In this document: positions 1 to 64,000 of the stretch, one piece after another | Position numbering within the stretch: position 1 is the first letter of the stretch | How the letters are laid out: each line of letters begins with the position of its first letter | From: Bongovirus bongo | Lineage: Duplodnaviria > Heunggongvirae > Uroviricota > Caudoviricetes > Vilmaviridae | Direction: 5' to 3' (one strand) | DNA: 64,000 bases | IMG/VR virus record: IMGVR_UViG_2595698371_000001 | Program-made: the position numbers and the translations under genes | The notes under the pieces: model-generated | Told to the model about the DNA's origin: nothing | Databases searched by the model: none | Seen by the model: only the letters and a program-made list of their open reading frames with translations

Positions 1-3000
1 GCAGGCGCAGTGGGCGCAGCAGGCCGAGCGTGGCAAGCCGAGTGGTTCGGTTGGTCCGACTGGCCCGATTAATCCTGCGCTGTATGGCCGTCTGGCTGAG
101 ATGCGCAACGCCAAGGCGCTGGAGGCGAAGTGGCGTGCTGATGCGCAGCGTGCCGGTATCGGCGGCTCGACCACTCCGCTGTGGCAGCGTCTGCGTAACG
201 CGGAGAACGTTGTTCGGATCCGCGACCGCTTCAACCAGCCGATGCCGTACGTCAGCCGTCGCTACGACGCGGCGATGCAGGGTGCGAACCTGCCCGGGTG
301 GCGTGGTGGTGCGCCTATTCAGCCGACGCAGCAGACCCGTGCCGGGTACTTCTGGCAGGGCCCTCTGCGCGATGTGCCTAAGGGCGAGACCATTCGCCGT
401 TACGGCAACGGCGAGTACAAGGCACCGGCCCTGGGGCCGATGCAGGGGCCAGCTCTGCCGCCGCACTTCACGAGCCGTGGGCCGACCGAGTTCAAGGCTC
501 CGAAGCTCGGCGCGATGCAGGGCCCGCAGCTCACCCCTGACTATGTCAACAAGCTGGCGCGCGAGTCGCGTGCTGCTGGCCCGCCTGTGTCGGCTCTGGG
601 TAAGCAGGCGATTGACGCTGGCACTGGCATCAAGCGTGCGGGTGACATCACCAAGGCTGCTTACCTGTCGACTGCGGATCTCAACCGTGAGGTCCGCACT
701 GCGAATCAGCGTTTCCCTGCGCTGACTCAGGCTGTTTCGGGTGTTACTCCTCCGCTGAACGGCATGGTCGACACTGCTCGTGCGTCGTCCACTCAGCTGG
801 CTGGCGTGAGCCGTGAGACTCGCACTCTGGCGAATAGTCGTTTCCCTGCGCTGCTTCAGGTTACGGACAAGGTTCCGCCTGCCCTGAACGGTGTGGTGTC
901 GACTGCTGGCACTGCTTCGTCGCAGATCAAGACGTTCGGCACCGAGGTGGGCGGTGCGGCCGACAAGGTTGGCAAGCCTGGCGGTGCGGGTATTGGCCTG
1001 CTGGGTCGCCTGGGTGCGCTGGGTGGTGCGCTGGCACCTGGTGCCCTGCTGATGGCTGGCCTGCTGCTGGTGACTTCGACGGTGAAGAAGCTGGGCGAGG
1101 CTCACGAGGCGGCGGCTACTGCGGCCGATAAGCAGGCGAACGCGCTGCGTGGTGTGGTCAGCGCGCTGGATCAGGTGACTGGTGCGGCGACGAACCAGGC
1201 CATCGACAAGACGGCTGAGAACTTCCAGGGCGTCAACGTTCCTGGCGTCTTTGATGATAAGCACGGCGGTCCTGCGAACTCGATTGCTGCGATGCAGCGT
1301 CTCGGAATCGACACTACTGCTGCGACTTTGGCGGCTACGGACGCTACGCAGGATGGTCTGCTGGAGCAGATCATGGCTCCGATCCGTAAGCAGGCGCAGG
1401 AGCAGATCGTCAACTCGGATGCGTTCAAGCGTGCCGAGAGCTACTTCAAGGGCACGGAGATCACTCCGGAGTTCCTGGTGCTGGCTGCCCTGGGTGACCA
1501 GGAGAAGGCTGAGACCTTCAAGAACGTCACCGAGCGGATCGAGCAGATCCAGGAGATGGCGGGCCAGCATGTGGATCTGCCTGACCTGGCCGAGATTTGG
1601 AACTCGGTCGGCAACAAGGATCCGCTGCTGGCGGGCTATGCGATCCAGACTCAGGCTGATGCGACCCGTCAGGGTGCTGCGGCGATTGCTGAGCGTGCGA
1701 AGGCTGCTCGTGGTTCGTTCACGCTGAATCCTGCCAACCCTGGCCCGTTTGCGGCGTTCTCGCCGGATGGTCAGATCGTTGCGGGTCAGACTGGTCAAGG
1801 CATCCTGACGCTGAACCAGATCCCCGACGCGGCCACGATTGATGCGTGGGTTGAGCAGGGTCTGATCGACGGTCCTGGCTGGGTGAAGCCGGATGGCCGC
1901 ACGTATCAGCTGGAGCTGACTCCTGAGGCGACTGCTAACCATCTGATCAAGGGGCTGCCTCAGTTCCGTGACGGTGGAATGGTTCGTGGCCCTGGTGGTC
2001 CGACTTCGGATTCGATCCTGGCTCGCGTGTCGAAGGGCGAGCACATTGCTCGTGCGGAGGCGGTGCGTTACTACGGCGAGGATCTGTTCAATGCGTTGAA
2101 CCGGAAGGCGCTGCCGCGCTTCTCGGTTGGCGGTTGGCCGATGCTGCCTCAGTCGCCGTTGACGCCTGCGATTCCGTCGCCTGCGCCTGCGCCTGGTCCT
2201 GCGAATGTCGGTGGCATCCCTGCACCGTCGTCGGTTGCGGCCTCTGTGCCGCCTCCTCCGGCCCCAATGGCCCCTCCGGCTGTCACTACCCCGGTGGAGA
2301 CGTTTAGCACGCCTACGACTGTCTCAGCGGCTCCTGCGACCGCTTCTAGCGCGTCGACGCCAAGCACGTCGAGCGCCACGAGCACGTCGAACCCTCTGAC
2401 GCACGGTCTGCGTGCCGGGTTCCTGCCGGGAACTGTTCAGGTTCCTACCCGCACTCCGTACGGGCTGAAGGCTGGGACCGCCATCGATTATGGCGCTGAC
2501 GGATTCCCGACGTGGGTGTACGCGCTGGCTGAGCGTTTTGGACTGCAGGCGTCGACCTACAAGGACCACCAGGAGAAGGACGGCCTCAACAAGGGCATCG
2601 ACTGGTCGGGCCCTGTGGCCAACATGCAGGCCTTCGCTGACTATGTGAAGTCGGTTCCTGGACTGGAGCAGGTCATCTGGGAGAACCCAGAGACCGGCGT
2701 GCGTGTCGGCGTGGATCCCGGTGACCGTGGCGAGAACCAGTCGATTGACGACTACTACCGCGACGACTGGGCGGATCATCGCAATCACGTCCACACGCGC
2801 CAGAGTGTGTCGATTCCTCTGCCTGAGGAGCTGGGCTTCCTGCTGGGCGGTGTTGATCCGTACGGGATCTCGTCGCTCATGCCGGGTGGCTCGAATGAGC
2901 CGAAGCTCACTCCGCTGGAGGCGATGAAGGCCAAGTGGGAGAAGCTGTTCGACTTCGAGGCCCGCTACGCCGAGGCGCTGGATCCGCAGAACGTCTTCAA

Positions 3001-4501
3001 CTTCCTGGGCGGTCAGGCGAGCGCTGTTGGTAGCTCGCTGCTGGGTATCGGTTCCGATTTCCTGTCGGGCATCACCGGCATCAACTTCGGTGCCATCATC
3101 AAGCCTGGCCAGGACATTGCGAACGAGTTCCTGAGCTTCGATCCAGATTCGGATGACGAGTCGGGCGGCAACGGTGCCGACGTGGCCGGTGTCGCACTGG
3201 AGCAGTGGGGCCAGGGCATCCCTGGTATCGGCTCGGATCTGCAGTCCGCTCTGGGTGGCTTCAACCCCGCGTTCAGCGCACCGGGCAAGAAGGGCGGCAA
3301 CACTTACCGTCCTCTGGTTCGTCAGGTGCTGCAGATGGTTGCCGCTAACTACGGCATCACTGAGCTGCAGAAGTGGGAAGACGCTCTCGTCAAGCAGATT
3401 GACACCGAGTCGGGTGGAGATCCGTTCTCCATCAACGCGAATGACTCGGATGGCAAGGGCGGCAAGCAGACCGTCAAGGGCCTGCTGAACTTCCTGCCTG
3501 CGACGTTCGATGCTCACAACATTCTGGGCGGCACGATCAATGATCCTGCGGCGCAGATCGCGGCGGCTATCGACTACCTGTGCACGAGCCCGAAGTACGA
3601 CGGCGGCATTGGCCCTGACGGTGGGCCGGTTCAGATTGGTCGCGGCCAGGGCTTCAAGTCGGGTGGTTACCCGCGTGGCCTGGCGTGGCTGTCGAACGGC
3701 GAGTTCCGCACCAACGCGGATGCGACTCGCTACTACGGTCCTGCGCTGTTTGATGCGCTGAATGCCAAGGCGATTCCGCGCGAGGCTATCCGTGGCTTCG
3801 CCGAGGGTGGCTGGCCTCTGCTGGATCCTCAGCAGCCTGGCCAGACTCCTGGCCCGCTCCCAATGCCTGGTCCGCTGACGCCTCCTGCGGCAGCTGGCCC
3901 ATCGACCGGAGGTGCACCAGGACCGGGGGCGACTGCTCCCGCTCCCGACCCTGGTGCCCTCCCCGGTGTTGCGGATGCGATGGCGGGCATCGGTGGCGGT
4001 CTGCCTCAGCCTGGCGCGAATGCGCCGCAGGCGGGTGATCCGCGTTCGGTGCTGGGCGCTGCGCCTGTGTCGAATGACCACAACAACCCTGCCCTGTCGG
4101 GTGCCATCTCGGGCGCGGCGAGCACGGTTGGCGGGCTGATCGGCTCGGCCATCGGTGCGGCTGGCGCGGCTGGTGGCGCGGTGGCCCCTGGCGCTGGGCA
4201 GGCCGCTGGCATGGCGGCGCAGGGTGCGCAGGCCGCTGCGGCTATCGGCGGTCAGGTCATCAACGGCGCTGTCAACATCCTGTCCTCGCTGGCGGTGGGG
4301 ACTGCAACCAATGGTTCGACGGCAAGCGCTTCGGGCGTTCCGATGCTGCCTCAGCGTCAGCCTCAGCAGACCGGGGTTCCTCCGGTCGTGCAGCGGGTCG
4401 ACAACCGGCAGTACCACATCACCAACCTGGATGAGTTCAAGCGTGTCCAGGCGGTCTCGGATGCCCAGGCGGCAATGCCATTCATCGGGAAGTACGGCTA
4501 A
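1..4501 (+). CDS. Tail tape measure protein, 5'-truncated by the window edge (reading frame is open from nt 2). The C-terminal third carries a lytic transglycosylase (SLT) motif (TESGG...NANDSDGKGG) and an internal duplicated RYYG..LF(N/D)ALN(R/A)KA(L/I)PR motif
   Basis: 1466-aa ORF with no stop upstream to nt 2; Gly/Ala-rich coiled segments typical of TMPs; SLT catalytic ES motif around nt 3400-3500; position upstream of minor tail genes. Confidence 0.85.
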   Translation, partial: QAQWAQQAERGKPSGSVGPTGPINPALYGRLAEMRNAKALEAKWRADAQRAGIGGSTTPLWQRLRNAENVVRIRDRFNQPMPYVSRRYDAAMQGANLPGWRGGAPIQPTQQTRAGYFWQGPLRDVPKGETIRRYGNGEYKAPALGPMQGPALPPHFTSRGPTEFKAPKLGAMQGPQLTPDYVNKLARESRAAGPPVSALGKQAIDAGTGIKRAGDITKAAYLSTADLNREVRTANQRFPALTQAVSGVTPPLNGMVDTARASSTQLAGVSRETRTLANSRFPALLQVTDKVPPALNGVVSTAGTASSQIKTFGTEVGGAADKVGKPGGAGIGLLGRLGALGGALAPGALLMAGLLLVTSTVKKLGEAHEAAATAADKQANALRGVVSALDQVTGAATNQAIDKTAENFQGVNVPGVFDDKHGGPANSIAAMQRLGIDTTAATLAATDATQDGLLEQIMAPIRKQAQEQIVNSDAFKRAESYFKGTEITPEFLVLAALGDQEKAETFKNVTERIEQIQEMAGQHVDLPDLAEIWNSVGNKDPLLAGYAIQTQADATRQGAAAIAERAKAARGSFTLNPANPGPFAAFSPDGQIVAGQTGQGILTLNQIPDAATIDAWVEQGLIDGPGWVKPDGRTYQLELTPEATANHLIKGLPQFRDGGMVRGPGGPTSDSILARVSKGEHIARAEAVRYYGEDLFNALNRKALPRFSVGGWPMLPQSPLTPAIPSPAPAPGPANVGGIPAPSSVAASVPPPPAPMAPPAVTTPVETFSTPTTVSAAPATASSASTPSTSSATSTSNPLTHGLRAGFLPGTVQVPTRTPYGLKAGTAIDYGADGFPTWVYALAERFGLQASTYKDHQEKDGLNKGIDWSGPVANMQAFADYVKSVPGLEQVIWENPETGVRVGVDPGDRGENQSIDDYYRDDWADHRNHVHTRQSVSIPLPEELGFLLGGVDPYGISSLMPGGSNEPKLTPLEAMKAKWEKLFDFEARYAEALDPQNVFNFLGGQASAVGSSLLGIGSDFLSGITGINFGAIIKPGQDIANEFLSFDPDSDDESGGNGADVAGVALEQWGQGIPGIGSDLQSALGGFNPAFSAPGKKGGNTYRPLVRQVLQMVAANYGITELQKWEDALVKQIDTESGGDPFSINANDSDGKGGKQTVKGLLNFLPATFDAHNILGGTINDPAAQIAAAIDYLCTSPKYDGGIGPDGGPVQIGRGQGFKSGGYPRGLAWLSNGEFRTNADATRYYGPALFDALNAKAIPREAIRGFAEGGWPLLDPQQPGQTPGPLPMPGPLTPPAAAGPSTGGAPGPGATAPAPDPGALPGVADAMAGIGGGLPQPGANAPQAGDPRSVLGAAPVSNDHNNPALSGAISGAASTVGGLIGSAIGAAGAAGGAVAPGAGQAAGMAAQGAQAAAAIGGQVINGAVNILSSLAVGTATNGSTASASGVPMLPQRQPQQTGVPPVVQRVDNRQYHITNLDEFKRVQAVSDAQAAMPFIGKYG

Positions 4502-5412
4502 TGGACAATCATGACTACACGGCGAAGATCGAGATCTTCGGCGTTCATGGTGAGTACTTCTGCATCTCGGGCCCCGGCAAGGGGCAGCAGGGCGTCGAGC
4601 TGATGCCCAAGCTCAAGGGAATGATCGACGCGCCTGTGAAGTCGCTCTGGCTTCCAGGCGCGTACGGTCAGACCTTTGTCGACTTCCGCTGGGAGCGACG
4701 AGATGTCGTGTTCACGGTGAACATCTTCGCCGACGACGGACATCCTGAGACTTGGCGCACCATCGATTCGCGGTGGCGGTTCGCGTTCGACTATGTGCAG
4801 GAAGCGACGATCCGTTTCACCACCACGGACGGCTACCGGGATCTGAAGGTTCGTCTGCTAGAGGAGCCGCAGGCCTACGACTCTGGCGACTGGGAGGGTA
4901 AGGATCCCGCCCTGTACGCGTGCAGCACTGTGGTGATGACGCTGGCGGCTGAGCTGCCGTTCTTCGTTGGCCCTTCGGACTTCTACGAGTGGTCTGGCGA
5001 GGGCATGACCGGCCGCAATTCGTTCAAGCTGAACGTCGATTGCGATGTGCCGGTGTGGCCGAAGTGGACGCTCACCGATCAGGCTCGCTGGCGTCTGCCT
5101 GACTTCTCGTGGGGCAACCAGGAATACGGGCGTGGCATCGCCGACGCGGGCCGCACCGTTGAGCTGCCTTACCTGCCGAAGGGTGCTGGGTGCGTGGCGG
5201 ATTCGGATCCCCGTGTGCAAACTCTGTTGGCAGCCAATCGGATCCACCTCCAGGGCCTCTGGAAGGGCAAGGATCTTCTCTACCCAATTGCGGGTGGCAC
5301 CTACAGCCGTATCCCGGTTCAGGTCCGGAGCGCGGCGAACGGTTTCGCGATGCGTCTGGAGGTGCCCAAGTGGTACACCCGGCCGTGGAGTCGGCCAGTA
5401 GGAGCAATCTGA
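4501..5412 (+). CDS. minor tail protein (distal tail-like)
   Basis: ATG overlaps TMP stop (TAATG); 303 aa; synteny immediately after TMP. Confidence 0.55.
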   Translation: MDNHDYTAKIEIFGVHGEYFCISGPGKGQQGVELMPKLKGMIDAPVKSLWLPGAYGQTFVDFRWERRDVVFTVNIFADDGHPETWRTIDSRWRFAFDYVQEATIRFTTTDGYRDLKVRLLEEPQAYDSGDWEGKDPALYACSTVVMTLAAELPFFVGPSDFYEWSGEGMTGRNSFKLNVDCDVPVWPKWTLTDQARWRLPDFSWGNQEYGRGIADAGRTVELPYLPKGAGCVADSDPRVQTLLAANRIHLQGLWKGKDLLYPIAGGTYSRIPVQVRSAANGFAMRLEVPKWYTRPWSRPVGAI

Positions 5413-7148
5413 TGACCGCACCGGTTTTGGACCGACTGTCTGAGCTGAACGACATCGACAAGGCCGTGTCCAGTTGGCGCGATGAGCTGACGTGGATGCG
5501 CATGGCGAAGCCGATGATCACGTTCTACCGCAACCCTTCTGAGGGTTCGGGTCTGGAGTATTACGGCCGCGTCGCGTACCAGGACACGATCCGTGCGTCG
5601 TTCCCGTTCAAGAAGAACGTGTCGGCGCAGGGTGTGCTGGAGCTGCGTTTCGATCACTACATCTCGGAGTGGATGCGTGCCATTCCGGAAGATCCGCATG
5701 AGAAGAAGAACGTCATCATCCGTGTTGACTTCTTCGGCGGGAAGCTGCGCTGGACTGGTCTGCTGCATCACGTTGCGAAGAAGCAGCGTGACGGCATGTA
5801 CTACATGGAGCTGACGTTCAACGACGATCTGCAGTTCCTGCAGTTCCTGCTCGGGCCTCCGAATCCTGCGCTTCCGATTCCGGCCTTCCAGTGGCCTCGA
5901 GTGCTGCCAATCCTGGGGCCTGCGAAGTGGGCATGCTCAATCATGGTGCTGCTCAACCTGATTCGCAAGGAAGGCAACCTGTGGCAACTGCCTGACGATC
6001 CCTTCGATCTTAGCCAGTGGCTGGCGCTATCGCCAACCGAGTGGAAGAACTGGCAGGTTCACATCAAGTGCAACCCGCTGCCACTGGACGACTCGTCGCT
6101 GTGGACAGTTCTCGGAACCCGCATGAACCCAATCGATTCGGTTCTGGCGGATGCCCTGGAGGATGCGCAGCTGACGATCCGCTGGCGTCGCGTCTTCACC
6201 GACGAGGGCGAGACGGAGACTGGCCTGCTGTTCGTGGATCGGCCTGCCAATGGTGCGCTGGTGTTCGAAATCGCTGACGACAGTGGCTACTACAACACTC
6301 TGCTGGGCGGCACGTTCCTGGGCGGCACCATCGTGGACGGCATGGTGCGCTCGGTTGTGCAGTACATCGGCGGGTTTATTGAGGACACCGGTCAGCTGCT
6401 GACCGACGATGAGTCCTACTCGCCTGACGAGTACTACAGCAAGGGCTGGCTAGGAACGCTAGCCCAGCAGCCGTGGTTGGTGATTCGGGATAGTAGTTGG
6501 TCACCAATCGACACGGCGGAAATGACGTGGAGTCCCGCCACGGCAGTCAGCGTGGTTGTGGGTGGAGACAATCCGGCCGCAGATGCAATTGCCCGACTCA
6601 TCATTGAGACCACCGGAAATATTCTCGGGTATTTCCTGCTCGGTGGATTCTCTTCGGCGGGAACTATTGCGGCAGATGTGATCATGCCGTTCCTGCAGGG
6701 CACCATCGCTGCGTGGCTGGAGTGGAAGAACACCGCTCGGGCCCGCAACCTGGGATGGGTTCACCTGTGGGAGCTGTACCAGCAGGGCGCGGAGAACAAC
6801 AGCTGGAGCCTGTCGGCGCTGGCCGCTCTGCGTGGTGGCTTCCTGGCGTCGAAGTCGGAGACCAGCCACACCCTGTCGCTGCACGGCAACTCGTGGATCA
6901 TCCCTGGTGCTCACTTCCAGATCGGTTCGCGCATCGGCTCCACGTCGCGTGGCTACAACGATCTGATCTTCGTCGCCCAGTGCGAGGAGATCATCCCGTC
7001 GTGGGACCACGGCAACGGATCACCGCTAAGTGTTCAGGTGAAAATCGGACAGAACAAGGCGGCGATGAGCGTTGGAGAACGCTTGGCCCGCTTGACGAAG
7101 AAGATTCGGGACATTCTGCAGAACATCGGCGTCCACCTCGTCAGCTAA
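5412..7148 (+). CDS. minor tail protein
   Basis: ATGA overlap with upstream gene; 578 aa; in tail-gene block. Confidence 0.55.
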   Translation: MTAPVLDRLSELNDIDKAVSSWRDELTWMRMAKPMITFYRNPSEGSGLEYYGRVAYQDTIRASFPFKKNVSAQGVLELRFDHYISEWMRAIPEDPHEKKNVIIRVDFFGGKLRWTGLLHHVAKKQRDGMYYMELTFNDDLQFLQFLLGPPNPALPIPAFQWPRVLPILGPAKWACSIMVLLNLIRKEGNLWQLPDDPFDLSQWLALSPTEWKNWQVHIKCNPLPLDDSSLWTVLGTRMNPIDSVLADALEDAQLTIRWRRVFTDEGETETGLLFVDRPANGALVFEIADDSGYYNTLLGGTFLGGTIVDGMVRSVVQYIGGFIEDTGQLLTDDESYSPDEYYSKGWLGTLAQQPWLVIRDSSWSPIDTAEMTWSPATAVSVVVGGDNPAADAIARLIIETTGNILGYFLLGGFSSAGTIAADVIMPFLQGTIAAWLEWKNTARARNLGWVHLWELYQQGAENNSWSLSALAALRGGFLASKSETSHTLSLHGNSWIIPGAHFQIGSRIGSTSRGYNDLIFVAQCEEIIPSWDHGNGSPLSVQVKIGQNKAAMSVGERLARLTKKIRDILQNIGVHLVS

Positions 7149-7201
7149 TTAGCTGACCTATGTTCTATGAGATAATGGAATGTAGTGGTTAAGGAGCAGA
7201 T

Positions 7202-7660
7202 ATGCCACCGTTGAATGTTCATCCGCCTGACCCGAATCATCCGAAGGGAATGGCGTGGGTGCTCGGCGTGGGGATGGTGGATCCCCGGCCGGGCAACAAC
7301 CCGAATCAGCCGATGGCCATCGTGCAGTCGTGGGAGCCGACCTCCGAATTGTGGTGGAAGCTCGGACTGCGTTGGCATCCAGAGCTTGCCGAGGTGTGGG
7401 CCGTGGGTGGCGGGCAGTTTGAGATCGCGCAGATCGTGAACGAGAAGCCCGAGGCGCAGGAGATGTCCCTCGAGGAGGGCGCGGCCGAGGTTCTCGAGTA
7501 CATCGGCAAGGAGCATCCCGAGTATGCGGAGATGCTGCAGCAGATCCACAACGCCGGATCGGACGTGGAGCGCATCAAGCTCGTAAAGCAGTTCGACGGC
7601 GAGATCAAGCGTCTGATGACGCTCATGAAGTACGTAAGCACCAAGCCAGCAGAGGAGTAA
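7202..7660 (+). CDS. hypothetical protein (tail-associated)
   Basis: ATG preceded by AAGGAG SD; 152 aa. Confidence 0.5.
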   Translation: MPPLNVHPPDPNHPKGMAWVLGVGMVDPRPGNNPNQPMAIVQSWEPTSELWWKLGLRWHPELAEVWAVGGGQFEIAQIVNEKPEAQEMSLEEGAAEVLEYIGKEHPEYAEMLQQIHNAGSDVERIKLVKQFDGEIKRLMTLMKYVSTKPAEE

Positions 7661-7665
7661 ACCTT

Positions 7666-10017
7666 ATGGGAGGCATCCCAACTGGGTCAGATCCTTCTGG
7701 CTACGACATCGAGGGTTGGGACGGCCCGGTAGTTGGTGCGGGGCTCGGCGCTCTGCAGGCCCGCACCGAAGGTGCGATCAAGGACATGCTTCAGCAGCGT
7801 GTGTCCAACAACACCACGCTGAAGGAGTTCTCGGATCGCGTATTCGAGGGCCTGGACGCGACTCTCGGCATTGTGGTTGCGCCGATCAAGGCGTTGGTCG
7901 AGAAGATGTTCCCGTTCATCGACTTTGACGGCGTGCTCACCATGGAGGAGCTGCTGGCGCTGGTCCAGCACATCCCTCTGATTGGCGACTTCGTTGAGCT
8001 GATCCTGGGCATTGAGGATGGCGACGAGGACGACCTGGGTACGTTCTTCCTGCATCTGCGCCAGTTCTTCGAGGGTGTCAACTTCCTCGATCCGGACTTT
8101 GACCCGCGCGATGCGGCTCAGGTTTTCGTGAATACCGTTGTCAATCCATTTGTTTCGACCATTCAGCGGATCAGTGCGGCGATCCTGGGCGTGATCCCTA
8201 TCGGTCTACTCTCGGCTGAGACGCCAACCCTTCTGCTGGAGGGCGAGTTTGACGATCCGGTGACCATCGTTGAGGGCTCGGGTTTTGTGCACGACGCCAC
8301 CGATGGTGCCACCACTCCGCTGGGCTGCGCGAAGGCCGAGGCTGACGGCACCCACATCGTGATGGCCACTGAGCTGATCAAGGTGGCCCCCGGCTGGAAG
8401 CTGGCCGTCGCATCCAAGGTCAAGTGGGAAGACCTGGAGACGGACGGCGATGACGCTATCCGGATCAACATCATCCCGTATGCGGACGAGGAGACTCCCG
8501 CGTCGGGCGGCTCGGTCATGGCCGCCAGTGTTCAGAGCGCGTCGGGTGACTCGACCGGCACGAACGGCTGGGGCACCACGATCAGTGGCACCTACACTGT
8601 GCCGTCGTCGGGTGTGGCCTATGTGTCCGTGGAGCTGCACGTCACGGACGATGCGACCGCTGGCAGTGTCAAGTACGACAACGTCACCCTGAAGTCGACC
8701 GAGAAGATCCCGCAGAGCTTCACGAAGGATCTGGTTGAGGATCTGACGACTTTGTGGAACGGGCTGGGCAGCCTGGTTGATCAGCTGCTCGACAGCCTTG
8801 GCATCACGCCGGTTGGCGATCTGCTGGCGCGCATCTTCGACCTGTCGGACGAGATTGCGTGGATCCAGGAGAAGGCCCGCGACGGTGCGGACGACGCTGC
8901 GCAGGCGTTGTCGTATCTTGCCGACTTGGCCGGTGACCTGTTGACCAACCCTGGCGCGGTACTCGGTACGATTCCGCAGTCGCTGGTCGGCGGTCTGGAG
9001 ACGACGCTGAACCAGATCCGTGACGTGTTCGACGGCCTGGTCGTGACGCCCGTGAACTCGGCGGTTTCGGCGATCAAGTCGTGGTTCGACCAGTGGTTTG
9101 GTGGTGGCTCCACGAACGCGATCCCGCTGTCACAGAAGGGTGCGGCGAGTGGTGTTGCGCCGCTGAATAGTTCGACCAAGCTGGCCACGTCGTACCTGGA
9201 GACGGACGTGGCCAACGGTGTGCCGAAGCTGAACAGTTCAGGGAAGATCCCGACCAGCTCGCTTGTAACGAACACTGCTGGCGGCGTGCCGGTTCTGGAT
9301 TCGGGCGGCAAGGTCGGTGGCGGTCAGATGCCTGACCTGTCGAGCACTTACTTGGCGACCGGGTCGCGCGGTGCGGCACTGGGTGTGGCCCCGCTGAACA
9401 ACGAGTCTGTTGTCCCCCTCAACCACCTGCCCGCCGAGGTGGGTGGCACTGGTGGTTCTGGCGATGGACGCCCGTACGTGATCCTCACTTTGGGTGAAAC
9501 GCAGGACATTCCGTCTGATACGGAGACTTTCCTGGAGGGCTGGGAGCAGGTCGGGTCGAGTTCGGTCACATTCAAGGATGGGACCAACAAGCAGTTCCGC
9601 TTCAATCAGCCTGGCTGGTGGTTGATCACCGGATGGGTCCGCTGGGAGCCCACGCTGGGATTCGGCGTGGGTTGGCAGTCGGCGCAGATTTACCGGGAGC
9701 TGGAGGGTTCGACAGACGAGGGAACTACCTGGATTCCCGCGACTTACGGATTCGGAACGTCGGCCCTTCCGGCCGATACCGGAGTCGGTGGTTTGGTCAT
9801 CAACCAGCTCAACACGATGCTGCCGGTGACCAACATGGAGTCAGCGGTGCTCGGTGGGGTGATCATTCTGCGGATGTCGCCGGATGACTATTTCGGCATC
9901 AAGGTTCATCACAAGGATCCCGCCCCTCTAGAGGTGTATGGCGGTACGCCTTACCCCGGTTACGACGGCCTGGCGGGGGGCTCCCATCTTCTGTGCACCT
10001 ATATGGGTGCAGCGTAA
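7666..10017 (+). CDS. minor tail protein (large, possible receptor-binding or central fibre)
   Basis: 783-aa ORF; repeated PLN(S/N)S(T/G)K motifs; position in tail block. Confidence 0.5.
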   Translation: MGGIPTGSDPSGYDIEGWDGPVVGAGLGALQARTEGAIKDMLQQRVSNNTTLKEFSDRVFEGLDATLGIVVAPIKALVEKMFPFIDFDGVLTMEELLALVQHIPLIGDFVELILGIEDGDEDDLGTFFLHLRQFFEGVNFLDPDFDPRDAAQVFVNTVVNPFVSTIQRISAAILGVIPIGLLSAETPTLLLEGEFDDPVTIVEGSGFVHDATDGATTPLGCAKAEADGTHIVMATELIKVAPGWKLAVASKVKWEDLETDGDDAIRINIIPYADEETPASGGSVMAASVQSASGDSTGTNGWGTTISGTYTVPSSGVAYVSVELHVTDDATAGSVKYDNVTLKSTEKIPQSFTKDLVEDLTTLWNGLGSLVDQLLDSLGITPVGDLLARIFDLSDEIAWIQEKARDGADDAAQALSYLADLAGDLLTNPGAVLGTIPQSLVGGLETTLNQIRDVFDGLVVTPVNSAVSAIKSWFDQWFGGGSTNAIPLSQKGAASGVAPLNSSTKLATSYLETDVANGVPKLNSSGKIPTSSLVTNTAGGVPVLDSGGKVGGGQMPDLSSTYLATGSRGAALGVAPLNNESVVPLNHLPAEVGGTGGSGDGRPYVILTLGETQDIPSDTETFLEGWEQVGSSSVTFKDGTNKQFRFNQPGWWLITGWVRWEPTLGFGVGWQSAQIYRELEGSTDEGTTWIPATYGFGTSALPADTGVGGLVINQLNTMLPVTNMESAVLGGVIILRMSPDDYFGIKVHHKDPAPLEVYGGTPYPGYDGLAGGSHLLCTYMGAA

Positions 10018-10035
10018 TCGGATTGGAGGCGACCT

Positions 10036-11091
10036 ATGCCATGGTCCCCTGCACCGGTTAGCCCGCTGCGTTCCCACCGTCCTGCATGGTTTCCCGAGGT
10101 TCCTGCCGTTGCGCAGGTCGAGCATCGCGCGGCGTGGTTCCCTCGCTGGAAGTTCGATGCCGAAGATGCTGGCGTAGGTAGCGACGAGGCGCTGCTGCTG
10201 CCTGACTTTGCGGTTGCGGATCGTGGTGTCGGCGCGGACAGCGCAGGCTTGCTGCTACCGGAGGGGCTGCTTGAGCATGAGGGCTTGGGATCCGACCTGG
10301 CGACGGTCGGGCTCTTCGGCGCGGATGGCGGTATCGGATCTGACGCCGTGCAACAGCTTGGCCTGTTTGGCTCGGGCGACGGTATCGGCAATGACGGCGT
10401 CCTGGTTAAGCCGCTCTATGTGACTGGCGATGCGGCATGCGGCGCGGATGTGGCGGCTCTCCTTGTCCCGTTGGGGACGCGGACTGACAGTGGTGTCGGT
10501 GCGGACATGGCCACATCGGCGGGGTTCGCTCCGCATGCGGCGTTGGCGGCGACGTTCAGCACGGCGGGCGCGTACACGTTCACGATCCCGGTGTGGTGCC
10601 GGTACATCGACGTGATCTTGCTCGGTGCCGGTGGTGGCGGTCGCGGCATGATGCTGATCGGCACGTGGGGCGAGGGCGGCTGGGGCGGCAACTGGTCGGT
10701 GACCACGCTTGAGCGTGGCGTCCACATCCCGTGGACCGCACGCACGATCACGGGCGCTGTCGGGGCCGGTGGCTCGGGCAGCTCGGCGGGACTTTCCCCG
10801 GCGCGTGGCGCAACTGGTGGTTCGACTACTGCCTCGACGGACGGCTGGTCTGGCACTGCAACTGGCGGCATTGGCGGGCAGAACGCGGTGTCGCCGAACG
10901 GCCGCGCGGTGAATCCACGGACGCAGACGGTTTCTGGCCAGACCTACACGGGCGGTGGCGAAGTGACTCCCGGTGCGCTGAGCGGAACCACGGGCGCAGC
11001 CCCTGGCGGTGGCGGCTCGGCGGCGATCACGACCGGCGTCTCGGGTGGTGCCGGGGCCCGTGGCCAGGCGTGGTTCTACTGCTACCAGTAG
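10036..11091 (+). CDS. minor tail protein, Gly-rich (collagen-like or fibre-like)
   Basis: GGAGG SD; 351 aa; repeated GxGSD/GGxG stretches. Confidence 0.45.
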   Translation: MPWSPAPVSPLRSHRPAWFPEVPAVAQVEHRAAWFPRWKFDAEDAGVGSDEALLLPDFAVADRGVGADSAGLLLPEGLLEHEGLGSDLATVGLFGADGGIGSDAVQQLGLFGSGDGIGNDGVLVKPLYVTGDAACGADVAALLVPLGTRTDSGVGADMATSAGFAPHAALAATFSTAGAYTFTIPVWCRYIDVILLGAGGGGRGMMLIGTWGEGGWGGNWSVTTLERGVHIPWTARTITGAVGAGGSGSSAGLSPARGATGGSTTASTDGWSGTATGGIGGQNAVSPNGRAVNPRTQTVSGQTYTGGGEVTPGALSGTTGAAPGGGGSAAITTGVSGGAGARGQAWFYCYQ

Positions 11092-11128
11092 TGCTGCAAC
11101 ACAACGTATTTCAACTGTAGGAGTATTG

Positions 11129-11491
11129 ATGTCTGAGTATCAGGCTGCGCATCGCCGGGCATGCGCTTCGGCTATCACGGCGCTTGGCAACCGAATTGGG
11201 CTGTACTCGGGGTCCACCCGCATCGGCACCGTGTATGCGGACACGACGTGGGGCACGGCAACTGACGTGTCCGAGGGCGGTGTCGCCAAGGCGCAGGTGA
11301 CCGGGTCGGCGGTCACGATCACGATTCCTGCAGGCACGGTGTCGAACGGCACCGAGATTGACCGGTACGGGATCCTCAACGGCTCAACGCTTCTGCGTAC
11401 CGAGGAGCTGCCAGTGTCGCTGGTGATCAATGACGGTTCTCAGGAGGCGCAGGTGCAGATCACGCCTCGATTCAAGTACCGGGGCGAGTGA
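11129..11491 (+). CDS. hypothetical protein
   Basis: ATG with GGAG SD; 120 aa; internal start within ORF-track ORF 11009..11491. Confidence 0.45.
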   Translation: MSEYQAAHRRACASAITALGNRIGLYSGSTRIGTVYADTTWGTATDVSEGGVAKAQVTGSAVTITIPAGTVSNGTEIDRYGILNGSTLLRTEELPVSLVINDGSQEAQVQITPRFKYRGE

Positions 11492-11492
11492 C

Positions 11493-11813
11493 GTGATCGA
11501 TGTAGGAATGATTGCCACCGCCATTGGTGCGCTGGCGACTGGTGGTGTACTCACCACGGTGTGGGGCTCGTTCTTCGCGCCCAAGCGGGACAAGACATCC
11601 GAGGCCGAGGCGATCCAGAAGCTCGGCGCTGAGATCCGCCAGGAGATCCGCGAGGAGAACGCGGCGCTACGGGAACGCATGGATGTCGTGGTGAACGCGG
11701 TGATCAGTCTGACCGACTTGCTCGATGACCTGTTCCCGAAGATCACCGGCCTGAGTGATGAAGAGCGAATTGCGCTGCGGCACAAGATCAATCTGGCCAA
11801 GCGTGCAACGTGA
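11493..11813 (+). CDS. hypothetical membrane-anchored protein
   Basis: GTG start at TGA overlap; N-terminal hydrophobic segment IATAIGALATGGVLTTVWG. Confidence 0.35.
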   Translation: MIDVGMIATAIGALATGGVLTTVWGSFFAPKRDKTSEAEAIQKLGAEIRQEIREENAALRERMDVVVNAVISLTDLLDDLFPKITGLSDEERIALRHKINLAKRAT

Positions 11814-11835
11814 CGTACAATTGAGAGAGGACTAG

Positions 11836-12834
11836 ATGGCTAGCTTTACGCCTATCGTCCCCGTTCGTAGCAACCGGCCCCTTGAGCTGCAGCGCGGCAA
11901 CACTCTGCGCTATCGCTACACCCTTTCCGGAAACAAGACGTTCCCTGCGGGCACGTCGGCCGTGCTGACCGTATCGAACACGTACGGGCAGGTTGTGGGT
12001 GCGTTCATTGGCACTGTTGCGGGCAAGACGATTGAGTTTGTTGAGGGCCCCGAAATTTCGGACACCCTGGCCCGCACCGATACCTGGACGCTGTCCGTGA
12101 CGTATCCCGGCGAAACGCATCCGACGATGCTGGAGCAGGGCCAGATCATCCGTGTCGAGGCTCCGTTCCCCGATCAGCCTGCGATGTCTCCGGAGTTCGA
12201 GGGCGTCCGCTACGAGTACCACTTCGGTACGCCTGGCTTCGTCAAGGATCCTTCGTGGCGGATCCTCAACGGGCACCCGCGCGTGTACGACAACTCGTTC
12301 CGCTCGCTGCCGAACGCGGTGTCGAGTGGGTCGCTGTTTGGTGGCGATCTCACGTTCTTCGATGACGTGTGCATGCTGTGGTTCGCGCCACTGGCGACTG
12401 ACATTGTTCGGTTGACCTACAACACGATTCGTCCCATCGACAACTCCAATGGTGAGGTGTGGACGATCATCTGCTCGAACTACGACGCGACGAACTGGGC
12501 CGGGTTCCACCACAAGCAGGTGTTCGGCATCGGGTCGTGGGACGACGACGAGATTTCTGTCGTAACTGGGACTGGTCCAACGACTTTCACGAAGCGTGAG
12601 ACCGAGTCGTACGACACCGTGAACAACCAGGCGTACACCGCCGAGTACAACCCCGTGAGCAACACCTACTCGCTGTATGTGGGCACGTCGCTCGAGCCGC
12701 TGATCTCGTGGACCGATGAGACGAACGCGGTCGACCACGGCGAGGGTGAGCGTTACGTCGGCTTCGGCTTCAAGTCGTCGCTGCTGTATGCGGGCGTGCA
12801 GGTCTCGGACTGGTACATCGCCAATACCCCGTAA
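11836..12834 (+). CDS. hypothetical structural protein
   Basis: ATG with GAGAGG SD; 332 aa. Confidence 0.45.
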   Translation: MASFTPIVPVRSNRPLELQRGNTLRYRYTLSGNKTFPAGTSAVLTVSNTYGQVVGAFIGTVAGKTIEFVEGPEISDTLARTDTWTLSVTYPGETHPTMLEQGQIIRVEAPFPDQPAMSPEFEGVRYEYHFGTPGFVKDPSWRILNGHPRVYDNSFRSLPNAVSSGSLFGGDLTFFDDVCMLWFAPLATDIVRLTYNTIRPIDNSNGEVWTIICSNYDATNWAGFHHKQVFGIGSWDDDEISVVTGTGPTTFTKRETESYDTVNNQAYTAEYNPVSNTYSLYVGTSLEPLISWTDETNAVDHGEGERYVGFGFKSSLLYAGVQVSDWYIANTP

Positions 12835-12842
12835 GGATTCTC

Positions 12843-14210
12843 ATGCCTCTACTCACCCCTGAGCAGATCGCGGCCACCATCATCAAGGTCGGCAACGAGA
12901 TGGGGGTCTCGCCGAAGGGCCAGAAGATGGCCATCGCCTGCGTCAAGGTCGAGTCGAACTTCCTCATGTGGGCGAACGCGAAGAGCAAGCTGTCCCAGCA
13001 GTTCCCGTACGACCGGATCGGCAACGACAGCCTGTCCGAGGGTTACTACCAGCAGCAGCCGCCGTGGTGGGGCGGGGCCGACTACGAGGGCACCCGCAAG
13101 CGGATGGACCTGGTCGAGTCGACCCGCATGTTCTTCGAGTCGCTGAAGAAGCAGCGGATCGGCACCCAGGACTACAACACTGACGCCACTACCCCTGGCC
13201 TGTGGGTGTACATGGTGCAGCGCTGCGCCCCTGAGTACAAGCACCGCTACGACCAGGAGTGGAACGCGGCAGTCGCCCTGTACAACAAGGTGAACGCGGG
13301 CGGCTCTCCGGATGCCCCTGCGCCGTTCTTCCCTGAGCACAACATCATTGACGGCAAGGGTGCGTCCAACCGCAACGGTCAGCGTCCGCGACTGTTTGTC
13401 CTCCACACGGAGGAGGGAAACATGGTCGGCGCGGATCTGGACCGCTGGATGGACGAGATGGGTGACCGCTCCTACCACTACGCCATCAGCAATGACGAGG
13501 CGTGGGATCTGGTGGACACCGACTATGCGTCGTGGTCGGTGCTGGACGCGAACCGGCAGACCATCAACTTGGTATTCACTCCGTCGTACGCCGCATGGAC
13601 CCGCAACGACTGGCTCGCGAAGATGGGCAACGGCATCAAGATCGCTGCTTATCTGGCTGCGCAGGACTGCCGCAAGTACGGCATCCCTCCCGTTGTGCGC
13701 GTCGGCAATTCGGCGACCGGCTACCCGAGCCTCAAGACCAACGACGGCATCACCGACCACTACGGGATCACTGTCGGCCTGAAGATCGGCAACCACACCG
13801 ATGTCGGCGGCGGCTTCCCGTGGGACGTATTCAACACCTACCTGCAGGCGTTCTATGCAGGCTCTTACGAAGAGGACGACATGTTCACTGATTCCGACCG
13901 TGCGCTGCTGCAGCGTGTCCACTTTGAGCTGACGAACCGTTGGGAGTCGCGCTCGATCTACCGGGAGCCGGGGGAGGGCCCTGTCGACACTCTGGTCGGC
14001 ATGCTGCTCAACGACGACGGCATGGAGCACGCGGAGCTGGTGGAGCGCCTGGCTGTGCTGGGCGACTTCGACTCGATCCGCCGCGTGCGTCGCACCGCTG
14101 CTGGCAAGGGCGCGGTGACCGACAAGGCGACTGTTGCCCGCGCCAAGAAGGTGATGTCGCAGATCCCCGAGGACGTACTCGAGGAGTACATGAAGGAGGC
14201 CGACAAGTGA
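12843..14210 (+). CDS. lysA: endolysin lysin A (peptidase plus PGRP/amidase-2-like domains)
   Basis: 455 aa; architecture and position typical of mycobacteriophage LysA; AAGGA SD; immediately upstream of holin-like genes and LysB. Confidence 0.8.
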   Translation: MPLLTPEQIAATIIKVGNEMGVSPKGQKMAIACVKVESNFLMWANAKSKLSQQFPYDRIGNDSLSEGYYQQQPPWWGGADYEGTRKRMDLVESTRMFFESLKKQRIGTQDYNTDATTPGLWVYMVQRCAPEYKHRYDQEWNAAVALYNKVNAGGSPDAPAPFFPEHNIIDGKGASNRNGQRPRLFVLHTEEGNMVGADLDRWMDEMGDRSYHYAISNDEAWDLVDTDYASWSVLDANRQTINLVFTPSYAAWTRNDWLAKMGNGIKIAAYLAAQDCRKYGIPPVVRVGNSATGYPSLKTNDGITDHYGITVGLKIGNHTDVGGGFPWDVFNTYLQAFYAGSYEEDDMFTDSDRALLQRVHFELTNRWESRSIYREPGEGPVDTLVGMLLNDDGMEHAELVERLAVLGDFDSIRRVRRTAAGKGAVTDKATVARAKKVMSQIPEDVLEEYMKEADK

Positions 14211-14443
14211 ACAAGCTGGTGAACATGATTGTGGCGGCGCTGTTTCCGCTGCTGTGGGCGAAGCTCGAGCCTCTGGTTCGGGAGGTGCTCGCGGAGAAGC
14301 TGGACGACCTGGTGCCGGATGAGATCGAGAAGTTCTTCTCGGCGCTGATTCCGGACGGTGTCGCGGAGCAGCTGCCCGGTGCGCTCAACGACGTGGTGAA
14401 CGGCGTGGGCGCGGTACTGGGAGGGATTTTCAAGCCACGATGA
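14207..14443 (+). CDS. small membrane protein (holin-like)
   Basis: GTGA overlap with lysA stop; 78 aa; hydrophobic N-terminus. Confidence 0.45.
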   Translation: MNKLVNMIVAALFPLLWAKLEPLVREVLAEKLDDLVPDEIEKFFSALIPDGVAEQLPGALNDVVNGVGAVLGGIFKPR

Positions 14444-14766
14444 AGGTACGTGAGGTAAAGAAGGCCATCGCGGCGGGGGCGACTGCCTTGGCCGGTATGG
14501 AGGGCCTGGCGGCGGCGCTGGAGGCCAGCGCGACCCATCCGTGGGTTCATGCCGTGGCTGTGGGGTTCTCGCTGCTGGTGACCGGCGCGACGTGGCTGGT
14601 GCGCAACAAGGCGACGGTGGATCAGGTGCTTGACGCGTTCGAGTCGGATCCGGTGGTCGCGGAGGCTGTGATCGAGCGGGCTACCGATGACCCGTACGCG
14701 GTCGAGAAGGCTGTTGAGAAGCATCCGACGCTGGCTGAGGTTCTGATCGCCAGCTACGAGGACTAA
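14440..14766 (+). CDS. holin-like membrane protein
   Basis: ATGA overlap; 108 aa with two predicted TM helices; sits between lysA and lysB. Confidence 0.5.
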   Translation: MKVREVKKAIAAGATALAGMEGLAAALEASATHPWVHAVAVGFSLLVTGATWLVRNKATVDQVLDAFESDPVVAEAVIERATDDPYAVEKAVEKHPTLAEVLIASYED

Positions 14767-14837
14767 CACTTTCGAAATAGGAACGGGCTCGCCAACTTTC
14801 GGGCGGGTCCGTTTCTTCTGCCCTGAGGAGGCATTGC

Positions 14838-15809
14838 ATGTGGATTGGGTGGCAGGAAGGCATGTCCGGACGGCCCGTGCTGGCGGCGAAGGGGGAGCTG
14901 CGGGCGAAGTTCTCGTACGGCAAGAACCTGGATCTGACTGAGCACTTCGGGCCCGACCTGACGGAGGCCCTGAAGACGTTCCAGCGGAACAAGGGTGGGC
15001 TGCGCACGGACGGCGTGCTGGACTACGCCACCCAGAAGGCGTTGGGCGTTCTGGAGGCGTTGAAGCCGTGGGTGTTCACGGTGGCCGGTACGGGTGCCGG
15101 TTGGGACGCGGGCTACCCGGCTGAGGTGGCGCGGGCTGTGCTGGATCTGTACCGCTGGCAGGGCGTGAACTATCCGGCGAAGCCGTTCCCGATGGGCTCG
15201 TCGGTGGACGCGGGTATTGCTGAACTGAAGAAGCTTCTGCGTGAGCGGATGGACCGGTATCCGGCCGCACGGTTCGTGCTGATCGGCTACTCGCAGGGCG
15301 CAATTGTGACCTCGATGGTGTGGCAGAACTTTATCAAGGGCTCGGACCTTGAGGCCCGCATCATCGGTTCGATCACATACGGCAACCCTTGCCGTGAACT
15401 CCACGTGGCGAATGGCAATGTGGCAGAGGGGATTCCGGTTCCCGAGGGGCGGGGGATCTCAGACTTCCGCCTGCGTTCGACTCCGTCGTGGTGGTACGAT
15501 TTTGCACACGGGGCGAACTCCCGTTTCGGCCGTGACATCTACACGGACACACCAGATGACGATGCTGGCGAGATGATGACCGCCATCTACCGCCTGGTCC
15601 AAGATCTGAAGAACATCATTGTCGGCACCGACTCGTTGATCGAGCAGGTGGGAGAGATGTTCCAGCGTCCGATCACCGAGGTCGGCGCAGCGATGTGGGC
15701 GATCTTCTTGGGCGGGCAGTTTGTTGCCACTCGCCCGTATCCGACTATGCCGCACATCAATTACGACATCAACCCAGCTGTGGCGATCCTGCGCCGGATC
15801 GCCGCGTGA
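14838..15809 (+). CDS. lysB: lysin B (cutinase-like mycolylarabinogalactan esterase)
   Basis: 323 aa; GYSQG serine-hydrolase motif; cutinase-like; follows lysA and the holin-like genes. Confidence 0.8.
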   Translation: MWIGWQEGMSGRPVLAAKGELRAKFSYGKNLDLTEHFGPDLTEALKTFQRNKGGLRTDGVLDYATQKALGVLEALKPWVFTVAGTGAGWDAGYPAEVARAVLDLYRWQGVNYPAKPFPMGSSVDAGIAELKKLLRERMDRYPAARFVLIGYSQGAIVTSMVWQNFIKGSDLEARIIGSITYGNPCRELHVANGNVAEGIPVPEGRGISDFRLRSTPSWWYDFAHGANSRFGRDIYTDTPDDDAGEMMTAIYRLVQDLKNIIVGTDSLIEQVGEMFQRPITEVGAAMWAIFLGGQFVATRPYPTMPHINYDINPAVAILRRIAA

Positions 15810-15811
15810 AC

Positions 15812-16084
15812 GAACGGAGTGCTTTGAACGTCACCGTCTATACCACCGGCCCCGCTTGCATCAAGTGCAAGCTGACCAAGGACGCCTTGGCGAAGAAGGG
15901 GATCGCGTACACGGAGGTCCGTCTGGATCAGGATTCGGAGCAGGCTGATCTGCTGCGGGCCCAGGGTTACAGTGTGGCTCCAGTGGTCGTCGTGCAGCAT
16001 GACGATGGGTCGCAGGAGAAGTGGGGCGACTTCCGCGTTGACTACATCAACGCTCTCGCGAAGCGGTCTGCCGCCGCCGCCTGA
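15812..16084 (+). CDS. nrdH: NrdH-like glutaredoxin
   Basis: CxxC motif (GPACIKC); about 90 aa; VYTTG..C..C..K thioredoxin-fold N-terminus. Confidence 0.7.
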   Translation, partial: ERSALNVTVYTTGPACIKCKLTKDALAKKGIAYTEVRLDQDSEQADLLRAQGYSVAPVVVVQHDDGSQEKWGDFRVDYINALAKRSAAAA

Positions 16085-16112
16085 TTGCCCCCAGGAACGA
16101 CGAAACCCTCAC

Positions 16113-16143
16113 TCCCGATGGGATGTGAGGGTCTTGTCTTTTC
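16113..16143. terminator. bidirectional rho-independent terminator between convergent gene blocks
   Basis: hairpin AAACCCTCAC-n12-GTGAGGGT followed by CTTGTCTTTT; sits between the + gene ending at 16084 and the - gene ending at 16150. Confidence 0.5.
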
Positions 16144-16149
16144 AGGGGC

Positions 16150-16485
16150 CTACGGGACTTCCAGGGGGACGAAGTCGATGCCAGAATCGAAGGCCCGACG
16201 CAGGTCCGCGAACGTTGGGTAAGCGCGGCCGGACATGTCGTGGAACAACGTGACCCAGCACGGCCCGCTGTAGTGCGCGCCGTAGTACTCCTGCAGATAG
16301 TCAGGAACATTGCGGAAGCGGATTGCGGCGAACGGAATCCAACTTCCCGTGGCCTTGACCACGGTGCCGATGGGGTACGGGTCTTCGTCCCGTTCCTTCA
16401 TCTCGGCCTTGATGCTGTCGATCTCTTCGACCGTCTTCGCGAGAACTTCCTCGGCGCATTCGAGCCGCTCTTCGAGTGTGGCCAT
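16150..16485 (-). CDS. hypothetical protein
   Basis: 111-aa ORF; first gene of the leftward block. Confidence 0.5.
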   Translation of the reverse strand: MATLEERLECAEEVLAKTVEEIDSIKAEMKERDEDPYPIGTVVKATGSWIPFAAIRFRNVPDYLQEYYGAHYSGPCWVTLFHDMSGRAYPTFADLRRAFDSGIDFVPLEVP

Positions 16486-16496
16486 ACGGTTCCCTT

Positions 16497-16841
16497 CTAG
16501 TCGCTCAGGTAGATCTCGGCGTAGTTCGATGACTTCGGGCGGATGGCGATGCTGGTGCCGCCCTGGATCTGGATGACGCCCTTGCGGAACGACACCCCGA
16601 TCTCCTCGTAGGTGTGTTCGGACGGCTTGCCCGTGGCCGAGAAGTACACCGTCTGGTAGCCGTAGTCGACCGGGATGTAGATCTTGTTCTCCCAGTCGCC
16701 GTACCAGATCGGAGACGGCTCCACGGTCTGGAGATGCTCCTTGAGCCGGTGCTCAGCCTTGTCGGCGCGGTAGCGCTCCTTGGCCAGCAGTGACTGGGCC
16801 CATTTCGGGAGGTTGCCCTCCCGGGGATCTTTCTCGCTCAC
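16497..16841 (-). CDS. hypothetical protein
   Basis: 114-aa ORF. Confidence 0.5.
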   Translation of the reverse strand: MSEKDPREGNLPKWAQSLLAKERYRADKAEHRLKEHLQTVEPSPIWYGDWENKIYIPVDYGYQTVYFSATGKPSEHTYEEIGVSFRKGVIQIQGGTSIAIRPKSSNYAEIYLSD

Positions 16842-16851
16842 AGCTTCTCCT

Positions 16852-17043
16852 TCAGGGGCGGGCGGTGATGGCCACCGAGTCGGGCCACGACTCGCGTGGG
16901 TCGCTGTAGCCCTTGGTGATCTTCAGGTCCAGCTTCTTGGTGGTATCGACGCCGATCTGCTTGGCCTGTGCGACGAACGACTCCATGTCGGCCAAGGTCA
17001 TCGGGCTGGACAGGGTGATCTCGTGACGTATGTTAACGCTCAT
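16852..17043 (-). CDS. hypothetical protein
   Basis: 63-aa ORF, tightly packed. Confidence 0.4.
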   Translation of the reverse strand: MSVNIRHEITLSSPMTLADMESFVAQAKQIGVDTTKKLDLKITKGYSDPRESWPDSVAITARP

Positions 17044-17270
17044 CCGACCGGCACCCCGAATCCGATTCCGCCCGTTGCCGGGTTGAGGTGCATGCCGCCG
17101 CCGAGATCGATCCCAACCGTGGGGCCCTTCGGGGTGACGAACACGCCCACCCCGCCTGGATCTCGGGTTGCCGGTGGCGTGTACGTGGTGCCGCCGTCAT
17201 CGACGGGATCGCAGGCCGTCAACGACAGCGCCGCAACGAGTGCCGCTCCAGCGGCCAGGAGCTTGATCAC
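17040..17270 (-). CDS. putative lipoprotein
   Basis: GTG start in a GTGA overlap; signal peptide plus lipobox (VIKLLAAGAALVAALSLTAC). Confidence 0.5.
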   Translation of the reverse strand: MIKLLAAGAALVAALSLTACDPVDDGGTTYTPPATRDPGGVGVFVTPKGPTVGIDLGGGMHLNPATGGIGFGVPVG

Positions 17271-17581
17271 TCGGGCACCTTCGTCAGACGGATGAAGCTC
17301 TTGATCGTGGTGAACCGGCCCAGGCACATAGCGCACTGGATCTGGCCGGTGTCCTCGACCTTGGCCCGCCACGTCGCGTACAGCTTGAGGGCGTACTCCC
17401 AGTGGTTCTTGCACATCCAGCCCTGGACGCAGGTGTGGTACTCCTGGAACCCGGCGATGGGCCCGCCGCAAGGGACCACACCCTTGCGCATGCTGCAGCA
17501 GTCCAGCTCCTCGAACGCGGAGTCGACCAGCGACTCGATGTCCGAGTCGATCTCCACGTCATTCAGCGTCGCTGTCGCCAT
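17267..17581 (-). CDS. Cys-rich hypothetical protein
   Basis: 104 aa with about 9 Cys (CC..C..C..C..C..C..C). Confidence 0.5.
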   Translation of the reverse strand: MATATLNDVEIDSDIESLVDSAFEELDCCSMRKGVVPCGGPIAGFQEYHTCVQGWMCKNHWEYALKLYATWRAKVEDTGQIQCAMCLGRFTTIKSFIRLTKVPE

Positions 17582-17855
17582 CGTCTTCCTTGTCCGCGTA
17601 GTGGTACTGGAACGACTCGTCGCTCATGACGAGCCAGCCGTCGACCGGGTCATCCACGATCCAGTCGCCTTCGTATGCCCGCAGGATGTTCGTGGTCCCC
17701 GGCCGCGAGATCTTGATGTACTGGAACTTGTGAGTTCCGTTGGTGTACACCGCATGCGCAAACGGAACAGCGTCCGCTACCCGTTTGAATGGGCGGGCCA
17801 CCTGGATGGCCCGCACCTCCGTGGGGTTGTGGGTGAACTTGGCGAGGCTGCTCAC
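17559..17855 (-). CDS. hypothetical protein
   Basis: GTG start overlapping upstream stop (GTGA); real start is internal to ORF-track ORF 17559..17933. Confidence 0.4.
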   Translation of the reverse strand: MSSLAKFTHNPTEVRAIQVARPFKRVADAVPFAHAVYTNGTHKFQYIKISRPGTTNILRAYEGDWIVDDPVDGWLVMSDESFQYHYADKEDDGDSDAE

Positions 17856-18178
17856 AGCTCGCGGAAGTGCTCTCGGTAGACCGACTCGGGCATGACGACT
17901 GCCTCTTCGACGTCGGGGTCGAGCACGACCCACGAGCCGGGAGCCAGGTGGTGGGTGTCCTTTCCGGGCTCGTTGACGGTGACGAACGCCAGCGACCCGT
18001 CCTCGTTGAACGAGGCACCGACCTGCATCGGGATGCCACGACGCTCGGCCTCCTGCGCGACGATGTAGGAGACGCCCGCGAAGTTGCGGCCGGTGACCTT
18101 CACCGCGAGTGCGTACGACGGGTCCAGAACCTGGACGCGTTTGATGCCAGTTCCCTTGAGTGCGTTGTTGTTGCTCAT
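17852..18178 (-). CDS. hypothetical protein
   Basis: ATG at 18178; 109 aa; internal start of ORF-track ORF 17852..18304. Confidence 0.5.
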   Translation of the reverse strand: MSNNNALKGTGIKRVQVLDPSYALAVKVTGRNFAGVSYIVAQEAERRGIPMQVGASFNEDGSLAFVTVNEPGKDTHHLAPGSWVVLDPDVEEAVVMPESVYREHFREL

Positions 18179-18972
18179 AGCATTCCCTTCGATTTCCAGT
18201 GTTGGTAGTGCATGCCGATCAGCCAGTTGTCCAGCTGTTCGTAGTCGGGGTGATCGGGGAGGTAGGAGTTCTCCATGGCCCCCCGCAGCATGTCGGTGCG
18301 CCACTCGAGGATGTTGAGTGTCTCCGCCAACGTGTAGCGGCCTTCGCGTACCGCGAGCAGGTAGTCGCGGTGGTGGTCCTGCATCGGCAGGTAGATGTGG
18401 CCTTCGGTCATCAGCTGGTGCCCTTGGATGGCCAGCCGCGTCGCGTGGTACATCATCTTCGTGTCGTAGCCGAACTTCTGCACAAGCTCGGGCCGGTTGG
18501 TGTGCTTGCGGCCGCGAAGCCCCTGCGCCCGGTCACGCTGCGCGACAAGGTATCCGACGAACCGCTCACCGGCCTGCTTTGACAGGAACAGGTGGCGGTT
18601 GTCGATCAGCTCTTCGCCCAGCTCGTTGCGGAAGTACACATGCTGCAGCGGCGCGAACAGCGGAACCAGCACAGTCGGATTGCCCTTGGCCGCAAGGCGT
18701 GCCCACTTCGCCAGGCTGTAGATCACCTGGTCAGTGTCGCCGGGGCCCGACCGCACACCCTCAGGGATGCGGGTGCCATCAGAATGCCAGCGGTCCTGGT
18801 ACTGCTCGAACTTCTGGGTGCCGATGACACACTCGGGCGGCGCGATGCACATGCCCATCTCGTCGTTGTCGTCGGCCCCAACGGACACGCCGTGCAGACG
18901 GGAACCGACCTCAGTCTTGTAGATCAGGTTCTCGTGGGCAATCTTCCGATGCCAGGGGCTGTGGTGGCTCAC
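18175..18972 (-). CDS. Pol-beta-superfamily nucleotidyltransferase
   Basis: N-terminal GS-x-hG-x-DD-D motif (GSRLHGVSVGADDNDEMGM) typical of minimal nucleotidyltransferases; 265 aa. Confidence 0.55.
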   Translation of the reverse strand: MSHHSPWHRKIAHENLIYKTEVGSRLHGVSVGADDNDEMGMCIAPPECVIGTQKFEQYQDRWHSDGTRIPEGVRSGPGDTDQVIYSLAKWARLAAKGNPTVLVPLFAPLQHVYFRNELGEELIDNRHLFLSKQAGERFVGYLVAQRDRAQGLRGRKHTNRPELVQKFGYDTKMMYHATRLAIQGHQLMTEGHIYLPMQDHHRDYLLAVREGRYTLAETLNILEWRTDMLRGAMENSYLPDHPDYEQLDNWLIGMHYQHWKSKGML

Positions 18973-19050
18973 TCTGCTCCTTGAAGGCTGCGGTCATCGC
19001 CACGGAGACGATGAGCAGGGCTATTGCTAGGACGACGAAGACTGTTTCGG

Positions 19051-19218
19051 TCACTTCAGCGCGGCGTAGAGGGTCGCGTAGGCCTGCGCCGCAAGGATGT
19101 TCGCGGTGACGCGGGCAATGGCACTCTCATTGCCGCCCGACTTCGCGAGCTTCCTCTCAGCCTCATCCAGGAGAGTGAGGCTCTTCTCGAGGAGGTCGTC
19201 AGGCTTGGGCTTGGTCAC
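19051..19218 (-). CDS. small hypothetical protein
   Basis: GTG start overlapping upstream stop; about 55 aa. Confidence 0.3.
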   Translation of the reverse strand: MTKPKPDDLLEKSLTLLDEAERKLAKSGGNESAIARVTANILAAQAYATLYAALK

Positions 19219-19739
19219 GGCTGGACTCCAGGGGTCGGGACGGCGGTGTAGGGGCCGTAGGTGTTGAGCAGGTGCTGCTCGTTGGGGGCGACCCGCACGA
19301 AGCTCACGGAGCCGACGTGTTCGGTCACCCACCACTGGCCGTCTACGTACTTGTAGACATCGCCGTCCACGTCGACCCACCAGCGGTCGGTACAGTTGTC
19401 GTCCAGCGCAGCCACCTGGTACGGCGTGTCGGCGGCGTCGATCACCTCGTCGGCCTCTTCGAGGGCATCCATGAGGTCGTCCCACCGCTGGGCCTTCTCG
19501 GCCAGCTCGGTGAGCACCTTGACCCACTGCGCGGCGTGCTGGCGGTCCAGCGCCTCGGCCTCTTCAGCGGACAGGTCGTCGAACGGCTCGGTCGGCTGGA
19601 AGGTGGCGTACAGGTTGACTTCCGGCAGGAAGACATTGATGCAGTAGGGCTTGTTGTCTTCCGCGAAGGCGCGATAAACGCTGACAACTGTCTTGCCGTC
19701 GATCACGCCTTGGAAGCGTTCCTGGAGGTCCGTGCTCAT
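19215..19739 (-). CDS. hypothetical protein; last (promoter-proximal) gene of the leftward block
   Basis: 174 aa; acidic; start faces the divergent regulatory region. Confidence 0.5.
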   Translation of the reverse strand: MSTDLQERFQGVIDGKTVVSVYRAFAEDNKPYCINVFLPEVNLYATFQPTEPFDDLSAEEAEALDRQHAAQWVKVLTELAEKAQRWDDLMDALEEADEVIDAADTPYQVAALDDNCTDRWWVDVDGDVYKYVDGQWWVTEHVGSVSFVRVAPNEQHLLNTYGPYTAVPTPGVQP

Positions 19740-19765
19740 GGGATTAGCTTCGCACCCGCGCGGAA

Positions 19766-19780
19766 GTGATTACAGGAGAG
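19766..19780 (-). promoter_or_regulatory. B-motif copy (CTCTCCTGTAATCAC on the coding strand of the downstream leftward gene)
   Basis: 26 bp upstream of the start of the 19739 gene. Confidence 0.5.
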
Positions 19781-20003
19781 AGTTTTCCGCGATCCAGTAA
19801 CTGTAGTTGGTACCAAATACGTTAGGTAGTACCTAATTTCAGAATGGGTATCTCTTTAGAGAAGGAAGTATCTAATAAAACCCTCAACGTCCCCCAGCAG
19901 GGGGACGTGCCTCACGTACCGTAGGGGGTAAGCGCAACACTCCGTGTTGCTTGTCGGCGCTCACTGCGTTCGCACTGTCCTTTTTAAGACACTAGCGAGG
20001 CCC

Positions 20004-20022
20004 TGACCTGCGATTACAGGAG
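20004..20022 (+). promoter_or_regulatory. composite AB motif TGACCTGCGATTACAGGAG
   Basis: exact consensus copy; followed at 20034..20050 by the A-like CGACCTGCGGTTTTGCAG. Confidence 0.5.
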
Positions 20023-20261
20023 ACCGGGCGCGCGACCTGCGGTTTTGCAGAGCTAGGCAATCGCAGATGAGTGAAACTCTCAGGAAACTCTTAGGGTCGA
20101 ACTGGCGCTTTGTGGGAATACAGAAAGCCGGTACTATCTGCGTGGGCTCGCGAGAGGTTGGTATTCCCTTCCCCCTCAGCGAGCGCGGCACCAGTGGCTC
20201 ACGACTGGTCGAGGTGCCCCTCCCCTGGGGGTCGTGTCCCAGGGGAGCCTCCCCCAGTCTT

Positions 20262-20276
20262 CTCCTGTAATCACCC
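20262..20276 (+). promoter_or_regulatory. B-motif copy CTCCTGTAATCACCC
   Basis: 25 bp upstream of the GTG at 20302. Confidence 0.5.
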
Positions 20277-20301
20277 AGAACCTCTTGCCACACTGTGTGG
20301 C

Positions 20302-20652
20302 GTGAAGAACGAGTTCGGGCAGGACATCACCATCGGTTCCGTTGTGGGACTTGGTATCCGATCCGGTAATGGCAGCGAGCAACGCGTCGGCATCGTGCTG
20401 GAGCTGTTCGAGTCGACGCCGCGCTACGGCAAGCACGAGTGGAAAGCCAAGTGCGCCTGGTTGATGCCACGCCACAAGTACGACCGTGAGCGCGGCACCT
20501 GGGTCGACAAGATCATGATCTCCACCCAGAAGTTCCGCTTCTTCCTCCTGGACGAAGCCAGCCTGGACCCGCAGATCCTCCAGCAGCTGGACGACGCCTA
20601 CACCACCTACATGCTCGACACGAAGCAGGCCAGTGAGTTCATCCCGAGCTGA
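20302..20652 (+). CDS. hypothetical protein
   Basis: GTG start 25 bp downstream of the CTCCTGTAATCACC motif; upstream part of ORF-track ORF 20110.. is judged non-coding. Confidence 0.45.
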   Translation: MKNEFGQDITIGSVVGLGIRSGNGSEQRVGIVLELFESTPRYGKHEWKAKCAWLMPRHKYDRERGTWVDKIMISTQKFRFFLLDEASLDPQILQQLDDAYTTYMLDTKQASEFIPS

Positions 20653-20896
20653 CCTCCTCACCGACCGCAATCGCATGCTGGAGATGCTGTGGGAGATGGA
20701 CAACGAGCTGAGAGCTTGGCATGCGAGTGGCGTGTGGAAGAGTTCGGTCGACGCCGACCAAACCGCTGCTATCTACAAGAAGATGGACGAGCGCCACATA
20801 CTTGCACAGGGGTTGAGGGAGATTGGGTGTGTCCCATGGGATTTCCACCCCCACCGCGACAATAGCTGGCTAGTCGGGCTCCGAAACATGGCCTGA
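20633..20896 (+). CDS. hypothetical protein
   Basis: 87-aa ORF; alternative ATG start at 20666. Confidence 0.4.
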   Translation: MSSSRADLLTDRNRMLEMLWEMDNELRAWHASGVWKSSVDADQTAAIYKKMDERHILAQGLREIGCVPWDFHPHRDNSWLVGLRNMA

Positions 20897-20913
20897 CCTG
20901 CGATTACAGAACC
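20894..20913 (+). promoter_or_regulatory. composite AB motif TGACCTGCGATTACAGAACC
   Basis: immediately upstream of the extended -10 TGATACAAC and the ATG at 20933. Confidence 0.5.
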
Positions 20914-20932
20914 GTTGTACCTTGATACAACG

Positions 20933-21259
20933 ATGGGTACAAACAAGCTCAAGCGTTTCGCACGCAAGCACAATGCGGTCCTGACCGACGATCCGGACGG
21001 ACTGCTCTCAACCCTGCAGATCACCAAACGCCTTGTAGCCGAGGCGAACAAGGACGGGCAGCCTCTCTCTGTGGCCTCTGCCCTTGATCAGGCGCTCGAT
21101 ATGTCAGCGCCCAAGGATCCCGTTCGGACCTGGTGGTCTGCCCTCCGCGTCATCGTGCGAAACAACGAGCCAGGCAAGTCGAACCTGGCCGTTCTCGCCG
21201 ATGCCATTAGCAACCAGGGCACTGTCAATGCCCGCATCAAGAAGGCGGTCGCCGCGTGA
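20933..21259 (+). CDS. hypothetical protein, possibly on a leaderless mRNA
   Basis: ATG 4 nt after the extended -10 TGATACAAC; alternative ATG at 20915. Confidence 0.45.
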   Translation: MGTNKLKRFARKHNAVLTDDPDGLLSTLQITKRLVAEANKDGQPLSVASALDQALDMSAPKDPVRTWWSALRVIVRNNEPGKSNLAVLADAISNQGTVNARIKKAVAA

Positions 21260-21429
21260 GCGGAATCTCGACGCTGCTCGTGGCAGCGTTCATCATCCTC
21301 AAGCTCGTCGGCGTCGACCCCATCGCCATGTGGTCGTGGTGGGCAGTGTTCTCGCCGTGGCTGATTGAGCTGGGTCTCGCCATCATCTTCGGTGTCATCT
21401 ACGGCATCGTCACCGTCATCACCGACTGA
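21256..21429 (+). CDS. small membrane protein
   Basis: GTGA overlap; 57 aa; two hydrophobic helices. Confidence 0.4.
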   Translation: MSGISTLLVAAFIILKLVGVDPIAMWSWWAVFSPWLIELGLAIIFGVIYGIVTVITD

Positions 21430-21511
21430 CGATTCTCACCTACCCGATTTCCCCAGGCTGGACGGTCACCTTGGCCGTCCTTGCCTACCTCTACATGCGA
21501 TTGGTTGACCA

Positions 21512-22258
21512 GTGAGCACCCTTCCCGATGAGCAGATCCTCTTCACCTCCGGCGAGCAGCCGTACGCGATGCGTATCCCCAACGGCATCGGGCCCGACCT
21601 CGCGGAGGCCCTCGTCGCCGCCCAAGCTGAGTTCGGTGCCGTCGCCAAGGACACGGCGAACCCGTTCTTCAAGAGCAAGTACGCCGACCTGCCTGCCGTC
21701 AAGGCCGAAGCCCAGCCGGTGCTGGCCAAGCATGGCCTCGCGGTCACCCAGCACCCCGGCTACGTGGTGATCGACGGCAAGGTCCACGACACCCTCACCA
21801 CCAAGGTGGTCCACAAGAGCGGCCAGGCCGACGAGTCGACCATGATCCTGCGGCCGGTCAAGGCTGACCCGCAGGCGCAGGGATCGGCCATCACTTACGC
21901 CAAGCGCTACGCGTTCATGGCAGTGCTGGGCCTGGTGGCCGACGAGGACGACGACGGCAACGCTGCGTCGGGTCGCGGCAAGGCCCCGGCGCGCAACAAG
22001 CCTGCCGCCAAGGGCAATCCGAATGCGGAGGGTCTCGGCAACCCTGAGGTCGCCAAGGCCATCAACCGGGTGAAGTCCGCCATCAAGAAGGCGGGCAAGA
22101 CCCCGAAGGATGCGCAGGCCTACTTCGGTGAGCAGTACCCGAACGGCGGCTCGCTGATCGCCTCCACTGATGTCGCCGCGCTGACGGCCGTCGCGGAGCA
22201 CTTCGAGGGACTGGCCAACGCCACCAGCGAACTCGGCGGCACTGAGGTCTCCGAATGA
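21512..22258 (+). CDS. ERF-family-like single-strand annealing protein (recombinase)
   Basis: 248 aa; FFKSKYADLPAVKAEAQPVLAKHGL resembles the ERF motif KxxYAsLxxV; basic G/P/A-rich C-terminal tail. Confidence 0.55.
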   Translation: MSTLPDEQILFTSGEQPYAMRIPNGIGPDLAEALVAAQAEFGAVAKDTANPFFKSKYADLPAVKAEAQPVLAKHGLAVTQHPGYVVIDGKVHDTLTTKVVHKSGQADESTMILRPVKADPQAQGSAITYAKRYAFMAVLGLVADEDDDGNAASGRGKAPARNKPAAKGNPNAEGLGNPEVAKAINRVKSAIKKAGKTPKDAQAYFGEQYPNGGSLIASTDVAALTAVAEHFEGLANATSELGGTEVSE

Positions 22259-22413
22259 GGATCCTCGCGGGCTTCTTTGCCCTGTCTGCTGGGGTGCTGT
22301 CCCTGATGGGGATTCAGACGCTCGACACGGGCAAGCCCCCGCCCGAGGCGGTGCCGTATGTCATCTGCGCCCTGCTGGCCGCAGCTGGCATCGCCCACGC
22401 TTTCGCTGACTAG
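22255..22413 (+). CDS. small membrane protein
   Basis: ATGA overlap; 52 aa, hydrophobic. Confidence 0.35.
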   Translation: MRILAGFFALSAGVLSLMGIQTLDTGKPPPEAVPYVICALLAAAGIAHAFAD

Positions 22414-22535
22414 TGGGAGCCATCGCCGTCGTCATCGGGATCGTTCTCCTGGAGAACGTTCTCACCGTCATCTACCGACCCTAGAGGTGTCTCATTACCG
22501 ACTGGAACATCCCGCGCGACAAGTATGAGCGGCCC

Positions 22536-23396
22536 ATGCTGTTCCCTCCCGAGGGAGGCAACCGGGTCGCCTACTCGCGGTGCTCCACGCTGGCCAAGGA
22601 CATCGACAAGCCTGGCGACGGACTGTTCAAGTACTACCAGGCCAATGCCATGGCCGGTCTCGCCGTCAACCCGGCGCTGCTCAACCGCGTCAAGGCGATC
22701 CTCGCCAAGGGCGGCAACTGGGACACCAACAAGGGCGAGTTCAAGGAGATCGCGAAGAACGCCGAGATTGTCGGCGGCGCACAGAACAAGGCTGACCGGG
22801 GCACCTCGATCCACGACTTCTGTGAGGCCATCGAAACCGACACTCTTGATTGGGATCTCGTCCCTGAGGAGCTGAAGGGCCCGCTCGACGGCTACCACAA
22901 GGACATTGTGTCGAGCCCGCACATCAAGTTCATTGCCCGCGAGGTGTTCCTGTCGGTCAACGTGCCGATGAAGGTGCCGACCGGCAACGCGTTCGTGCTC
23001 CGTGCAGCCGGTTCGGCCGACCGCATCCTGGAACTGGATGGTGTCCGCAAGATGGCCGACATCAAGACCGGCAAGGACGACGAGTACCGGATGGGCGTGT
23101 CGGGCCAGCTGGCGCTGTACACCGAGGGGCAGCTGTACCAGGACTCGGTGGTCCGACAGGACATCGATTGGGCCGACTTCTACCCGAACGCCGATGGCAA
23201 GGCCGAGTTCGCTTCGCATGAGTGCGATTACGACGAGGCGATCATGCTGCACTGTCCGCAGCAGCCCGACGACTGGGGCCGCTGGGAGTGGAAGGTGCTG
23301 CGGGTTCCGTTGGAGCGCGGCCGTCAGATCATCCGCTGTGGGCAGTGGGCCCGCAAGCTTCGTTACGTTCCCGAGTTCAAGAGGGTGATGGTATGA
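22536..23396 (+). CDS. PD-(D/E)XK exonuclease (Cas4/RecB/YqaJ-like), partner of the annealase
   Basis: motifs GTSIHDFCE and D-x-ELDGVRKMADIKTGK (D..E.K); adjacent to the SSAP gene. Confidence 0.65.
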   Translation: MLFPPEGGNRVAYSRCSTLAKDIDKPGDGLFKYYQANAMAGLAVNPALLNRVKAILAKGGNWDTNKGEFKEIAKNAEIVGGAQNKADRGTSIHDFCEAIETDTLDWDLVPEELKGPLDGYHKDIVSSPHIKFIAREVFLSVNVPMKVPTGNAFVLRAAGSADRILELDGVRKMADIKTGKDDEYRMGVSGQLALYTEGQLYQDSVVRQDIDWADFYPNADGKAEFASHECDYDEAIMLHCPQQPDDWGRWEWKVLRVPLERGRQIIRCGQWARKLRYVPEFKRVMV

Positions 23397-23713
23397 GCGA
23401 GAAGACGATTGAGCAGCAGCTCACGGACATCCTCGAGGCCGAGGAGGGCGACGACCTGTACTGCCTGCGGGCAGAGCCTGACGTTGAGATCGGCGGCTTC
23501 CGGCACGTCGATGTCGAAGAGGGCGACAACCGGCGCTGGGCGCGGGGCGACATGGTCATCGTGCAGCACGTCGAGTCGGGCAAGTACTACGCGTTCGACT
23601 ACGACACCGGTCTGACGGAGTACCAGGAAGACGAGGTCTACCCCGACTCGGTGCGCGAGGTCGAAAAGACCACCAAGACCGTCGAAGTGACCATCTGGAA
23701 GAAGGTCAAGTGA
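23393..23713 (+). CDS. hypothetical protein
   Basis: ATGA overlap; 106 aa; acidic. Confidence 0.45.
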   Translation: MSEKTIEQQLTDILEAEEGDDLYCLRAEPDVEIGGFRHVDVEEGDNRRWARGDMVIVQHVESGKYYAFDYDTGLTEYQEDEVYPDSVREVEKTTKTVEVTIWKKVK

Positions 23714-24297
23714 GCGAGGACTGCGACGAGTTCACCTCGCAGGAATCCACTTACGTGGTGGTGAAGGATGGCGGCACCACCACCATCAAGTACTACTTCC
23801 GTGGCTACATCGACCAGGAGAAGGTCTCCCCGTTCATCGAGACGATGTTCTTCTGGGACGCCGAGTATCCAGACTCCAACTGGGACATCACCATCAACTC
23901 CGAGGGCGGCGAGATCTTCCCGTCCATCGCCGCGTACGGGGCCCTCAGCGGCTACAGCGCACGCAAGGAGGGTGGGCATCTCATAACGACCCGTGTCGCC
24001 GGTCTGGCCGCATCCGGTGGGGAGCTGCTGTTCCAGGCGGGCGACATTCGCGTCGGCGGGCTGATGGACATGCTGATGATCCACCAGCCGCTGTGCTCCT
24101 ACGAGGACACGTCGGTGTCGCAGATCCGCGCGGACTTGGATCGCGCCGACCAGTGGACCCACCGTCTCGCCCTGATCCACGCGGAGCGGTCCCACCTGTC
24201 GGTGGAGGAGTTCCTGGACAAGGTGAAGCAGGGGGACTGGTGGATGTTCGCCGACGAGGCGGTGGAGCTTGGGTTCGCTGACGAGGTTCTTTCGTGA
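23710..24297 (+). CDS. ClpP-like serine protease
   Basis: 195 aa; GGEIFPSIAAYGAL...AASGGELLFQAG...MIHQP matches ClpP active-site regions. Confidence 0.55.
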   Translation: MSEDCDEFTSQESTYVVVKDGGTTTIKYYFRGYIDQEKVSPFIETMFFWDAEYPDSNWDITINSEGGEIFPSIAAYGALSGYSARKEGGHLITTRVAGLAASGGELLFQAGDIRVGGLMDMLMIHQPLCSYEDTSVSQIRADLDRADQWTHRLALIHAERSHLSVEEFLDKVKQGDWWMFADEAVELGFADEVLS

Positions 24298-24680
24298 GCT
24301 GGGAAGACGATCAGGACTGGGTGCCAACGGATCTCACTCCGATGGCGCTGGACCGCCTGCTGGACCGCAACTCCTATCTGATGGACAAGTGGGACCGCAT
24401 GATGTCCTGGCATATGGCGCAACGGAAGTGGCGTCACGACGAGTTCGTGAAGGCCGAAGCCGAGGCGGTTATGCGATACACCGGTCCTGCTACGAAAGCA
24501 AAGTACGCGGCGGCTGAGGATCCGAAGGTCGTCATGGCGCGGACGTATCTGTCCATCGCTGAGGCGCAGCTGGGCATCTGCGAGCGTCGACTGCACTCCC
24601 TGGAGCGCGAGGCGTTCAACCTGGGGATGCGAAACAAGGTGCTGGACAAGGTCTACAACAACGGAGGCGGGAGCTACTAG
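24294..24680 (+). CDS. hypothetical protein
   Basis: GTGA overlap; 128 aa. Confidence 0.45.
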   Translation: MSWEDDQDWVPTDLTPMALDRLLDRNSYLMDKWDRMMSWHMAQRKWRHDEFVKAEAEAVMRYTGPATKAKYAAAEDPKVVMARTYLSIAEAQLGICERRLHSLEREAFNLGMRNKVLDKVYNNGGGSY

Positions 24681-25021
24681 TGAACGAAGAACAGCTTGTG
24701 AACGAGATCGGGTACAAGTTCCCGCTGCCGTTCATCCTGGCCGAGCAGCCCCGCATGATGTTGAACTTCATTGCGCTGCACAGCCATATCCCTGAGGCGT
24801 ACCGCAACATGATCGCGATCTGGCTGCAGGAGTACAACGCGGCGCTGACCGAGTTCATGCTGGAGCACTACGGCGAAGACGGTGCCCACGAGGCGAACCT
24901 GTACGCCGAGGCGATGGCCGAGTGCTTCCTCGACGCGGTTGCCGCTGAGCGGGAGGCTGCCGACAAGCGCATGTTCGACGGCCTCGACAAGGAAATCTTC
25001 GGCGATGGCGTACCCGAGTAA
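24680..25021 (+). CDS. hypothetical protein
   Basis: 113-aa ORF. Confidence 0.45.
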   Translation: MNEEQLVNEIGYKFPLPFILAEQPRMMLNFIALHSHIPEAYRNMIAIWLQEYNAALTEFMLEHYGEDGAHEANLYAEAMAECFLDAVAAEREAADKRMFDGLDKEIFGDGVPE

Positions 25022-25340
25022 CTCGCCATCCATCCCGGCGAAGGTCGCTGAGCTGGTGTACGCGGCGTTGGGCCACACCCTCAACCAGATCGACCAGCAC
25101 GGCACCATCCCGATGGATATGCGCCGGAACATGCGGAAGGTGTTGCAGGCGTACGACCGTGACCGTACGGCGGCATTGAACCGGCGCGGTGTGCCGACTG
25201 CAGTGGTGCAGGAGTACAAGGCCGCTGCGGCGGCGAAGTTGGCCGAGTGGCTCGCGAAGCAGGCCGACAAGGTCGAGGTCGATGAGTCCGATTTCGAGCA
25301 GTGGGCAAAGGAGTTGAGCGGTGGCGACATCGATTCTTAA
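25005..25340 (+). CDS. hypothetical protein
   Basis: internal ATG of ORF-track ORF 24882..25340. Confidence 0.4.
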   Translation: MAYPSNSPSIPAKVAELVYAALGHTLNQIDQHGTIPMDMRRNMRKVLQAYDRDRTAALNRRGVPTAVVQEYKAAAAAKLAEWLAKQADKVEVDESDFEQWAKELSGGDIDS

Positions 25341-25794
25341 GATCCGTGGCCCCTACGGGCCCGATGGTTCGCAGGGCGACGACGGTGTCGAGCTGTACAA
25401 CGACGAGGTCGTCACGCCCTACGGCGTGCTGGGAACACTGCGATTGCGCCGCGAGGATGGCAAGCGGTTCATCACCCAGGCTGATGGTCTGATCCTGATC
25501 CGGCGCGGCTATCCCGCCGCGTGGACCGAAGAGTCGCTGGCTGGTGTTGAGATGCACGAGACGCCGTTCGGTGTGCAGCTGTTCAAGCTCACGGCCGAGA
25601 ACGGCTTCGTCACCTACCGGCTGCTGGACGACGATCTGCGCTGGGAAGACGAGTTCGACGGAATCGTCAGTACCGCAGCGGAGTACCAGCTGGCCATGCT
25701 GATCAAGTCCCAGTGGTTCGAGGTGTTCCCGCCGCCCGAGAAGTACCGGCATGAAGTCATCACCCGAGACCTGAAGTTGGTGGACCCGCAGTGA
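25321..25794 (+). CDS. hypothetical protein
   Basis: 157-aa ORF. Confidence 0.45.
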   Translation: MATSILKIRGPYGPDGSQGDDGVELYNDEVVTPYGVLGTLRLRREDGKRFITQADGLILIRRGYPAAWTEESLAGVEMHETPFGVQLFKLTAENGFVTYRLLDDDLRWEDEFDGIVSTAAEYQLAMLIKSQWFEVFPPPEKYRHEVITRDLKLVDPQ

Positions 25795-26012
25795 TCATCT
25801 ACTTCGCGCACGCTAAGAGCGAGTCGGGTGACGACTACTACTTCGTCGGTAAGTCCGAGGCCGAGGTCAACATGCAGATCCTCGACATGGCGCGGATGGT
25901 GTGGGGTGACGACAATCCCGAGTTCGTGCCGGATCCGGAGTACGGCATCCACACCTACGACGACTGGCTGATGGATGGCTTCGGCGTTCACATGGAGAAG
26001 TTCGAGCTGTGA
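25791..26012 (+). CDS. hypothetical protein
   Basis: GTGA overlap; 73 aa. Confidence 0.45.
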   Translation: MIIYFAHAKSESGDDYYFVGKSEAEVNMQILDMARMVWGDDNPEFVPDPEYGIHTYDDWLMDGFGVHMEKFEL

Positions 26013-26239
26013 CGCTAAAGTGGTTGCGGCCGTGGATGTATCGCGGCAAGCATCGCGGGACGTTCCCGTACCACTGCCCCGATGACGTGTGCGTCCGGAT
26101 CAAGTTCTGGCTCCACGGTTCACACGTGGTGATGGGTCGCGGCGTGAGCCACCGACCGGGAGCAGCGGCCTGGCGGCGCAGCTACGAGGCTTTGCTGCGG
26201 ACTGATCCGAATGCGCCTTGGTGCCTCTACCGTGAATGA
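26009..26239 (+). CDS. hypothetical protein
   Basis: GTGA overlap; 76 aa. Confidence 0.4.
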   Translation: MTLKWLRPWMYRGKHRGTFPYHCPDDVCVRIKFWLHGSHVVMGRGVSHRPGAAAWRRSYEALLRTDPNAPWCLYRE

Positions 26240-26630
26240 AAAACAATGCAGGGCAGAAGTTCTCGAGCGATGCGGAGGGTTGTGTGAGCGGTGCGGACGC
26301 GGTGGGCCAGTCACCATGCACCACCGGAAGAAGCGCGGCCAAGGCGGGCCCTGGGAACCCTGGAACATCGTCGCGCTATGCGGCCATGGAACAACTGGCT
26401 GCCACGGCTGGGTTGAAGCTAACCCCCTGGCAGCTCACGCTACTGGTTGGCATGTCCGACCCTGGGAAGACCCGCGCAGTGTGCGCCCCACCCCAATATG
26501 GGAGACGGGGCTTCGAGACGGACCTGATGATCCTGGACGAGCTTCTGACCAGCAGAAACGCTTCCTGTATTCACCCTCCGAGCCACCTTATTCTGAGTAC
26601 GTCGAGCCGGAAGATTGGTTCGACATCTGA
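26211..26630 (+). CDS. HNH endonuclease
   Basis: CERCG...HHRKKRGQGG...N..ALC..CH HNH core. Confidence 0.65.
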   Translation: MRLGASTVNEKQCRAEVLERCGGLCERCGRGGPVTMHHRKKRGQGGPWEPWNIVALCGHGTTGCHGWVEANPLAAHATGWHVRPWEDPRSVRPTPIWETGLRDGPDDPGRASDQQKRFLYSPSEPPYSEYVEPEDWFDI

Positions 26631-26650
26631 CCCCGAATGAAACGAGAGAC

Positions 26651-27097
26651 ATGGCCCTGACACTTCCTGTCGTCACCATCGAAGGCACCCTGACGGCCGA
26701 CCCGACCCTGAACTTCACGCAGGGTGGCACTGCGGTGTCGAACATCACCATCGCGTGCAACACTCGCCGCAAGAACCCGCAGACCGATCAGTGGGAAGAC
26801 GGCGACACCACGTTCATGCGTGGCACCATCTGGAAGCAGTTGGCGGAGAACGTCTCTGATTCCCTCCGCAAGGGTGACCGTGTCCTCGCGCACGGCGTCC
26901 TGAAGCAGAAGGACTACGAGAAGGACGGCGTCAAGCGCACCGCCTACGAGCTGGACATCGAGGGCATCGGCCCGTCGCTGCGGTTCGCAACGGCGTCGGT
27001 GACCAAGAGTTCCGGTGGCTCCGGTGGAGGGGCCCGCCAGCAGCCCAAGGAAGATCCGTGGGGCGGCAGCTCCGATGACTGGGGCGGCGACTTCTGA
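26651..27097 (+). CDS. ssb: single-stranded DNA-binding protein
   Basis: OB-fold N-terminus; Gly-rich tail ending in the acidic tip DDWGGDF. Confidence 0.8.
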   Translation: MALTLPVVTIEGTLTADPTLNFTQGGTAVSNITIACNTRRKNPQTDQWEDGDTTFMRGTIWKQLAENVSDSLRKGDRVLAHGVLKQKDYEKDGVKRTAYELDIEGIGPSLRFATASVTKSSGGSGGGARQQPKEDPWGGSSDDWGGDF

Positions 27098-27177
27098 TCT
27101 AGCTGGTGTGAAGGGCCGGTGCCGACCTGAGAACGGCACCGGCCCTTTGTGTCTCATGATCACGACGAGGAGGAGCC

Positions 27178-27735
27178 ATGGCACGACTTACTGCTGCGCA
27201 GTTGCGCAAGAAACACCAGGACACCTTCGAGAAGTTCTGGGCGGCGTACCCGCGCCACACGCACATCACCGAAGCCCAAAAGGCGTGGGCCGACCTCATG
27301 GAGGAGGGCCGCGACGCCAACCAGATCGTCAGCGCTGCAAGGCGTTACGCCGCCAGCGTGGCCAACACGGACATGAAGTACGTGCCAGGTCCCCACAACT
27401 GGCTGCGGGCAGGCCAATACGACGACGCGGACCTGTTCCAGGACGAGCGTCAGGCCCAGATCAACTGGCTCAAGCAGATGTGGAAGACCGCCAACGTCAA
27501 GGCCGTTGAAGACCGGTTCCACGTCACGATGCCGAAGAAGTACCCGCCCGAGGACATAACCGAACCGGACGCCGTGGCGTTCTGGTACCGGACTCAGGCG
27601 CAAGCATGGATCTTCGAGATGTACAAGGAGAAGTACGAGAAGTGCCCGACGGCAACCAGCCAGCCTACGACGAGCGAGCCGAGCAGTCCGTCCTTGGAGC
27701 CATCCTCCACAACCCAGATGTCTTTGGCGATCTGA
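27178..27735 (+). CDS. hypothetical protein (possible replication accessory); 3' end uncertain, may overlap the helicase start
   Basis: GAGGAGG SD; 185-aa ORF. Confidence 0.4.
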   Translation: MARLTAAQLRKKHQDTFEKFWAAYPRHTHITEAQKAWADLMEEGRDANQIVSAARRYAASVANTDMKYVPGPHNWLRAGQYDDADLFQDERQAQINWLKQMWKTANVKAVEDRFHVTMPKKYPPEDITEPDAVAFWYRTQAQAWIFEMYKEKYEKCPTATSQPTTSEPSSPSLEPSSTTQMSLAI

Positions 27736-28928
27736 AGAAGCTGAAGGCCGAGCACTTCTTCCTCCCGGCCCATGAGGTCATCTTTGCGACCCTGAGCCAG
27801 ATGTACGTCGATGACCAGAAGATCGACTCGATCACGGTCTTCGCGAAGCTGTCTGAGAACCAGGATCTTCGCCGGGTCGGCGGGGCCCCTTACCTGGCAG
27901 ATCTGTTGCAGGCGTTCAAGTCTGCGCAGAACGTCAGCGCCTACGCTGACATCGTCATCGACAAGTGGCGGATCCGGCAGATCAACTCGCTGGGGCAGCG
28001 GTTCCAGACCATCTCGGCCAGCACCAACGACGTTGACTCCGCACTCGACGCGGCCCGCCGCTTCCTGGACGAGGTCGATGAGCAGCAGGACATGGATGCG
28101 GTCAACTTCCGCGACCTGTTCCAGATCTGGACCGAGGCCCAAGAGGACGACCGACCGGCCATCGAGACGCCGTTCATCGGTCTCAATGACCGTCTGGCAG
28201 GCGGATTCCACCGTCAGCGCCTCTACGTCATCGGTGCCCGTCCTGGCTGCGGTAAGACGATCCTGGGGGCCCAGTGCGCCCTGTACGCCGCGCAGATGCA
28301 CCACAAGGCGCTGATCTTCTCCCTGGAGCTGTCCAAGGAGGATCTGATGGGCCGCATCCTGGCGTGTGGTGCCCGTGCCGACTATGGGCAGATCACCGCG
28401 AAGCGCATGTCGACGGAGACGCTGGCGAAGGTGACGCGGTGGGCGAGTGCCGCCGCGAACCTGACTCTCGAGGTGGACGACCGGCCGGATCACACCATCG
28501 AGTCCATCGCGCAGGCGTGCCGGATCAAGAAGCAGCGCGAGGGTCTGGACTTCGTCTTCATCGACTACCTGCAGTTGGTGGAGCAGTCGAAGGGGCAGAA
28601 CCGTGTGGAGGCGGTTGACCACATGGCGGCGCGTGCCCGTCAGATCGCCCGAAAGCTGGACTGCGTGGTGGTCGTGGCCGCGCAGCTCAACCGCAAGATC
28701 GAGGACAACGGTGGCAAGCCGCGCCTGCCGACCAAGTCCGATTTCCGTGAGTCCGGTGGCATCGAGCAGACCGCTGATGCCGCACTCGTCCTGTCACGAC
28801 CGGTGGACGAGAACGGGGAGGAGGCCGACAAGATGCCCATGATGAACTTGACGCTTGTCAAGAACCGCACTGGCGTGGAGGGAACCATGCAGCTGCGGGA
28901 GCGTTTCGACATGGCGATGTTCCAGTGA
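27606..28928 (+). CDS. dnaB: DnaB-like replicative helicase
   Basis: 440 aa; N-terminal ERAEQSVLGAIL; Walker A GARPGCGKT; RecA-like core. Confidence 0.85.
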   Translation: MDLRDVQGEVREVPDGNQPAYDERAEQSVLGAILHNPDVFGDLKKLKAEHFFLPAHEVIFATLSQMYVDDQKIDSITVFAKLSENQDLRRVGGAPYLADLLQAFKSAQNVSAYADIVIDKWRIRQINSLGQRFQTISASTNDVDSALDAARRFLDEVDEQQDMDAVNFRDLFQIWTEAQEDDRPAIETPFIGLNDRLAGGFHRQRLYVIGARPGCGKTILGAQCALYAAQMHHKALIFSLELSKEDLMGRILACGARADYGQITAKRMSTETLAKVTRWASAAANLTLEVDDRPDHTIESIAQACRIKKQREGLDFVFIDYLQLVEQSKGQNRVEAVDHMAARARQIARKLDCVVVVAAQLNRKIEDNGGKPRLPTKSDFRESGGIEQTADAALVLSRPVDENGEEADKMPMMNLTLVKNRTGVEGTMQLRERFDMAMFQ

Positions 28929-29269
28929 GCAAGCTGTGGCATCGAGCAGACGAATGGACCAATCACGCCCCTTGCGTGGGGAAGATCGACTTCATCATCG
29001 ACCCCGACACACTGGGGCCGGATCGCACCGAGGTCGTCAAGGCCACCTGCGCGGCCTGTCCCGTGCGCCCCGAATGCATCGAGACGAACACGAAGCCCGT
29101 CTCGGACTTCTGGAGGAAGGCGCTGCGGCCTTCGAACGGTATATGGGTCGCAGGGGAGTGGCTTCCGGAGCGTCAGAAGGTGTCGGAGGCGGTGCTGGAG
29201 ACGACGCGGCAGATGCTGCTGGCCCGCCTTCCGGAGGAGCGCCGCAACCGGCCGGACCACATCCTGTGA
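28925..29269 (+). CDS. whiB: WhiB-family transcription factor
   Basis: four-Cys cluster C..C..C..C followed by the G(V/I)WGG-like segment. Confidence 0.75.
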   Translation: MSKLWHRADEWTNHAPCVGKIDFIIDPDTLGPDRTEVVKATCAACPVRPECIETNTKPVSDFWRKALRPSNGIWVAGEWLPERQKVSEAVLETTRQMLLARLPEERRNRPDHIL

Positions 29270-29455
29270 CCGACACAACAGTCCCAGATTTGGGAATTAG
29301 GTAGTGCGCGTGGTAAATGGCCTCATATTTGCCCCTTCTGCAACGAGGCTTGTCGGTACCCGTCGGTACAGTCCTGACTCGCTGGTGACGGCCCGCCGCT
29401 ACCCAATGTGACCCCAGATGTAAACCTCCTCCCAGTCGGGAGCTGACCGAGAAAG

Positions 29456-29884
29456 TTGCTAAAAGTGGGCCGAAGCCGCAAGTCCGCAAAGGCGGCTGGC
29501 GCATCGTTCGAGCGCCTGATCGCAGATGGGCTACGAGATGCATTGGGTGACAAGAATATTCAGCGTGCTCCGCGCTGGGGAAGCGTCGACAAGGGCGACA
29601 TCATCAACGTCCGCATCGACGGTCAAGATTTGGTTATACAGACTAAAGACGTTACTCGTTTGGACCTTCCCAAGGGTGTCGGAGACGCTAAACTTCAAGC
29701 CGTGAATGCAGGGGCCCTCGCAGGCCTGTTCATCCATAAGCGCAAGGGAACCACTGACCCGATGAAGCAATGGGTTAGCTGTACCGTTGCGGAGCTAGTT
29801 GCACTGATCACCAAGGTTCCGGTACACGCCGGGGCTGTGGAAGGGAATGAAGGGAGGGCGGATGACCGCCACTCTGGAGAATGA
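29456..29884 (+). CDS. Hjc-like PD-(D/E)XK Holliday-junction resolvase (putative)
   Basis: GASFERLIADGLRD...GDIINVRIDGQDLVIQTKD matches Hjc motifs G.aFEREL and PDvvA..EvK; preceded by a low-GC promoter-like region. Confidence 0.45.
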   Translation: MLKVGRSRKSAKAAGASFERLIADGLRDALGDKNIQRAPRWGSVDKGDIINVRIDGQDLVIQTKDVTRLDLPKGVGDAKLQAVNAGALAGLFIHKRKGTTDPMKQWVSCTVAELVALITKVPVHAGAVEGNEGRADDRHSGE

Positions 29885-30488
29885 CACCGACTTCGACTGG
29901 CGCACCCGTTCGGTGTGCGAGGCAGAAGACTTCGACATGACATTCGTGGATGTGGACGACCTGATCGAGCAGGGCGTCGAGCGTGACATGGCCAAGGACA
30001 TCATCAAGCAGCACGATGATGCCGCCAAGGCTGTGTGTGATCGCTGCCCCGTCGTCGCCCAGTGCCTGAACCAGGCCATGGAGGACAACGAGGAGTACGG
30101 CGTGTGGGGCGGCAAGAACCCCGCCGAACGCAACCGCGAGCGTCACATCTGGCTGCAGATCCGTGGCATCCCGTCGCTGCCCGCCGATCTCGGTGAGGTC
30201 AAGGATCCCGATGCTCTCAGCTCAAACGCTGCGGCCAATGCGAAGTTGACCCGCCGCAACGAGCGGGCCCGCATCGCGCGGGATCTGCTGCTGATGCAGC
30301 CCGCCGACTGGACCAACACCACGCGGTCCTCCGGTACCCACACCCGCGAGCAGTACCTGGCGGTGATGGACATGATCCTGGCGAACCCGGCCTCGACGGC
30401 TGAGGTGATCGCGAACCGGATCGGTCGCCGGGGTGAGTACATCAACTCGATGCTCCGCGAGGTCTGCAAGGCCCTCGAGGTCAACTAG
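29862..30488 (+). CDS. second WhiB-like protein
   Basis: Cys cluster C..C..C..C plus GVWGG; AAGGGAGGG SD before the second ATG. Confidence 0.6.
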   Translation: MTATLENDTDFDWRTRSVCEAEDFDMTFVDVDDLIEQGVERDMAKDIIKQHDDAAKAVCDRCPVVAQCLNQAMEDNEEYGVWGGKNPAERNRERHIWLQIRGIPSLPADLGEVKDPDALSSNAAANAKLTRRNERARIARDLLLMQPADWTNTTRSSGTHTREQYLAVMDMILANPASTAEVIANRIGRRGEYINSMLREVCKALEVN

Positions 30489-30687
30489 CTCTGCCACCAA
30501 AGGGCGGGATGTAGGTCTTCGGATCTGCCTCCCGCCCTTGGTGTTTCATCGCCACGGACGTATGTGCGTTTGTATTGATACAATGAGGTTGCCAGGAGTT
30601 GAGCCTCGCTCCTCCGGTACCCCCGTGGATGATTCTGTGACGCCGTCCGACGCGCCTGCCCACGGGGGTTCTACTTTTTCTAGGCTC

Positions 30688-30718
30688 TGACCTGGGAAAA
30701 GCTTCCTGTAATCACCCC
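30688..30718 (+). promoter_or_regulatory. A-like (TGACCTGGG) plus B motif (CTTCCTGTAATCACCCC)
   Basis: 27 bp upstream of the ATG at 30746. Confidence 0.45.
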
Positions 30719-30745
30719 TTTTGAAGCCGTACCGTATTACTCGGT

Positions 30746-30994
30746 ATGAGCGAACAATGTTGGGGCGGCACCCTTTCAAGCGACGGCCGAATCCAAGTTC
30801 TCGAAAATGAGCTGGCTGAAGCGCGTGCGCGTGCGAACAATGCGGAGCGCAAGCTGGCTGCGGTCATCGACCTGGTGGACCGGTGGATGCGGGACTACGG
30901 GCCCGGTACTCGCACCGAGGAAATTCTTGGGCCGCAGAAAGTTTCGGTTGCATTCGTTCACCGCTCGATCAAGGAGACGGCCAACGATGCGTGA
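30746..30994 (+). CDS. hypothetical coiled-coil protein
   Basis: 82 aa; start 27 bp downstream of the CTTCCTGTAATCACC motif. Confidence 0.45.
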   Translation: MSEQCWGGTLSSDGRIQVLENELAEARARANNAERKLAAVIDLVDRWMRDYGPGTRTEEILGPQKVSVAFVHRSIKETANDA

Positions 30995-31460
30995 TCCCGA
31001 TGTGATCCTCACAAACCGAGACGGCGATGTGTACCTCAAGCGCTGGCACATCATTCCGCGCAACCGGTTCTTCAACATCTACCTGCACCAGTTCCTGTCC
31101 AGCGATGACGACAGGGCCCTGCATGATCACCCGTGGTGGTTCGCCAGCCTGGTGTTGAAGGGCGGCTACTGGGAGCACCGCAAGACCGGCTGGGCGACAT
31201 GGCGTGGCCCTGGATCTTTCGCGATCCGCAGGCCGAAGACCGCTCACCGTGTCGAGTTGGCCACCGAATTGGCCCACGTTGAGACGATCTTCGACTCCCG
31301 CACCCTGAAGCCGGTGCGACGGAAGTACAAGACCGTCGCCAAGCCCGCTTGGACACTGATTTTCACCGGCCCCCGATTCCGCTCCTGGGGATTCCACTGC
31401 CCACAGGGCTGGACCCACTGGAAGCGATTCACCGACCGCAACGGATGTGGAGAACGATGA
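30987..31460 (+). CDS. hypothetical protein
   Basis: ATG/TGA overlap; 157 aa. Confidence 0.45.
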   Translation: MRDPDVILTNRDGDVYLKRWHIIPRNRFFNIYLHQFLSSDDDRALHDHPWWFASLVLKGGYWEHRKTGWATWRGPGSFAIRRPKTAHRVELATELAHVETIFDSRTLKPVRRKYKTVAKPAWTLIFTGPRFRSWGFHCPQGWTHWKRFTDRNGCGER

Positions 31461-31720
31461 GCGACCTGATCAACGTCCAGGACGTGGACGACGCCAGCTT
31501 CCCAGTGGGCACCATTCTGGTGGAGCAGTACCACTACTTGCCGACCACGATGCTGCGAACTCACATGTCGCGCACCCCCGATGGCCGGGTTGAGCCTGGG
31601 CGAGGTGACGTATGGATGGCGATCCATAACGACGCCTCCTTCCAGTGCTACAGCTCCCTCAAAGCATTCGTCCATAGCCAGGGTGGCCATGGACTGTTCC
31701 AGGAGGTTTTCCGCCCGTGA
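31457..31720 (+). CDS. hypothetical protein
   Basis: ATGA overlap; 87 aa. Confidence 0.4.
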   Translation: MSDLINVQDVDDASFPVGTILVEQYHYLPTTMLRTHMSRTPDGRVEPGRGDVWMAIHNDASFQCYSSLKAFVHSQGGHGLFQEVFRP

Positions 31721-31962
31721 CCGAAGATCACGAAACCCACACCAGCGTTGGCGATGAGGTCAAGGACCGAATCAACGAGCAGCTCGACCCCGAGATCACC
31801 GTGGAGACCGCCGAAGAAGCGGCCCGCAAGGACAAGTTCCACCGCAAGCCGAACCGCCAGATGCGCCGAGACATGCTGCGCCTCGTCGGCGAAGTCAAGT
31901 CCAACCGGCCCCGCATCCGCCGCCGCGTCTACCGCGTCCGCAAGTACTACGAGGCCAAGTGA
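31717..31962 (+). CDS. small basic protein (possible nucleic-acid binder)
   Basis: 81 aa; Arg/Lys-rich C-terminus. Confidence 0.4.
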   Translation: MTEDHETHTSVGDEVKDRINEQLDPEITVETAEEAARKDKFHRKPNRQMRRDMLRLVGEVKSNRPRIRRRVYRVRKYYEAK

Positions 31963-32379
31963 TTGTGCCCCAATCACCCTGACAGGCCGGTCAAAAGCCG
32001 GGGGCTCTGTGGCAGCTGCTACGACCGAGAGCTAAAGCGTGAGAATCCCGAGTACGCAGAGCGACAGCGTCAGAATCGGCGCGAGTGGGGCGAGCGACCC
32101 GAATCCCAGCAAAAGATGCGGGACAACGAGGCACGCTACCGACGTAAGTACGGTAGCAGGGCGCACCGCGAATATGGCATCACCCGCGAGGAATACGACG
32201 CCTACATGGCCAAGCCATGTGGAATCTGCGGGGAGCCGTCAAAACATCTGGACCACAACCACACTACCGGCGAGATACGCGGAGGCTTGTGCCACCGATG
32301 CAATCTCGGACTCGGCTATTACGAGGGCTGGTTCCTCGAACATCGTCACGCAGCACTGAAATGGATCGGAGCGGAATGA
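31963..32379 (+). CDS. recombination endonuclease VII-like HNH nuclease
   Basis: C..C zinc knuckles and the LDHNHTTGEIRGGLCHRCN signature of EndoVII. Confidence 0.7.
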   Translation: MCPNHPDRPVKSRGLCGSCYDRELKRENPEYAERQRQNRREWGERPESQQKMRDNEARYRRKYGSRAHREYGITREEYDAYMAKPCGICGEPSKHLDHNHTTGEIRGGLCHRCNLGLGYYEGWFLEHRHAALKWIGAE

Positions 32380-32978
32380 GCACAGGAGAAGTTGTCCACA
32401 CATCAGCCACAGGTGGACAAAAGGCGGGTAACCGTGTGCGGATGAGCCTGGTGCCAGGCCGGGAGCTGCTCGATGTGGCAGAGCTGTACGGCAAGGGTGC
32501 TGAGAAGTATTCGGCGTGGAACTGGGCCAAGGGATATGACTGGTCGCTCTCCTTTGACGCCCTCAACCGCCATCTGTGGGCCTGGTGGGACGGCGAGGAG
32601 TTCGACAACGGCGAGGGCGGCACTGGCCTGGAGCACCTCACAGCGGTCGTGTTCCACGCTCTGGCGCTGATGTACTTCCGCAAGCACTTCCCCGAGCTGG
32701 ATGACCGGCCGAACACAGTGCTGGCTCGCAACGCGGAAGCCGAAAAGCCTGAGATGGCCAACGAAGTCAGCTTCCCACTGAGGATGGAGCGCCTCACCCC
32801 AGAGTGGACCCGCGCGTTCACCTGGTACTGGGCGGGCACACAGTACAAGTGGCTGGACGGCGACAGGGGACCGGGCTGGTACTTCCACAGCGGCAGCCAG
32901 TGGGTCTGGTCCAGTGAGAACTTGGAATCCGGCCAGGGGCTCGGGTCCAACGTGATCTACAGCCGGGTCCGCGACTAA
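32376..32978 (+). CDS. hypothetical protein (possible all-alpha NTP pyrophosphohydrolase-like domain)
   Basis: ATGA overlap; 200 aa; LEHLTAVVFHALALMYF resembles MazG/dNTP-PPase helices. Confidence 0.4.
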   Translation: MSTGEVVHTSATGGQKAGNRVRMSLVPGRELLDVAELYGKGAEKYSAWNWAKGYDWSLSFDALNRHLWAWWDGEEFDNGEGGTGLEHLTAVVFHALALMYFRKHFPELDDRPNTVLARNAEAEKPEMANEVSFPLRMERLTPEWTRAFTWYWAGTQYKWLDGDRGPGWYFHSGSQWVWSSENLESGQGLGSNVIYSRVRD

Positions 32979-32997
32979 CCCTCCTGTAATCACCCTC
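32979..32997 (+). promoter_or_regulatory. B-motif copy CCTCCTGTAATCACCCTC
   Basis: 34 bp upstream of the ATG at 33032. Confidence 0.45.
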
Positions 32998-33031
32998 AGG
33001 AGCCAGATAAGTTGAGAGACATGGAGAACCG

Positions 33032-33832
33032 ATGAGCGCCAAGATTCTGGTACTCGACATCGAGCGACAGAGTGCGCTTGTCGACGGCGTGTGGGAAGGC
33101 AAGCAGTACAGCACCTGGGTTGATCCGTCACGCGTGATCGAACCAGCCCGCACCATCTGCTTCGCCTACCGGTGGCTGCACGAGGACAAGACCAAGTTCG
33201 TCGCCGAATGGGACGGCGGTCTGCCGCAGGACAACACGGCCCACACACCGGGCGGTGGCCACAAGCGGATGGTCGAGAAGGCCCGCGAACTCTTCGATGA
33301 GGCCGACTACATCGTCGGCTTCAACTCGAAGAACTTCGACGTGAAGTACCTGCGCGCCGACATGTGGCTCTACGACCTCTCCCAGCCCGCGCCTCACGTC
33401 GACATCGACCTGATGCAGCAGGCCACCAAGAACTTCAAGCTCTACGCCAAGTCCATGAAGTACCTCGCCAAGGCGAAGGCCATGGAAGGCAAGGAGCAGA
33501 CCGAACTGGGCCTGTGGCGCAAGCTGCGGTTCGCAGACGGCGACGTTCTGCGTCGGGCCCAGCGGGCAATGAAGAAGTACAACATTCGCGACGTGGACCA
33601 GACGCTGGAGCTGTTCTACGACATGCGGGGATGGCTGTCGGGCATGAACCTCGCCCTCTACGAGGACGACATCGGCCCGTTCTGCCCGAACTGCGCAAGC
33701 GCCAACCTGCAGTACCGGGGTTGGGCCGGTAACCGGACCTACAAGTACCGCCGCTTCCAGTGCACCGACTGCGGCAAGTGGGGCCGGGACGCCAAGTCGT
33801 TCGCGTCCGTCCAATCCATCGGCATTCCATAG
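33032..33832 (+). CDS. RNase H-like / DnaQ-like 3'-5' exonuclease
   Basis: N-terminal ILVLDIE (Exo I motif); C-terminal C..C...C..C zinc ribbon; 266 aa. Confidence 0.5.
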   Translation: MSAKILVLDIERQSALVDGVWEGKQYSTWVDPSRVIEPARTICFAYRWLHEDKTKFVAEWDGGLPQDNTAHTPGGGHKRMVEKARELFDEADYIVGFNSKNFDVKYLRADMWLYDLSQPAPHVDIDLMQQATKNFKLYAKSMKYLAKAKAMEGKEQTELGLWRKLRFADGDVLRRAQRAMKKYNIRDVDQTLELFYDMRGWLSGMNLALYEDDIGPFCPNCASANLQYRGWAGNRTYKYRRFQCTDCGKWGRDAKSFASVQSIGIP

Positions 33833-33840
33833 GAGAACCA

Positions 33841-34101
33841 ATGTCCCTGAACACCAGCGTCTTTGACGACGTACACATCAGCCTCGCCCAAGGCGAGCAG
33901 GTAGGCACGCTGGACTGGACGTTCCGCAACGTCCCCGCGAACCTGAACCCGCAGTTCTTCGAGTTCATCGGCAGCGATGACGGTGCGAAGATCCTCGCCA
34001 ACGTCGCGGCCCTCTTCCTGTTCGAGCAGGGCGTCCTCAGCGCCGACGACTACATGGCAGTGGTCCAGGACGTTCCGGCGCGAGACATGGAGACCGAGTG
34101 A
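33841..34101 (+). CDS. hypothetical protein
   Basis: GGAGAACC SD; 87 aa. Confidence 0.45.
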   Translation: MSLNTSVFDDVHISLAQGEQVGTLDWTFRNVPANLNPQFFEFIGSDDGAKILANVAALFLFEQGVLSADDYMAVVQDVPARDMETE

Positions 34102-34313
34102 GCCTTCGCGCCGAGGACATCCCGCTGATCAAGATACTTGAGGACGCGCTGGTGGCCGAACTGGACCGCCAGCACCTCAACGGCGAGATCGAGCCGGATT
34201 CCACAGGCTCCGAACACTTCGACGCTGTCGACGGCGAACTCGCGGGCCGACCGGACTGGTTCAAGGTCGCACGTGCTGTCGCAGAGGCCCTTTGGGCCGA
34301 GGAGGGACGGTAG
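34098..34313 (+). CDS. hypothetical protein
   Basis: GTGA overlap; 71 aa. Confidence 0.4.
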   Translation: MSLRAEDIPLIKILEDALVAELDRQHLNGEIEPDSTGSEHFDAVDGELAGRPDWFKVARAVAEALWAEEGR

Positions 34314-34380
34314 TGGCTATCGTCGCCACCGGCATCCTCATCTTCTTCTTCTTCCTCGCAATCATCATTCAGGAGTGGTA

Positions 34381-34923
34381 GTGGACACCATCTGGAAGCC
34401 CATCCCGCAGGATCCCACCGGGTTATACCTCGCCAGCCAAGACGGACAGATCCTCCGCAAGGAGTACGTCATCGAGAAGCTGCAGAGCCACGGTCACCTG
34501 TACCGGCGCGTCATGCCCGAGAAGATCGTCAAGCAGTGCATCAAGGATCGGGCCCCGTCGCACGGCGTGCACCCGATCATCCAGATGCGTAGCAGCACCC
34601 AGTACGCCAGCACCGTTGAGCGCCGCGTCTCCAGCCTGATCGCCGCCGCATGGCACGGGCTGCCGTACGAGGCGGGAGACCGCACCGCGCAGAACGATTG
34701 GCGCATCGGCTTCATCGACGGAGACCCGTCGAACGTCCACGCCGACAACCTCGAGTGGGTGTCCAACCAAGGCGTCAACACCCACCACTCCCACGACTTC
34801 TACTACGAAAACCTGAAGGCGTACCGCGCCCAGGCCGCAGTTGAGACCGCCGAGTCCTTCCTGGCCCGCTACTACTCGCCGGATGAGATCGACTGGTCCA
34901 CCGCAGAAAGGATCGCCGCGTGA
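34381..34923 (+). CDS. hypothetical protein
   Basis: GTG start; 180 aa; internal start of ORF-track ORF 34138.. Confidence 0.45.
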   Translation: MDTIWKPIPQDPTGLYLASQDGQILRKEYVIEKLQSHGHLYRRVMPEKIVKQCIKDRAPSHGVHPIIQMRSSTQYASTVERRVSSLIAAAWHGLPYEAGDRTAQNDWRIGFIDGDPSNVHADNLEWVSNQGVNTHHSHDFYYENLKAYRAQAAVETAESFLARYYSPDEIDWSTAERIAA

Positions 34924-35426
34924 CCGATCTCGGCATCGACCCCACCGCCTTCGACTTCGACACCGACCCGCTGCAGTCGCGGTTCCACGGCTGGACCGCT
35001 CACGGCGGCATCGAGTTCGACGTGCCGTTCATCTCGGAGGTGGCCGACAACCTGTACCAGGGTGGCTGCCGACGCGGCCTGGTGCTGCTGACGTTCATCA
35101 AGCACCTCGTGTCGCTGTACCCGTGGGAGAAGTACACGGTCGAGCATGAGCTGCTGTCGGAGAAGTCGATCAAGATGTACGACTCGGTGGACCAGAGCCT
35201 CGACCAGGTGGACGAGATCGCCGAGTGGGTCAACGAGTGCCGCAAGACGGGGCCCGTGCTGGTGCACTGCCAGGCCGGGTTGAACCGTTCGGCGCTGATC
35301 GCGGCCCGCGCCATCTGGCTGGACACCCGCCAGAGCGGCTTTTCGATCATGAACCACCTGCGCCGCACCCGTTCGGACGCGGTGCTGTGCAACCCGGCGT
35401 TCGCCCGCGAGGTCGCTAGCTGGTGA
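34920..35426 (+). CDS. protein tyrosine / dual-specificity phosphatase
   Basis: CX5R P-loop VHCQAGLNRS. Confidence 0.65.
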   Translation: MTDLGIDPTAFDFDTDPLQSRFHGWTAHGGIEFDVPFISEVADNLYQGGCRRGLVLLTFIKHLVSLYPWEKYTVEHELLSEKSIKMYDSVDQSLDQVDEIAEWVNECRKTGPVLVHCQAGLNRSALIAARAIWLDTRQSGFSIMNHLRRTRSDAVLCNPAFAREVASW

Positions 35427-35659
35427 GCGACGTTGATGTGATGGCCGCGCTGATCGAGCAGCATGCGAGGGCCAACGACCCGGTGGCCCGCCACATGAGC
35501 TACCGGGTCACCGCATCGAGTGCCCGTAAGGCCGCAGAAGCCCTCCACGCCGCAGGATTCCGCCAGGGGGCAGGGACGGTCGACCGAGAGCAGAACGACC
35601 GGCTGAAGGCCATTGAGAGCCGTTTGGACCGCATCGAGGGATACATGGTGATCACGTGA
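35423..35659 (+). CDS. hypothetical protein
   Basis: GTGA overlap; 78 aa. Confidence 0.4.
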   Translation: MSDVDVMAALIEQHARANDPVARHMSYRVTASSARKAAEALHAAGFRQGAGTVDREQNDRLKAIESRLDRIEGYMVIT

Positions 35660-35964
35660 GCGACCATCTGTTGATCTATGGCGCATCCGATGACCTGGTC
35701 GAGTTCGAGGGCCGGTTCAACGAGGAGTTCAACGCGTACGGGCGTGCCAAGTTCATGGTTCGGATCGTGGACGGCGACAAGCGTTCCGTGTTTCTGGTGA
35801 CCGCCGAGTTCGGCAACGGCTGGGAGCTGTTCGTTGGATCCAACACCGACTCTGTCGAGTTCCCCGTCGAGTTCACGTTCACGCAGCGCCCCGACTATGA
35901 GGGCGATCCGGCGATCCTGTTCACGCTGCGGCCAACTGACGACCTACATGTGGAGCAGCTATGA
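35656..35964 (+). CDS. hypothetical protein
   Basis: GTGA overlap; 102 aa. Confidence 0.45.
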   Translation: MSDHLLIYGASDDLVEFEGRFNEEFNAYGRAKFMVRIVDGDKRSVFLVTAEFGNGWELFVGSNTDSVEFPVEFTFTQRPDYEGDPAILFTLRPTDDLHVEQL

Positions 35965-36206
35965 GCCTGAGTATGCCGATCATGATCAACGACACCACCA
36001 TCGGCGCGTTGACCATCCACCGCACCCAGAGGCTCCGCAACAACCGCAAGGACGACGTTCACACCTACGAGTGGGAACTGTTCATGAAGGGCGGCAAGAC
36101 CCTTCGCGGCGAGCGGGACGCAGAAAGCTACGCGGGCACAGTGGAGCACTCCTACAGCGCAGGTGCTGTGGAACTCATCAAGAAGGTCATGGCCCAGATC
36201 CCATGA
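35961..36206 (+). CDS. hypothetical protein
   Basis: ATGA overlap; 81 aa. Confidence 0.45.
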   Translation: MSLSMPIMINDTTIGALTIHRTQRLRNNRKDDVHTYEWELFMKGGKTLRGERDAESYAGTVEHSYSAGAVELIKKVMAQIP

Positions 36207-36340
36207 CCGACATCCAGATCCGGTACGAGATTCCCGACAACGCGCCCGACTGGCTGTTTCAGTGCATCGCTGACGGCGACTGGAACGGCATCCTCGAATA
36301 CACCTGCGGGCGTTCACCGTCCAACATCGAGGTGGTATGA
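36203..36340 (+). CDS. small hypothetical protein (45 aa)
   Basis: ATGA overlaps on both sides; below the ORF-track length cutoff. Confidence 0.3.
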   Translation: MTDIQIRYEIPDNAPDWLFQCIADGDWNGILEYTCGRSPSNIEVV

Positions 36341-36498
36341 CCCAGCCGTCAACACAAGCGCAGCGGGATGCCTATCTCGCTGGAATGTGTAAGTGGTGCA
36401 TGGAGAAACGGCACCGCGCGGGCAGTCCAGAATGTGATGACTGCTGGAAGTTGAGAGGAACCGGCGCGACCATGCGCCCCGCACGAGAGGTGTTCTGA
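36337..36498 (+). CDS. small Cys-rich protein (53 aa)
   Basis: ATGA overlap; CxxC...CxxC. Confidence 0.3.
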   Translation: MTQPSTQAQRDAYLAGMCKWCMEKRHRAGSPECDDCWKLRGTGATMRPAREVF

Positions 36499-36689
36499 TG
36501 GCCACCAAGAAGCAACGAGCACGGCAGAAGTACCGCGACCGCTACGGCCGCGACCCGCAGAGCGACGCCCAGCTCGCCACGTTCATGGCGACGCTGCCGA
36601 CATCGGCCTTCATCGGCTGTTCGGACTTCAGCAGCTCCAGCAGCTTCGACTCGGGCAGCTCGTTCGACGGCGGAAGCTGCAGCTTCTGA
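36498..36689 (+). CDS. hypothetical protein
   Basis: 63 aa; Ser/Phe-rich tail. Confidence 0.35.
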   Translation: MATKKQRARQKYRDRYGRDPQSDAQLATFMATLPTSAFIGCSDFSSSSSFDSGSSFDGGSCSF

Positions 36690-36716
36690 GCCGCCTACTC
36701 CAGGTGAGGAACCCAA

Positions 36717-37043
36717 TTGCCCACGAACTCAAAGAACGGCCCACGCTCTCGCGGCCGAACGGGCGGCAAGTTTGAACGGGCGAAGTGGCGCGTTCTCAAG
36801 GCAAACCAGATCTGCGCCCACCCAGACTGCCGTCAACTCATCGACCTGGACCTCAAGTGGCCGGATCCGATGAGCCCCACCGTGAACCACATCATCCCCG
36901 TCAAGGACTTGGCCTGGGATGACCCTCTGACGTACTCGGTGGAGAACCTCGAGCCCATGCACCTGGTGTGCAACCAGCGTCTCGGCGCTGGGCCCCGCAA
37001 GAAAAAGCCGAAGCATCCGCAGTCGCGGAACTGGCGCGAATGA
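36717..37043 (+). CDS. HNH endonuclease
   Basis: CAHPDC...NHIIPV...N..CN HNH motif; TTG start. Confidence 0.6.
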   Translation: MPTNSKNGPRSRGRTGGKFERAKWRVLKANQICAHPDCRQLIDLDLKWPDPMSPTVNHIIPVKDLAWDDPLTYSVENLEPMHLVCNQRLGAGPRKKKPKHPQSRNWRE

Positions 37044-37131
37044 CCTCGTCAGCAAACTCGTGCTAAACTGGAAGCAGATGGCAGCGCCCCTTCGGGTAGC
37101 GCGCAGCAAATTTCGATCCTAAGGACTTCAC

Positions 37132-37341
37132 ATGGCTTCTCCTCAGAACCCTTTCGTGCCGCTCGACCCAGCGGACTACAACCTGTCCGGCTCGCAGGCG
37201 GCCGAGGATGCCCTGGCGGGGATCATGAAGCCGCTCGTCGGCGCTGGCCCGCATGACGACCTGACGGTGGAAGAGCTGAATCAGCGATTCGACGGCACCG
37301 GCTCGCCGCGTCCACATACGTTCCCGACTCCGCAGAACTGA
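37132..37341 (+). CDS. hypothetical protein
   Basis: 69 aa; last CDS before the tRNA array. Confidence 0.4.
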   Translation: MASPQNPFVPLDPADYNLSGSQAAEDALAGIMKPLVGAGPHDDLTVEELNQRFDGTGSPRPHTFPTPQN

Positions 37342-37410
37342 GGTTCTGAGGTGTAGGCCCTCGAAGAGGCCCCCGGTCAGCGTATGTGCTGGTCGGGGGC
37401 CTTTTTGGTT

Positions 37411-37428
37411 CTTCCTGTAATCACCTCC
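37411..37428 (+). promoter_or_regulatory. B-motif copy CTTCCTGTAATCACCTCC at the entrance of the tRNA array
   Basis: 140 bp upstream of the first tRNA. Confidence 0.45.
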
Positions 37429-37566
37429 GCGCGGCCTCTAATCTATTTCATGTCCGGTTCAAGAGGGACCGGATAAGCGATACACCGGAGGGGCCAAGTA
37501 CCCACACCTTTCAAGCCTGGTTCCTCCACTGGGGCTCAACAGAGTTGAGGCTGAAGAGTCCCACCT

Positions 37567-37637
37567 ATGGGCGTAGCTGACTGGGAAGCAACGGTCTCCA
37601 AAGCCGTGATATGCAGGTTCGAATCCTGCCGCCCGTG
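37567..37637 (+). tRNA. tRNA-Trp (anticodon CCA)
   Basis: acceptor ATGGGCG/CGCCCGT; anticodon stem ACGGT/GCCGT with loop CTCCAAA; T-arm GCAGG-TTCGAAT-CCTGC; 3-bp D stem. Confidence 0.55.
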
Positions 37638-37718
37638 CAAGGTTCGATGTTCGGTCATTACCGAACGCCGAGCATGTTGGTTGAGAACTCAATAGTGGAA
37701 GTACAAGTAAGTTTCAAT

Positions 37719-38121
37719 GGGGCTGTACTGGTTTCGATTGCGAACCGAGTCCATGGAAGCGTGCCGGGAAGATACGCCCGTAACAGTTCAACCCTTATAA
37801 GCGCCGCATTTGTTGACGCTGATTACGCCGTAGCTGCGTGATCCGGTGGGGCACAACGGTTCACCCGTTCCCGTGTGCAATCCCGCCGTCGCCAAAACGG
37901 GGAACCTGCATACCGACTCAGCATGCAGTGAGCCAGCAATGGTCATAATGCAGATGTCCTCCCGCCGTGAGGAGCGTAGATCGGCTTTGTACCCACACGG
38001 TGACCCTTCGAGGGTTAAGCCCTGTGAGCCAATGGGATACGAGATGAGTTACAGGCTACGCACGTAGAAGAATGAGTACAGAGAACGTAAGACGCGGGTT
38101 CGATTCCCGCCAGCTCCACCA
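37719..38121 (+). ncRNA. ssrA: tmRNA (ssrA), about 403 nt
   Basis: 5' GGGGCTG pairs with 3' CAGCTCC including the G3-U70 wobble; canonical 3' tRNA-like end GCGGGTTCGATTCCCGC-CAGCTCCACCA; internal tag-like frame ...ADYAVAA followed by TGA at about 37826-37850; no credible CDS across the interval. Confidence 0.8.
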
Positions 38122-38486
38122 AGGCCTTGGTCTGGGTTCGAATCCCAGTGTGATTGAAGTGGATTCACGGATGTGCACCCGTGTCTACGCTCCGGTGGGT
38201 AGCTCCCAGCCGCGTTCACATGGTGTAAATGGCAAGCACAGGGCCTGTAAACCGGTTTCCCATCTCCGACCAAAGGATGGGTGGTGGAAACGAACTGGGT
38301 CTTAGGCAACCCCGTTCAGTCCTCGGCGTCCCAGTCCGTCGTCACCCAGACTGGGTAAGCCTAAGTGCCTGCCACAGAGCTAACCCGTGAGGTCGGGAGA
38401 ATCTGGGCACGCTTGACAGCGGAGCGGGAGACTGCGAAAGGTGTCCGTCCTAGCCCTGGTATCGACGTTAAATATCCAGGGACTCT

Positions 38487-38557
38487 TGGCCTGTCGGTTA
38501 ACGGCAAACCAGCGCCCTGTTAAGGCGTGACTCCTGGTTCGAATCCAGGTAGGCCAG
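38487..38557 (+). tRNA. tRNA-Asn (anticodon GUU)
   Basis: U1-A72 acceptor TGGCCTG/TAGGCCA (as in E. coli tRNA-Asn); D stem GGTT/AACC; anticodon arm GCGCC-CTGTTAA-GGCGT; T-arm CCTGG-TTCGAAT-CCAGG. Confidence 0.6.
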
Positions 38558-39316
38558 CATTTGGGGCATGGCCCATAAGCTGAGGTGACTCAGTGAAAGG
38601 TGAGGGTGACTCCTCGCCGCCCGCAAGGGTCCCCATGCAATCCAAACCTTGAGCAGTCCCCTGTGGGGCTGCCAGGATGCGAGTTCATCGTGTGACCAAC
38701 GCCAAGTGGTGAGGTCGGGTTCGGTACCGTGCCGAAGAGCCAGCGAGTAACGGATGAGCAGCCTGTGGGGCGGAAGGAACTTGAGTCGGAGGCCTGGCAG
38801 CCAACGGCGGGTTCCATGACCGATCTCGCGTGGACGACGGTTCACAATGCGGTTGAGGGAGAGAGTGAGTAGCCCGCCAGGCAAAAGCTCGAGAGGCGTG
38901 AAGCATTCTGTAGCTCAAAAGGTTACGGAACTTCATGGGGAAGCACGTCTCTAGTCACAACTACCACGCTATTGGTTAGCAAACTGTCCTGAACACAGTT
39001 GTAGAGGTTCGACTCCTCACAAAGCAAAAGCCTTTCCCTGCCGGTAAGCGAAAGCGCCACTAATCCCCGACTGGGAGCAGAATCGGGGCAGGACGAGCCC
39101 GCAAGGCGGATCCTGTTTGTAGACGAGTAGTGCAGCCATGGGACGGCCATCCTAACGGCGAAGCCAAAGTCGCAGAGTAGCTTTCGGCATTACGAGTGGT
39201 CAGCGTTACTGACCGGGCGTTGCACGTACACAGGGGACTGTGTGGACAAGCCGGGAATCCATAATCCGGCGAAAGCGTGTGAAGGAAGGTTTAGTCTCTA
39301 GCCCTTTCAACAACGG

Positions 39317-39386
39317 GACATAGCTCAAATGGCAGAGTGGGGCAATTGGTGCCCTGGATTCAGGTTCGACTCCTGGTGGCCCGACG
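39317..39386 (+). other. tRNA-like element, either a pseudo-tRNA or an atypical tRNA-Gln(UUG); the anticodon region is 2 nt short or has A33
   Basis: good acceptor (CGGGACA/TGGCCCG), U8, D-arm GCTC-AAATGGCA-GAGT and T-arm TCAGG-TTCGACT-CCTGG, but the anticodon arm cannot be folded canonically. Confidence 0.3.
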
Positions 39387-39388
39387 TT

Positions 39389-39766
39389 ATGGCACTGGCA
39401 GGTGAAGCGAAGCGTGAGTACCAGCGACAGTGGCGAGCGAATCGCCGCGCGGCCTGGTTTGCCGGTAAGGCGTGTGTTCGGTGTGGATCTGATGAGGATC
39501 TAGAACTCGACCACGTAGACCCGACGTTGAAGGTGACGAATGCGGTCTGGTCATGGTCGCAGGAGCGCCGCGACGTGGAGCTTGCGAAGTGTCAAGTGCT
39601 CTGCAACGCTTGCCATAAGGCTAAGACCATATCCCAGACCGTCATCACTATCGGTCTGAAGGCGTACCGCCATGGCACGTGCAGCATGTACGAGCATCAC
39701 CGATGCAGGTGCGGACTGTGTAGGTTGTGGGCGCGAAACAAGAAGCGGCGTCAACGCGCCGCGTGA
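39389..39766 (+). CDS. HNH endonuclease, paralog 1 of the tRNA-array pair
   Basis: ATG immediately after the tRNA-like element; CVRCGS...LELDHVDPT...CNACH; about 60% identical to the 44049 gene over the N-terminus (REYQRQWRANRRAAWFAGKAC versus REYMRRWVANRRSAFFASKQC). Confidence 0.65.
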   Translation: MALAGEAKREYQRQWRANRRAAWFAGKACVRCGSDEDLELDHVDPTLKVTNAVWSWSQERRDVELAKCQVLCNACHKAKTISQTVITIGLKAYRHGTCSMYEHHRCRCGLCRLWARNKKRRQRAA

Positions 39767-39769
39767 TAT

Positions 39770-39851
39770 GCGGTCTCTCCCCTATTGGCGAAGGGCCCCT
39801 GGCTGTAACCCAGGGCTTTCGAGTGTGGTGGTTCGAATCCATCAGGCCGCA
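39770..39851 (+). tRNA. tRNA-Tyr (anticodon GUA), type II
   Basis: acceptor GCGGTCT/AGGCCGC; anticodon arm CCTGG-CTGTAAC-CCAGG; long variable arm; T-loop TTCGAAT; begins 3 nt after the HNH stop codon. Confidence 0.5.
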
Positions 39852-40020
39852 CGTTATGGACTGACGAGGCATTGCGCTCACGGGCTTGCGGCCGTGAGAT
39901 AGAGCCTTCGCCCGCAAGGCCAGTCCAATGGGTGGCGATTAGAGGGAGGGCCTCGTGCCCGAATCGAAAGTGCCCAGCGGCTAGTGGAGAGGTGAGCCGA
40001 CTGAATTGCCTTTCCATCAT

Positions 40021-40092
40021 TGCTCTCTCGTCTAACTGGCAGGACACCAGAATCTGACTCTGGCAGTTGAGGTTCGAATCCTTGGGGAGCAA
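40021..40092 (+). tRNA. tRNA-Gln (anticodon CUG)
   Basis: U1-A72 acceptor TGCTCTC/GGGAGCA; D stem GTC/GAC; anticodon arm CCAGA-ATCTGAC-TCTGG; T-arm TGAGG-TTCGAAT-CCTTG. Confidence 0.5.
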
Positions 40093-40096
40093 CAAT

Positions 40097-40169
40097 CTGG
40101 GTGAGGTGTAAGTGGTTGCATGGCCGGTTTGGATCCGGGCGGTTCGAGGTTCGAGTCCTCGCACCCAGA
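40097..40169 (+). tRNA. tRNA-Pro (anticodon UGG)
   Basis: acceptor CTGGGTG/CACCCAG; anticodon loop TTTGGAT; T-arm CGAGG-TTCGAGT-CCTCG; one mismatch in the anticodon stem. Confidence 0.45.
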
Positions 40170-40210
40170 CGACGAGTTTGCTGGTTTCCTTGGCTACAAA
40201 ACCAGCGTTC

Positions 40211-40293
40211 GGAGAGTTCCGCTGAATGGTCGGCAACCGGCGTCGAATACCGGGGCAGGGTGACACCTGGGGGTTCGAGTCCTCAACTCTCCG
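40211..40293 (+). tRNA. tRNA-Ser (anticodon CGA), type II
   Basis: acceptor GGAGAGT/ACTCTCC; loop GTCGAAT; long variable arm; T-loop TTCGAGT; 83 nt. Confidence 0.4.
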
Positions 40294-40462
40294 CAACGGC
40301 CGACCGGTAGGGGTCTCCCGGTCATTTAGTCAGGTCGCTGCCCAGGCGGGATGCATACCAATCGGGCGGAATTGGGGCCTCAGGACTTAGCGTGGCACCG
40401 TCGCGAAGAGAAAGCCCACTCTGCATGGTCGTCAGGTGGGATACGGCCCTTTACGGTGCGCT

Positions 40463-40548
40463 GGAGAGTGGAACCATCTAGGTGGATGGCCGCGATTGCT
40501 AATCGTGGGGCAGCGTAACGCTGTGTGGATCGTGCCCACTCCTCTCCG
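40463..40548 (+). tRNA. tRNA-Ser-like (anticodon GCU), type II with a non-canonical T-loop
   Basis: anticodon arm CGCGA-TTGCTAA-TCGTG; variable-arm hairpin CAGCG-TAA-CGCTG; acceptor GGAGAG...CTCTCC; the T-loop lacks the TTC. Confidence 0.3.
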
Positions 40549-40656
40549 CAATGAAGAACTAGCTGGCCAGCCATCAGGGTGCCGGTTCAATTCCGGCAGG
40601 GAAAACCTGTGTTCTTCAGGGGGTTTGGTTGGAGTCATGACCGCCACTCCCCACAA

Positions 40657-40731
40657 CGGGTTGTAGCTCAGATTGGTGAGAGCGCTCGGTTGAAACCCGA
40701 GAGGCCCCTGGTTCGAATCCAGGCATCCCGG
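40657..40731 (+). tRNA. tRNA-Phe (anticodon GAA)
   Basis: D-arm GCTC-AGATTGGTGA-GAGC; anticodon arm CTCGG-TTGAAAC-CCGAG; T-arm CCTGG-TTCGAAT-CCAGG; acceptor CGGGTTG/CATCCCG with one U-U mismatch. Confidence 0.55.
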
Positions 40732-40853
40732 CGCACAAGGGAAACCAGACTCGCCCGCTACTGGTGAAAAGCGGGACAGACGGCAGGGGAGGACAAGCCG
40801 CAGCGAAAACCTCCACAACTCTGACTCATGATGTTTGCTGATACAATGAACTT

Positions 40854-41303
40854 ATGAGAAAGCGCTGCCCCCGCTGCGGGGTTGAGAAGGATTGCTCCGA
40901 GTTCTATAAGAACGCGCGCCGGAAGGACGGCCTGCAGCCGTACTGCAAGCGTTGCCACAAGGACACAAACAACGAGTGGTACGCCAACTCGGAGAAGCGA
41001 CGTACTGACATCAAGCGTCGCCGCAAGGCCCATATTGAGATGTTGCAGGAGCACTTGCGGCAGCACCTGATTGACAACCCGTGCGTGGATTGCGGGGAGT
41101 CCGATCTCGTTGTCCTGGACCTGGACCACCGGGATGGCGAGAGTAAGGTCAAAGAGGTCGCAAAGCTGATCCGCGATCAGGTCAGCCTTGAGAAGTTTCA
41201 GGCCGAGATCGCAAAGTGCGACACCCGTTGCGCTAACTGCCATAGGCGCATGACGGCTCGCCGTCATGGCGCGTGGTGGAGGTCCAAAGACATTGCGGTG
41301 TAG
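40854..41303 (+). CDS. HNH endonuclease of a different family from the 39389 and 44049 pair
   Basis: CPRCG...C..C zinc knuckles; DLDHRDGE...CANCH; preceded by an extended -10 TGATACAAT. Confidence 0.6.
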   Translation: MRKRCPRCGVEKDCSEFYKNARRKDGLQPYCKRCHKDTNNEWYANSEKRRTDIKRRRKAHIEMLQEHLRQHLIDNPCVDCGESDLVVLDLDHRDGESKVKEVAKLIRDQVSLEKFQAEIAKCDTRCANCHRRMTARRHGAWWRSKDIAV

Positions 41304-41368
41304 AGCAGTTCGGAGTGCTCGCTTGGCTCATAACCAAGAGGCCGTCGGTTCAAATCCGACCACCGCAA
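41294..41368 (+). tRNA. tRNA-Met (anticodon CAU), elongator type; a lysidine tRNA-Ile2 cannot be excluded
   Basis: perfect cloverleaf: TGCGGTG/CACCGCA, TA, GAGC-AGTTCGGAGT-GCTC, CTTGG-CTCATAA-CCAAG, GTCGG-TTCAAAT-CCGAC; overlaps the HNH stop codon by 10 nt. Confidence 0.65.
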
Positions 41369-41450
41369 CGACGCACACAGGTTCTGCAAGGGGTAGGTAA
41401 AACGGGTCGACGCCCCAGTGGCCCAAACCTGGTGCATTGAAAGGAAATAC

Positions 41451-41612
41451 ATGGCTGAGAAGCTGAAGTCCGGTGTCGCCGCTGCTCCCATCGTGAAGGC
41501 GGTCAACGATCTGATCGAGCAGACCGGCGTGATCGACGTGACGGCGCTGGCCCAGACTGTCGCGGAACTCTCGGGCCGCGTCGAGGAGCTGGAAGGGGCA
41601 GCCGAGGAGTGA
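41451..41612 (+). CDS. small hypothetical protein (53 aa) inside the tRNA array
   Basis: ATG with GAAAGGAAA SD; coiled-coil-like. Confidence 0.4.
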   Translation: MAEKLKSGVAAAPIVKAVNDLIEQTGVIDVTALAQTVAELSGRVEELEGAAEE

Positions 41613-41648
41613 CCTTGCCGTCCTGGCCATGACGTGAAACTGGCCGAT

Positions 41649-41723
41649 CCCGCCGCAGCACGACGGACGTGCACCTCGCTACGAACGAGAAGGCTGCTGG
41701 TTCGAATCCAGTCGGTGGGTCCA
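41649..41723 (+). tRNA. tRNA-Arg (anticodon ACG) with encoded CCA
   Basis: acceptor CCCGCCG/CGGTGGG; D-arm GCAC-GACGGAC-GTGC; loop CTACGAA; T-arm GCTGG-TTCGAAT-CCAGT; 3' TCCA. Confidence 0.45.
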
Positions 41724-41725
41724 TA

Positions 41726-41797
41726 CCTCTTGTAGCTCAATGGTGAGAGCGCCGGTTTGTGAGACCGGTGACCTGCGTTCGATTCGCAGCAGGGGGA
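41726..41797 (+). tRNA. tRNA-His (anticodon GUG)
   Basis: D-arm GCTC-AATGGTGA-GAGC; anticodon arm CCGGT-TTGTGAG-ACCGG; T-arm CTGCG-TTCGATT-CGCAG; no encoded G-1/C73 pair. Confidence 0.5.
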
Positions 41798-41811
41798 CAG
41801 AAGGAGACGAC

Positions 41812-42069
41812 ATGGGCGTAATGCTCTCTCAGGCCGCTCTGGAGCGCGTTGAGGAGGCTTCGGCATGGTTGCGTCAGCGGCCCGAAGTTGAGGCACGAGA
41901 GAGGCAGCTAGCCGCCATTCTCGAGCACGAGATGCGACTGGCCGGATGGGATGGCACCGGAGATCTGCGGCCGTGGTTCACCCGGTGCATGGAGATCAAC
42001 ATTGCCTTGGATCAAGCTCAGGGTCGACCACCGTCGATTCAGGACTGGCCGGGGTATATGGCTCGCTAG
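41812..42069 (+). CDS. hypothetical protein (85 aa) inside the tRNA array
   Basis: GAAGGAGACGAC SD plus ATG. Confidence 0.45.
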   Translation: MGVMLSQAALERVEEASAWLRQRPEVEARERQLAAILEHEMRLAGWDGTGDLRPWFTRCMEINIALDQAQGRPPSIQDWPGYMAR

Positions 42070-42133
42070 GCAAACTGGCAAAGCCGCCTGATTCAGAATC
42101 AGGTGCTTCCGAGTTCGACTCTCGGGCGAGCTA
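42060..42133 (+). tRNA. tRNA with anticodon CAG (Leu-decoding) on a short-variable-arm (type I) scaffold with A73
   Basis: acceptor GGCTCGC/GCGAGCT; D GGC-n11-GCC; anticodon arm CCTGA-TTCAGAA-TCAGG; 4-5 nt variable arm; T-arm CCGAG-TTCGACT-CTCGG; overlaps the upstream CDS stop codon. Confidence 0.4.
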
Positions 42134-42134
42134 C

Positions 42135-43249
<1,115 letters not shown>

Positions 43250-43256
43250 TCCCATC

Positions 43257-43329
43257 GGGACGTTGGTGAAACGGCTATCACCGCACGCTCTTAACGTGTC
43301 AGTTCTGGGTTCGAATCCCAGGCGTCCCA
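43257..43329 (+). tRNA. tRNA-Lys (anticodon CUU)
   Basis: GGGACGT/GCGTCCC; GTGA-AACGGCTA-TCAC; GCACG-CTCTTAA-CGTGT; CTGGG-TTCGAAT-CCCAG. Confidence 0.6.
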
Positions 43330-43330
43330 C

Positions 43331-43402
43331 TTGGCTATGGTGAAGTAGTGATCACGTCGACCTGATAAGTCGGAGTTCTGGGGGCAGTACCCGGTAGCCA
43401 TA
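43331..43402 (+). tRNA. tRNA-Ile-like (anticodon GAU) with a non-canonical T-loop; possible pseudo-tRNA
   Basis: D GTGA-n8-TCAC; anticodon arm TCGAC-CTGATAA-GTCGG; the T-loop GGCAGTA lacks TTC. Confidence 0.3.
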
Positions 43403-43486
43403 CCAACTTGTGTCACCGCAGCAATGCGCCAGCGTTCCAACCTTGTCGGAGAGGCAGCTGAGCGAAGTCCGACGTGACACAATCCA

Positions 43487-43562
43487 ATGCGTGTGTGATG
43501 TTTAACGGCTAGCATTCCTGTCTTCCAAACAGGCTGTGCGGGTTCGAATCCCGCCACGCGTT
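43487..43562 (+). tRNA. tRNA-Gly (anticodon UCC)
   Basis: anticodon arm CCTGT-CTTCCAA-ACAGG; T-arm GCGGG-TTCGAAT-CCCGC; acceptor ATGCGTG/CACGCGT; atypical D-arm. Confidence 0.45.
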
Positions 43563-43563
43563 C

Positions 43564-43583
43564 CACCTGCGATTACAGGACAG
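43564..43583 (+). promoter_or_regulatory. composite AB motif CACCTGCGATTACAGGACAG inside the tRNA array
   Basis: directly after tRNA-Gly. Confidence 0.45.
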
Positions 43584-43617
43584 TGGGAAACTGTATGCCC
43601 AATGCCTTGTACCAAAG

Positions 43618-43688
43618 GCCCCGCTCGTCTAATGGGAAGGCCGCTGCGTTACAAGCAGCAGACGGGAGTTCGATTCTCTCGCGGGGTA
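43618..43688 (+). tRNA. tRNA-Val (anticodon UAC)
   Basis: GCCCCGC/GCGGGGT; anticodon arm GCTGC-GTTACAA-GCAGC; T-arm GGGAG-TTCGATT-CTCTC. Confidence 0.5.
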
Positions 43689-43750
43689 CGTCGACCTGAC
43701 GAGGTCACCGGGGACGGATCACCCGGCTTAGCGGCGAACGATCCTCCAAT

Positions 43751-43822
43751 GCCGGTATAGCTCAGTGGCTAGAGCACCTGTCTAGTAAACAGGAGACCAG
43801 GGTTCGATTCCCTGTTCCGGCT
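43751..43822 (+). tRNA. tRNA-Thr (anticodon AGU)
   Basis: GCTC-AGTGGCTA-GAGC; CCTGT-CTAGTAA-ACAGG; CAGGG-TTCGATT-CCCTG. Confidence 0.55.
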
Positions 43823-43826
43823 CTCT

Positions 43827-43899
43827 GGGGGTGCATGTTCCTTGGGGGCGACGGATCCTTGCAAGATCTGTGCGGTGGGTTCGATTCCCATCATCTCCA
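43827..43899 (+). tRNA. tRNA-Ala (anticodon UGC)
   Basis: G3-U70 wobble in the acceptor GGGGGTG/CATCTCC; anticodon arm GGATC-CTTGCAA-GATCT; T-arm GTGGG-TTCGATT-CCCAT; weak D-arm. Confidence 0.4.
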
Positions 43900-43937
43900 C
43901 AATCACAATAGGTCTCTCATCGGACCTATTGTGTCAA

Positions 43938-44010
43938 TCCCGATGTCATCTAGTGGACCAGGATGCCGCCCTGTCGAGGCGGTCACGCGAGTTCGAATCT
44001 CGTCGTCGGG
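43938..44010 (+). tRNA. tRNA-Asp (anticodon GUC)
   Basis: CCCGATG/CGTCGGG; D ATCT-n9-GGAT; anticodon arm CCGCC-CTGTCGA-GGCGG; T-arm GCGAG-TTCGAAT-CTCGT. Confidence 0.55.
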
Positions 44011-44048
44011 ACGTGGCATACAAGGATCCTTCCGTGCAGCGCGAGTAT

Positions 44049-44414
44049 ATGCGGAGGTGGGTGGCCAATCGCCGCTCAGCGTTTTTCGCAAGTAAGCAGT
44101 GCGCAATGTGCGGGGCAGGTGAGGAACTGGAGTTGGATCATATTGATCCAACGAAGAAGGTTGATCATCGCATCTGGAGCTGGACAGATGCGCGCCGGTC
44201 TGAGGAGTTGGCCAAGTGCCAAGTCCTGTGCGCCTCCTGTCACAAGAAGAAGACGGGAGAGCAGTGGTACGCGAACCGCTCCGTGTCTGAGAATGCCCAC
44301 CACGGCACTAGCCGTAGGTATCGGAAGATGAAGTGCCGTTGCGGGCTGTGCAGGCTCGGCAACACCAACCGCAGTCGCGCATTGCGTCAGCGGCACCGCG
44401 TTCCCGTGGAGTAA
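44049..44414 (+). CDS. HNH endonuclease, paralog 2 of the tRNA-array pair
   Basis: ATG 44049 (alternative GTG 44013) just after tRNA-Asp; CAMCGAGEELELDHIDPT...CASCH; the ORF-track ORF began inside the tRNA. Confidence 0.65.
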   Translation: MRRWVANRRSAFFASKQCAMCGAGEELELDHIDPTKKVDHRIWSWTDARRSEELAKCQVLCASCHKKKTGEQWYANRSVSENAHHGTSRRYRKMKCRCGLCRLGNTNRSRALRQRHRVPVE

Positions 44415-44473
44415 TTGGTTATCTCGCCTGACTCTCAATCAGGAGATTGCGCGTTCAAGTCGCGTCGGGAATA
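44400..44473 (+). tRNA. tRNA-Glu (anticodon CUC)
   Basis: acceptor GTTCCCG/CGGGAAT; anticodon arm CCTGA-CTCTCAA-TCAGG; T-arm GCGCG-TTCAAGT-CGCGT; overlaps the last five codons of the HNH gene. Confidence 0.5.
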
Positions 44474-44479
44474 CGTTGA

Positions 44480-44516
44480 CCCTCAACAGGTTTCGACCTG
44501 TTGGGGGTCTTTTTTA
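44480..44516 (+). terminator. rho-independent terminator closing the tRNA array
   Basis: GACCCTCAACAGGT-ttcg-ACCTGTTGGGGGTC followed by TTTTTT. Confidence 0.8.
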
Positions 44517-44530
44517 TGCGAAAACACCTT

Positions 44531-44551
44531 CTGACCTGCGATTACAGAACC
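44531..44551 (+). promoter_or_regulatory. composite AB motif CTGACCTGCGATTACAGAACC
   Basis: between the array terminator and rtcB. Confidence 0.5.
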
Positions 44552-44647
44552 GGGCCATACTTCTTGCCGTGAGTGTGATTGCCCTCCTGATCAGCCTCCT
44601 GCTGTTCGGCCTGGCGCTCCTAATCCTCTGTCACTGAAGGGATTCCA

Positions 44648-45886
44648 TTGACCCCGACTACTTTAGCTCCGAAGATTGTCAACTTCGCTTCGGAGATCGA
44701 CCAAGCGACGATTGACCAAGCCAAGCAGATCGCGGAGATGCCGTTCATCTACCCGCACCTGGCGCTGATGCCGGATGCCCACTCGGGCAAGGGATCTGCG
44801 GTCGGCACCGTCATCCCCACCAAGGGCGCTGTCATTCCGGCCGCTGTTGGGGTGGACATCGGCTGCGGCATGATTGCCGTCAAGACGCGGTTCCAGTGGG
44901 ACGCACTGCACACCGCGAAGGCTGGCGCTCCGGATCTGGCTGCGCTGCGCCGTCAGATTGAGGCGGCGATTCCGCTGTCTCCCGGCAACTACAACACGAC
45001 GCTGTCGAAGTTCAACTTCACACGCAAGAAGCACGAAGAGCTGATCCAGTTGCAGCAGGAGCTGGACGTGGACCTGTCTCACTCGCCGAAGTGGATGGAG
45101 CAGCTGGGATCTCTCGGCGGCGGCAACCACTTCATCGAGTTGTGTGTCGACGCCGAGGACAACGTGTGGCTGTTCCTGCACTCCGGTTCTCGCGGAGTCG
45201 GCAACAAGATCGCGCAGCGCCACATCAAGGCGGCTGTGGAGTACTGCGCAGAGGGTGCGCGGCTGGCTGGCTCCGATTCGGTTCGCGCCCGCTACCGACT
45301 CCCTCACCGAGATCTCGCGTTCCTGGACGAGGGAACGTGGATGTTCGACACGTACATCAAGGAGCTGGAGTGGGCCCAGCGGTTCGCGTACCTGAACCGT
45401 GCGGAGATGATGGACCGCTTCGTCCAGGTGTTCGCGTGGTGGATGGGCGTCGAGGCTCAGCGTGTCGAGGTGGAGCGCATCAACTGCCACCACAACTACA
45501 CGGTCCCCACCGTGATCGACGGGGAGCGAGTGTGGTTGACCCGCAAGGGGGCAATCGACGCGACCGAGGGCAAGCTGGGCGTGATCCCGGGCTCGATGGG
45601 CACCCGGTCGTACGTGGTGCGGGGGAAGGGCTGCAGCGCTTCTTTGCATTCTGCGCCCCATGGAGCCGGTCGCCGGTTCTCCCGCACGAAGGCCAAGGAA
45701 CTGTTCACCAGGGATGACCTGGCCGAGCAGATGCAGGGCATCGAGTGGCGCGAGGACATCGCCGAGAAGCTGGTCGATGAGATCCCGTCCTGCTACAAGG
45801 ACATCGACCAGGTCATGGCCGATGCCGAACCGCTGGTGGACGTGGTGACAACCCTGCGCCAGGTTCTCAACGTCAAGGGCACCTAG
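44648..45886 (+). CDS. rtcB: RtcB-family RNA ligase (3'-phosphate/5'-hydroxyl)
   Basis: 412 aa; metal-ligand motifs (HSGKGS..., GGGNHFIE, HSGSRG, NCHHN, HGAGR); TTG start with GAAGGGA SD. Confidence 0.85.
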   Translation: MTPTTLAPKIVNFASEIDQATIDQAKQIAEMPFIYPHLALMPDAHSGKGSAVGTVIPTKGAVIPAAVGVDIGCGMIAVKTRFQWDALHTAKAGAPDLAALRRQIEAAIPLSPGNYNTTLSKFNFTRKKHEELIQLQQELDVDLSHSPKWMEQLGSLGGGNHFIELCVDAEDNVWLFLHSGSRGVGNKIAQRHIKAAVEYCAEGARLAGSDSVRARYRLPHRDLAFLDEGTWMFDTYIKELEWAQRFAYLNRAEMMDRFVQVFAWWMGVEAQRVEVERINCHHNYTVPTVIDGERVWLTRKGAIDATEGKLGVIPGSMGTRSYVVRGKGCSASLHSAPHGAGRRFSRTKAKELFTRDDLAEQMQGIEWREDIAEKLVDEIPSCYKDIDQVMADAEPLVDVVTTLRQVLNVKGT

Positions 45887-45919
45887 CCCGAATCATCCAC
45901 TACTGCAAAGGAGTTGCCT

Positions 45920-46819
45920 ATGAGCTGGCAAATGTGGGCATTCATCGTCATCGGCATCATCGGTGTGCTGATCACGGCGGGCGGGTTTCTGGGTTCGCGT
46001 GTGGCGACCAAGCAGGCCGACAAGGACGGCATGAAGATGATCGGCGGCTTCGGCACGCTGGTCATCGCTCTCGGGGCCATCATTTTGGCCACCGGCTGCT
46101 TCACCATCGTCGGCACCCGGCAGGTGGGCATCGAGACGGCGTTCAACCGGCCGACCGGTAAGACGTTCGAGAACGGCCTGAACTTCAAGGCCCCGTGGGC
46201 CAGCGTGGTCGAAATGGACGGCGCGATCCAGATCAACAAGTACGAGGGCCCGAGCGCCATCCGTGTGCGTCTGGGGAACAACTCGACGGCCGGTGCTGAC
46301 ACGTCGATCCGGTGGCGTATCAAGCAGGATGCGGCTGATGAGCTGTTCGTTGACTACAAGACGTTCGACAACGTGCGGGTCAACTTGATCGAGCGCAATC
46401 TGCAGGTCGCGGAGAACGAGATTTTCCAGTCGTTCGATCCGCTGGACGCCGAGTGGGCCGAGGGTGTGCCGCTGCAGCAGTTCGCCGACAAGGCGGCGGC
46501 GAAGCTCAAGGATCTGGTCGGTCAGCAGGTGGAGATCATCGACGTGTCGGTGTCGCGCCTGGACTACGACGAGCAGACCGAGGGCAAGATCAACCAGCTG
46601 AACGCGGAGCGGGCCAACACCGCTGTGGCGAAGCAGGCCAAGGACACTGCCACTGCGCAGGCCGAGGCGAACCGTGAGCTGGCGTCGTCGGTGTCGAACG
46701 ATCCGAACGTCATCGTGGCGAACTGCATCACCAAGGCGCTGGACAAGGGCGTGTCCCCGTTCGGTTGCTGGCCGACTGGCGGCGAGATGCTGCTGACCGT
46801 CCCAGCACCCGTCAAGTAA
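45920..46819 (+). CDS. SPFH/band-7 (stomatin/prohibitin-like) membrane protein
   Basis: N-terminal TM helices then a band-7 core (TRQVGIETAF...KAPWASVVEMD...); AAGGAG SD. Confidence 0.55.
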   Translation: MSWQMWAFIVIGIIGVLITAGGFLGSRVATKQADKDGMKMIGGFGTLVIALGAIILATGCFTIVGTRQVGIETAFNRPTGKTFENGLNFKAPWASVVEMDGAIQINKYEGPSAIRVRLGNNSTAGADTSIRWRIKQDAADELFVDYKTFDNVRVNLIERNLQVAENEIFQSFDPLDAEWAEGVPLQQFADKAAAKLKDLVGQQVEIIDVSVSRLDYDEQTEGKINQLNAERANTAVAKQAKDTATAQAEANRELASSVSNDPNVIVANCITKALDKGVSPFGCWPTGGEMLLTVPAPVK

Positions 46820-46883
46820 CACCACCACTGCGCCGGTCCCTCAAAACTGTTGGGGGACCGGCGCTTTCCTCTGAAAGGCAACA

Positions 46884-47231
46884 ATGAGCACCTTCTCCTC
46901 TTACCAGACGGCCACCGGCACCACCGCGATCTACCCTGGCGCGGCCGATCCCGAGTCGATCATGGGATTGTCGTATGCAGCAATGGGTCTCGCGAACGAG
47001 GCGGGCGAGGTTCTGGGCAAGGTCAAGAAGATCATCCGCGACAACGACGGCGTGATCACCGCCGAGCATCGGGAGAACATCGCCAAGGAGCTGGGCGACA
47101 CGCTGTGGTACCTGGCGCAGGTGGCGACGCAGATCGATTACCCGCTGTCGCTGATCGCTCAGGAGAACCTGGACAAGCTGGCCGACCGGGCGGAGCGTGG
47201 CGTCCTGCAGGGATCGGGGGACAACCGATGA
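46884..47231 (+). CDS. mazG: MazG-like nucleotide pyrophosphohydrolase
   Basis: E..E....E..D motif (LANEAGEVLGKV...ELGDTLWYL). Confidence 0.7.
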   Translation: MSTFSSYQTATGTTAIYPGAADPESIMGLSYAAMGLANEAGEVLGKVKKIIRDNDGVITAEHRENIAKELGDTLWYLAQVATQIDYPLSLIAQENLDKLADRAERGVLQGSGDNR

Positions 47232-47494
47232 GCGTCAGGCAGAGCGCTGTCCTCGACCACACCGCGACCGGTGAGGGTTGGGATCTCATCCACTCGATCC
47301 GGCATCGCGGCGGCAGTGTCACGAGCATCTACACACACAAGTATCGGGGCGCGGCGCACGTCCGGACCCGCGACGGCCAGGTGATCGGCTTCTCCTGGCT
47401 CAATGAGCACAACGAGAACCCCGCCACGATCATGGCGTCGAGCGACATGTTTGAGTCGGCGCTGGAGGTTCTGATGGGGGAGCGCACCAGGTGA
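47228..47494 (+). CDS. hypothetical protein
   Basis: ATGA overlap; 88 aa. Confidence 0.4.
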   Translation: MSVRQSAVLDHTATGEGWDLIHSIRHRGGSVTSIYTHKYRGAAHVRTRDGQVIGFSWLNEHNENPATIMASSDMFESALEVLMGERTR

Positions 47495-47640
47495 CCCTCA
47501 CGGTGAAGCTGCTGGGCTTTGAGGTGGTGACGTTGGAGCTTGACATCACTGAGATGTCCTCCGACGCACCGCGTCTCACGCCCGTCGACAAGAGCGTCAA
47601 GGGTCTGTCCAATTGGTGGGTACGGAGGATGAACAAGTGA
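47491..47640 (+). CDS. small hypothetical protein (49 aa)
   Basis: GTGA overlap. Confidence 0.3.
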   Translation: MTLTVKLLGFEVVTLELDITEMSSDAPRLTPVDKSVKGLSNWWVRRMNK

Positions 47641-48041
47641 CCGTCACGAACGTCATTGCGCCCGAGTTGAATCCGCGTCGTCTGACGATCATGGGTGACC
47701 GCCAGTCAGGCAAGACGCACCACCTGTTGGACATCGCGGTAGACAACGCGGAGCGTGGTAAGGCTGTGTTGTTTGACTGCGCAACAGTTCCGCTGATGGC
47801 CAACACCTATGACCGCTGCGTCCGTGAGCATGCTCGGTTCGGATGGCCCGAGAGCACGGTCGTGAAGTGTCTCGACGGTCTGCGCGAGATCTACTTCGAG
47901 TCGGGCGGCAAGATCGTCTTCAACGCCGGTACTGCCTACGTGAAGCGGTACACCGGCCTGGTGGATGTCCATCTGATCGATGACACCGATGTCGATGCCC
48001 GTGCCGGTGCGGAGCTGGTCATCCGCGCCGTGAAGCGCTGA
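47637..48041 (+). CDS. P-loop NTPase
   Basis: Walker A GDRQSGKT; GTGA overlap start; the stop codon is embedded in the TGACCTGCG motif. Confidence 0.5.
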   Translation: MTVTNVIAPELNPRRLTIMGDRQSGKTHHLLDIAVDNAERGKAVLFDCATVPLMANTYDRCVREHARFGWPESTVVKCLDGLREIYFESGGKIVFNAGTAYVKRYTGLVDVHLIDDTDVDARAGAELVIRAVKR

Positions 48042-48058
48042 CCTGCGATTACAGAACG
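48037..48058 (+). promoter_or_regulatory. composite AB motif GCTGACCTGCGATTACAGAACG
   Basis: overlaps the stop codon of the 47637 gene; 17 bp upstream of the ATG at 48075. Confidence 0.5.
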
Positions 48059-48074
48059 ATGGGAAGCTTCCGCC

Positions 48075-48770
48075 ATGAGCTACTACTGGTTCAATAGCAA
48101 CCCCGTGGAGCTGGGGCCCTGCGTCGACCTGACCACTGATCAGCGCAAGCTGATTGAGGCGACGCCGAACCTGCGCCGCGCCTCGCTTGGCAACGCCATC
48201 CTGTATGGCGGGCCGCTGCTGCGGATCCTGTTGGCCCAGGCCCCGATCACCGGCACACACAAGAACGTGTTCGTGGACACGAAGGTGTCGATGCTGATGC
48301 CAGGCTGGTGGCCCGCGATCCCCGGCTGGCATACCGATGGGGTGCCCCGATACCGGGAGGTGGCCGGTGGCCGTGTGCTGGATCTGGCCGGGAAGCCCTC
48401 GCTGCCGATGCAGGTGACGAGTCATCATGATGGCTACCGGCCGATCTACCACACGATCCATGTCGGCAATGACTGCGCCACCGAGTTCCTCGACGGCCTG
48501 CTGCGGATGCCCATCGATCACGATGAGGACGAGCAGATGTACGCCGAGATGACCCGCAAGGTCAACGAGTGCTCGACCCTGAGGAAGCTGAGGGCCCAAG
48601 AGGGCCAGTGGCATTCGTGGGACTGGTGGAACATTCACCAGGCAACTCAGGCTACGGAGCGTGGGTGGCGGTTGCTGATCCGTGTCACCGAGTCCGATCA
48701 GGCTCCAGATCCTCACGATTTCGTTCGTCCTCAGAATCAGGTGTACGTGCCGAAGGAGTTCGGTTGGTGA
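48075..48770 (+). CDS. hypothetical protein
   Basis: 231-aa ORF; 17 bp downstream of the composite motif. Confidence 0.5.
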   Translation: MSYYWFNSNPVELGPCVDLTTDQRKLIEATPNLRRASLGNAILYGGPLLRILLAQAPITGTHKNVFVDTKVSMLMPGWWPAIPGWHTDGVPRYREVAGGRVLDLAGKPSLPMQVTSHHDGYRPIYHTIHVGNDCATEFLDGLLRMPIDHDEDEQMYAEMTRKVNECSTLRKLRAQEGQWHSWDWWNIHQATQATERGWRLLIRVTESDQAPDPHDFVRPQNQVYVPKEFGW

Positions 48771-49015
48771 CGATCACCGAGACGCAGTCCAGCGTTAATC
48801 CGCTCAAGGATCGCATCGACGCCGAATTTGGCGGTGCCACAACGTATGACACGGACGACCTGTACGGGCGGCATAGCATGCGGGTGTACGGGGAGTACGC
48901 GGCTGGCGAGCGGGAACTGGTGGTGTACGCCCCCGGCGAGGTTCCCAGCGTGGGGGCCCATAAGAGGGTTCGGTTTCAACGCATGAACAAGCACGGAAGT
49001 GAGGGCCTCTGGTGA
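48767..49015 (+). CDS. hypothetical protein
   Basis: GTGA overlap; 82 aa. Confidence 0.4.
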   Translation: MTITETQSSVNPLKDRIDAEFGGATTYDTDDLYGRHSMRVYGEYAAGERELVVYAPGEVPSVGAHKRVRFQRMNKHGSEGLW

Positions 49016-49242
49016 GCGGTTTACTGTTTCCGCTGGGGATCTTCATCGGCGCGCTATCCGGCAGCCTGTCAACGTCATTCCTCACAGCTCGCCGCAACCG
49101 GAACCGCGCCCCCCGGCATGAGCACGTGTGGGGTGAGTGGGAGGACTGTCGGATCACGCCCCACAATTCTCAGCCGGAATCGGGGCAGCGCCGCAGGTGC
49201 GTTACCTGCAACTACAAGGAAGTTCGGAAGGTGTTCTCTTGA
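49012..49242 (+). CDS. small membrane/Cys protein
   Basis: GTGA overlap; N-terminal TM helix; C..C pairs. Confidence 0.4.
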   Translation: MSGLLFPLGIFIGALSGSLSTSFLTARRNRNRAPRHEHVWGEWEDCRITPHNSQPESGQRRRCVTCNYKEVRKVFS

Positions 49243-49736
49243 GCCGTCGAGTGCTCATCACAGGCAGCCGCGACTGGGCTGACCGTCAAGCCGTGTGGCT
49301 GGCGCTGAATCACGAGATGGGCCACGAGGAGGCTCGCCATGATGGCCTGCTGGTCATCCATGGCGACTGCCCCACCGGTGCTGACCGGTTCGCTCACGAG
49401 TGGTACCTAATGCAGGCGTCGAAGTGGGTGCGGGAGAAGGCGATGCCCGCCGACTGGAACCGCGACTGCACCGGCCAGTGCCACCACAAGCCACGGTTCA
49501 AGAATGGCAAGCAGTATTGTCCAGTTGCAGGACACCTGCGGAACCAGGCGATGGTCGACTTCGGAGCTGACGTGTGTCTGGCGTTCCCCCTTGAGGATTC
49601 GCGCGGCACACAGGATTGCATGAAGCGGGCCAAGCGAGCCCAGATCCCCGTCCGCAACCTGGGATGGGGTGGGGAGCGTTGCCTGCCCAACATCGGTTAC
49701 CACAGCGAGCCTCACAGGGGGTGCATTCTCAGGTGA
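49239..49736 (+). CDS. SLOG/DUF2493-like Rossmann-fold protein (LOG/DprA-related nucleotide-binding domain), putative
   Basis: VLITGSRDW and HGDCPTGADR motifs characteristic of DUF2493/SLOG. Confidence 0.4.
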   Translation: MSRRVLITGSRDWADRQAVWLALNHEMGHEEARHDGLLVIHGDCPTGADRFAHEWYLMQASKWVREKAMPADWNRDCTGQCHHKPRFKNGKQYCPVAGHLRNQAMVDFGADVCLAFPLEDSRGTQDCMKRAKRAQIPVRNLGWGGERCLPNIGYHSEPHRGCILR

Positions 49737-49915
49737 GAGTCCGACTGGAAGTTGAGACCGACTCGGGCCGCATCATTGGCGCATCCGTCCCCGTTGCGTC
49801 ATTCCTGCCGAGCTACCGGGATCCCAGCGTCCATGAGCTGGAGATGCAGCGAAACATCCTGCGGGGGGCTATGAGGCAGATCCAGGCCGACATTGAAAGG
49901 GAGCTATACGGGTGA
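49733..49915 (+). CDS. small hypothetical protein
   Basis: GTGA overlap; 60 aa. Confidence 0.35.
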   Translation: MRVRLEVETDSGRIIGASVPVASFLPSYRDPSVHELEMQRNILRGAMRQIQADIERELYG

Positions 49916-50571
49916 GCACCGTGTTCTTCACGTCCGATCTGCACATCGGACACAAGAAGGTCATCGCCTCACGCACCTTGGTCGACGGCAAGCCCGCGTT
50001 CCCTGACCTGGACAATCTGCCAGAGTGGTTCGGGGACTACGAGATTGAGTCCTTCAACCGAATCCTCGCGGACAAGTGGGACACCACGGTCGGCAAGGAT
50101 GACGTGGTGTGGGTGCTGGGCGACATCTCATCCGGCACCAAAAGCGGCCAGGAGATGGCGCTGGAGTGGTTGTCGCGCCGCCCCGGCCGCAAGCGCCTCA
50201 TCAAGGGCAACCACGACGGTGTCCATCCTATGCATCGCGATAAGGGTAAGTGGGCCAAGGCGTATGGCGAAGTGTTCGAGGACATGGACACCGCCGCCCG
50301 CATCCGCGTCGCGCTGAGTGGGGGTGGGCATGTGGATGCCCTGCTGTCGCACTTCCCGTACATGGGGGATCACACGAGCGTGGACCGGCACACGCAGTGG
50401 CGTCTGCCGAACAACGGCACGATCCTGCTGCACGGGCACACGCACAGCAGTCGCAGGATGTCGAGTTGCGGTGGCTCCCTGCAGGTTCACGTCGGGGTGG
50501 ATGCATGGAACGGCTACCCGGTGTCGATGGATGAGATCCGTTCCTATGTTGAGATCTGGGAGGATGTATGA
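49912..50571 (+). CDS. calcineurin-like metallophosphoesterase
   Basis: motifs DLHIGH, GDISSG, GNHD, ...HGHTH (MPE motifs I-VI). Confidence 0.65.
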   Translation: MSTVFFTSDLHIGHKKVIASRTLVDGKPAFPDLDNLPEWFGDYEIESFNRILADKWDTTVGKDDVVWVLGDISSGTKSGQEMALEWLSRRPGRKRLIKGNHDGVHPMHRDKGKWAKAYGEVFEDMDTAARIRVALSGGGHVDALLSHFPYMGDHTSVDRHTQWRLPNNGTILLHGHTHSSRRMSSCGGSLQVHVGVDAWNGYPVSMDEIRSYVEIWEDV

Positions 50572-50801
50572 CCGAGTTCTTCACTGTGATTGCCGTGGTG
50601 AACGGCAGGGCCACATCGGACACTGACGCGTCCACGAACTCCCACCGGAGTGTTCGGTCCTACAAGACCGAGAAGATCGCTCAGAAGGCCATTCGGACGG
50701 CAGTACAGGAGCCTGGTGTGACGTACCGGATCCTGCACACCGTGATCGAGGACGGCTGGGAGCCGGTGTCGACCTGGACCGACTTCGTCTGGCGCGCGTG
50801 A
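50568..50801 (+). CDS. hypothetical protein
   Basis: ATGA overlap; 77 aa. Confidence 0.4.
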   Translation: MTEFFTVIAVVNGRATSDTDASTNSHRSVRSYKTEKIAQKAIRTAVQEPGVTYRILHTVIEDGWEPVSTWTDFVWRA

Positions 50802-51052
50802 CCGACCGTACGCGCCTGGAGCAGCGACTGGCGTGGGCCCTGCACGGCATCCGGCAGTCGTGGGGCTACGGGGACTCTGCGCGGCAGGTGCTTGACCAGC
50901 TGGCCGACGCGTTCCCCGGCGAGGTCGAAGCGGCGGCAAGGATCTCCCACCTCGAGGGTGAGCTGAGATCCATGGAGTTTCAACGAGATACAGCGAGGGC
51001 CCAACTGCGGGCCCACATCGCAAGAGCAGAGCGAAAGGCAGAGCGACAGTGA
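50798..51052 (+). CDS. hypothetical protein
   Basis: GTGA overlap; 84 aa. Confidence 0.4.
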   Translation: MTDRTRLEQRLAWALHGIRQSWGYGDSARQVLDQLADAFPGEVEAAARISHLEGELRSMEFQRDTARAQLRAHIARAERKAERQ

Positions 51053-51387
51053 GCGATACACCACCAGCCCCAGTGTCGGCCAGCGGCCGATGGGTCAAGA
51101 TCGGCAGCGCCTCAGTGGATTCCGGCACCCTGGCCGTGATCGACCCGTGCTACGTGATCGGCAAGGGTGAAGAGATCTACGGCTGGAACGACTACGACTC
51201 CCTGCATGAGCCGTACTGCGACAATCTCGGCGTCCAGTTCTCGTCCGGTTTCGGCGACGGCGCATACGAGGTGTGGGCCTGGATCGTGGACATGGGTGAC
51301 GGCTTCATGGGCGGCGAGCGTGTGGCTGAGGTGCGTGTCTGTCTCATCAGCGCGTGTGAGGACGGGGACGACGATGGCGATCACTGA
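51049..51387 (+). CDS. hypothetical protein
   Basis: GTGA overlap; 112 aa; acidic tail. Confidence 0.4.
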   Translation: MSDTPPAPVSASGRWVKIGSASVDSGTLAVIDPCYVIGKGEEIYGWNDYDSLHEPYCDNLGVQFSSGFGDGAYEVWAWIVDMGDGFMGGERVAEVRVCLISACEDGDDDGDH

Positions 51388-51474
51388 GGCCCCGTTCGTC
51401 GGCGAGGTCGTGGTCCAGGACGAGATGGGGTTCGTGCATTACTGCTGGCCGAACCTGAAGATGGAGGAGATCTG

Positions 51475-51681
51475 ATGGCCAGTCTCGGTCTGACAGAAGA
51501 AGAGTGGGCTGCCATACGTCGCGAGAACGCTGACAGCCCACCCTTGACTGACGCTCAGGTCAACCGGATCTCAGTCATCGCTGGGCTTATGCCAGTAGAT
51601 GTCGATGTTGTGGCCAAGCGGCAGCTTGGCGGCAGCACGGCCGGTGATCTCGACATGCCGTATCACGATCTTGTCGCATAG
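51475..51681 (+). CDS. possible small protein; doubtful because it overlaps the integrase 3' end convergently
   Basis: 68-aa ORF; 110-nt antisense overlap with the integrase C-terminus. Confidence 0.25.
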   Translation: MASLGLTEEEWAAIRRENADSPPLTDAQVNRISVIAGLMPVDVDVVAKRQLGGSTAGDLDMPYHDLVA

Positions 51682-53041
51682 CTGCTCGATGATGGCCCGC
51701 TTGCGGTCCAGCGGCAGCCCCACCCAGACGGCCTCCAGGTCGTCGTGACCCAGCAGCCCGTCATACACCCGAGACTTGGTGAGGCGGGCTAGCTGGCGTT
51801 CAATCTCCTCCAGCTTCGCGTCGACCTTGTCGCTGGCCTCCTTCACCTGTGCGGGTGTCAGGGTGCCATCGACCAGGGCGTCGGTGAACGAAGCCTTGCG
51901 GGCCCGCAGCGTCTCGGCCTCTGTGTGCAGGGCCTTGGCTTGGTCCGCGTCGGACTTGGTGCCGACAACCCACTTGCGCTCTTCGAGCTTGGCCACGATC
52001 CGCGCCTCGACGTACTTGTCGACCTTCTTGCGTACTCGCGTAACACCGTGGTTGCAGACCTCGTAGCGCTTGCACTTGTAGATCGGCTCGCCGTTGCTGT
52101 TCTTGCTGGCCGACATCCGGTTGCCGCAGTGTCCGCACCGCACGATGCCCGATAGCAGCGTTGTGCGCACCCTGGGGCCCTTTGGGCCGGTGTTCTTGCC
52201 GTCGAGGACCGCTGTGGCCATCGCCCACGTCTCAACGGCCACGATGGGCTCCCAGTCGCCCTCACCGATGATCTCGCCCCTGAAGCGGTACAGGCCCGCA
52301 TAGCGGGGGTTCCTGAGGATGCGGCCGACGACGGTGGCGACGAACGCGTTGCCACGTGGCGTCTTCAGTCCACGGTCGTTCCACTTCTTCGCAATCGAGT
52401 ACAACGTGCATCCGGCGAGCACATCGTCGTAACCCTCGCGGATGGCGGCGGCTTCTTCCGGCACGATCTCACGCACACGGGCCTTGGGGTCATTGGTGTA
52501 GCCGAACGCTGGGGCCCCCAGTGACCGGCCGCTCTCTGCGATCTGCTCGTATGCACGCATCTGCCTGGCTGTCCTGACCTCGCCCTCGTTCTCCGCTACG
52601 GCTGCCAGGATCTTAGCCGTCATGCGGCCTGCGTCGGTGGTGAGATCGATGAGCCCTGTCTGGCACGTCTCGATGGGGATCCGCTTGCCGTTCTTGTTGA
52701 CGCCCTGGATCAGGTCGATGAGCGGCAGCAGGGACTTCATCTTGCGGTAGAGCCGGTCGGAGCGCCACGTGATGATGGCGTCGATGCGGCCGTCGCGGAT
52801 GTCCTCGCACATCTGCTCGTACGCTTCGCGGCGCACGTTCTCTTTGACGGCGCTGCGGTCGTTGTCGACGTAGAGCACGGGATCCCAGCCGAGGCGCTCG
52901 CACAGGGCGACGCAGTCCTCGCGTTGGCGGTCGATGCCCAGCTCTTTGTCGGTGGACATGCGGAGGTAGACCGCAGCCCTCAGCCGGGGCGGCGCGACGA
53001 CCTGTGGTGGGGTCTCAAGGGTTGCTGTCATGGGTGCCATC
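51571..53041 (-). CDS. int: large serine recombinase (serine integrase)
   Basis: N-terminal resolvase catalytic domain (AAVYLRMSTD...R..Q); recombinase domain; zinc ribbon (CGHCG...C..C); coiled-coil region; start ATG 53041 or 53032. Confidence 0.85.
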
Positions 53042-53076
53042 TTACTGCATTGATGCAGGTAGATAAAGGGCACCCA
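53033..53076. promoter_or_regulatory. candidate attP core or integrase operator: imperfect inverted repeat around a non-palindromic central TG
   Basis: GGGTGCCATCTTACTGCAT-TG-ATGCAGGTAGATAAAGGGCACCC; arms CTGCAT/ATGCAG are exact and GGGTGCC/GGGCACCC match at the outer ends; overlaps the int start codon. Confidence 0.35.
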
Positions 53077-53111
53077 AACATGTTAGGTAGGAAAACTATG
53101 TAATTTGAGAC

Positions 53112-53142
53112 AAAAAAGGGGTGGCCGGATGCACCCCCTCGA
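53112..53142 (-). terminator. rho-independent terminator (leftward) ending the small-gene operon before int
   Basis: on the minus strand, GGGGTGCATCCGGCCACCCC followed by TTTTTT. Confidence 0.5.
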
Positions 53143-53165
53143 GTGCACCCGGCCTGGTCCCTCTT

Positions 53166-53417
53166 CTAGCCGCCGAGAGCGACGACACGGCGAGCGTCAG
53201 ACAGGTGGAATCCACCGCACCGGCACTCGTACACCCCCTGGGGGATGCGGTTCTTCTTGGTGTGTTTGTTGCGGGTCAGGATGTCGGTCACCACGCGGTG
53301 CGCCTCAGCAGCGGTGGTGTATCGGTCCTTCCACGGGTTCGGGCAGGCCCTGCGGTGCACCCGGTAGACGTGGGCGGGCATGGGGATATTGGGGGCCTTG
53401 AGCAGTGCGAGCGCCAT
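53166..53417 (-). CDS. hypothetical protein with a C-terminal CxC zinc knuckle
   Basis: 83-aa ORF. Confidence 0.45.
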   Translation of the reverse strand: MALALLKAPNIPMPAHVYRVHRRACPNPWKDRYTTAAEAHRVVTDILTRNKHTKKNRIPQGVYECRCGGFHLSDARRVVALGG

Positions 53418-53941
53418 CAGGCTGCCACCTCGCCCTTGATGGCCTTCACCTGCGCCTTGGGCTTTGCCGGGGCCCGCTTGCGTGCGGGGCGTACAGCTGC
53501 CGCTGCCTCACGGCGTGCACGCTTGCCGATGGTCAACGCCAGCAGCGCAATCGTGGAGAACGCGACGGACAGGTCCACCACGAGGGGCCACAGCCAGGCC
53601 ACCCAGGCGTTCATGCCGCCCTGCTGCACCGCCAGCTCGAACAGTGCGACGAACGAAAGCACCAGGGCAACAACGGCAATCGCTGCGGTGAGGCCGAGCG
53701 CCACCCTGAAGAACATGCCCTCGATCTGGGTGCGAACCATCAGGCTGAGCCCGTGTGTGGCCAGGGCCAGGACGACGGGCGGCACCAGCGCCATGCAGGC
53801 TGCGACCCACGCGTTGTTGTTGTGGCTGTTGAACAGTGCGTGAGTCACGTTGCCGACGATGGAGACGACGCTGGATCCGATGAGCCAGCGCCAGTAGAAC
53901 GTGACTGCCTCTTTCTTGTATGCCGCGAGTGTGGTTGTCAA
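53417..53941 (-). CDS. multi-pass membrane protein
   Basis: 174 aa; 4 hydrophobic helices; basic C-terminal tail; TTG start after ACAGAAGGGAAA. Confidence 0.5.
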   Translation of the reverse strand: MTTTLAAYKKEAVTFYWRWLIGSSVVSIVGNVTHALFNSHNNNAWVAACMALVPPVVLALATHGLSLMVRTQIEGMFFRVALGLTAAIAVVALVLSFVALFELAVQQGGMNAWVAWLWPLVVDLSVAFSTIALLALTIGKRARREAAAAVRPARKRAPAKPKAQVKAIKGEVAA

Positions 53942-53972
53942 TTCTTGTGTTTCCCTTCTGTCGTGTCGTGTT

Positions 53973-54203
53973 TCAGATGGTCAGGAACTTCTCGACGTTC
54001 GGGGTGGCGTAAGCCCACGCAGTCGCGCTGGCCATGTCGCCAGCAAGCATCGAGCTGATTGACTTGGCGAGCCCGTCGAGCGTCTTCTCCAGGTTGTGGA
54101 TGTGATCGATGGCCTCGATGTGTGACGAAACCAGTTGCTGCTCAATGACTGTCAGCAGCGGAGCGTGGTCCTGGATGGTGAGCAGTTCCCGTTTGGTGAT
54201 CAC
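53973..54203 (-). CDS. hypothetical protein
   Basis: GTGA overlap; 76 aa. Confidence 0.45.
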   Translation of the reverse strand: MITKRELLTIQDHAPLLTVIEQQLVSSHIEAIDHIHNLEKTLDGLAKSISSMLAGDMASATAWAYATPNVEKFLTI

Positions 54204-54308
54204 AGGTTGATTCCCTTCTTGGAGGGCCGGAAGGCCACGTAGAAGATGTAGACCAGGTAGATGCCCAGGATGGCCAGCGCCAGGAACTGGCCGAGTGTGA
54301 GCTGCATG
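54204..54308 (-). CDS. tiny membrane protein (34 aa)
   Basis: ATG after GAGAAGGGAACAC; hydrophobic; below the ORF-track cutoff. Confidence 0.3.
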
Positions 54309-54344
54309 TGTTCCCTTCTCGTGTATGTGACGTGAATGTAGGCG

Positions 54345-54368
54345 TCTCCTGTAATCGCAGGTCAGCCC
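54345..54368 (-). promoter_or_regulatory. composite AB motif (minus strand: GGGCTGACCTGCGATTACAGGAGA)
   Basis: about 35 bp upstream of the leftward gene start at 54308; orientation follows transcription. Confidence 0.5.
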
Positions 54369-54436
54369 ATGCTTTTGGCCCAGAAAGCCAGAAAGCCCCC
54401 CGACCGAAGTCGAGGGGCTCTCCTACCTGCTGGGAA

Positions 54437-54961
54437 CTAGATGGGGTTCTTCAGGTAATCAATCCACTTGTCGCAGTTGCGGATCACCTTCTGCCTGTGC
54501 TGCACCTTGGTGCGCTTCGCGCAGTGACTGCACACCCGGTAGCCGCGTGCCTGCACCTCGTCAATGGTGAGGCCGGTGAGATGGGGGAGCGGGTCAATCG
54601 GCGTCCGCAGCGTGATCGTGCGGCAGAACGTGCTGGTATGCACCGCGCCTGATGGAACTTGCACGTGGCAGTCGAACTCTCCATGGCGCAGCCACGTGCG
54701 CCTGGCATTGCTGAGCATGTCGGCCAGGCGTTCCCCCCGTGGCCGCATGGCAGCTGCCATCTCGCATGCTCCCTGCCGCGTGAATCGTTCGAACTGTTTG
54801 CGGAACGACCGCATCTCATCGAAAAGTGCAGTTATTTCAGATACTACTTCTATCAACTCCTCTTTGCTCATCGCTTGTTGTACTCGTACATGTGGCAACC
54901 ACCCTCCCGTTGTGGCAATCGTTGATGCTTTCGCGAGTGGTAATTTTACTAGAGCCCTCAT
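54437..54961 (-). CDS. hypothetical protein with a C-terminal Cys motif
   Basis: 174 aa; GCGAAGGGAATC immediately before the ATG. Confidence 0.5.
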   Translation of the reverse strand: MRALVKLPLAKASTIATTGGWLPHVRVQQAMSKEELIEVVSEITALFDEMRSFRKQFERFTRQGACEMAAAMRPRGERLADMLSNARRTWLRHGEFDCHVQVPSGAVHTSTFCRTITLRTPIDPLPHLTGLTIDEVQARGYRVCSHCAKRTKVQHRQKVIRNCDKWIDYLKNPI

Positions 54962-55070
54962 GATTCCCTTCGCCTACCAGCGGGTTCGTGACGCCCGCCG
55001 TGACCGATAAACGTTGCTGAACACAGCAGAAGGGCACCGGATCGGCTGACCCGGTGCCCTTCCTCCCTAC

Positions 55071-55274
55071 TCAGTGAACGTCGACGCTCTGGTCGTGGTA
55101 GCCCATGCGGTGCAACAGTTCATCGAGTGCGCCCGCCAGATTGTTACGGGCGAACGACTCGAAGTCGGCGCGGATCTTGTCCGGCCCGCCGTCGATGCCG
55201 TAGTCGATGGCCCACGCGTCGAGGTCCATGTCCTTGACGGTGACGGTGAATGTGAAGTCGCCGCGCCCGGTCAT
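55071..55274 (-). CDS. hypothetical protein
   Basis: ATGA overlap; 67 aa. Confidence 0.4.
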   Translation of the reverse strand: MTGRGDFTFTVTVKDMDLDAWAIDYGIDGGPDKIRADFESFARNNLAGALDELLHRMGYHDQSVDVH

Positions 55275-55510
55275 CGCTGCGCCCTCCCGGCCCGCATGGA
55301 GCTGGCGACGATGTCGAGCACGTCGTCCCGGCTGAGGCCGAGATCCTGGTTGAGTGCGTCGGCAGCCGCCTTGGCTCGCTCAGCGCTGCCGTACACGGTG
55401 CTGAGGGTGTTGTAGCCCGCCTCGTCCTCGGTGACCACAGCGACGACGTAGTCGCCCTTGGCGTGGTCGTAGAACGACTCGTTTGCGTAGTAGCAGATCC
55501 TGCTGCTCAT
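55271..55510 (-). CDS. hypothetical protein
   Basis: conserved leader CAGAAGGGAAATCA before the ATG; 79 aa. Confidence 0.45.
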   Translation of the reverse strand: MSSRICYYANESFYDHAKGDYVVAVVTEDEAGYNTLSTVYGSAERAKAAADALNQDLGLSRDDVLDIVASSMRAGRAQR

Positions 55511-55799
55511 TGATTTCCCTTCTGTCGTGGTTGTGTGATACTGGACAAGGAGACCAGCCCTGGATGCGCGAACACCCAGGACTGGCCCTCACGGGTTACC
55601 TCCGGTAGCGGCCGATCAGGTCAATGATCGCCCACACTGCCGGTGGTACCGCGAGGAGCAGGGCGATGGTTTGTAGCGCGTACATCGTCCTGCCCTCCTT
55701 CCTCCCCGCCCCACGGGCTCTCCGTGGTGGCGAAGCTTGGCTCTGAACAGAGCAGAGGGGCTACGGATCGTCCTCCAACCCGTAGCCCCTCCTCCCGGT

Positions 55800-56090
55800 T
55801 CACAGTGCCTTGTTGGCGTTCCAGATGTTGCACACCGCCTGTGCATAACTCGCACCGGCATCTGTGGCCGCGTCGACCTCGTCGCGCTGCGCCTCCGTCA
55901 TCTGTGAGTTGAGCGCTGCCCGCAGCAGCTCGTTCTCACGCTCCAGTTGACGCGTGCGGTCGTACTTCTCCTGGTCCCAGACCAGGTGCATGACCTCCAT
56001 CTCGTCAGGGTCGTGCGGGTCGAAGTCGACGCCAGGGATCCATCCCTCGTTGCGGGGGGCCTCGTTGTCGCCCAGGTACGGCATTGCCAT
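55800..56090 (-). CDS. hypothetical protein
   Basis: GAGAGAAGGGAACAACAGA before the ATG; 96 aa. Confidence 0.45.
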   Translation of the reverse strand: MAMPYLGDNEAPRNEGWIPGVDFDPHDPDEMEVMHLVWDQEKYDRTRQLERENELLRAALNSQMTEAQRDEVDAATDAGASYAQAVCNIWNANKAL

Positions 56091-56173
56091 TCTGTTGTTC
56101 CCTTCTCTCGTGTATCGCTCTGAATTGAGCAGGGGTGCAACGGATCCTGCGACCCGTTGTACCCCCTCCCGAT

Positions 56174-56365
56174 TCAGCGCATTCTACTCACACATTCCGG
56201 TGGGTAGCCCATGCGTTTGAACTCTGCCCGAGCGGCCTCGAGGACAACTGTCTTGATGTCGTCCCGTGCCGACCGGGGCCCTGCCAGGTTGTAGCTGTCT
56301 GCGTACTCCCACAGGTCGATGTCGACAGCCAGGTTGACCACCGTCCTGTCACTGGCGGGACTCAC
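56174..56365 (-). CDS. hypothetical protein (64 aa)
   Basis: GTG after GAGGAGGAGGG; the upstream part of ORF-track ORF 56174..56515 is in a non-coding Arg-rich frame. Confidence 0.35.
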   Translation of the reverse strand: MSPASDRTVVNLAVDIDLWEYADSYNLAGPRSARDDIKTVVLEAARAEFKRMGYPPECVSRMR

Positions 56366-56418
56366 CCCTCCTCCTCGGGGCGTACGTCGCACTTGGCGCA
56401 CTTCCGGTCGTATGCCAT

Positions 56419-56530
56419 CAGACGAACGCCCCCAACTCGTAGTCGAACGTGGTGCCGTACGAAGGGCAGTCCTCCGAATGGTCACCGTGGTACCCGCACT
56501 GATTGCAGGTGTCATCCGTATACCTAGCCA
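56419..56530 (-). CDS. tiny Cys-rich protein (37 aa)
   Basis: CxxC...C; TGATG coupling to the downstream mini-ORF. Confidence 0.3.
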
Positions 56531-56683
56531 TGTCTCTTCCCTTCTCGTGTTGTGGCGGTGCTGAGCACACCAAAGGGGGCACCAGCCGAAGCTGATGCCC
56601 CCGAGTCGCGCTCAGAACTTAGAGCTGTTTGAACAAGAGGATGGTGGTCGCCAGCACTGCTGCGACCGACCAATACACTGCCG

Positions 56684-57033
56684 TCATACCGCCCTCCTCC
56701 GTTCCCATTCTGTCCGTGCCCACTGTGCCGGGGTCCACCGGTTGCGCATGATGGCTGCTGCCATGCGCTGCAACTGATGTGGGTTCGCATAGTACTCGTG
56801 CGAGTCGAGCGCATCAGCGATGCCCTCGTGGTAGCCACGGTTGTGGTCGACCACGTCGAACCCGGTCTCGTCTTCAAGGAACTGCAGGCCCTCCCAGCCT
56901 GCAGGCCAGAGGATTGCGGTCTCCCAGAGGTCGAACGATCCGCCCATGTACACGGTGGACACCTGGACCACGCCGACTCCATCGATGATGAAGCCCTGCA
57001 TGATCTGTCGCTGCGGCCTGAACATGGTGCTCA
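56684..57033 (-). CDS. hypothetical protein
   Basis: ATGA overlap with the 57030..57192 gene; 116 aa. Confidence 0.4.
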
Positions 57034-57192
57034 TCGGTTCACCGCCCATGCTGCAGGCAGGAACCCGCCTGCGGACAGCCAGCCATCGAGACCGTCGACC
57101 ACGACCACCAGCTCGCCGAGCGGCACCTGCCCACCACCCAGGTGGGCCTCGACCATCTCGCGAATGAGCTTGAGTGCCTCGTCTGGATCCAT
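57030..57192 (-). CDS. small hypothetical protein (54 aa)
   Basis: conserved leader GAGAAGGGAAGAGACACA before the ATG. Confidence 0.35.
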
Positions 57193-57288
57193 TGTGTCTC
57201 TTCCCTTCTCGTGTGGGTGTCCGTCTGGCCACCAAGGAAAGGCACCACAGGTTGCCCTGTGATGCCCTCCCCAAGCTGCCAGCCAGCT

Positions 57289-58363
57289 CTACGCCGGGAT
57301 GAGTTCCGGCATGTCGAGCACCTTGGCCAGGGCCCCCAGCGTGGCCCCATCGCTCGCCGCGATGTCGCCACGGATGGCCCGGTCGTAGACCCGCTCCAGG
57401 CGCGACGTACCGCGCACGGAGCGACCGTGATGCTCGTAGGTGTTGACCGCCTGCACGACACCAAAAGCGGTGCCCGCGAACGGTGCTGACATGGGATCCA
57501 CCGTGTAGTAGTGGTCGAGCGCCTCGCGGCGGTTCTCAGCCTTGGTGATCTTGGCCTTGCTGCTGTCCGCAGGGGCAGGGGGCTCGATGATGTCGAGCAC
57601 CTTCAGCCACTCCTTGCGGGTGACCTCGATCTGGGCCAGCTCGCGAGTGAAGTCCTGCATCTCATGCGCGGACTTGTCCAGGATGGACAGTGCCTCACGG
57701 ACACCGGCCACCACCTGGGCACTCATGCTGTTCACGGTGTGCTTGACCTTGTACTGACGGCCCGACTTGCGGGCATCCGCACGGATCCCTTGGAACATGT
57801 TGTCGCAGATCAGCATCCGGTTGAATGCCGAGTACGTGGTCGCGATGGACCCGTCCAAGGAGGTCTGCGCGAGGAGGAACGGCCAGAACTCGAGGCCGGT
57901 CTTCTCGTCGTGCATGGTCTCGTCCAGGCCGATCTCGACAGCCGCCTGTGCGCCGTTCTTCAGCGTCAGTGCGGACAGGATCGAGAGACGGTCCTGCAGG
58001 ATGTTGCTCACGTTCCGGATCAGCCACTCCTTGTAGTCGTGGATCCGGTAGGACTTGGTGTGCCGTCCCAGCTCCGTGCAGTCATCGGAGCGCACAATTC
58101 CCTGTGCGCCCTCGGTGATGACCACCTTGGCCGGTCGCCCGTCGGGCAGGACGATCACCCCCGGCTCGCCGAGCTGGTCGACACCGACCGGGATGAAGTT
58201 GCCTGTGGGCACGCTGAGCGCCTCCCAGTTGAACAGGCGGCGCTCCACCTCACCCACGGGGATGGGGCCCTCGTAGGTCGGCAGGGTGCCGTCCGTTTGG
58301 CCAATCCACCGGTCGCGCTTGGCGGTGTTGCCGATCAGTGCGTGAGCGATTTTGCTTCCCATA
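57289..58363 (-). CDS. hypothetical protein (358 aa), largest gene of the right-arm block
   Basis: ATG after GAAGAAGGGAAGAGAACT; the N-terminal extension of ORF-track ORF 57289..58539 is non-coding leader. Confidence 0.5.
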
Positions 58364-58427
58364 GTTCTCTTCCCTTCTTCGTGTGTTACCCGTTTGTGTA
58401 ACGGGCATCTGTACCGTCTGAGTACAG

Positions 58428-58468
58428 CAGAGCGCACAGGGTGATTACAGGAGACCAACCTGTGCGCT
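58428..58468 (-). promoter_or_regulatory. B-motif copy displayed in the loop of a 9-bp perfect hairpin (GCGCACAGG-GTGATTACAGGAGACCAA-CCTGTGCGC)
   Basis: between the stop at 58478 and the leader of the 58363 gene. Confidence 0.45.
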
Positions 58469-58477
58469 CCTCCCCAC

Positions 58478-58885
58478 TCAGATGTAGGCCTTGCCGTCCG
58501 GTGCGAGATCCACCAGCGGCGCGTCATACACCGGGGCACCCGTGTAGCCGAGCGTGAACGTGCCTGCCTGGTAAGGGTTGTAACGCGCCTGAGTGTTCGG
58601 CAGTATGCCGGTCACCCGTGGATCGTTGATGTCCACCAGGGTGCCAATGACACCCGCGTGGACACTCTTACGCCGCGTGCGGATGACCTTCTGTCGACCG
58701 CTTTCGCGCACCACAAACCGAGCATCCAGGATCACCGCGCCGGTAGCGTGAGCGACCACTCTGCCCTTGTTTTCACCAGTGCGGGCAACCAGAGACCACT
58801 TGTCGCGGTGCAGGTTTCGGTATGCGAATACCTCTGCTCCTGGCTCGACTCCACGGCCCTGGTATGCCTCGATGACATAAGACAT
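58478..58885 (-). CDS. hypothetical protein
   Basis: GAGAAGGGAATAGAGCA before the ATG; 135 aa. Confidence 0.45.
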   Translation of the reverse strand: MSYVIEAYQGRGVEPGAEVFAYRNLHRDKWSLVARTGENKGRVVAHATGAVILDARFVVRESGRQKVIRTRRKSVHAGVIGTLVDINDPRVTGILPNTQARYNPYQAGTFTLGYTGAPVYDAPLVDLAPDGKAYI

Positions 58886-58966
58886 TGCTCTATTCCCTTC
58901 TCGTGTGATGGTGCTGAGAACACCAGCAGGACAACAGGTCTCACGAACTGTTGCCCTGAGTCGCTC

Positions 58967-59242
58967 TCAGTACTGACGTGCGTAGCGGTCGGCTAGACCT
59001 CGCTCGAGGTCGGCCTGGTCGAGGCATTCGCCAGCCTCACCGAACAGCTCCCAGACCAGCGCCGGATCGAACGCGGGATACACGACGCGGATGAGTGACT
59101 TGACCATCAGCGCCGCGTAGTCGTACGGCGATTCCGGTGCGCTCTCATAGTCGTATGACTGGCTACTGATTCGCCGGTCGTCATGCGTCGCAATGGCGTA
59201 GTAGACATCCCACGCTTGCTGCAGCAGGTTTGCGTTGCTCAT
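58967..59242 (-). CDS. hypothetical protein
   Basis: ATGA overlap; 91 aa. Confidence 0.4.
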   Translation of the reverse strand: MSNANLLQQAWDVYYAIATHDDRRISSQSYDYESAPESPYDYAALMVKSLIRVVYPAFDPALVWELFGEAGECLDQADLERGLADRYARQY

Positions 59243-59370
59243 CAGAGCTCACCGCCCTTGCGGAGCTGCTGACGCACCGCGCGGCGGTCGGAGCGCTTGA
59301 GCTGCTTACGCGAGCCCAGGCGACGCTCGCCATGGGTGCCGAGCATGCGGCCATGATTGGAAACGTACAT
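59242..59370 (-). CDS. small basic protein (42 aa)
   Basis: full conserved repeat unit upstream; N-terminus HGRMLGTHGERRLGS is paralogous to the 59796 gene. Confidence 0.35.
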   Translation of the reverse strand: MYVSNHGRMLGTHGERRLGSRKQLKRSDRRAVRQQLRKGGEL

Positions 59371-59468
59371 ATCTGTAATCCCTTCTCCGTGTGTGTAATT
59401 CACTGCCCATCTACAGACAGCAGAGAGCCCACAGACATTGCTGCCTGTGGGCTCTCCTCCGTGTGTAG

Positions 59469-59696
59469 CTAGCTGAGCTTGAAGTACAAGCTCTGCAGCT
59501 TTGTTGTGCGACTCAGGTAGACCAGCCGGGGAGTCTTGGTGTGGCCATGCCACTCCCAGAACTCGACTTCGACCGTGTCCCCGTGGACCTGGGTGTCTTC
59601 AATCTCGACAGCCCTGCCGTCCACAATGGCCCACTGGCCATGGCTGAACTCATGCGCATAGATCTCGATGCCGTTGACAATCTTGATCTCAGCCAT
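59469..59696 (-). CDS. hypothetical protein
   Basis: 75-aa ORF. Confidence 0.4.
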   Translation of the reverse strand: MAEIKIVNGIEIYAHEFSHGQWAIVDGRAVEIEDTQVHGDTVEVEFWEWHGHTKTPRLVYLSRTTKLQSLYFKLS

Positions 59697-59795
59697 TGTT
59701 GTTCTGTCCCTTCAGGATTGCGGTTACAAGTGCTCGCCGTGCGGCTCGCGCGGTCTGATGCGTCTGACGCTGGTAGCGCCTGTGGTAGTGCCGCA

Positions 59796-59999
59796 TCAGA
59801 TTTCATCCAGTGCCAGCACGAGCACGACATCCGTGCGCCAGTCGACGGTACGGTGCCATGTCGGCTCACCTTCTGGATCGTCGTCCCACTTCACCAACAC
59901 GTTGGTGATGCGTCGACCTGGCATGCCGCCTTCTTCGATGCGCTGGTACTGGCCCAACCGGCCGGTGCCAAGCATGCGGACAAGCTTGCTGCGTTCCAT
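59796..59999 (-). CDS. small protein (67 aa)
   Basis: full repeat unit upstream; N-terminus RMLGTGRLGQ. Confidence 0.4.
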   Translation of the reverse strand: MERSKLVRMLGTGRLGQYQRIEEGGMPGRRITNVLVKWDDDPEGEPTWHRTVDWRTDVVLVLALDEI

Positions 60000-60096
60000 T
60001 GGTCCTATCCCTTCTCCGTGTGTTGTTACTGCCTGCCTGCAGACAGCAGAGAGCGCACAGAGTTGCCCCTGTGCGCCCTCCTCCATGTGCAGACGA

Positions 60097-60337
60097 TCAC
60101 TCGCCCGGGGCATTGATCCACCCGCGTGCGCGGATGAGTCGCTCACGCGGATGCGCCGGTATCCGCCCGTGCGAACCATCGATACTGATGGCCGCATACA
60201 GGCACGTCTGATACTTGCGATCCAGGTTGCCCCAGTGGATCCACACACGCGTGCCCCTGCGTTCAAGCACCCACTCGTGCGGGCGCTCCTCAGTGACAGT
60301 CCACCCATTGGCTTGGGCTTCTTCGCGAATCAACGTC
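60097..60337 (-). CDS. small protein (80 aa)
   Basis: full repeat unit upstream. Confidence 0.4.
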
Positions 60338-60435
60338 ATGTTGTCCGGACGCGTCATGTTTCTTGTCCCTTCTCCGTGTGTGCTGCCTGAGTGCAGCAGA
60401 GAATACATAGGCTAGCTATGTACCCTCCTCCGTGC

Positions 60436-60687
60436 TCAGACCGTGGGTCGGGGCCCGAAAATCCAGTCACCCGTAGGAGCGCCGACGCCGACGGGCACAA
60501 AGTAGCCCGACTCGACACCGTTAGCGCTCGCACGCGAGTACTCGATCCGGTAACCCCGGCGGTGGGCAAAATCAGAGATTGCCCCCGCTGCGTCCCACGC
60601 AGATCCATACGCACCCTCCAGTCGACGCCCATTCAAGTTGGCAATGACCAGGACAGAATTTGCCTCGACAGTCATGGAATCATGCAT
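60436..60687 (-). CDS. small protein (83 aa)
   Basis: full repeat unit upstream. Confidence 0.4.
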   Translation of the reverse strand: MHDSMTVEANSVLVIANLNGRRLEGAYGSAWDAAGAISDFAHRRGYRIEYSRASANGVESGYFVPVGVGAPTGDWIFGPRPTV

Positions 60688-60769
60688 GATGGTTTCCCTT
60701 CTCCGTGTGTGTGTGCTGCCTAGGTGCAGCAGAGAGCACACCTGTCACCAGGCGTGCCCTCCTCCGTGC

Positions 60770-60991
60770 CTAGACGGTCTTGTGTGTGGATGCCCAATGA
60801 TCGGCACCCATGGCCTCAGCCGCGTGCTCTGCCGCGTAGGTGGCGGATTGCCAGCCACACGAGCATTCCGCCCGGAACGGGTACCCGTGATTGTTGGGCA
60901 CCCACACGACCGTAAAAAAGTGATCCACGGTCGTCGTATCGCCATTGCCAGCCGCCAACAACGGTGCAGCAATGTCATGGATAAACGGCAT
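60770..60991 (-). CDS. small protein (73 aa)
   Basis: repeat unit upstream. Confidence 0.4.
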   Translation of the reverse strand: MPFIHDIAAPLLAAGNGDTTTVDHFFTVVWVPNNHGYPFRAECSCGWQSATYAAEHAAEAMGADHWASTHKTV

Positions 60992-61069
60992 GAGAAATTC
61001 CCTTCTCCGTGTGTGTGGTCTGAGTTGACCAGCGGCAGCACTGCAATGCAGTGCTACCTACCTACCGAC

Positions 61070-61291
61070 TCAGTCCTCCGTGACCAATCTGTAGGTCACC
61101 TTGACGTGGCCATACGCCAGCGTTGCAGTGAATGCGCGGTCAGACTCGTGCCATTCCACGAGCCACCCACCATCCGTGTACATGCGGGCAATCCGCGCCA
61201 AATTGCGCAGCGCGGTCGGAAGAGTCTGGATCCAATTGCCCACCTCGTTACGGTCAGGCGTAGGCCCTTCTCTATCAATCCGATATGCCAT
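61070..61291 (-). CDS. small protein (74 aa)
   Basis: repeat unit upstream; the upstream hairpin is an 11-bp perfect stem. Confidence 0.4.
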   Translation of the reverse strand: MAYRIDREGPTPDRNEVGNWIQTLPTALRNLARIARMYTDGGWLVEWHESDRAFTATLAYGHVKVTYRLVTED

Positions 61292-61377
61292 GTTCTCTAT
61301 CCCTTCCGTGTGTTTGCTGCCTAAGCAGACAAGCGGCAGCACTGGACACGGATGCCCAGTGCTGCCTTCCAATCGGC

Positions 61378-62106
61378 TTAGACGACGGCCAGGGGCAGGA
61401 AATTCTTGGCCCCTACGCCGTGCACCTCAATCGAGATCGATGCCTTACGGCCGTTCCCGTTGCCCCCACACTGCATGCACGTGATGCACTGCACTGTGTT
61501 GTCTTTACCCGCAGTAGCGGGGCACTGGACAAGTCCCTTAGGCTTTTCTGCACCCAACGGACGGACGACAAACCCGCGCCAACCAGCACGGCGCGCGGCA
61601 ACGTAGTCATCAATCGTGTCGCATGACGCCATGCAGAACTCTGCAAGGCTGGCGTCGCAGTCGCGCCATTGGTGCGTGTAGCCGGTGACGCCATCGGCGA
61701 CGCTGGCAATGGTTGCCCACACATGTGTGGGAACCGCGCCAGGATCGCCGTAGGCACCGAGCCTCACCTTGCGACCAGCGAACGCGGCCGGATCGAACGG
61801 ACGGACGTTGCCACGCACATACGCCCCGTACACAGAGTTCGGGGTACGCATGTTCACGTAGCAAGTCCGCTTGCGACGTTCCGCCGAGTTGCCCCGATGG
61901 ACACAACCGCCACACACGGCAGCGTCGCTACCGTCTGCAATGGCCTCACTCGGCTTGACATCAGCACGCAGGATCCACGTTTGGACCATGTCACCTGTCT
62001 TGACATTGCTGGACTTGAACGACGCCAGCACCACAATGGGAGTGACGTTGTCAAGTGCCGAGATGCCCTCCCAGACGACCATGGTCTGATGCTTGCGATT
62101 CGACAT
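61378..62106 (-). CDS. hypothetical Cys-motif protein (242 aa); first gene of the leftward operon
   Basis: CGGAAGGGAATAGAGCA before the ATG; CGGC.H and ITCMQCGG motifs. Confidence 0.45.
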   Translation of the reverse strand: MSNRKHQTMVVWEGISALDNVTPIVVLASFKSSNVKTGDMVQTWILRADVKPSEAIADGSDAAVCGGCVHRGNSAERRKRTCYVNMRTPNSVYGAYVRGNVRPFDPAAFAGRKVRLGAYGDPGAVPTHVWATIASVADGVTGYTHQWRDCDASLAEFCMASCDTIDDYVAARRAGWRGFVVRPLGAEKPKGLVQCPATAGKDNTVQCITCMQCGGNGNGRKASISIEVHGVGAKNFLPLAVV

Positions 62107-62819
62107 TGCTCTATTCCCTTCCGTGTGGTACGGGGCACCAATTGGCACACCCAATAGGGCACACGGATGAGAAGTGACTCCTCACCCGTGTGCCCGATGA
62201 GTGCCCCTAAGTGACATTGATCGAGATCAATGCCCACTAAGGGCACCGTAAGTTCACACTTGGAAGATTAGGAAAAGAGAGACGAGTCCGACTGACCTAG
62301 CACACGTGCCGCACGCCCCATAGCCTCTCGTAGGCGTAGCTAATGCGGGAATCTGCTAGGTGTCCCTTGCCACAATTGCCCTGGTAGACGGCCATATCGC
62401 ATGCCGACGTTCCCACTTCTACGACTCTCACGTAGGGGTACGACCAGGGAATGTGAGTCGTCGGCCGTTTGCAGTGCGCAAAAAACATGCACCGCCGGTA
62501 CCGACTCCCATTGTGGGGACTCACGACGCGCCCACTTCCGGACCTCTGGGCAGACTTCACCCACCAGGCCATACCTCGCGCGTCACACTATGGAGTTCTC
62601 AAACAACGTTTAAGGACACGTCGCAGCCGACGCCAGTCCCGCACGCCCGTAGGCCATGCGATTTGCGGGTACTACTCCTTTCTGAAGGCAATGTTGTAGA
62701 AGGCGCTCCCGGTCCCCCCCTTGCGGGGGGGGCGGTGCGTCGAACAAGGAGAACGTTACGGCCAGGGTGGTCAGCAAACAAGTAGGGGGGGCATTGTTTC
62801 GGGCACCAAAACGGCTAGT

Positions 62820-63915
62820 TGCGAGGCTGTGACCTGCAGGAATATGAGTTTCTGTGACGTACATCACACAGTGGATTTTGGGCCTACAGCAAACAAGCCT
62901 CTGACCTGGGGTTTTAGGTAAAAGCGCAGGTCAAAGCACATACATAGAAAAACCTATATATTAGCTAGGCTTGCAAACACCAAAATGCCCTGTGACCTGC
63001 AGAAACTTTTTTCTAGCAACGTAGTTAACTATGTGCGTTTTGGGCCCGAAATCAGCGTCAAGCGTACCCCGTTTGACCTGCGGTTTCTCCACATATGCCC
63101 TGGTAGCGAGTTTGTCAGGACAAACACCCAAAAATGGCCAAAAATTTGCTAGCAAATCCGAAAATCACTCATATTCGTTCATGTCGATATACGCATATCT
63201 GCTGGTAGACGCGGTTTCAAGGGTCGAAAGTCGGTCTACAGCTGCAGTTGGCAGCCCAGAATTTTGGGTGGTTTCGACGGGTACAGCTAACCCTGTTTAT
63301 GCAGGTGGGAGGCCATAGCAAACACTGTGTTTCGGGGCATGCCAGAACGGCCGATATGCGCGGATGCGGGTAGGTGAGGTTAGGCAACCCTTAGTGCTAC
63401 CTGGTCAACCTGGTCTGCGGACACGCGTATGTGGGACGGTGCGACGCAACGGGGCATTGCGGGCCCCTAGCGTCCACACAGACGGCCGAACGGGGCACGG
63501 TGCGATGGATCGCTTGGGTGAGTCCATCTCGATCGCTTAGAACGGCTCTGAGAGCTTCGAGGACGACCGGGCCGCGCAAATACACCCTTCCAACCCTGCC
63601 TGTCAAGCGTCTGTGACCATTGCCTCAACAGGGTTGACAGCAGTGCGTGACATGTGGTATCAGGAGGCCAGCTAACAGTGGTTAGCAGTGCTAACGCTGA
63701 CTGGAGTCAGTAGAGCTACCAGGAACGATGATTCACATGATCTGCAAAAGCCCAGGACAACGGTGCATATGCGAGATCTGCAGCGTGTGACCTGCATCGA
63801 TGCGACACACAAACCAACACGTTGCGACGTGCACACAGACCAGCTAACACGTCACGTGAGTTAGCTGCAGCAAACCCAAGATCCAGCAAAAACCTGCTTT
63901 GACCTGCGGAAACGT
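62820..63915. repeat. right-end cluster of at least 7 A-motif sites (TGACCTGCR, often TTTGACCTGCGG) in an otherwise ORF-free, lower-GC region
   Basis: copies at 62830 (TGACCTGCAGG), 62903 (TGACCTGGGG), 62925 (reverse complement, GCGCAGGTCAAAG), 62994 (TGACCTGCAG), 63072 (TTTGACCTGCGG), 63786 (TGACCTGCATCGATGCG) and 63898 (TTTGACCTGCGGAAAC). Confidence 0.6.
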
Positions 63916-64000
63916 CGAGGCCGGCGAGCGAAATAGCTAAGTCGGGAGGTTTGCCTGGGGGGCACCCCCACCGGCCGGAACGGCCGGACACCTCCTGCAA

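What the first reader, a model, noticed from the sequence alone, without database searches (positions are those of the whole stretch)
38122..39316. About 1.1 kb of ORF-free, structured-looking sequence inside the tRNA array that I could not assign
Between the tmRNA and tRNA-Asn (38122-38486), and between tRNA-Asn and the next tRNA-like element (38558-39316), there are no credible ORFs; only short antisense or arginine-rich ones appear. The sequence is rich in local hairpins. A CCCGCAAGG GNRA-tetraloop hairpin recurs at 38626, 39078 and again at 39893. There is an orphan T-arm (CTGGGTTCGAATCCCAG at 38141) with no matching acceptor, and a second orphan T-arm at 38774 (GAGGTTCGACTCCTC) with a D-arm-like GCTA-TTGGT-TAGC upstream. 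A similar unassigned 350-nt stretch sits at 40294-40656, with a T-arm at 40589. These could be degenerate tRNA relics, intron-containing or permuted tRNAs, or an additional structured RNA such as a ribozyme or sRNA.
Basis: seen in the sequence. Interest (0 to 1): 0.6.

Follow-up and report, generated by a model that had tools for sequence, protein, structure and literature searches.

The report
Phage GOLLD RNA plus tRNA mimics
The unassigned 1.1 kb in this mycobacteriophage tRNA array is mostly a GOLLD RNA already catalogued at this exact locus (a giant structured phage RNA of a class shown to assemble into RNA cages), preceded by a circularly permuted tRNA look-alike and conserved structured spacers, so the main feature is known and only the details are new.

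Summary
The window is Mycobacterium phage PegLeg (cluster M), 100% identical. Window 38891-39304 is a full-length match to Rfam GOLLD (216 bits against a gathering score of 150). This exact interval is already listed in the GOLLD alignment of Kretsch et al. 2025, so the core of the finding is known.

What I add:
- **GOLLD 5' domain.** 38559-38890 is contiguous with the 3' domain in every relative. It has 65 predicted pairs, 33 with compensatory changes. A model of its core also finds it in a mycobacterial plasmid and a metagenomic viral contig.
- **Full GOLLD unit.** The unit is about 746 nt and is flanked directly by tRNA-Asn and tRNA-Gln.
- **Second orphan T-arm.** It lies at 39004-39018, not 38774. 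It belongs to an acceptor-less tRNA relic in the GOLLD linker, where Estes, Rey and M. abscessus prophages carry scorable tRNAs.
- **First orphan T-arm.** 38132-38148 belongs to a circularly permuted tRNA-like element (38123-38245) directly after the tmRNA. Its topology is that of the YrlA tRNA-like module, but it lacks the Ro60-binding motif and PegLeg has no Ro60 gene.
- **Spacers.** 38250-38486 holds two conserved structured blocks of unknown role.
- **Annotation errors.** The deposited CDS PEGLEG_94 and the second tRNA-Asn are artefacts.

The parts
37719..38121 (+). Phage tmRNA. This is the upstream neighbour and ends in CCA at 38119-38121.
   Evidence: Rfam RF00023, 98.4 bits against a gathering score of 47, full model. 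Annotated as PEGLEG_91.
38123..38245 (+). Circularly permuted tRNA-like element with YrlA-type topology. Closing stem 38123-38127 with 38241-38245. T-arm 38132-38148. Acceptor-like stem 38149-38153 with 38216-38220, which encloses a ~62-nt insertion that contains hairpin 38166-38183. D-arm 38223-38239.
   Evidence: 24 pairs are 100% paired in 5 lineages against 28-52% when partners are slid. Nine pairs have compensatory changes and 0 of 500 shuffles reach the observed values. Compact homologous modules sit directly after the tmRNA in prophages. The compact form gives a partial Rfam YrlA hit, model positions 23-85, 27 bits.
38250..38360 (+). Conserved structured spacer block A2. Hairpins at 38259-38281, 38292-38317 and 38330-38355. 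In M2 phages this block lies directly between the tmRNA and tRNA-Asn.
   Evidence: Homology blocks. RNAalifold gives 28 pairs, 10 with compensatory changes, and invariant G-U pairs on the + strand.
38360..38486 (+). Conserved structured spacer block A3, which includes a GAGA-loop hairpin. It is shared with Nanosmite, prophi86-1 and the cluster L phage Krypton555, where it lies upstream of tRNA-Tyr.
   Evidence: BLAST shows 84% identity to Krypton555 and Finnry over 38360-38449. The alignment shows paired substitutions in hairpin stems.
38487..38558 (+). tRNA-Asn(gtt) with no encoded CCA. Its 3' end abuts the GOLLD 5' domain.
   Evidence: ARAGORN. Rfam tRNA 54 bits.
38559..38890 (+). GOLLD 5' domain of the Mycobacteriaceae mobile-element class: about 15 helices, several capped by GNRA loops. 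It includes the CCCGCAAGG hairpin at 38620-38628.
   Evidence: Contiguous with the 3' domain in all relatives. 65 pairs are 95.8% paired against 34-46% slid, 33 pairs are compensatory, and 0 of 500 shuffles reach the observed values. Covariance model R1 finds the core in plasmid pCBMA213_1 (63.8 bits) and a metagenomic viral contig (57.3 bits), neither of which was in the training set.
38891..39304 (+). GOLLD 3' domain, the part covered by the Rfam model. It includes the CCCGCAAGG hairpin at 39098-39106 and an invariant palindromic loop CGGCCA at 39144-39149.
   Evidence: Rfam RF02032, 216.4 bits against a gathering score of 150, E 7.6e-60, model positions 1-416 of 416. Listed as NC_021299.1:55846-56259 in Supplementary File S3 of PMC12286853.
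38968..39018 (+). Acceptor-less tRNA relic inside the variable linker of the GOLLD 3' domain. D-arm 38968-38980, anticodon-like arm 38982-39000, T-arm 39004-39018.
   Evidence: The MFE fold gives three cloverleaf arms and no acceptor stem. ARAGORN makes no call and Rfam gives no tRNA hit at E<=1. The same slot holds scorable tRNAs in Estes (Leu-tag, 47.5 bits), Rey (Ser-gga, ARAGORN), the prophages (50.3 bits) and the plasmid (40.1 bits). The element is deleted in Nanosmite.
39314..39385 (+). tRNA-Gln(ttg)-like tRNA that starts 9 nt after the GOLLD 3' end. This is the downstream neighbour.
   Evidence: ARAGORN. Rfam tRNA 41.2 bits.

Best explanation
The stretch is a chain of non-coding RNA modules within the phage PegLeg tRNA array. 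No terminator-like site or sigma-70-like promoter separates them on the + strand.

Order of modules:
1. tmRNA.
2. A circularly permuted tRNA-like element (38123-38245).
3. Two conserved structured spacer blocks (38250-38486).
4. tRNA-Asn.
5. A ~746-nt GOLLD RNA (38559-39304).
6. tRNA-Gln.

The GOLLD RNA has a 332-nt 5' domain of a class shared by mycobacterial phages, prophages and a plasmid. Its canonical 414-nt 3' domain carries a decayed tRNA in the variable linker.

Shown here: the identity of each module, its conserved secondary structure, and the absence of any conserved ORF.

Inferred:
- The array is made as one long precursor.
- tRNA-processing enzymes cutting at the flanking tRNAs release the GOLLD RNA. 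RNase Z or a similar activity would cut after tRNA-Asn, and RNase P would cut before tRNA-Gln.
- Like the GOLLD RNAs solved by cryo-EM, it assembles into a homo-oligomeric RNA cage with the linker (here the tRNA relic) facing inward.
- Together with the phage tRNAs, tmRNA and the RtcB ligase encoded just after the array, it serves the phage's takeover or protection of translation during lytic growth.

The biochemical function of GOLLD itself is unknown in the field.
For: Identity of the phage: 100% identity to NC_021299.1.

GOLLD 3' domain:
- Rfam 216.4 bits against 150, full-length match.
- The same interval is in the published GOLLD alignment.
- All cluster M relatives score 188-206 bits.

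GOLLD 5' domain:
- The homology boundary is sharp at 38558/38559 whatever lies upstream.
- Covariation is strong.
- A covariance model detects the core in sequences outside its training set, and in the plasmid the match again abuts a tRNA 3' end.

Linker tRNA slot: scorable tRNAs in relatives and a relic in PegLeg. This agrees with the literature: a pseudo-tRNA inside mycobacterial GOLLD (PMC6582537), tRNAs in the GOLLD linker (PMC12286853), and a tRNA-Phe in the junction the review calls J13/15 (PMC12990946).

Permuted tRNA-like element.

No protein coding: PEGLEG_94 is broken in relatives.

Transcription: no terminator-like site on the + strand between 37408 and 40900, and no sigma-70-like promoter.

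Cage assembly and phage-linked expression of GOLLD: PMC12286853.

RtcB at 44648-45886: Pfam 357 bits.
Against: - No expression, end-mapping or assembly data exist for PegLeg itself.
- In M. aubagnense the GOLLD RNA is only weakly expressed (PMC6582537).
- The PegLeg 5' domain shows no detectable sequence similarity to the solved env-38 5' domain. Whether it forms the same kind of cap is therefore unknown, and the stoichiometry could differ.
- PegLeg has one hairpin where the Rfam consensus has two (model positions about 231-262).
- In most relatives a ~79-nt module separates tRNA-Asn from the GOLLD 5' domain, so direct flanking by a tRNA is not universal.
- The promoter scan covers only sigma-70 consensus sites, so an internal promoter cannot be excluded.
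Confidence: 0.85

Rival explanations
1. The region encodes small proteins, for example the deposited 47-aa PEGLEG_94, and the apparent structure is incidental.
For: GenBank annotates a CDS at 38729-38872, and many relatives carry a 'hypothetical protein' at the same place. Reindeer keeps the frame.
Against: The frame is lost or interrupted by stops in Nanosmite, prophi86-1, prophiT49-2, prophiGD54-2, Estes, Aziz, MrMagoo and Rey. The same columns keep base pairs through compensatory changes. The ORF lies inside the GOLLD 5' domain.
Confidence: 0.02
2. Everything upstream of the Rfam hit (38122-38890) is non-functional debris, namely decayed tRNA genes and spacers left by HNH-endonuclease-driven shuffling of the array.
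For: The blocks are mosaic and are present or absent independently among relatives. HNH endonuclease genes are interspersed in the array. tRNA relics clearly exist, as in the linker relic. Tandem tRNA junctions mimic the permuted module at up to about 32 bits.
Against: Helices in every block are maintained by compensatory substitutions across lineages 64-93% identical. The two strands of the acceptor-like stem and of the closing stem are mutually complementary, which a junction of two different tRNAs would not give. The 5' domain core is conserved as far as a plasmid and a metagenomic viral contig. The permuted element keeps its position directly after the tmRNA in prophages.
Confidence: 0.08
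3. The GOLLD RNA is longer than proposed and its 5' domain begins at about 38122, with tRNA-Asn embedded in it, so the whole 1.18 kb would be one RNA.
For: tRNAs can be embedded in GOLLD RNAs. Region A is structured and on the same strand. No terminator separates the parts.
Against: Homology to other GOLLD loci starts sharply at 38558/38559 in every relative, whatever lies upstream: tRNA-Asn, a 79-nt module, or about 200 nt after an odd tRNA in prophages. In the plasmid the 5' domain core starts at the 3' end of a different tRNA. The region A blocks occur independently of GOLLD; for example block A3 occurs in the cluster L phage Krypton555, where no GOLLD match was found in the ~5.4 kb examined.
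Confidence: 0.05
4. The permuted tRNA-like element (38123-38245) is a true Y RNA (YrlA) that works with the host Ro60 ortholog Rsr.
For: The module order matches YrlA: closing helix, V, T-arm, AS, D-arm, closing helix (PMC4201824). The compact relatives give a partial Rfam YrlA hit. M. smegmatis has Rsr and YrlA. The cluster L phage Krypton555 has a Ro-like protein with a YrlA-like module next to it.
Against: By inspection of the sequence there is no GNCGAAN0-1G motif or extended Ro-binding helix. The closing stem has only 5 pairs. No Ro-like gene was found in the window. The Rfam score is far below gathering (27 against 69) for the compact form, and the PegLeg form gets no hit.
Confidence: 0.15

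Closest known systems
GOLLD RNA (Rfam RF02032; Weinberg et al. 2009; cryo-EM structure of env-38, Kretsch et al. 2025, PMC12286853)
   Same: The 3' domain matches the family model full-length at 216 bits. The RNA is phage-encoded and sits within a tRNA island. It has a variable linker after the first 3'-domain hairpin that can hold a tRNA, and a two-domain layout of similar overall size (746 nt against 833 nt).
   Different: The 5' domain (332 nt against about 420 nt) shows no detectable sequence similarity to env-38. There is one hairpin where the consensus has two, at model positions about 231-262. The sequence is G+C-rich. The linker tRNA has decayed to an acceptor-less relic.
Mycobacterial GOLLD in tRNA array units (Morgado and Vicente 2018, PMC5966550; Morgado et al. 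2020, RNA Biol 17:1001, not held; Behra et al. 2019, PMC6582537)
   Same: This is the same element. A ~430-nt structured RNA was reported in G1 arrays, the group that includes cluster M phages. It is associated with HNH endonucleases, has a pseudo-tRNA inside the gene, and is thought to be of phage origin. PegLeg is named as the commonest related prophage.
   Different: The held papers describe the ~400-430-nt 3' part. The 5' domain delimited here, its covariation and its sharp boundary are not described in the papers I could read. I could not read Morgado 2020.
YrlA, the bacterial Y RNA with a tRNA-like module (Rfam RF02553; Chen et al. 2014, PMC4201824)
   Same: The permuted order is the same: T-arm, acceptor-like stem-loop and D-arm enclosed by a helix formed from the two ends. 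The T-loop and D-loop are tRNA-like. The compact relatives have a 7-bp acceptor-like stem, as does M. smegmatis YrlA, which RNase P cleaves.
   Different: There is no Ro60-binding helix or GNCGAA motif, and no adjacent Ro60 gene. The element is embedded in a tRNA array directly after a tmRNA or tRNA. PegLeg's copy has a ~62-nt insertion in the acceptor-like stem-loop. Rfam scores are far below gathering.
ROOL RNA
   Same: It is another large phage or prophage RNA found near tRNA islands that forms a homo-oligomeric cage.
   Different: Its sequence and fold are unrelated. No ROOL match was found in the window at the gathering threshold.

Membership tests
GOLLD RNA (RF02032) | A 3' domain that matches the family covariance model at or above the curated gathering score | tested here: met
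   216.4 bits against 150, E 7.6e-60, model positions 1-416 of 416, + strand, 38891-39304. The same interval is in the published family alignment.
GOLLD RNA (RF02032) | The long-range pseudoknot or kissing pairing marked [[ ]] in the Rfam consensus (model positions about 149-158 with 289-300) | tested here: met
   The cmscan alignment pairs CUGCCGG.AAGC with GCUUUCGGCA and shows no non-canonical marks in those columns. Both segments are conserved in all 10 relatives.
GOLLD RNA (RF02032) | A large structured 5' domain upstream of the conserved 3' domain, described as variable between lineages | tested here: met
   38559-38890 is contiguous with the 3' domain in all relatives. 65 pairs are 95.8% paired and 33 are compensatory. 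The core also occurs in a plasmid and a metagenomic viral contig.
GOLLD RNA (RF02032) | Homology of the 5' domain to the solved env-38 5' domain (P1-P13) | tested here: inconclusive
   nhmmer gives no hit and blastn gives only chance-level matches. The literature calls the 5' half less conserved. A structure-level comparison was not possible with these tools.
GOLLD RNA (RF02032) | Encoded in a phage or prophage, next to or within tRNA clusters | tested here: met
   The element lies in the phage PegLeg tRNA array, flanked by tRNA-Asn and tRNA-Gln.
GOLLD RNA (RF02032) | A variable linker that may carry a tRNA | tested here: met
   PegLeg has a relic at 38968-39018. Estes, Rey, the prophages and the plasmid carry scorable tRNAs in the same slot.
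GOLLD RNA (RF02032) | Assembly into a homo-oligomeric RNA cage | not testable with these tools
   Known for env-38 (a 14-mer) and for the S. agalactiae 3' domain (8-, 10- and 12-mers) from cryo-EM. In PegLeg I can only note an invariant palindromic loop, CGGCCA at 39144-39149, which could form a symmetric kissing contact.
YrlA / bacterial Y RNA (RF02553) | A tRNA-like module in the order T-arm, acceptor-like stem-loop, D-arm, closed by a helix of the two ends | tested here: met
   PegLeg 38123-38245: 24 pairs are 100% paired in 5 lineages and 9 are compensatory. The compact relatives are 97.6% paired with 8 compensatory pairs. Both alignments have only 4-5 distinct sequences, and I derived the structure from them.
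YrlA / bacterial Y RNA (RF02553) | A match to the family model at the gathering score | tested here: not met
   The Estes compact copy scores 27.0 bits against 69, covering model positions 23-85 only. The PegLeg copy gets no hit at E<=10.
YrlA / bacterial Y RNA (RF02553) | A Ro60-binding helix with the GNCGAAN0-1G motif | tested here: not met
   By inspection of 38100-38260 there is no such motif. The only CGAA is in the T-loop. The closing stem has 5 pairs.
YrlA / bacterial Y RNA (RF02553) | A gene adjacent to a Ro60/Rsr ortholog | tested here: not met
   tblastn of the Krypton555 Ro-like protein against the window gives nothing better than E = 1. No such product is annotated in record positions 31000-80955. 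The first ~17 kb of the genome lies outside the window and was not searched.
tRNA (RF00005), for the linker element 38968-39018 | A cloverleaf with an acceptor stem that tRNA finders recognise | tested here: not met
   ARAGORN makes no call. Rfam gives no tRNA match at E<=1 in 37500-41300. The fold has D, anticodon and T arms but no acceptor pairing.

The most novel reading that the evidence does not exclude
The permuted tRNA-like elements form an undescribed class of Ro60-independent YrlA-type tRNA mimics built into phage tRNA arrays. PegLeg's copy is at 38123-38245. Compact 79-nt copies lie after the tmRNA in M. abscessus prophages and between tRNA-Asn and GOLLD in M2 phages. They could act as RNase P / RNase Z processing cassettes that set the ends of the tmRNA and GOLLD. 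Alternatively they could act as decoys for host tRNA-targeting defences, alongside the tRNAs, tmRNA, GOLLD and RtcB. Separately, the mycobacterial GOLLD 5' domain may be a distinct structural class that gives a cage of different geometry from env-38.
Probability: 0.25. Interest if true: 0.55.

Novelty: already known. Interest (0 to 1): 0.33.

Why it matters
GOLLD is one of the few natural RNAs known to build a closed cage, and its function is unknown. PegLeg infects M. smegmatis mc2 155, where phage recombineering is routine, so this locus is a practical place to test what a GOLLD RNA does.

The details added here make clean deletion, processing and assembly experiments possible:
- the exact unit boundaries, with tRNAs on both sides;
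- a conserved 5' domain class;
- a linker slot where tRNAs are gained and lost;
- a neighbouring permuted tRNA mimic.

They also correct two annotation errors that have propagated through cluster M genomes: a spurious CDS and a duplicated tRNA-Asn.

Tried and rejected
- **Genome-contig scan.** The 15-mer TTCATGGGGAAGCAC was too short for a 596-Gb collection.
- **Minimum free energy z-scores.** For 38122-38486 the + strand scores -0.72 and the - strand -2.48. These do not discriminate in this G+C-rich sequence, so I relied on covariation.
- **Promoter scan.** It found no sigma-70-like site and cannot address mycobacterial or phage promoters.
- **Env-38 comparison.** nhmmer and blastn of the 5' domain against env-38 gave no similarity. 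The env-38 sequence I assembled from the PDF text is 815 nt, not 833, so residue numbers could not be mapped.
- **Unavailable papers.** Weinberg 2009, Pope 2014 and Morgado 2020 are not held. What those papers say about the 5' domain or this spacer is unverified.
- **Helix 5 of the RNAalifold model (A7 columns 83-87 with 374-378).** I rejected it because it conflicts with the first hairpin of the Rfam 3' domain and shows no covariation. The alternative GCAUGG/CCAUGC pairing is invariant in 14 sequences, so it is untested.
- **wcaG RNA hit at 38239-38295.** 24.5 bits against 42, E 0.13. I judged it chance.
- **Plasmid BLAST.** It found only one record.
Full report
**Source.** The query 38122-39316 is 100% identical to Mycobacterium phage PegLeg (NC_021299.1, cluster M, Bongovirus). 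Adding 16955 to a window coordinate gives the record coordinate. The region lies in the phage's tRNA array. The order is tRNA-Trp, tmRNA (37719-38121), tRNA-Asn (38487-38558), tRNA-Gln(ttg) (39314-39385), and then many more tRNAs interspersed with HNH endonuclease genes.

**Checking the observation.**
- The stretch is non-coding. The one deposited CDS inside it, PEGLEG_94 at 38729-38872 (47 aa), keeps its frame only in the 91%-identical Reindeer. It is frame-shifted or stop-interrupted in Nanosmite, three M. abscessus prophages and four M2 phages.
- The record's second tRNA-Asn (window 38559-38630) is simply the first tRNA-Asn interval shifted by 72 nt. No tRNA finder supports it.
CCCGCAAGG lies at 38620, 39098 and 39911, and occurs 9 times in the window against 0.79 expected. 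The second orphan T-arm is at 39004-39018, not 38774.
- The 40294-40656 stretch contains the annotated tRNA-Ser(gct) at 40466-40547.

**Main identity: GOLLD.**
- Rfam at curated thresholds gives a full-length GOLLD match at 38891-39304 on the + strand: 216.4 bits against a gathering score of 150, E 7.6e-60, model positions 1-416 of 416.
- All cluster M relatives and related M. abscessus prophages score 188-206 bits at the same place.
- This is already in the literature. Supplementary File S3 of Kretsch et al. 2025 lists 'NC_021299.1:55846-56259 Mycobacterium phage PegLeg', which is exactly window 38891-39304, together with Bongo, Rey, Estes and others.
- Morgado and Vicente 2018 reported a ~430-nt structured RNA in about 81% of Mycobacterium tRNA arrays, prevalent in the G1 group that includes cluster M phages. 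The title of their 2020 paper indicates that GOLLD is widespread in Mycobacterium tRNA arrays. That paper is cited, but I could not read it.
- Behra et al. 2019 showed weak expression of a mycobacterial GOLLD and noted a pseudo-tRNA inside the gene.

**The 5' domain.**
- The Rfam model and the published alignment cover only the conserved 3' half. Sensitive BLAST shows that 38558-38890 is homologous to, and contiguous with, the 3' domain in every relative (alignment A1).
- The homology boundary at 38558/38559 is sharp whatever lies upstream. That is tRNA-Asn directly in PegLeg, a ~79-nt module in Reindeer, Estes, Aziz, MrMagoo and Rey (an ~80-nt spacer in Nanosmite that does not align with it), and about 200 nt after an odd tRNA in the prophages.
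- On 12 non-redundant sequences (64-93% pairwise identity), RNAalifold predicts 65 pairs in 15 helices. Of cells, 95.8% are paired, against 34-46% when partners are slid by 1-3 columns. Thirty-three pairs show changes on both sides, against 4-10 when slid. None of 500 shuffles reaches the observed values.
- A covariance model of the first ~127 positions finds the same module in two sequences that were not used to build it and that BLAST missed. These are plasmid pCBMA213_1 (63.8 bits, starting at the 3' end of an upstream tRNA) and a metagenomic viral contig (57.3 bits). With these included, the core is 99.1% paired and has 14 compensatory pairs.
- The 5' domain shows no detectable sequence similarity to the env-38 5' domain. 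This fits the description of GOLLD 5' regions as less conserved.
- The GOLLD unit is therefore about 38559-39304, or 746 nt.

**The second orphan T-arm.**
- The variable linker after the first hairpin of the 3' domain holds an element with D-like, anticodon-like and T arms but no acceptor stem, at 38968-39018. Neither ARAGORN nor Rfam calls it a tRNA.
- The same slot holds tRNA-Leu(tag) in Estes (47.5 bits) and tRNA-Ser(gga) in Rey. It holds an odd tRNA in the prophages (50.3 bits) and a tRNA in the plasmid (40.1 bits). The element is deleted in Nanosmite.
- PegLeg therefore carries a decayed copy of a linker-embedded tRNA, a known GOLLD feature.

**The first orphan T-arm.**
- While examining the ~79-nt spacer that separates tRNA-Asn from GOLLD in relatives, I found that it folds as a circularly permuted tRNA. 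The order is closing stem, T-arm, a 7-bp acceptor-like stem capped by a loop, D-arm, closing stem. It is 97.6% paired with 8 compensatory pairs.
- Rfam gives a partial YrlA hit on the Estes copy that covers exactly the tRNA-like module: model positions 23-85 of 114, 27 bits, E 2.4e-4 in that small search, against a gathering score of 69.
- PegLeg lacks the module at that site. However, the sequence directly after its tmRNA (38123-38245) has the same topology, with a ~62-nt insertion in the acceptor-like stem-loop. All 24 pairs are paired in all five lineages (28-52% when slid), and 9 pairs are compensatory. For example, the D-stem is GUGU/GCAC in PegLeg and GCUC/GAGC in Rey.
- A model of the compact form finds copies directly after the tmRNA in the M. 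abscessus prophages at 25-56 bits, and recovers Rey's expanded copy at 37.8 bits.
- As Chen et al. warned, tandem tRNA junctions also score, up to about 32 bits. The lowest-scoring prophage copy, L010 at 24.8 bits, falls inside that range, so its assignment rests on its position after the tmRNA and on the closely related copies.
- The element fails the other defining features of YrlA. It has no GNCGAA motif or extended Ro-binding helix, no Ro-like gene was found in the window, and it scores far below gathering.
- For contrast, the cluster L phage Krypton555 has a Ro-like protein (DUF2828, DUF7788 and VWA domains) with a YrlA-like module just downstream of it.
- These alignments are small (4-5 distinct sequences), and I derived the structure from them. 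The evidence is good but not overwhelming.

**The remainder of region A.**
- Block 38250-38360 has hairpins at 38259-38281 and 38292-38317 that are kept by compensatory changes, and invariant G-U pairs on the + strand. In M2 phages it sits between the tmRNA and tRNA-Asn.
- Block 38360-38486 is shared with Nanosmite, with prophi86-1, and at 84% identity with the cluster L phages Krypton555 and Finnry, where it lies upstream of tRNA-Tyr.
- No Rfam family matches either block. Their role is unknown. Processing or insulating elements of the array transcript is my guess.

**How it most likely works.**
- Shown: the modules, their structures, and the lack of coding potential.
- Inferred: the array is transcribed as a long precursor. 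No terminator-like site lies on the + strand between the strong terminator at 37362-37407 and 40900.
- Inferred: tRNA-processing enzymes release GOLLD, because tRNA-Asn (which has no encoded CCA) abuts its 5' end and tRNA-Gln starts 9 nt after its 3' end. The plasmid copy is likewise flanked closely by tRNAs.
- Inferred: by analogy with env-38 and the S. agalactiae 3' domain, the RNA would form a homo-oligomeric cage with the linker inside.
- An invariant palindromic loop (CGGCCA, 39144-39149; its stem covaries GGGA/UCCU with GAGA/UCUC) is a candidate symmetric kissing contact. This is my inference only.
- The array ends with an RtcB RNA ligase at 44648-45886. This fits a theme of supplying and repairing the translation apparatus.

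**Verdict.** The main feature is an already catalogued GOLLD RNA, so the finding is explained rather than new. The additions are modest:
- the 5' domain class and unit boundaries;
- the linker tRNA relic;
- the tmRNA-adjacent permuted tRNA mimic without Ro60;
- two conserved unassigned spacer blocks;
- two annotation errors.

Noticed in passing
window 40210-40294: An unannotated class-II-like tRNA. It has the acceptor stem GGAGAGU/ACUCUCC, a long variable arm, a T-arm at 40272-40282, and an anticodon loop that can be read as CGA (Ser). Rfam tRNA-Sec scores it at 30.6 bits, below gathering, and ARAGORN misses it. It is conserved at 74-91% identity in Reindeer, Estes, Rey and the M. abscessus prophages.
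   Followed up: partly
window 38559-38630 and 38729-38872: Two annotation errors in the PegLeg GenBank record. PEGLEG_93, a second tRNA-Asn, is the first tRNA-Asn interval shifted by 72 nt. PEGLEG_94 is a spurious 47-aa CDS. Both lie inside the GOLLD 5' domain. Homologous 'hypothetical protein' calls have propagated through cluster M genomes.
   Followed up: yes
L002 1514-1593, L004 1685-1767, L007 1705-1787, L008 1797-1879, L009 1742-1826; L006 742-820, L019 6731-6812, L020 1167-1248: Compact ~79-nt circularly permuted tRNA-like modules resembling the YrlA tRNA-like domain. In M2 phages and Reindeer they lie between tRNA-Asn and GOLLD. In M. abscessus prophages they lie directly after the tmRNA. 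None of these phages shows a Ro60 gene nearby.
   Followed up: partly
L146 1659-3098 and 3240-3304 (phage Krypton555): This cluster L phage encodes a Ro-like protein (DUF2828, DUF7788 and VWA domains) followed by a YrlA-like module (38.3 bits) and a GTCGAAG motif. The same phage shares the 90-nt block 38360-38449 with PegLeg, upstream of its tRNA-Tyr.
   Followed up: partly
window 40548-40625: A tRNA-like element with the acceptor-like stem GAAGAAC/GUUCUUC and a T-arm at 40581-40597, but no anticodon arm and 13 extra nt after the T-arm. It lies between tRNA-Ser(gct) and tRNA-Phe.
   Followed up: no
window 39314-39385: The tRNA directly after GOLLD has the anticodon loop AAUUGGU, with A rather than U before the anticodon. 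Relatives annotate it inconsistently as Gln, Arg or OTHER. At the same position M2 phages carry a tRNA called Ala(cgc) in Estes, Aziz and Rey, and Arg in MrMagoo.
   Followed up: no
window 31823, 38620, 39098, 39911, 45540, 48553 (+ strand); 51894, 57612, 62719 (- strand): CCCGCAAGG, a 3-bp stem with a GCAA tetraloop, occurs 9 times against 0.79 expected. Copies follow the local direction of transcription. Outside GOLLD its role is unknown.
   Followed up: no
window 43878-43888: Another T-loop motif (GGTTCGATTCC) lies between tRNA-Thr (43751-43823) and tRNA-Asp (43939-44012). No tRNA call covers it.
   Followed up: no
window 44648-45886: An RtcB RNA ligase (Pfam 357 bits) is encoded immediately after the tRNA array. 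As I recall (not checked in a held paper), RtcB is co-operonic with Ro60 and Y RNAs in Salmonella.
   Followed up: partly
window 15399-15494: ARAGORN calls a 96-nt tRNA-Arg(ccg) far from the array. By record coordinates it falls inside the endolysin gene PEGLEG_38, and Rfam gives no tRNA hit there at the gathering threshold. It is probably a false positive.
   Followed up: no

Follow-up and report, generated by a model that had tools for sequence, protein, structure and literature searches.

Free-standing HNH endonuclease genes in the tRNA array of mycobacteriophage PegLeg as probable homing elements

Why are endonuclease genes lodged between the tRNA genes of a phage, with hardly a base to spare on either side? 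The final 64 kb of the genome of Mycobacterium phage PegLeg, a member of cluster M1 (NC_021299.1), raise this question; they are the stretch analysed here and called the window, where a window position equals the record position minus 16955. An earlier note on this DNA had proposed that its HNH genes are homing-endonuclease insertions, processing factors or drivers of tRNA-block shuffling. We consider it probable (roughly 80%) that gp96, gp117 and gp102 are free-standing, mobile HNH homing endonuclease genes that occupy inter-tRNA spacers of a tRNA operon. That they are active nucleases, where they would cut, and that their spread is due to cutting and not to ordinary recombination are what we infer from the comparisons below.

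HNH genes packed between tRNA genes

The coordinates of the array are collected in Table 1. Rfam agreed with the ARAGORN tRNA calls, tRNA-Tyr excepted, which scored 23 bits against a gathering score of 29 bits. In the gene called tRNA-Gln(ttg), an A precedes the anticodon at a position where U is near-universal, so that "tRNA-like" is the safer label.

Table 1. Window coordinates of the tRNA/HNH array and of nuclease genes upstream
Feature	Coordinates	Strand	Basis or remark
Weak HNH gene	26211-26630		20.3 bits, slightly below cut-off
Endonuclease VII gene	31963-32379		E 3e-11
HNH gene	36717-37043		Profile match
Strong hairpin upstream of array	37362-37407		Matches the hairpin closing the array
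tRNA-like gene "tRNA-Gln(ttg)"	39314-39385	+	ARAGORN; Rfam tRNA 41.2 bits; upstream edge of cassette A
gp96, HNH endonuclease, 125 aa, site A	39389-39766	+	Pfam HNH; phrog_4234
tRNA-Tyr(gta), HNH-linked allele, 83 nt	39770-39852	+	ARAGORN; takes the place of a 78-nt allele
Cassette C leader	40816-40853	+	PegLeg-unique DNA, from end of shared DNA to gp102 start codon
gp102, HNH endonuclease, 149 aa, site C	40854-41303	+	phrog_2255
tRNA-Met(cat), HNH-linked allele, 76 nt	41294-41369	+	ARAGORN; Rfam 64 bits
tRNA-Asp(gtc), gp117-linked allele	43939-44012	+	ARAGORN and Rfam
gp117, HNH endonuclease, 133 aa from GTG 44013 (most likely start), site D	44013-44414	+	Pfam HNH; phrog_4234
tRNA-Glu(ctc), HNH-linked allele	44400-44474	+	ARAGORN; Rfam 61 bits
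Strong intrinsic-terminator-like hairpin closing the array	44478-44509	+	14-bp stem, then TTTTTT

As had been noticed earlier, gp96 and gp117 are related, with proteins 54% identical (E 3e-39). Both match Pfam PF01844 (HNH; 23.0 and 26.7 bits, cut-off 21.4) and the PHROG HNH family phrog_4234 (E 8e-51 for gp96; E 2.5e-48 for gp117, over profile positions 1-126 of 130). Their tight packing was likewise borne out: gp96 starts 3 nt past tRNA-Gln and stops 3 nt before tRNA-Tyr, while the final 15 nt of gp117 lie inside tRNA-Glu, with the stop codon at tRNA positions 13-15. The start of gp117 had been placed at 44049 and is annotated in GenBank at 44034; it is most likely GTG 44013, the base right after tRNA-Asp, because the VAYKDPSVQREY N-terminus is conserved in homologues, phrog_4234 is matched from profile position 1 and the 133-aa annotation in Auspice is identical.

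The third gene, gp102, had been described as overlapping tRNA-Met and as unrelated to the other two. The 10-nt overlap holds, with the TAG stop codon forming tRNA positions 8-10, but the lack of relationship does not: the gp102 core is homologous to the gp96/gp117 HNH core in profile-profile comparison (probability 97.7%, E 1.8e-12). The gene falls in a different family from theirs (phrog_2255, "HNH endonuclease", E 8e-39) and had no Pfam match at E 0.01 or better. Profile searches also recovered the three nuclease genes claimed farther upstream (Table 1).

Alignments of 11 and of 30 homologues show a conserved CxxC...DH...KC...C..H motif, corresponding to C30, C33, D42, H43, C69, C73 and H77 of gp117, with C30 nearly invariant across the 30. 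These alignments contain the catalytic D-H, the distal His and the two zinc-binding Cys pairs by which the HNH superfamily is recognised, and gp102 and the HNH protein of Skinny share the corresponding residues. At the motif, a confident AlphaFold2 model of gp117 (pLDDT 92) shows two strands and then a long helix; its best PDB matches in Foldseek are the HNH nucleases Cap5 and T5 SciA, although these are weak (E 0.3 or worse). The gp117 sequence matched no solved structure, and no GIY-YIG domain was found in the HNH proteins with Pfam or PHROGs.

Presence and absence among cluster M1 phages

Comparison with related genomes had been set beforehand as the refutation test, with fixed and syntenic genes as the refuting outcome. 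Instead, each HNH gene varies among near-identical M1 phages. We compared 14 phages at four sites, namely A (gp96), B (an HNH gene after tRNA-Pro), C (gp102) and D (gp117), and all four are polymorphic. PegLeg is occupied at A, C and D, Glaske16 and SirSheldon at A and D, Bricole at A, Skinny and LilhomieP at B and D, and Auspice at D; SlimJimmy is occupied at A and has D deleted, and Bongo and five Bongo-like phages have no HNH gene at any site. Thus gp96 is carried by 5 of the 14, the gene after tRNA-Pro by two, and gp117 by six, plus one deletion remnant. All four combinations of gp96 and gp117 presence occur, and the variation assorts independently. At 99% identity or more gp102 was found in PegLeg only, and identity with all other M1 phages ends at 40815. 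Its occurrence in one sequenced phage counts against claiming mobility of gp102 within M1.

The cassettes themselves hardly vary. Cassette D (551 bp) is 100% identical across all carriers; of the copies of cassette A (566 bp), four are 100% identical and that of Bricole 99.8%, in phages that diverge by 1-3% elsewhere. Identical cassettes on diverged backgrounds point to recent spread, and they weigh against the view, taken up below, that the genes are passive passengers. In SlimJimmy, gp117 has an internal deletion of 322 bp (44066-44387) with the PegLeg-type tRNA-Asp and tRNA-Glu retained, as would be expected of the degeneration and loss stage of a homing-endonuclease cycle. The paralogs had also been called a duplicated pair. 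Alignment of their flanks revealed no scars in common, and gp96 and gp117 are old, independent arrivals, not the products of a recent duplication.

The same comparison bears on whether the HNH proteins are immobile housekeeping factors that process tRNA precursors or partner the terminase in packaging. Some phage HNH proteins, such as HK97 gp74, do assist terminase, and the PegLeg genes run in the same direction as the tRNAs, close against them, in a unit bounded by two strong terminators. However, Bongo and five further M1 phages lack the genes, despite having the same isolation host and being otherwise 97-98% identical where the region aligns; the SlimJimmy copy is internally deleted, and the packaging genes lie far away. 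Since sister phages do without the HNH genes, the processing role raised earlier is unsupported, and we regard a housekeeping function of either kind as scarcely probable.

Diverged tRNA alleles linked to the nuclease genes

Each HNH gene is linked to a diverged allele of the abutting tRNA, whereas the flanks beyond the cassette are essentially identical. The abutting tRNAs are 58-83% identical to their HNH-minus alleles, while tRNA-Phe, tRNA-Lys and tRNA-Thr are 100% identical between HNH-plus and HNH-minus phages. At the left edge of cassette A, identity with HNH-minus phages ends at 39313; the tRNA-like gene that follows shares 64% identity with its positional counterpart in Bongo and replaces a tRNA-Arg(acg)-like gene of HNH-minus phages.

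The outgroup Reindeer gives these differences a direction, resembling the HNH-minus allele for Tyr, Met, Glu and Pro. For tRNA-Tyr, where the PegLeg and Bongo alleles are 64% identical, Reindeer is nearer to Bongo (83%) than to PegLeg (60%). The corresponding values are 88% and 63% for tRNA-Met, whose PegLeg allele is 60% identical to the 72-nt allele of Bongo, and 79% and 61% for tRNA-Glu, whose alleles are 58% identical. The HNH-linked Tyr, Met, Glu and Pro alleles therefore appear to be of foreign origin; a search for their donor found none. For tRNA-Asp, 83% identical between PegLeg and Bongo, Reindeer sides with the PegLeg allele (96%), a resemblance that counts against the foreign-allele pattern. 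In Auspice, a PegLeg-identical tract (43750-44512) lies in diverged surrounding DNA, as expected if flanking markers were co-converted with the nuclease gene.

Might the replacement tRNAs themselves be what is selected? Cassettes could be kept for escape from host tRNA-cleaving defences or for late-gene codon use, with the HNH protein mainly a tool of tRNA amplification or exchange. HNH-linked alleles indeed keep their anticodon while differing by 17-42% in sequence, the phage carries a near-complete tRNA set, tmRNA and RtcB, and in T4 amplification of the tRNA-Tyr gene driven by the nuclease SegB defeats the Septu defence (PMC13096335). But no tRNA duplication or amplification adjoins the HNH genes in PegLeg, and cassette-free sister phages grow on the same host strain. 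This explanation seems to us distinctly improbable.

The earlier idea of cassette shuffling of tRNA blocks survives in part, in that every HNH gene is tied to a replaced, diverged allele of its abutting tRNA. Yet a Gly-Val tRNA block (43411-43749) has been swapped among M1 phages (59-64% identity) with no HNH gene in either allele, and rtcB likewise shows patchy mosaicism. Exchange of tRNA blocks thus needs no resident HNH gene, and ordinary recombination among co-circulating phages could account for part of the pattern. Both observations favour the passenger view, according to which the array is a recombination hot spot where conserved tRNA homology promotes ordinary or homeologous block exchange, and the HNH genes, possibly inactive, are carried along. 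It gains further from cassette borders that fall at tRNA gene ends or inside a tRNA acceptor stem, and from scattered tRNA remnants in the spacers. Against it, catalytic and zinc-binding residues are kept in distant homologues, which argues for selection on activity. We judge passive carriage unlikely.

Homing between tRNA genes in PegLeg and elsewhere

Phages of clusters C1 and L, Gordonia phage GodonK and coliphage JohannJBalmer have homologues lying between tRNA genes, and 10 of 11 distinct contexts inspected in isolate phages have a tRNA within 100 nt, PegLeg's two included. In IMG/VR, a tRNA lies within 100 nt at 55 of 80 loci of the gp96/gp117 family and 46 of 80 of the gp102 family, counts made without a matched control family, the sole control tried having returned only cluster M relatives. 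Both families are dwellers of tRNA arrays in viral metagenomes. Such adjacency of two HNH families (58-69% of loci) is not predicted by hitch-hiking and weighs further against passive carriage. Start codons lie 0-40 nt past the upstream tRNA, directly abutting it in gp117, GodonK and one viral contig, and at 23 of 44 loci the stop codon is inside the downstream tRNA. The Thr|Thr junction of cluster C1 holds a gp96/gp117-family gene in about 96 of 204 records and is hence polymorphic.

The homing-endonuclease reading is thus supported by presence/absence polymorphism, independent assortment, one deleted remnant and the polymorphic C1 junction. On this reading, two related phages would co-infect one cell, and the HNH nuclease would cut the allele that lacks its gene, either at the neighbouring tRNA gene or just beside it. 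The HNH-bearing genome would then template repair of the break, so that the nuclease gene and the tightly linked, cleavage-resistant tRNA allele or alleles are copied in, an "intronless homing" with co-conversion comparable to that in T4 SegB experiments. Over time, foreign tRNA alleles would be installed while the nuclease gene spreads and then decays by deletion. The reading frames would start right past one tRNA and reach or enter the next because the occupied spacers are only a few bases long.

The closest characterised analogue is T4 SegB, a nuclease that cuts at a tRNA T-psi-C motif and drives the transmission of the tRNA region in which it lies (PMC2330249). Like it (PMC2330249; PMC13096335), the PegLeg genes are free-standing among phage tRNAs, missing from close relatives, inherited with surrounding tRNA alleles and strongly co-localised with tRNAs across many phages. 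SegB has a GIY-YIG fold, however, and the PegLeg enzymes are HNH, so that they would be SegB-like in working while standing outside its family; their frames also physically abut or overlap the flanking tRNAs. For SegB, T-psi-C cleavage and near-100% inheritance were measured, whereas for the PegLeg enzymes both are predictions from sequence comparison. Free-standing HNH homing endonucleases such as T4 MobE (PMC2790892) share the catalytic family, the intergenic position and mobilisation with flanking DNA, but they lie between protein genes (nrd) rather than tRNAs, and no close relationship in sequence to the PegLeg proteins could be detected.

Mycobacterial tRNA arrays on chromosomes and plasmids also contain HNH genes, in some cases along with GOLLD RNA (PMC5966550; PMC6582537), and in cyanobacteria HNH genes lie upstream of long tRNA arrays (PMC8421152). 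Among the protein genes found inside tRNA arrays, an HNH endonuclease is the most widespread, and some arrays are PegLeg-like prophage remnants with GOLLD RNA, which the 64-kb window also contains. Those reports stay at the level of gene content; allele replacement and overlap of reading frame and tRNA lie beyond their resolution. Later papers (PMC5966550; PMC6409571) credit Pope et al. 2014 (J Virol 88:2461) with connecting HNH genes to the diversity of tRNAs in cluster M, in a study of the same genes in the same phage among three genomes (Bongo, PegLeg and Rey); the finding is thus real but already known. The present analysis extends the comparison to a matrix of 14 genomes and adds the deletion remnant, the polarity given by the outgroup and the counts across viral metagenomes.

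The packing admits a further, speculative reading, to which we give only a small chance: that these HNH families are a dedicated tRNA-array lineage whose reading frame is fused to its linked tRNAs, making nuclease synthesis and tRNA maturation mutually exclusive. Were the array transcribed as a single RNA, RNase P cutting at the downstream tRNA would strip off the stop codon, while maturation of the upstream tRNA at its 3' end would leave a nearly leaderless nuclease message. One RNA molecule would then give either nuclease or mature tRNA, and non-stop products would pass to tmRNA, a gene for which is present in the phage itself. Such an arrangement, reminiscent of mitochondrial tRNA punctuation, would give a toxic, selfish nuclease an inbuilt brake, and the overlap would tie the nuclease inseparably to its resistant tRNA allele.

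Array layout and the three HNH genes

By megablast, positions 37000-46000 align end to end and at 100% with record NC_021299.1 of Mycobacterium phage PegLeg, a cluster M1 member of the genus Bongovirus; each window position equals the record position minus 16955. The window thus covers the final 64 kb of PegLeg's 80,955 bp. ARAGORN placed 19 tRNAs in it, 18 of them on the + strand within 37567-44474, and three small genes of this array, gp96, gp102 and gp117, already carry an HNH endonuclease annotation in GenBank.

Features of the PegLeg tRNA array and related elements (window positions)
Feature	Position	Strand	Remarks
tRNA-Arg(ccg)	15399-15494	+	ARAGORN; isolated, 96 nt, ~22 kb upstream of array
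HNH, weak	26211		upstream nuclease
Endonuclease VII	31963		upstream nuclease
HNH	36717		upstream nuclease
Terminator-like hairpin	37362-37407		20-bp stem then T run; strong; upstream border of array
tmRNA, phage-encoded	37719-38121	+	Rfam, 98 bits; missed by ARAGORN
GOLLD RNA	38891-39304	+	full-length; Rfam RF02032, 216 bits vs gathering score 150
tRNA-Gln(ttg)	39314-39385	+	ARAGORN
gp96 HNH	39389-39766	+	start 3 nt past tRNA-Gln(ttg); stop 3 nt before tRNA-Tyr
tRNA-Tyr	39770-39852	+	ARAGORN
gp102 HNH	40854-41303	+	end 10 nt inside tRNA-Met; TAG stop = tRNA positions 8-10
tRNA-Met	41294-41369	+	ARAGORN
tRNA-Asp	43939-44012	+	ARAGORN
gp117 HNH	44013-44414	+	probable GTG start, revised; end 15 nt inside tRNA-Glu
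tRNA-Glu	44400-44474	+	ARAGORN
Terminator-like hairpin	44478-44509		14-bp stem then T run; strong; downstream border of array

The earlier note had described a related HNH pair packed against tRNAs, and this was borne out by the ARAGORN coordinates, by 54% identity between gp96 and gp117 (E 3e-39) and by the passing of the Pfam HNH threshold by both. Its spacing of tRNA-Tyr after gp96, its overlap of tRNA-Glu with the gp117 end and its three upstream HNH/EndoVII genes held as well. Its account of gp102 stood for the tRNA-Met overlap but not for the word 'unrelated', as the gp102 core can be aligned to the profile of gp96/gp117 with 97.7% probability. By this alignment gp102 is homologous to gp96 and gp117 (phrog_4234), while its family, phrog_2255, is distinct and has an N-terminal zinc-finger-like module.

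The start of gp117, previously placed at 44049, is most likely the GTG directly after tRNA-Asp. The resulting N-terminus, VAYKDPSVQREY, lines up with those of homologues from the first residue onward and with the phrog_4234 profile from its position 1, and the protein is the same as one of 133 aa that is annotated in phage Auspice. Gordonia phage GodonK has this N-terminus too, and its sole start codon also directly follows a tRNA. Conservation of the catalytic D-H, the distal His and the cysteine pairs across distant homologues supports the prediction that the PegLeg HNH proteins are active nucleases. An AlphaFold2 model was confident (pLDDT 92); Foldseek matches in the PDB to solved HNH nucleases were weak, and no solved structure matching gp117 or gp102 by sequence was found.

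The two bordering hairpins suggest that the tRNA/tmRNA/GOLLD/HNH/nrdB block between them is one transcription unit. A crude scan, which mycobacterial promoters may escape, found no sigma-70-like promoter inside the array. If the HNH genes and tRNAs were co-transcribed, RNase P cutting at tRNA-Met or tRNA-Glu would remove the stop codons of gp102 and gp117, and tRNA-Asp 3' processing would give a gp117 message starting about at the GTG. Both are expected from what is established about RNase P; that they serve a function is speculative and in our estimate improbable.

Several other elements lie in or near the array. The GOLLD RNA is conserved in sequence across the aligned M1 phages, and its end lies 10 nt upstream of the tRNA-like gene at the head of the gp96 cassette. 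GOLLD has been reported in PegLeg-like mycobacterial tRNA islands (PMC6582537), and no link of GOLLD to mycobacteriophages themselves was found in the literature searched. The cassette-opening tRNA-Gln(ttg) has A in place of U before the anticodon and so may not be a working tRNA. Its annotation varies among phages (Gln(ttg), Gln(tgg) or none), and phages lacking the HNH gene have at its place a 'tRNA-Arg(acg)' or a tRNA without assigned type. In SlimJimmy, a dense cluster of differences runs across the tmRNA (37769-38246). The long spacers at 40210-40293, 43824-43938 and 40548-40656 hold tRNA-like fragments. One is a tRNA-Sec-like match of 30.6 bits, others are stretches resembling a T-arm (GGTTCGA(T/G)TCC), and the Thr-Asp spacer is the counterpart of a tRNA-Ala(tgc) in the annotations of Bricole and of the outgroup phage Reindeer; these fragments are probably decayed tRNA genes. 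The isolated tRNA-Arg(ccg) is longer than is usual for this type and may have been called falsely or contain an insertion.

Presence, absence and linked tRNA alleles among M1 phages

We compared the arrays of Bongo, Glaske16, SirSheldon, SlimJimmy, Skinny, LilhomieP, Bricole and Auspice directly, and placed the other M1 phages by protein and DNA searches; IPhane7, TyDawg, Dulcita, Diminimus and Izel were scored HNH-free by coverage and the absence of matches of at least 99%. HNH genes occupy four sites: A, the Gln/Arg/Tyr junction (Gln or Arg, then Tyr; gp96); B, downstream of tRNA-Pro (a phrog_2255 HNH absent in PegLeg); C, Phe..Met (gp102); and D, the Asp/Glu junction (gp117).

HNH occupancy of the four array sites in M1 phages
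Phage	A	B	C	D
PegLeg	+	-	+	+
Glaske16, SirSheldon	+	-	-	+
Bricole	+	-	-	-
SlimJimmy	+	-	-	deletion remnant
Skinny, LilhomieP	-	+	-	+
Auspice	-	-	-	+
Bongo	-	-	-	-
IPhane7, TyDawg, Dulcita, Diminimus, Izel	-	-	-	-

All four A/D combinations occur. The earlier note had held that fixed, syntenic HNH genes would speak against homing; given this matrix, the genes are not fixed and syntenic across M1 phages but vary in presence and absence. Dispensability of the genes in sister phages contradicts a housekeeping role of the HNH proteins, whether in packaging or in tRNA processing, the latter being an alternative raised with the original observation.

In the alignments, the HNH events are block replacements rather than clean insertions. 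At site A, HNH-minus phages match up to 39313, where the next base opens the upstream tRNA, and match fully again from ~39856, just past tRNA-Tyr; each of the two flanking tRNAs is 64% identical between alleles. At site C, the match ends at 40815 and returns within the 3' acceptor strand of tRNA-Met (alleles 60% identical). Between the site D alleles, tRNA-Asp is 83% and tRNA-Glu 58% identical, and in Bongo these two tRNAs are separated by 1 nt. The tRNA-Pro immediately upstream of the site B HNH is an 80% variant. Unlike these HNH-flanking tRNAs, tRNA-Phe, Lys and Thr do not differ between PegLeg and Bongo (100% identity).

Cassettes A and D, each an HNH gene with its linked tRNA alleles, are more uniform than their surroundings. 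Cassette D (551 bp) is 100% identical across all carriers, and cassette A (566 bp) shows no differences among four carriers (100%) and is 99.8% identical in Bricole, whereas adjacent DNA of the carriers diverges from PegLeg by 1-3%. Identical cassettes on diverged backgrounds are evidence for recent spread. In Auspice, a PegLeg-identical tract at 43750-44512 lies inside otherwise diverged sequence and looks like a conversion tract centred on gp117. Reindeer, ~90% identical to PegLeg, has Tyr, Met, Glu and Pro tRNAs that are 79-91% identical to the HNH-minus alleles vs 60-73% to the HNH-linked ones; the latter are thus imported, with tRNA-Asp an exception to this polarity. No donor of the foreign alleles emerged when cassettes A and D were searched by sensitive blastn in 50,697 phage records; the matches were to M1 carriers, to HNH cores of C1 and Myrna phages (66-68%) and to M2 tRNA-Tyr (79%).

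SlimJimmy has lost 44066-44387 of gp117 and retains the PegLeg-type tRNA-Asp and tRNA-Glu, which by its sequence is the degeneration stage expected of a homing endonuclease gene. A tblastn search of the other long spacers in 37001-44600 with nine family proteins gave only noise (E > 0.1) for further decayed HNH remnants. The flank alignment proposed in the earlier note revealed no duplicated insertion scars: by blastn, gp96 and gp117 share 218 nt of ORF core (64%) and nothing in their 200-bp flanks. This rules out recent duplication of the cassettes, which are old, independent arrivals.

Association with tRNAs beyond PegLeg

The tblastn matches of gp96/gp117 sit in tRNA arrays of unrelated phages. 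Cluster C1 provides examples in HyRo and Catera (Thr(tgt)-HNH-Thr(ggt)), in Cali (upstream of tRNA-Gly) and in Rabinovish and Lukilu (adjoining tRNA-Leu), and cluster L in Crossroads (Trp-HNH-Leu) and CicholasNage (after tRNA-Trp); others are GodonK (Gly-HNH-Val) and coliphage JohannJBalmer (Ser-HNH-Lys). One metagenomic homologue lies between Asn and Gln within an 18-tRNA array, and one Streptomyces homologue lies away from any tRNA. The C1 Thr/Thr site is itself variable, with the HyRo-type HNH in ~96 of 204 records, an empty site in about as many and another family member in others.

An IMG/VR scan with the family alignment found a tRNA within 1.5 kb in 62 of 80 gp96/gp117-family loci, and within 100 nt of the match in 55; for the gp102 family, the counts were 53 and 46 of 80. 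The PegLeg HNH at 26211, tried as a control for this enrichment, gave seven relatives, all from cluster M, and was unusable as such. The gp96/gp117-family frame stops inside the downstream same-strand tRNA in 23 of 44 loci and 0-10 nt before it in 9. Given this recurrence, HNH-tRNA abutment and overlap are family-wide traits. Some ORF-tRNA overlaps are nevertheless trivial, since frames entering a tRNA tend to end at the conserved U8-A9-G10 (TAG) or in the D-loop; Reindeer gp101, which overlaps tRNA-Met with the same 10-nt geometry, is not an HNH and is apparently a spurious ORF ending at that TAG.

Proposed homing, recombination and known systems

Intronless homing with co-conversion is the best-supported model for these HNH genes. 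In a cell infected by two related phages, the HNH would cut the relative's sensitive allele within or next to the adjoining tRNA gene, and repair would copy in the HNH gene together with the linked resistant tRNA allele or alleles. For the PegLeg enzymes, we infer nuclease activity, target site and nuclease dependence of spread. The earlier reading of the pair as homing endonucleases is supported by the polymorphism, the linked imported tRNA alleles, the identical cassettes and the deletion remnant.

The HNH genes might instead be purely passive passengers of recombination. The tRNA-Gly/tRNA-Val block at 43411-43749 has been exchanged among M1 phages in two versions that are 59-64% identical, with spacers of 52 and 61 nt in the PegLeg type vs 4 and 3 nt in the Bongo type, and neither version holds an HNH gene or a detectable remnant. 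The RNA ligase gene rtcB is also patchily mosaic: two tight substitution clusters (45235-45342 and 45502-45575) separate Auspice and LilhomieP from PegLeg, which suggests patchy gene conversion. Ordinary recombination is thus frequent in the array and could explain part of the pattern. However, the conserved catalytic residues and the strong association of two separate HNH families with tRNAs disfavour a purely passive role. A less likely rival is that the replacement tRNA alleles help against tRNA-targeting defences; no local tRNA amplification was seen in its support.

Two further differences were recorded. Skinny has a LAGLIDADG endonuclease gene directly after rtcB (L006, the Skinny sequence, 9938-10327), and exactly the last ~180 nt of its rtcB (window 45701-45883) differ from PegLeg by many substitutions, a pattern resembling the co-conversion tract of a further homing endonuclease. 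A tRNA-Cys(gca) after tRNA-His is absent in PegLeg and present in Bongo, Bricole, LilhomieP, Auspice and Reindeer (window 41799-41812 vs 5439-5530 of the compared sequence L002), a presence/absence difference without any HNH.

Intronless homing with co-conversion, proposed here from sequence, has been demonstrated for T4 SegB, a GIY-YIG rather than HNH enzyme of the T4 tRNA cluster. SegB recognises a T-psi-C motif in tRNA and, together with the tRNA markers around it, shows nearly 100% inheritance (PMC2330249). It is broadly co-localised with tRNAs, and tRNA gene amplification by SegB defeats Septu defence (PMC13096335). The HNH-tRNA association in cluster M was reported earlier, according to PMC5966550 and PMC6409571, by Pope et al. 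2014 on Bongo, PegLeg and Rey, and PMC6409571 draws the parallel with SegB as well. Mycobacterial and cyanobacterial tRNA arrays that contain HNH genes have also been described (PMC6582537, PMC8421152). The HNH finding is thus real and correctly interpreted, yet already known, and adds little as a discovery. New here are the matrix of 14 genomes, the gp117 deletion remnant, the polarity read from the outgroup, a revised start for gp117, the gp102 homology with gp96 and gp117, and counts across metagenomes of how often a tRNA adjoins or overlaps the ORF.

Phage tRNA sets are increasingly viewed as counter-measures against host tRNA-cleaving defences, and, besides homing endonucleases, few mechanisms are known that can swap or amplify phage tRNA genes quickly. 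The PegLeg locus is a clean natural example, with four polymorphic HNH sites in near-identical culturable phages of a tractable host. Because 'filled' and 'empty' alleles are both in hand, nuclease-driven replacement of tRNA alleles is directly testable in phage crosses.

What the first reader, a model, noticed from the sequence alone, without database searches (positions are those of the whole stretch)
53033..53110. Imperfect inverted repeat around a central TG at the integrase start: attP core or an int operator
GGGTGCCATCTTACTGCAT-TG-ATGCAGGTAGATAAAGGGCACCC has exact inner arms (CTGCAT/ATGCAG), matching outer arms (GGGTGCC/GGGCACCC) and a non-palindromic central dinucleotide. This is the geometry of serine-integrase att sites, and it lies in an AT-rich gap directly 5' of int, overlapping its ATG. 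The inner half (A)CCTGCAT also resembles the A-motif TGACCTGCR, and the right-end site TGACCTGCATCGATGCG repeats CTGCATYGATGC. So it could instead, or also, be an operator that couples int expression to the same regulator.
Basis: partly seen in the sequence, partly recalled or inferred. Interest (0 to 1): 0.55.

Follow-up and report, generated by a model that had tools for sequence, protein, structure and literature searches.

The report
Integrase promoter palindrome, not attP
The inverted repeat at the start of the integrase gene of mycobacteriophage PegLeg is real, but it sits in the gene's own promoter and is not the phage attachment site, which comparative evidence places 9.2 kb away, so the finding is largely ordinary.

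Summary
The window is Mycobacterium phage PegLeg (Cluster M1), record bases 16956-80955. The repeat exists as described: CTGCAT-TG-ATGCAG (53045-53058), extendable to 10/12 arms, plus a perfect 8-bp outer pair (53031-38 / 53069-76). The outer pair is offset 4 bp from the inner centre.

It is not attP. Two papers state that Cluster M attP lies more than 8 kb from int. I found a far better site at 62201-62246: 22-nt arms around an invariant GA, with both arms co-varying in six lineages (11 of 22 positions compensatory). It occupies the same position as attP in two MabI prophages whose junctions are known.

At the int site, the inner palindrome occurs only in M1 phages and fills the least conserved 22 bp of the gap. 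What is conserved is TANNAT (TAAGAT), 7 nt, then ATG. This holds in five M. smegmatis Cluster M lineages and, with 7-8 nt spacing, in two MabI prophages. It fits a mycobacterial -10 element driving a leaderless int mRNA.

The dyad spans -33 to -8. It is most plausibly an M1-specific operator, though a chance palindrome is nearly as likely. The proposed link to the TGACCTGCR motif is not supported.

The parts
51571..53031 (-). int, large serine integrase (PEGLEG_134, 486 aa)
   Evidence: Annotated in KC900379. Pfam Resolvase + Recombinase + Zn_ribbon_recom, all above the curated cut-offs.
53029..53031 (-). Annotated int ATG; predicted +1 of a leaderless int mRNA (inferred)
   Evidence: ATG lies 7 nt after a conserved TANNAT in five Cluster M lineages, and 7-8 nt after it in two MabI prophages. 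No AGGA, GGAG or GAGG occurs upstream.
53032..53038 (-).
   Evidence: Conserved as G(G/A)CACC(C/T) in all lineages. The changes in Reindeer and the Rey group break pairing with the other arm.
53039..53044 (-). Predicted -10 hexamer TAAGAT (positions -13 to -8)
   Evidence: TAAGAT / TAGAAT / TATGAT in Cluster M and TACAAT / TATTAT in MabI: T1, A2, A5 and T6 are invariant while the middle varies. TANNAT occurs at only 2.1e-4 per position in this genome. In M. smegmatis, ANNNT lies at -6 to -13 in 79% of promoters and 24% of transcripts are leaderless (PMC6448022).
53045..53058 (.). Inner perfect palindrome CTGCAT-TG-ATGCAG (positions -27 to -14), found only in M1 phages
   Evidence: Absent in Reindeer, Nanosmite, Rey, Aziz and Estes. 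Only 41.7% of inner-helix cells pair across lineages, which is the level of the slid controls.
53039..53064 (.). Extended dyad ATCTTACTGCAT-TG-ATGCAGGTAGAT (10/12), positions -33 to -8; candidate M1-specific operator
   Evidence: I3. The position relative to the predicted promoter is computed from the sequence.
53067..53078 (-).
   Evidence: TTT(G/C)(G/A)GTGCCCT is present in all lineages, always exactly 22 nt upstream of the TANNAT hexamer.
53112..53154 (-). Intrinsic terminator ending the upstream gene 135 transcript, so that int has its own promoter
   Evidence: 14-pair stem with 10 G-C pairs, followed by a T-run. A hairpin plus T-run is conserved in all lineages and in MabI.
62201..62246 (.). 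Most likely true attP: GTGCCCCTAAGTGACATTGATC-GA-GATCAATGCCCACTAAGGGCAC, 9.2 kb from the int ATG
   Evidence: 22-nt arms, 17/22 complementary, 2-nt centre. Across six lineages the GA is invariant, 78.8% of cells are complementary, 11 of 22 positions changed on both sides, and the covariation score is 0.261 against 0.126 in shuffles (0 of 500). It is followed by the block TCACACTTGGAA that also follows the junction-defined attP of prophiGD54-2 and prophiGD86-1. DNA fold z = -6.41.
63790..63803 (+). Second exact copy of ACCTGCATCRATGC, inside a TGACCTGCA motif near the right genome end; possible second site for the same factor
   Evidence: These are the only two zero-mismatch hits in the window, and the left 17 kb has none. 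It is M1-specific: Reindeer has TGACCAGCACCAAC there.

Best explanation
The repeat lies in the private promoter of the PegLeg serine-integrase gene. Reading leftward, gene 135 ends in a strong intrinsic terminator. About 80 nt of AT-rich DNA follows. It carries a conserved element TTTGGGTGCCCT (-47 to -36), a 22-nt spacer of fixed length but free sequence, a -10 hexamer TAAGAT (-13 to -8), 7 nt (GGCACCC) and then the int ATG. The int mRNA is therefore probably leaderless.

They happen to be reverse complements of each other in M1 phages. The inner palindrome fills the free spacer and runs into the -10 hexamer, and it exists only in M1 phages (PegLeg, Bongo and relatives at least 99% identical). 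My committed reading is that it is a lineage-specific operator: a dimeric DNA-binding protein bound there would block RNA polymerase and shut off int. A second copy of its half-core, ACCTGCATC(A/G)ATGC, lies near the right genome end.

It is not attP. Int most likely recombines at 62201-62246, just upstream of the first gene of the long leftward operon.

What is shown: the sequence anatomy, the conservation pattern, the lack of arm covariation at the int site and the strong arm covariation at 62201-62246. What is inferred: the transcription start, any protein binding at the dyad, and recombination at the distal site.
For: Identity: the window is 100% identical to PegLeg KC900379.

Promoter:
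- A terminator lies directly upstream.
- TANNAT at a fixed 7 nt before the ATG occurs in PegLeg, Bongo, Reindeer, Nanosmite, Rey, Aziz and Estes. It is also present in the 40-43%-identical MabI integrase loci, as TACAAT-N7-ATG and TATTAT-N8-ATG.
- The background frequency of TANNAT is 2.1e-4 per position.
- M. smegmatis promoter and leaderless-transcript statistics come from PMC6448022.
- The spacer is exactly 22 nt in every lineage, although its sequence is unrelated between lineages.

Dyad:
- 10/12 arms.
- Composite fold z = -4.96 as RNA and -4.48 as DNA.
- A second exact ACCTGCATCRATGC lies in non-coding right-end DNA and is also M1-only.

Not attP:
- Literature.
- No covariation at the int site: score 0.085 against 0.075 in shuffles, with 186 of 500 shuffles at least as high.
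- The distal site scores 0.261 against 0.126, with 0 of 500 shuffles as high and 11 of 22 compensatory positions.
- Positional orthology to two junction-defined MabI attP sites.
Against: - No transcription start, binding protein or expression data exist for any Cluster M phage in the material I could reach.
- The dyad occurs in one lineage only. All M1 genomes are at least 99% identical here, so conservation cannot separate function from accident.
- Palindromes of this quality occur at about 11 loci in the window.
- Sharing a 14-mer with at most 1 mismatch somewhere else in 128 kb has a chance of roughly 0.1-0.3 by my estimate.
- Cluster M phages are reported to be homoimmune (Pope et al. 2014 abstract, from memory; the paper is not held). 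A dyad missing from Rey therefore cannot be the shared immunity operator.
- The distal attP is inferred from comparison. I could not read the primary mapping paper or find a lysogen contig.
Confidence: 0.5

Rival explanations
1. Accidental palindrome. The region is the int promoter, as above, but the M1 dyad is a chance product of a fast-evolving, sequence-free 22-nt spacer and has no function of its own.
For: The spacer is the least conserved part of the gap, and every lineage has a different sequence there. Comparable palindromes occur at about 11 loci in the window. Part of the right arm (TAAGAT) is fixed by the promoter anyway. Other lineages show no significant fold: z = +1.3, 0.0, -1.1 and +1.2.
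Against: For this particular stretch of about 20 positions, the chance of a perfect 6+6 core with 10/12 arms is of the order of 1e-3, judging from the rates. The composite fold beats all 200 shuffles. A second exact 14-mer copy exists in regulatory DNA and is also M1-only.
Confidence: 0.3
2. RNA hairpin. In transcripts that read through the gene 135 terminator, or that start further upstream, the composite repeat folds into a -26 kcal/mol stem-loop that buries the int AUG. Int would then be translated only from the leaderless transcript.
For: The minimum-free-energy structure pairs UGUUUGGGUGCC with GGCACCCAUGACA, covering the start codon, with z = -4.96. The outer stem is mostly invariant across lineages, with 87.5% of cells paired.
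Against: The RNAalifold covariation term is a penalty of +1.2, and no pair in the outer stem is kept through a change on both sides. The Reindeer and Rey-group changes break pairs. The orthologous RNAs do not fold better than shuffles. A strong terminator lies just upstream. If the mRNA is leaderless, the hairpin is not in it. No Rfam family reaches its threshold.
Confidence: 0.1
3. Pseudo-att site for autoregulation. Int binds this site because it mimics an att half-site (GTGCC-N9-CATTGAT, as in both arms of the 62201-62246 site) and so represses its own promoter.
For: GTGCCNNNNNNNNNCATTGATC with up to 1 mismatch hits only the two distal attP arms and the int site. Both int half-sites match attP half-sites at 14 of 22 positions. 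GTGCCCTT is shared.
Against: Matches of 14/22 or better are common genome-wide: 16-26 at exactly 14 and several at 15-16. The pattern was chosen after seeing the match. Other lineages show no own-attP versus own-promoter resemblance, scoring 11-12 of 22, no better than cross-lineage pairs. The Reindeer attP arms changed to (A/G)TGGCC while its int promoter kept GTGCCC. GTGCCCYT is not significantly enriched: 10 hits against 5.4 expected.
Confidence: 0.05
4. attP core. Int recombines at the TG of this repeat with a host attB.
For: It is an imperfect inverted repeat with a non-palindromic central dinucleotide next to a serine-integrase gene.
Against: Cluster M attP is stated to be more than 8 kb from int. 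The outer arms are 12 and 16 nt from the centre, so the site is not symmetric. The inner arms are missing in all non-M1 lineages, and there is no covariation. A co-varying site positionally orthologous to known attP sites exists elsewhere. Integration here would cut the int gene off from its promoter.
Confidence: 0.03

Closest known systems
attP sites of large serine integrases (Bxb1, phiC31; and the junction-defined attP of Cluster MabI prophages prophiGD54-2 and prophiGD86-1)
   Same: An imperfect inverted repeat about 46 bp long with a non-palindromic central dinucleotide, in a phage that encodes a Resolvase/Recombinase/Zn-ribbon integrase.
   Different: The two layers of symmetry are offset by 4 bp. 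The inner arms are confined to one lineage and do not co-vary. Literature and comparison put the real attP 9.2 kb away, at 62201-62246. That site does behave like the MabI attP sites: symmetric arms, the crossover dinucleotide at the symmetry centre, and the same flanking block.
Mycobacterial SigA-type promoters that produce leaderless mRNAs (TANNNT -10, no -35 consensus; PMC6448022)
   Same: TAAGAT lies at -13 to -8 relative to the ATG. There is no Shine-Dalgarno tetramer and no conserved -35 hexamer. The hexamer pattern T-A-N-N-A-T is conserved across seven divergent loci.
   Different: The start site has not been mapped. A conserved block at -47 to -36 (TTTGGGTGCCCT) is not part of the general mycobacterial promoter model.
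Promoter-overlapping repressor operators of temperate phages (for example lambda OR/OL, or the mycobacteriophage L5 gp71 operator at Pleft)
   Same: A dyad-symmetric site of about 26 bp lying over the spacer and the -10 hexamer of a promoter for a lysogeny gene.
   Different: There is no known cognate protein. There is one copy plus at most one related copy, rather than a regulon. It is absent from Cluster M phages that are reported to share immunity with M1 phages.
Cluster M repeat TGACCTGCGATTACAGRA / TGASCTGCR
   Same: It shares ACCTGCA. One family member at the right end (63788-63805) also shares ACCTGCATC-ATGC.
   Different: The int site is not within 3 mismatches of the 18-nt consensus. 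It has 2 mismatches to the 9-mer core, like 471 other places in the window. The motif is conserved across Cluster M, while the int dyad is not.

Membership tests
Large-serine-integrase attP | A cognate large serine recombinase is encoded by the element | tested here: met
   Pfam Resolvase (87.9 bits), Recombinase (57.7) and Zn_ribbon_recom (37.9).
Large-serine-integrase attP | Two half-sites symmetric about one non-palindromic central dinucleotide over about 40-50 bp | tested here: not met
   The inner arms centre on TG 53051-52, but the outer arms lie 12 and 16 nt from it. In the frame that aligns one half with the distal attP, the other half matches only 7 of 22 positions by my own hand count of the sequences.
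Large-serine-integrase attP | Both arms are kept symmetric as the integrase diverges (dyad covariation among relatives) | tested here: not met
   inner helix 41.7% paired, with slid controls at 31-38%; covariation score 0.085 against 0.075 in shuffles (186 of 500 as high). For contrast, 62201-62246: 78.8% paired, 11 of 22 positions compensatory, 0 of 500 shuffles as high.
Large-serine-integrase attP | Prophage junctions (attL/attR) map to the site | not testable with these tools
   No lysogen or close prophage contig was found. Secondary literature says Cluster M attP is more than 8 kb from int. The primary paper is not held.
Promoter-overlapping operator | Dyad symmetry of a size that fits a dimeric DNA-binding protein | tested here: met
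   12-nt arms, 10/12 complementary, 2-nt centre.
Promoter-overlapping operator | Overlap with core promoter elements | tested here: inconclusive
   The dyad spans -33 to -8 of a promoter that is predicted from conservation but has not been mapped.
Promoter-overlapping operator | Recurrence at other regulated promoters, or conservation among phages that share the regulator | tested here: not met
   There is one exact palindrome in the window, one related 14-mer at 63790 and none in the left 17 kb. It is absent from all non-M1 lineages.
Promoter-overlapping operator | A cognate DNA-binding protein | not testable with these tools
   No repressor has been identified for Cluster M or MabI ('repressor location ... 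is unclear', PMC8092301).
TGACCTGCR / TGACCTGCGATTACAGRA repeat family | Match to the family consensus | tested here: not met
   The 18-mer with up to 3 mismatches gives 6 hits, none of them at int. The int site reads CTACCTGCA, 2 mismatches to the 9-mer; 471 places in the window are at exactly 2 mismatches, against 12 exact hits.
Mycobacterial leaderless promoter | ANNNT/TANNNT at -6 to -13 and no Shine-Dalgarno sequence before the start codon | tested here: met
   TAAGAT at -13 to -8. No AGGA, GGAG or GAGG in GCAGTAAGATGGCACCC. The pattern is conserved in seven loci. Criteria are from PMC6448022.
Mycobacterial leaderless promoter | Transcription starts at the start codon | not testable with these tools
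   This needs 5' end mapping. No Cluster M or MabI transcript data were found.
Structured regulatory RNA | A stable fold that is conserved or co-varies among relatives | tested here: not met
   PegLeg z = -4.96, but Reindeer +1.31, Nanosmite -0.04, Rey -1.08 and MabI +1.16. The RNAalifold covariation term is +1.2. No Rfam family comes near its threshold.

The most novel reading that the evidence does not exclude
M1 phages have evolved a private control layer on int. One version is that the dyad and its right-end twin (ACCTGCATCRATGC) bind an M1-specific factor, or Int itself through att half-site mimicry (GTGCC-N9-CATTGAT), so that integrase synthesis is switched by occupancy of a site laid over its own leaderless promoter. 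The other version is that the -26 kcal/mol hairpin silences int on read-through transcripts, so that only the leaderless transcript is translated. Either would be an undescribed way of regulating a serine integrase.
Probability: 0.08. Interest if true: 0.45.

Novelty: new member of a known kind. Interest (0 to 1): 0.18.

Why it matters
The main value is corrective. Anyone building an integration vector or predicting prophage ends for Cluster M phages from the 'attP sits next to int' rule would pick this repeat and fail. The comparative data point to 62201-62246 instead.

The conserved TANNAT-N7-ATG layout suggests that integrase genes of this phage group are expressed from their own leaderless promoter behind a terminator. 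That is directly testable and would be useful for understanding how these phages, whose repressor is still unknown, time integration.

The M1-only dyad is a small, cheap target for a reporter or gel-shift experiment. By itself it is not surprising.

Tried and rejected
- Primary paper. Pope et al. 2014 (J Virol 88:2461), which maps Cluster M integration, is not held. Two reviews I tried are also not held. I relied on later papers that cite it.
- Lysogen or close prophage contigs. The integrase found no relative in genome contigs. Exact-protein look-ups with three alternative starts found nothing. Viral contigs returned only the same Cluster M phages. Junctions could therefore not be read directly.
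- attB search. The short common cores expected for serine integrases (5-8 bp in MabI) cannot meet the 14-base exact-pattern requirement, so I did not spend the remaining genome scan.
- Direct similarity between the reconstructed MabI attP and PegLeg: none, as expected at 40% integrase identity. Positional orthology through the flanking block TCACACTTGG worked instead.
- A conserved island at 62729-62783 (91% identical to Nanosmite) was considered as attP and dropped, because it has no dyad symmetry.
- Att half-site mimicry at the int promoter was rejected as unsupported.
- A-motif membership was rejected.
- Coding potential of the 500-aa GTG-start version, as annotated in Reindeer: the extension is open in several lineages but has an in-frame TGA in Nanosmite and no synonymous bias (my reading), so I treat it as non-coding.
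- Rfam: nothing near threshold.
Full report
**Identity and setting.** The window is Mycobacterium phage PegLeg (Cluster M, subcluster M1). A 2.1-kb query around the finding is 100% identical to KC900379 and NC_021299, and window coordinate + 16955 gives the record coordinate, so the window runs to the right genome end. Fifteen further records (Bongo, LilhomieP, Skinny and others) are at least 99.3% identical here. Reindeer, Nanosmite and the Rey group (Rey, Aziz, Estes, MrMagoo, GenevaB15, GardenSalsa) are 77-82% identical. The gene to the left is PEGLEG_134, a serine integrase on the minus strand, annotated 51571-53031, with Resolvase, Recombinase and Zn_ribbon_recom domains.

**The observation.**
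- The repeat finder gives inner arms 53039-53050 / 53053-53064 (10/12 complementary, the inner CTGCAT/ATGCAG exact) around TG 53051-52.
- It also gives a perfect outer pair, TGGGTGCC 53031-38 and GGCACCCA 53069-76.
- The gap is AT-rich, 41.6% GC against 61.7% for the window.
- The outer arms lie 12 and 16 nt from the TG, so the inner and outer symmetries are offset by 4 bp.
- Palindromes of the inner type are not rare. There are 15 hits at about 11 loci in the window against a mean of 4.2 in Markov simulations. The degenerate pattern gives 6 hits against 3.0 expected.
- The composite repeat folds better than all 200 shuffles, both as RNA (-26.2 kcal/mol, z = -4.96) and as DNA (z = -4.48).

Its significance rests on its location rather than on its rarity.

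**Comparison with relatives.** I aligned the int-upstream gap of PegLeg, Bongo, Reindeer, Nanosmite and Rey and later added Aziz and Estes. The pattern is sharp.
- A terminator hairpin plus T-run, and a block TTT(G/C)(G/A)GTGCCCT, are conserved in all.
- Next comes a stretch of exactly 22 nt with unrelated sequence in each lineage.
- Then comes TA(A/G/T)(G/A)AT, then G(G/A)CACC(C/T), then ATGAC.
- The inner palindrome sits in the 22 free nucleotides and exists only in M1.
Where they vary (Reindeer GAGTGCC / GACACCC; the Rey group GGCACCT), the changes break complementarity rather than restore it.
- Counted formally, the inner helix is complementary in 41.7% of cells, the level of the slid controls (31-38%). 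The whole structure has a covariation score of 0.085 against 0.075 in shuffles, with 186 of 500 shuffles at least as high.
- The orthologous RNAs do not fold better than shuffles: z = +1.31, -0.04 and -1.08, and +1.16 for a MabI prophage.

**What the conserved part is.** The hexamers TAAGAT, TAGAAT and TATGAT keep T1, A2, A5 and T6 and vary in the middle, and always lie 7 nt before the ATG. Two Cluster MabI prophages of M. abscessus are organised like Cluster M (PMC8092301), and their integrases are only 40-43% identical to PegLeg's. They have the same layout: a terminator, about 70 nt, then TACAAT-N7-ATG (prophiGD54-2) or TATTAT-N8-ATG (prophiGD86-1). TANNAT occurs at 2.1e-4 per position in this genome. 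No AGGA, GGAG or GAGG precedes the ATG. In M. smegmatis, 79% of promoters carry ANNNT at -6 to -13 and most of these are TANNNT. No -35 consensus exists, and 24% of transcripts are leaderless (PMC6448022). I therefore infer a private int promoter with +1 at or next to the A of the ATG at 53031, placed behind the strong terminator at 53154-53112. On that numbering the discriminator GGCACCC is -7 to -1, TAAGAT is -13 to -8, the perfect palindrome is -27 to -14, the extended dyad is -33 to -8, and the conserved upstream block is -47 to -36.

**Is it attP? No.**
[quoted passage not shown] PMC9934374 says the same of Cluster M. Both cite Pope et al. 2014, which I could not open.
- Looking at least 8 kb from int, the repeat finder reports a 46-bp site at 62201-62246: GTGCCCCTAAGTGACATTGATC-GA-GATCAATGCCCACTAAGGGCAC, with 22-nt arms, 17/22 complementary, and a 2-nt non-palindromic centre. 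It lies 9,192 bp from the int ATG and about 95 bp upstream of gene 159, the first gene of the long leftward operon that ends with int.
- It is a conserved island in otherwise diverged non-coding DNA.
- In Reindeer, Nanosmite, Rey, Aziz and Estes the central GA is invariant, and each lineage keeps its own dyad symmetry (16-18 of 22) although the arm sequences differ.
- Counted formally, 78.8% of cells are complementary, against 37-41% when the partner is slid. Eleven of 22 positions changed on both sides, and the covariation score is 0.261 against 0.126 in shuffles, with 0 of 500 as high.
- The two MabI prophage records begin and end at the att junctions, with a 5-bp core repeated at both ends. 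Rejoining the ends gives classical attP sites whose symmetry centre falls inside the core. Each is followed within 0-7 nt by the block TCACACTT(A/G)G...AGGAAGG. The same block (TCACACTTGGAAGATTAGGAAAAG) follows the PegLeg site after 7 nt, and also follows the sites in all the other Cluster M lineages. A hairpin precedes the site in every case.

This positional orthology to junction-defined sites, together with the dyad covariation, makes 62201-62246 the likely attP. It remains an inference until junctions are read. I found no lysogen or close prophage contig.

**Is it an operator?** The dyad lies exactly where a repressor would block RNA polymerase, and it runs into the -10 hexamer. A second exact copy of ACCTGCATCRATGC lies at 63790-63803, in the non-coding right end. 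That copy is also M1-specific, since Reindeer has TGACCAGCACCAAC there. The left 17 kb of the genome has none. This is suggestive only. By my estimate, a 14-mer match with at most 1 mismatch somewhere in 128 kb has a chance of about 0.1-0.3, and all M1 genomes amount to a single observation. Because Cluster M phages are reported to be homoimmune (from memory of the Pope et al. abstract), a dyad that Rey lacks cannot be the shared immunity operator. If it is functional, it is a lineage-specific addition.

The link to the 'A-motif' fails. That motif is a real family: TGACCTGCR gives 12 hits against 1.8 expected, and TGACCTGCGATTACAGRA gives 6 hits against 0.05 expected. The int site is not within 3 mismatches of the 18-mer, and it has 2 mismatches to the 9-mer, like 471 other places in the window.

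**A resemblance I followed and dropped.** Both arms of the distal attP read GTGCC-N9-CATTGATC, and the int site reads GTGCC-N9-CATTGATG. Both int half-sites match attP half-sites at 14 of 22 positions. This suggested that Int might bind its own promoter. However:
- matches of 14/22 are common genome-wide (16-26 of them, with several at 15-16);
- the pattern was chosen after the fact;
- no other lineage shows an own-attP to own-promoter resemblance (11-12 of 22, no better than cross-lineage pairs);
- Reindeer changed its attP arms to (A/G)TGGCC while keeping GTGCCC at the promoter.

I keep this idea only as a low-probability rival.

**Verdict.** The repeat is real. It marks the int promoter and the start of a probably leaderless int mRNA. 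Its outer arms are conserved promoter-flanking blocks. Its inner palindrome is an M1-only dyad that is either a lineage-specific operator (my committed reading, about 0.4) or an accident (about 0.3). The attP reading is contradicted by the literature and by comparison, and a much better attP candidate lies at 62201-62246. The finding is ordinary and scores low. The attP localisation and the conserved leaderless-promoter layout are the useful by-products.

Noticed in passing
window 62201-62246 (flanks 62157-62195 and 62254-62283): Likely true attP of PegLeg: 22-nt arms around an invariant GA, with both arms co-varying in six Cluster M lineages. It is preceded by a strong hairpin (DNA fold z = -6.1) and followed by the block TCACACTTGGAAGATTAGGAAAAGAGAGA, which also follows the junction-defined attP of two MabI prophages.
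   Followed up: yes
window 20004, 20894, 43563, 44532, 48039 (+) and 54347-54364 (-): An 18-nt repeat, TGACCTGCGATTACAGRA: five exact copies plus one with 2 mismatches, against 0.05 expected. It lies mostly just after gene ends and contains an AGGAGA-like stretch. It is probably one of the Cluster M regulatory repeats. Its function is unknown.
   Followed up: partly
window 62830-63908: Six copies of TGACCTGCR in the last 1.2 kb of non-coding DNA between the likely attP and the right genome end, including an inverted pair at 62906-62933. Every Cluster M lineage has 4-6 copies of TGASCTGCR in its last 1.9 kb. They could be iterons, packaging sites or other protein-binding sites.
   Followed up: partly
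window 58371, 59379, 60008, 60366, 60695, 60999 (+ strand): TCCCTTCTCCGTGTGTG is repeated six times, against 0.25 expected. Its reverse complement, CACACACGGAGAAGGGA, lies just upstream of successive small leftward genes, like a start-associated ribosome-binding repeat.
   Followed up: partly
window 61034-61058 and 61335-61366: Two related hairpins (GGCAGCACTG...CAGTGCTGCC/ACC) in consecutive intergenic gaps of the leftward operon. They could be terminators or processing sites.
   Followed up: no
window 55029-55064: A G+C-rich hairpin, GAAGGGCACCGG...CCGGTGCCCTTC, between genes 139 and 140. It shares the GTGCCCTT octamer seen at the int promoter and at the attP arm.
   Followed up: no
window 53166-53417 (-), gene 135: An 83-aa protein encoded directly upstream of int. 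It is conserved in all Cluster M lineages and detectably in MabI prophages (tblastx), is cysteine-rich and has no Pfam match. Its fixed position next to int makes it a candidate directionality factor or regulator.
   Followed up: partly
L002 1668-3170 (Reindeer MT658803, gene 133): The Reindeer integrase is annotated as 'tyrosine homologous recombinase', with a 500-aa GTG start, although it is 81.5% identical at the DNA level to the PegLeg serine integrase. This is probably a mis-annotation of both the name and the start.
   Followed up: partly
window 53057-53067 and 53085-53095: A direct repeat, AGGTAGATAAA / AGGTAGGAAAA, 28 nt apart (TTT(A/T)(T/C)CTACCT on the int strand). The upstream copy is conserved across Cluster M. 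The downstream copy lies in the M1-specific spacer, so part of the M1 spacer may be a local duplication.
   Followed up: no
L012 237-3943 (PegLeg record 1-4 kb, outside the window): Eleven leftward genes, including one for an Lsr2-like protein, lie between the left genome end and the terminase genes. They match the leftward block that sits between attL and the terminase genes in MabI prophages. In the prophage, these genes and the right-end repeats would therefore be separated from the int operon by the host junction.
   Followed up: no
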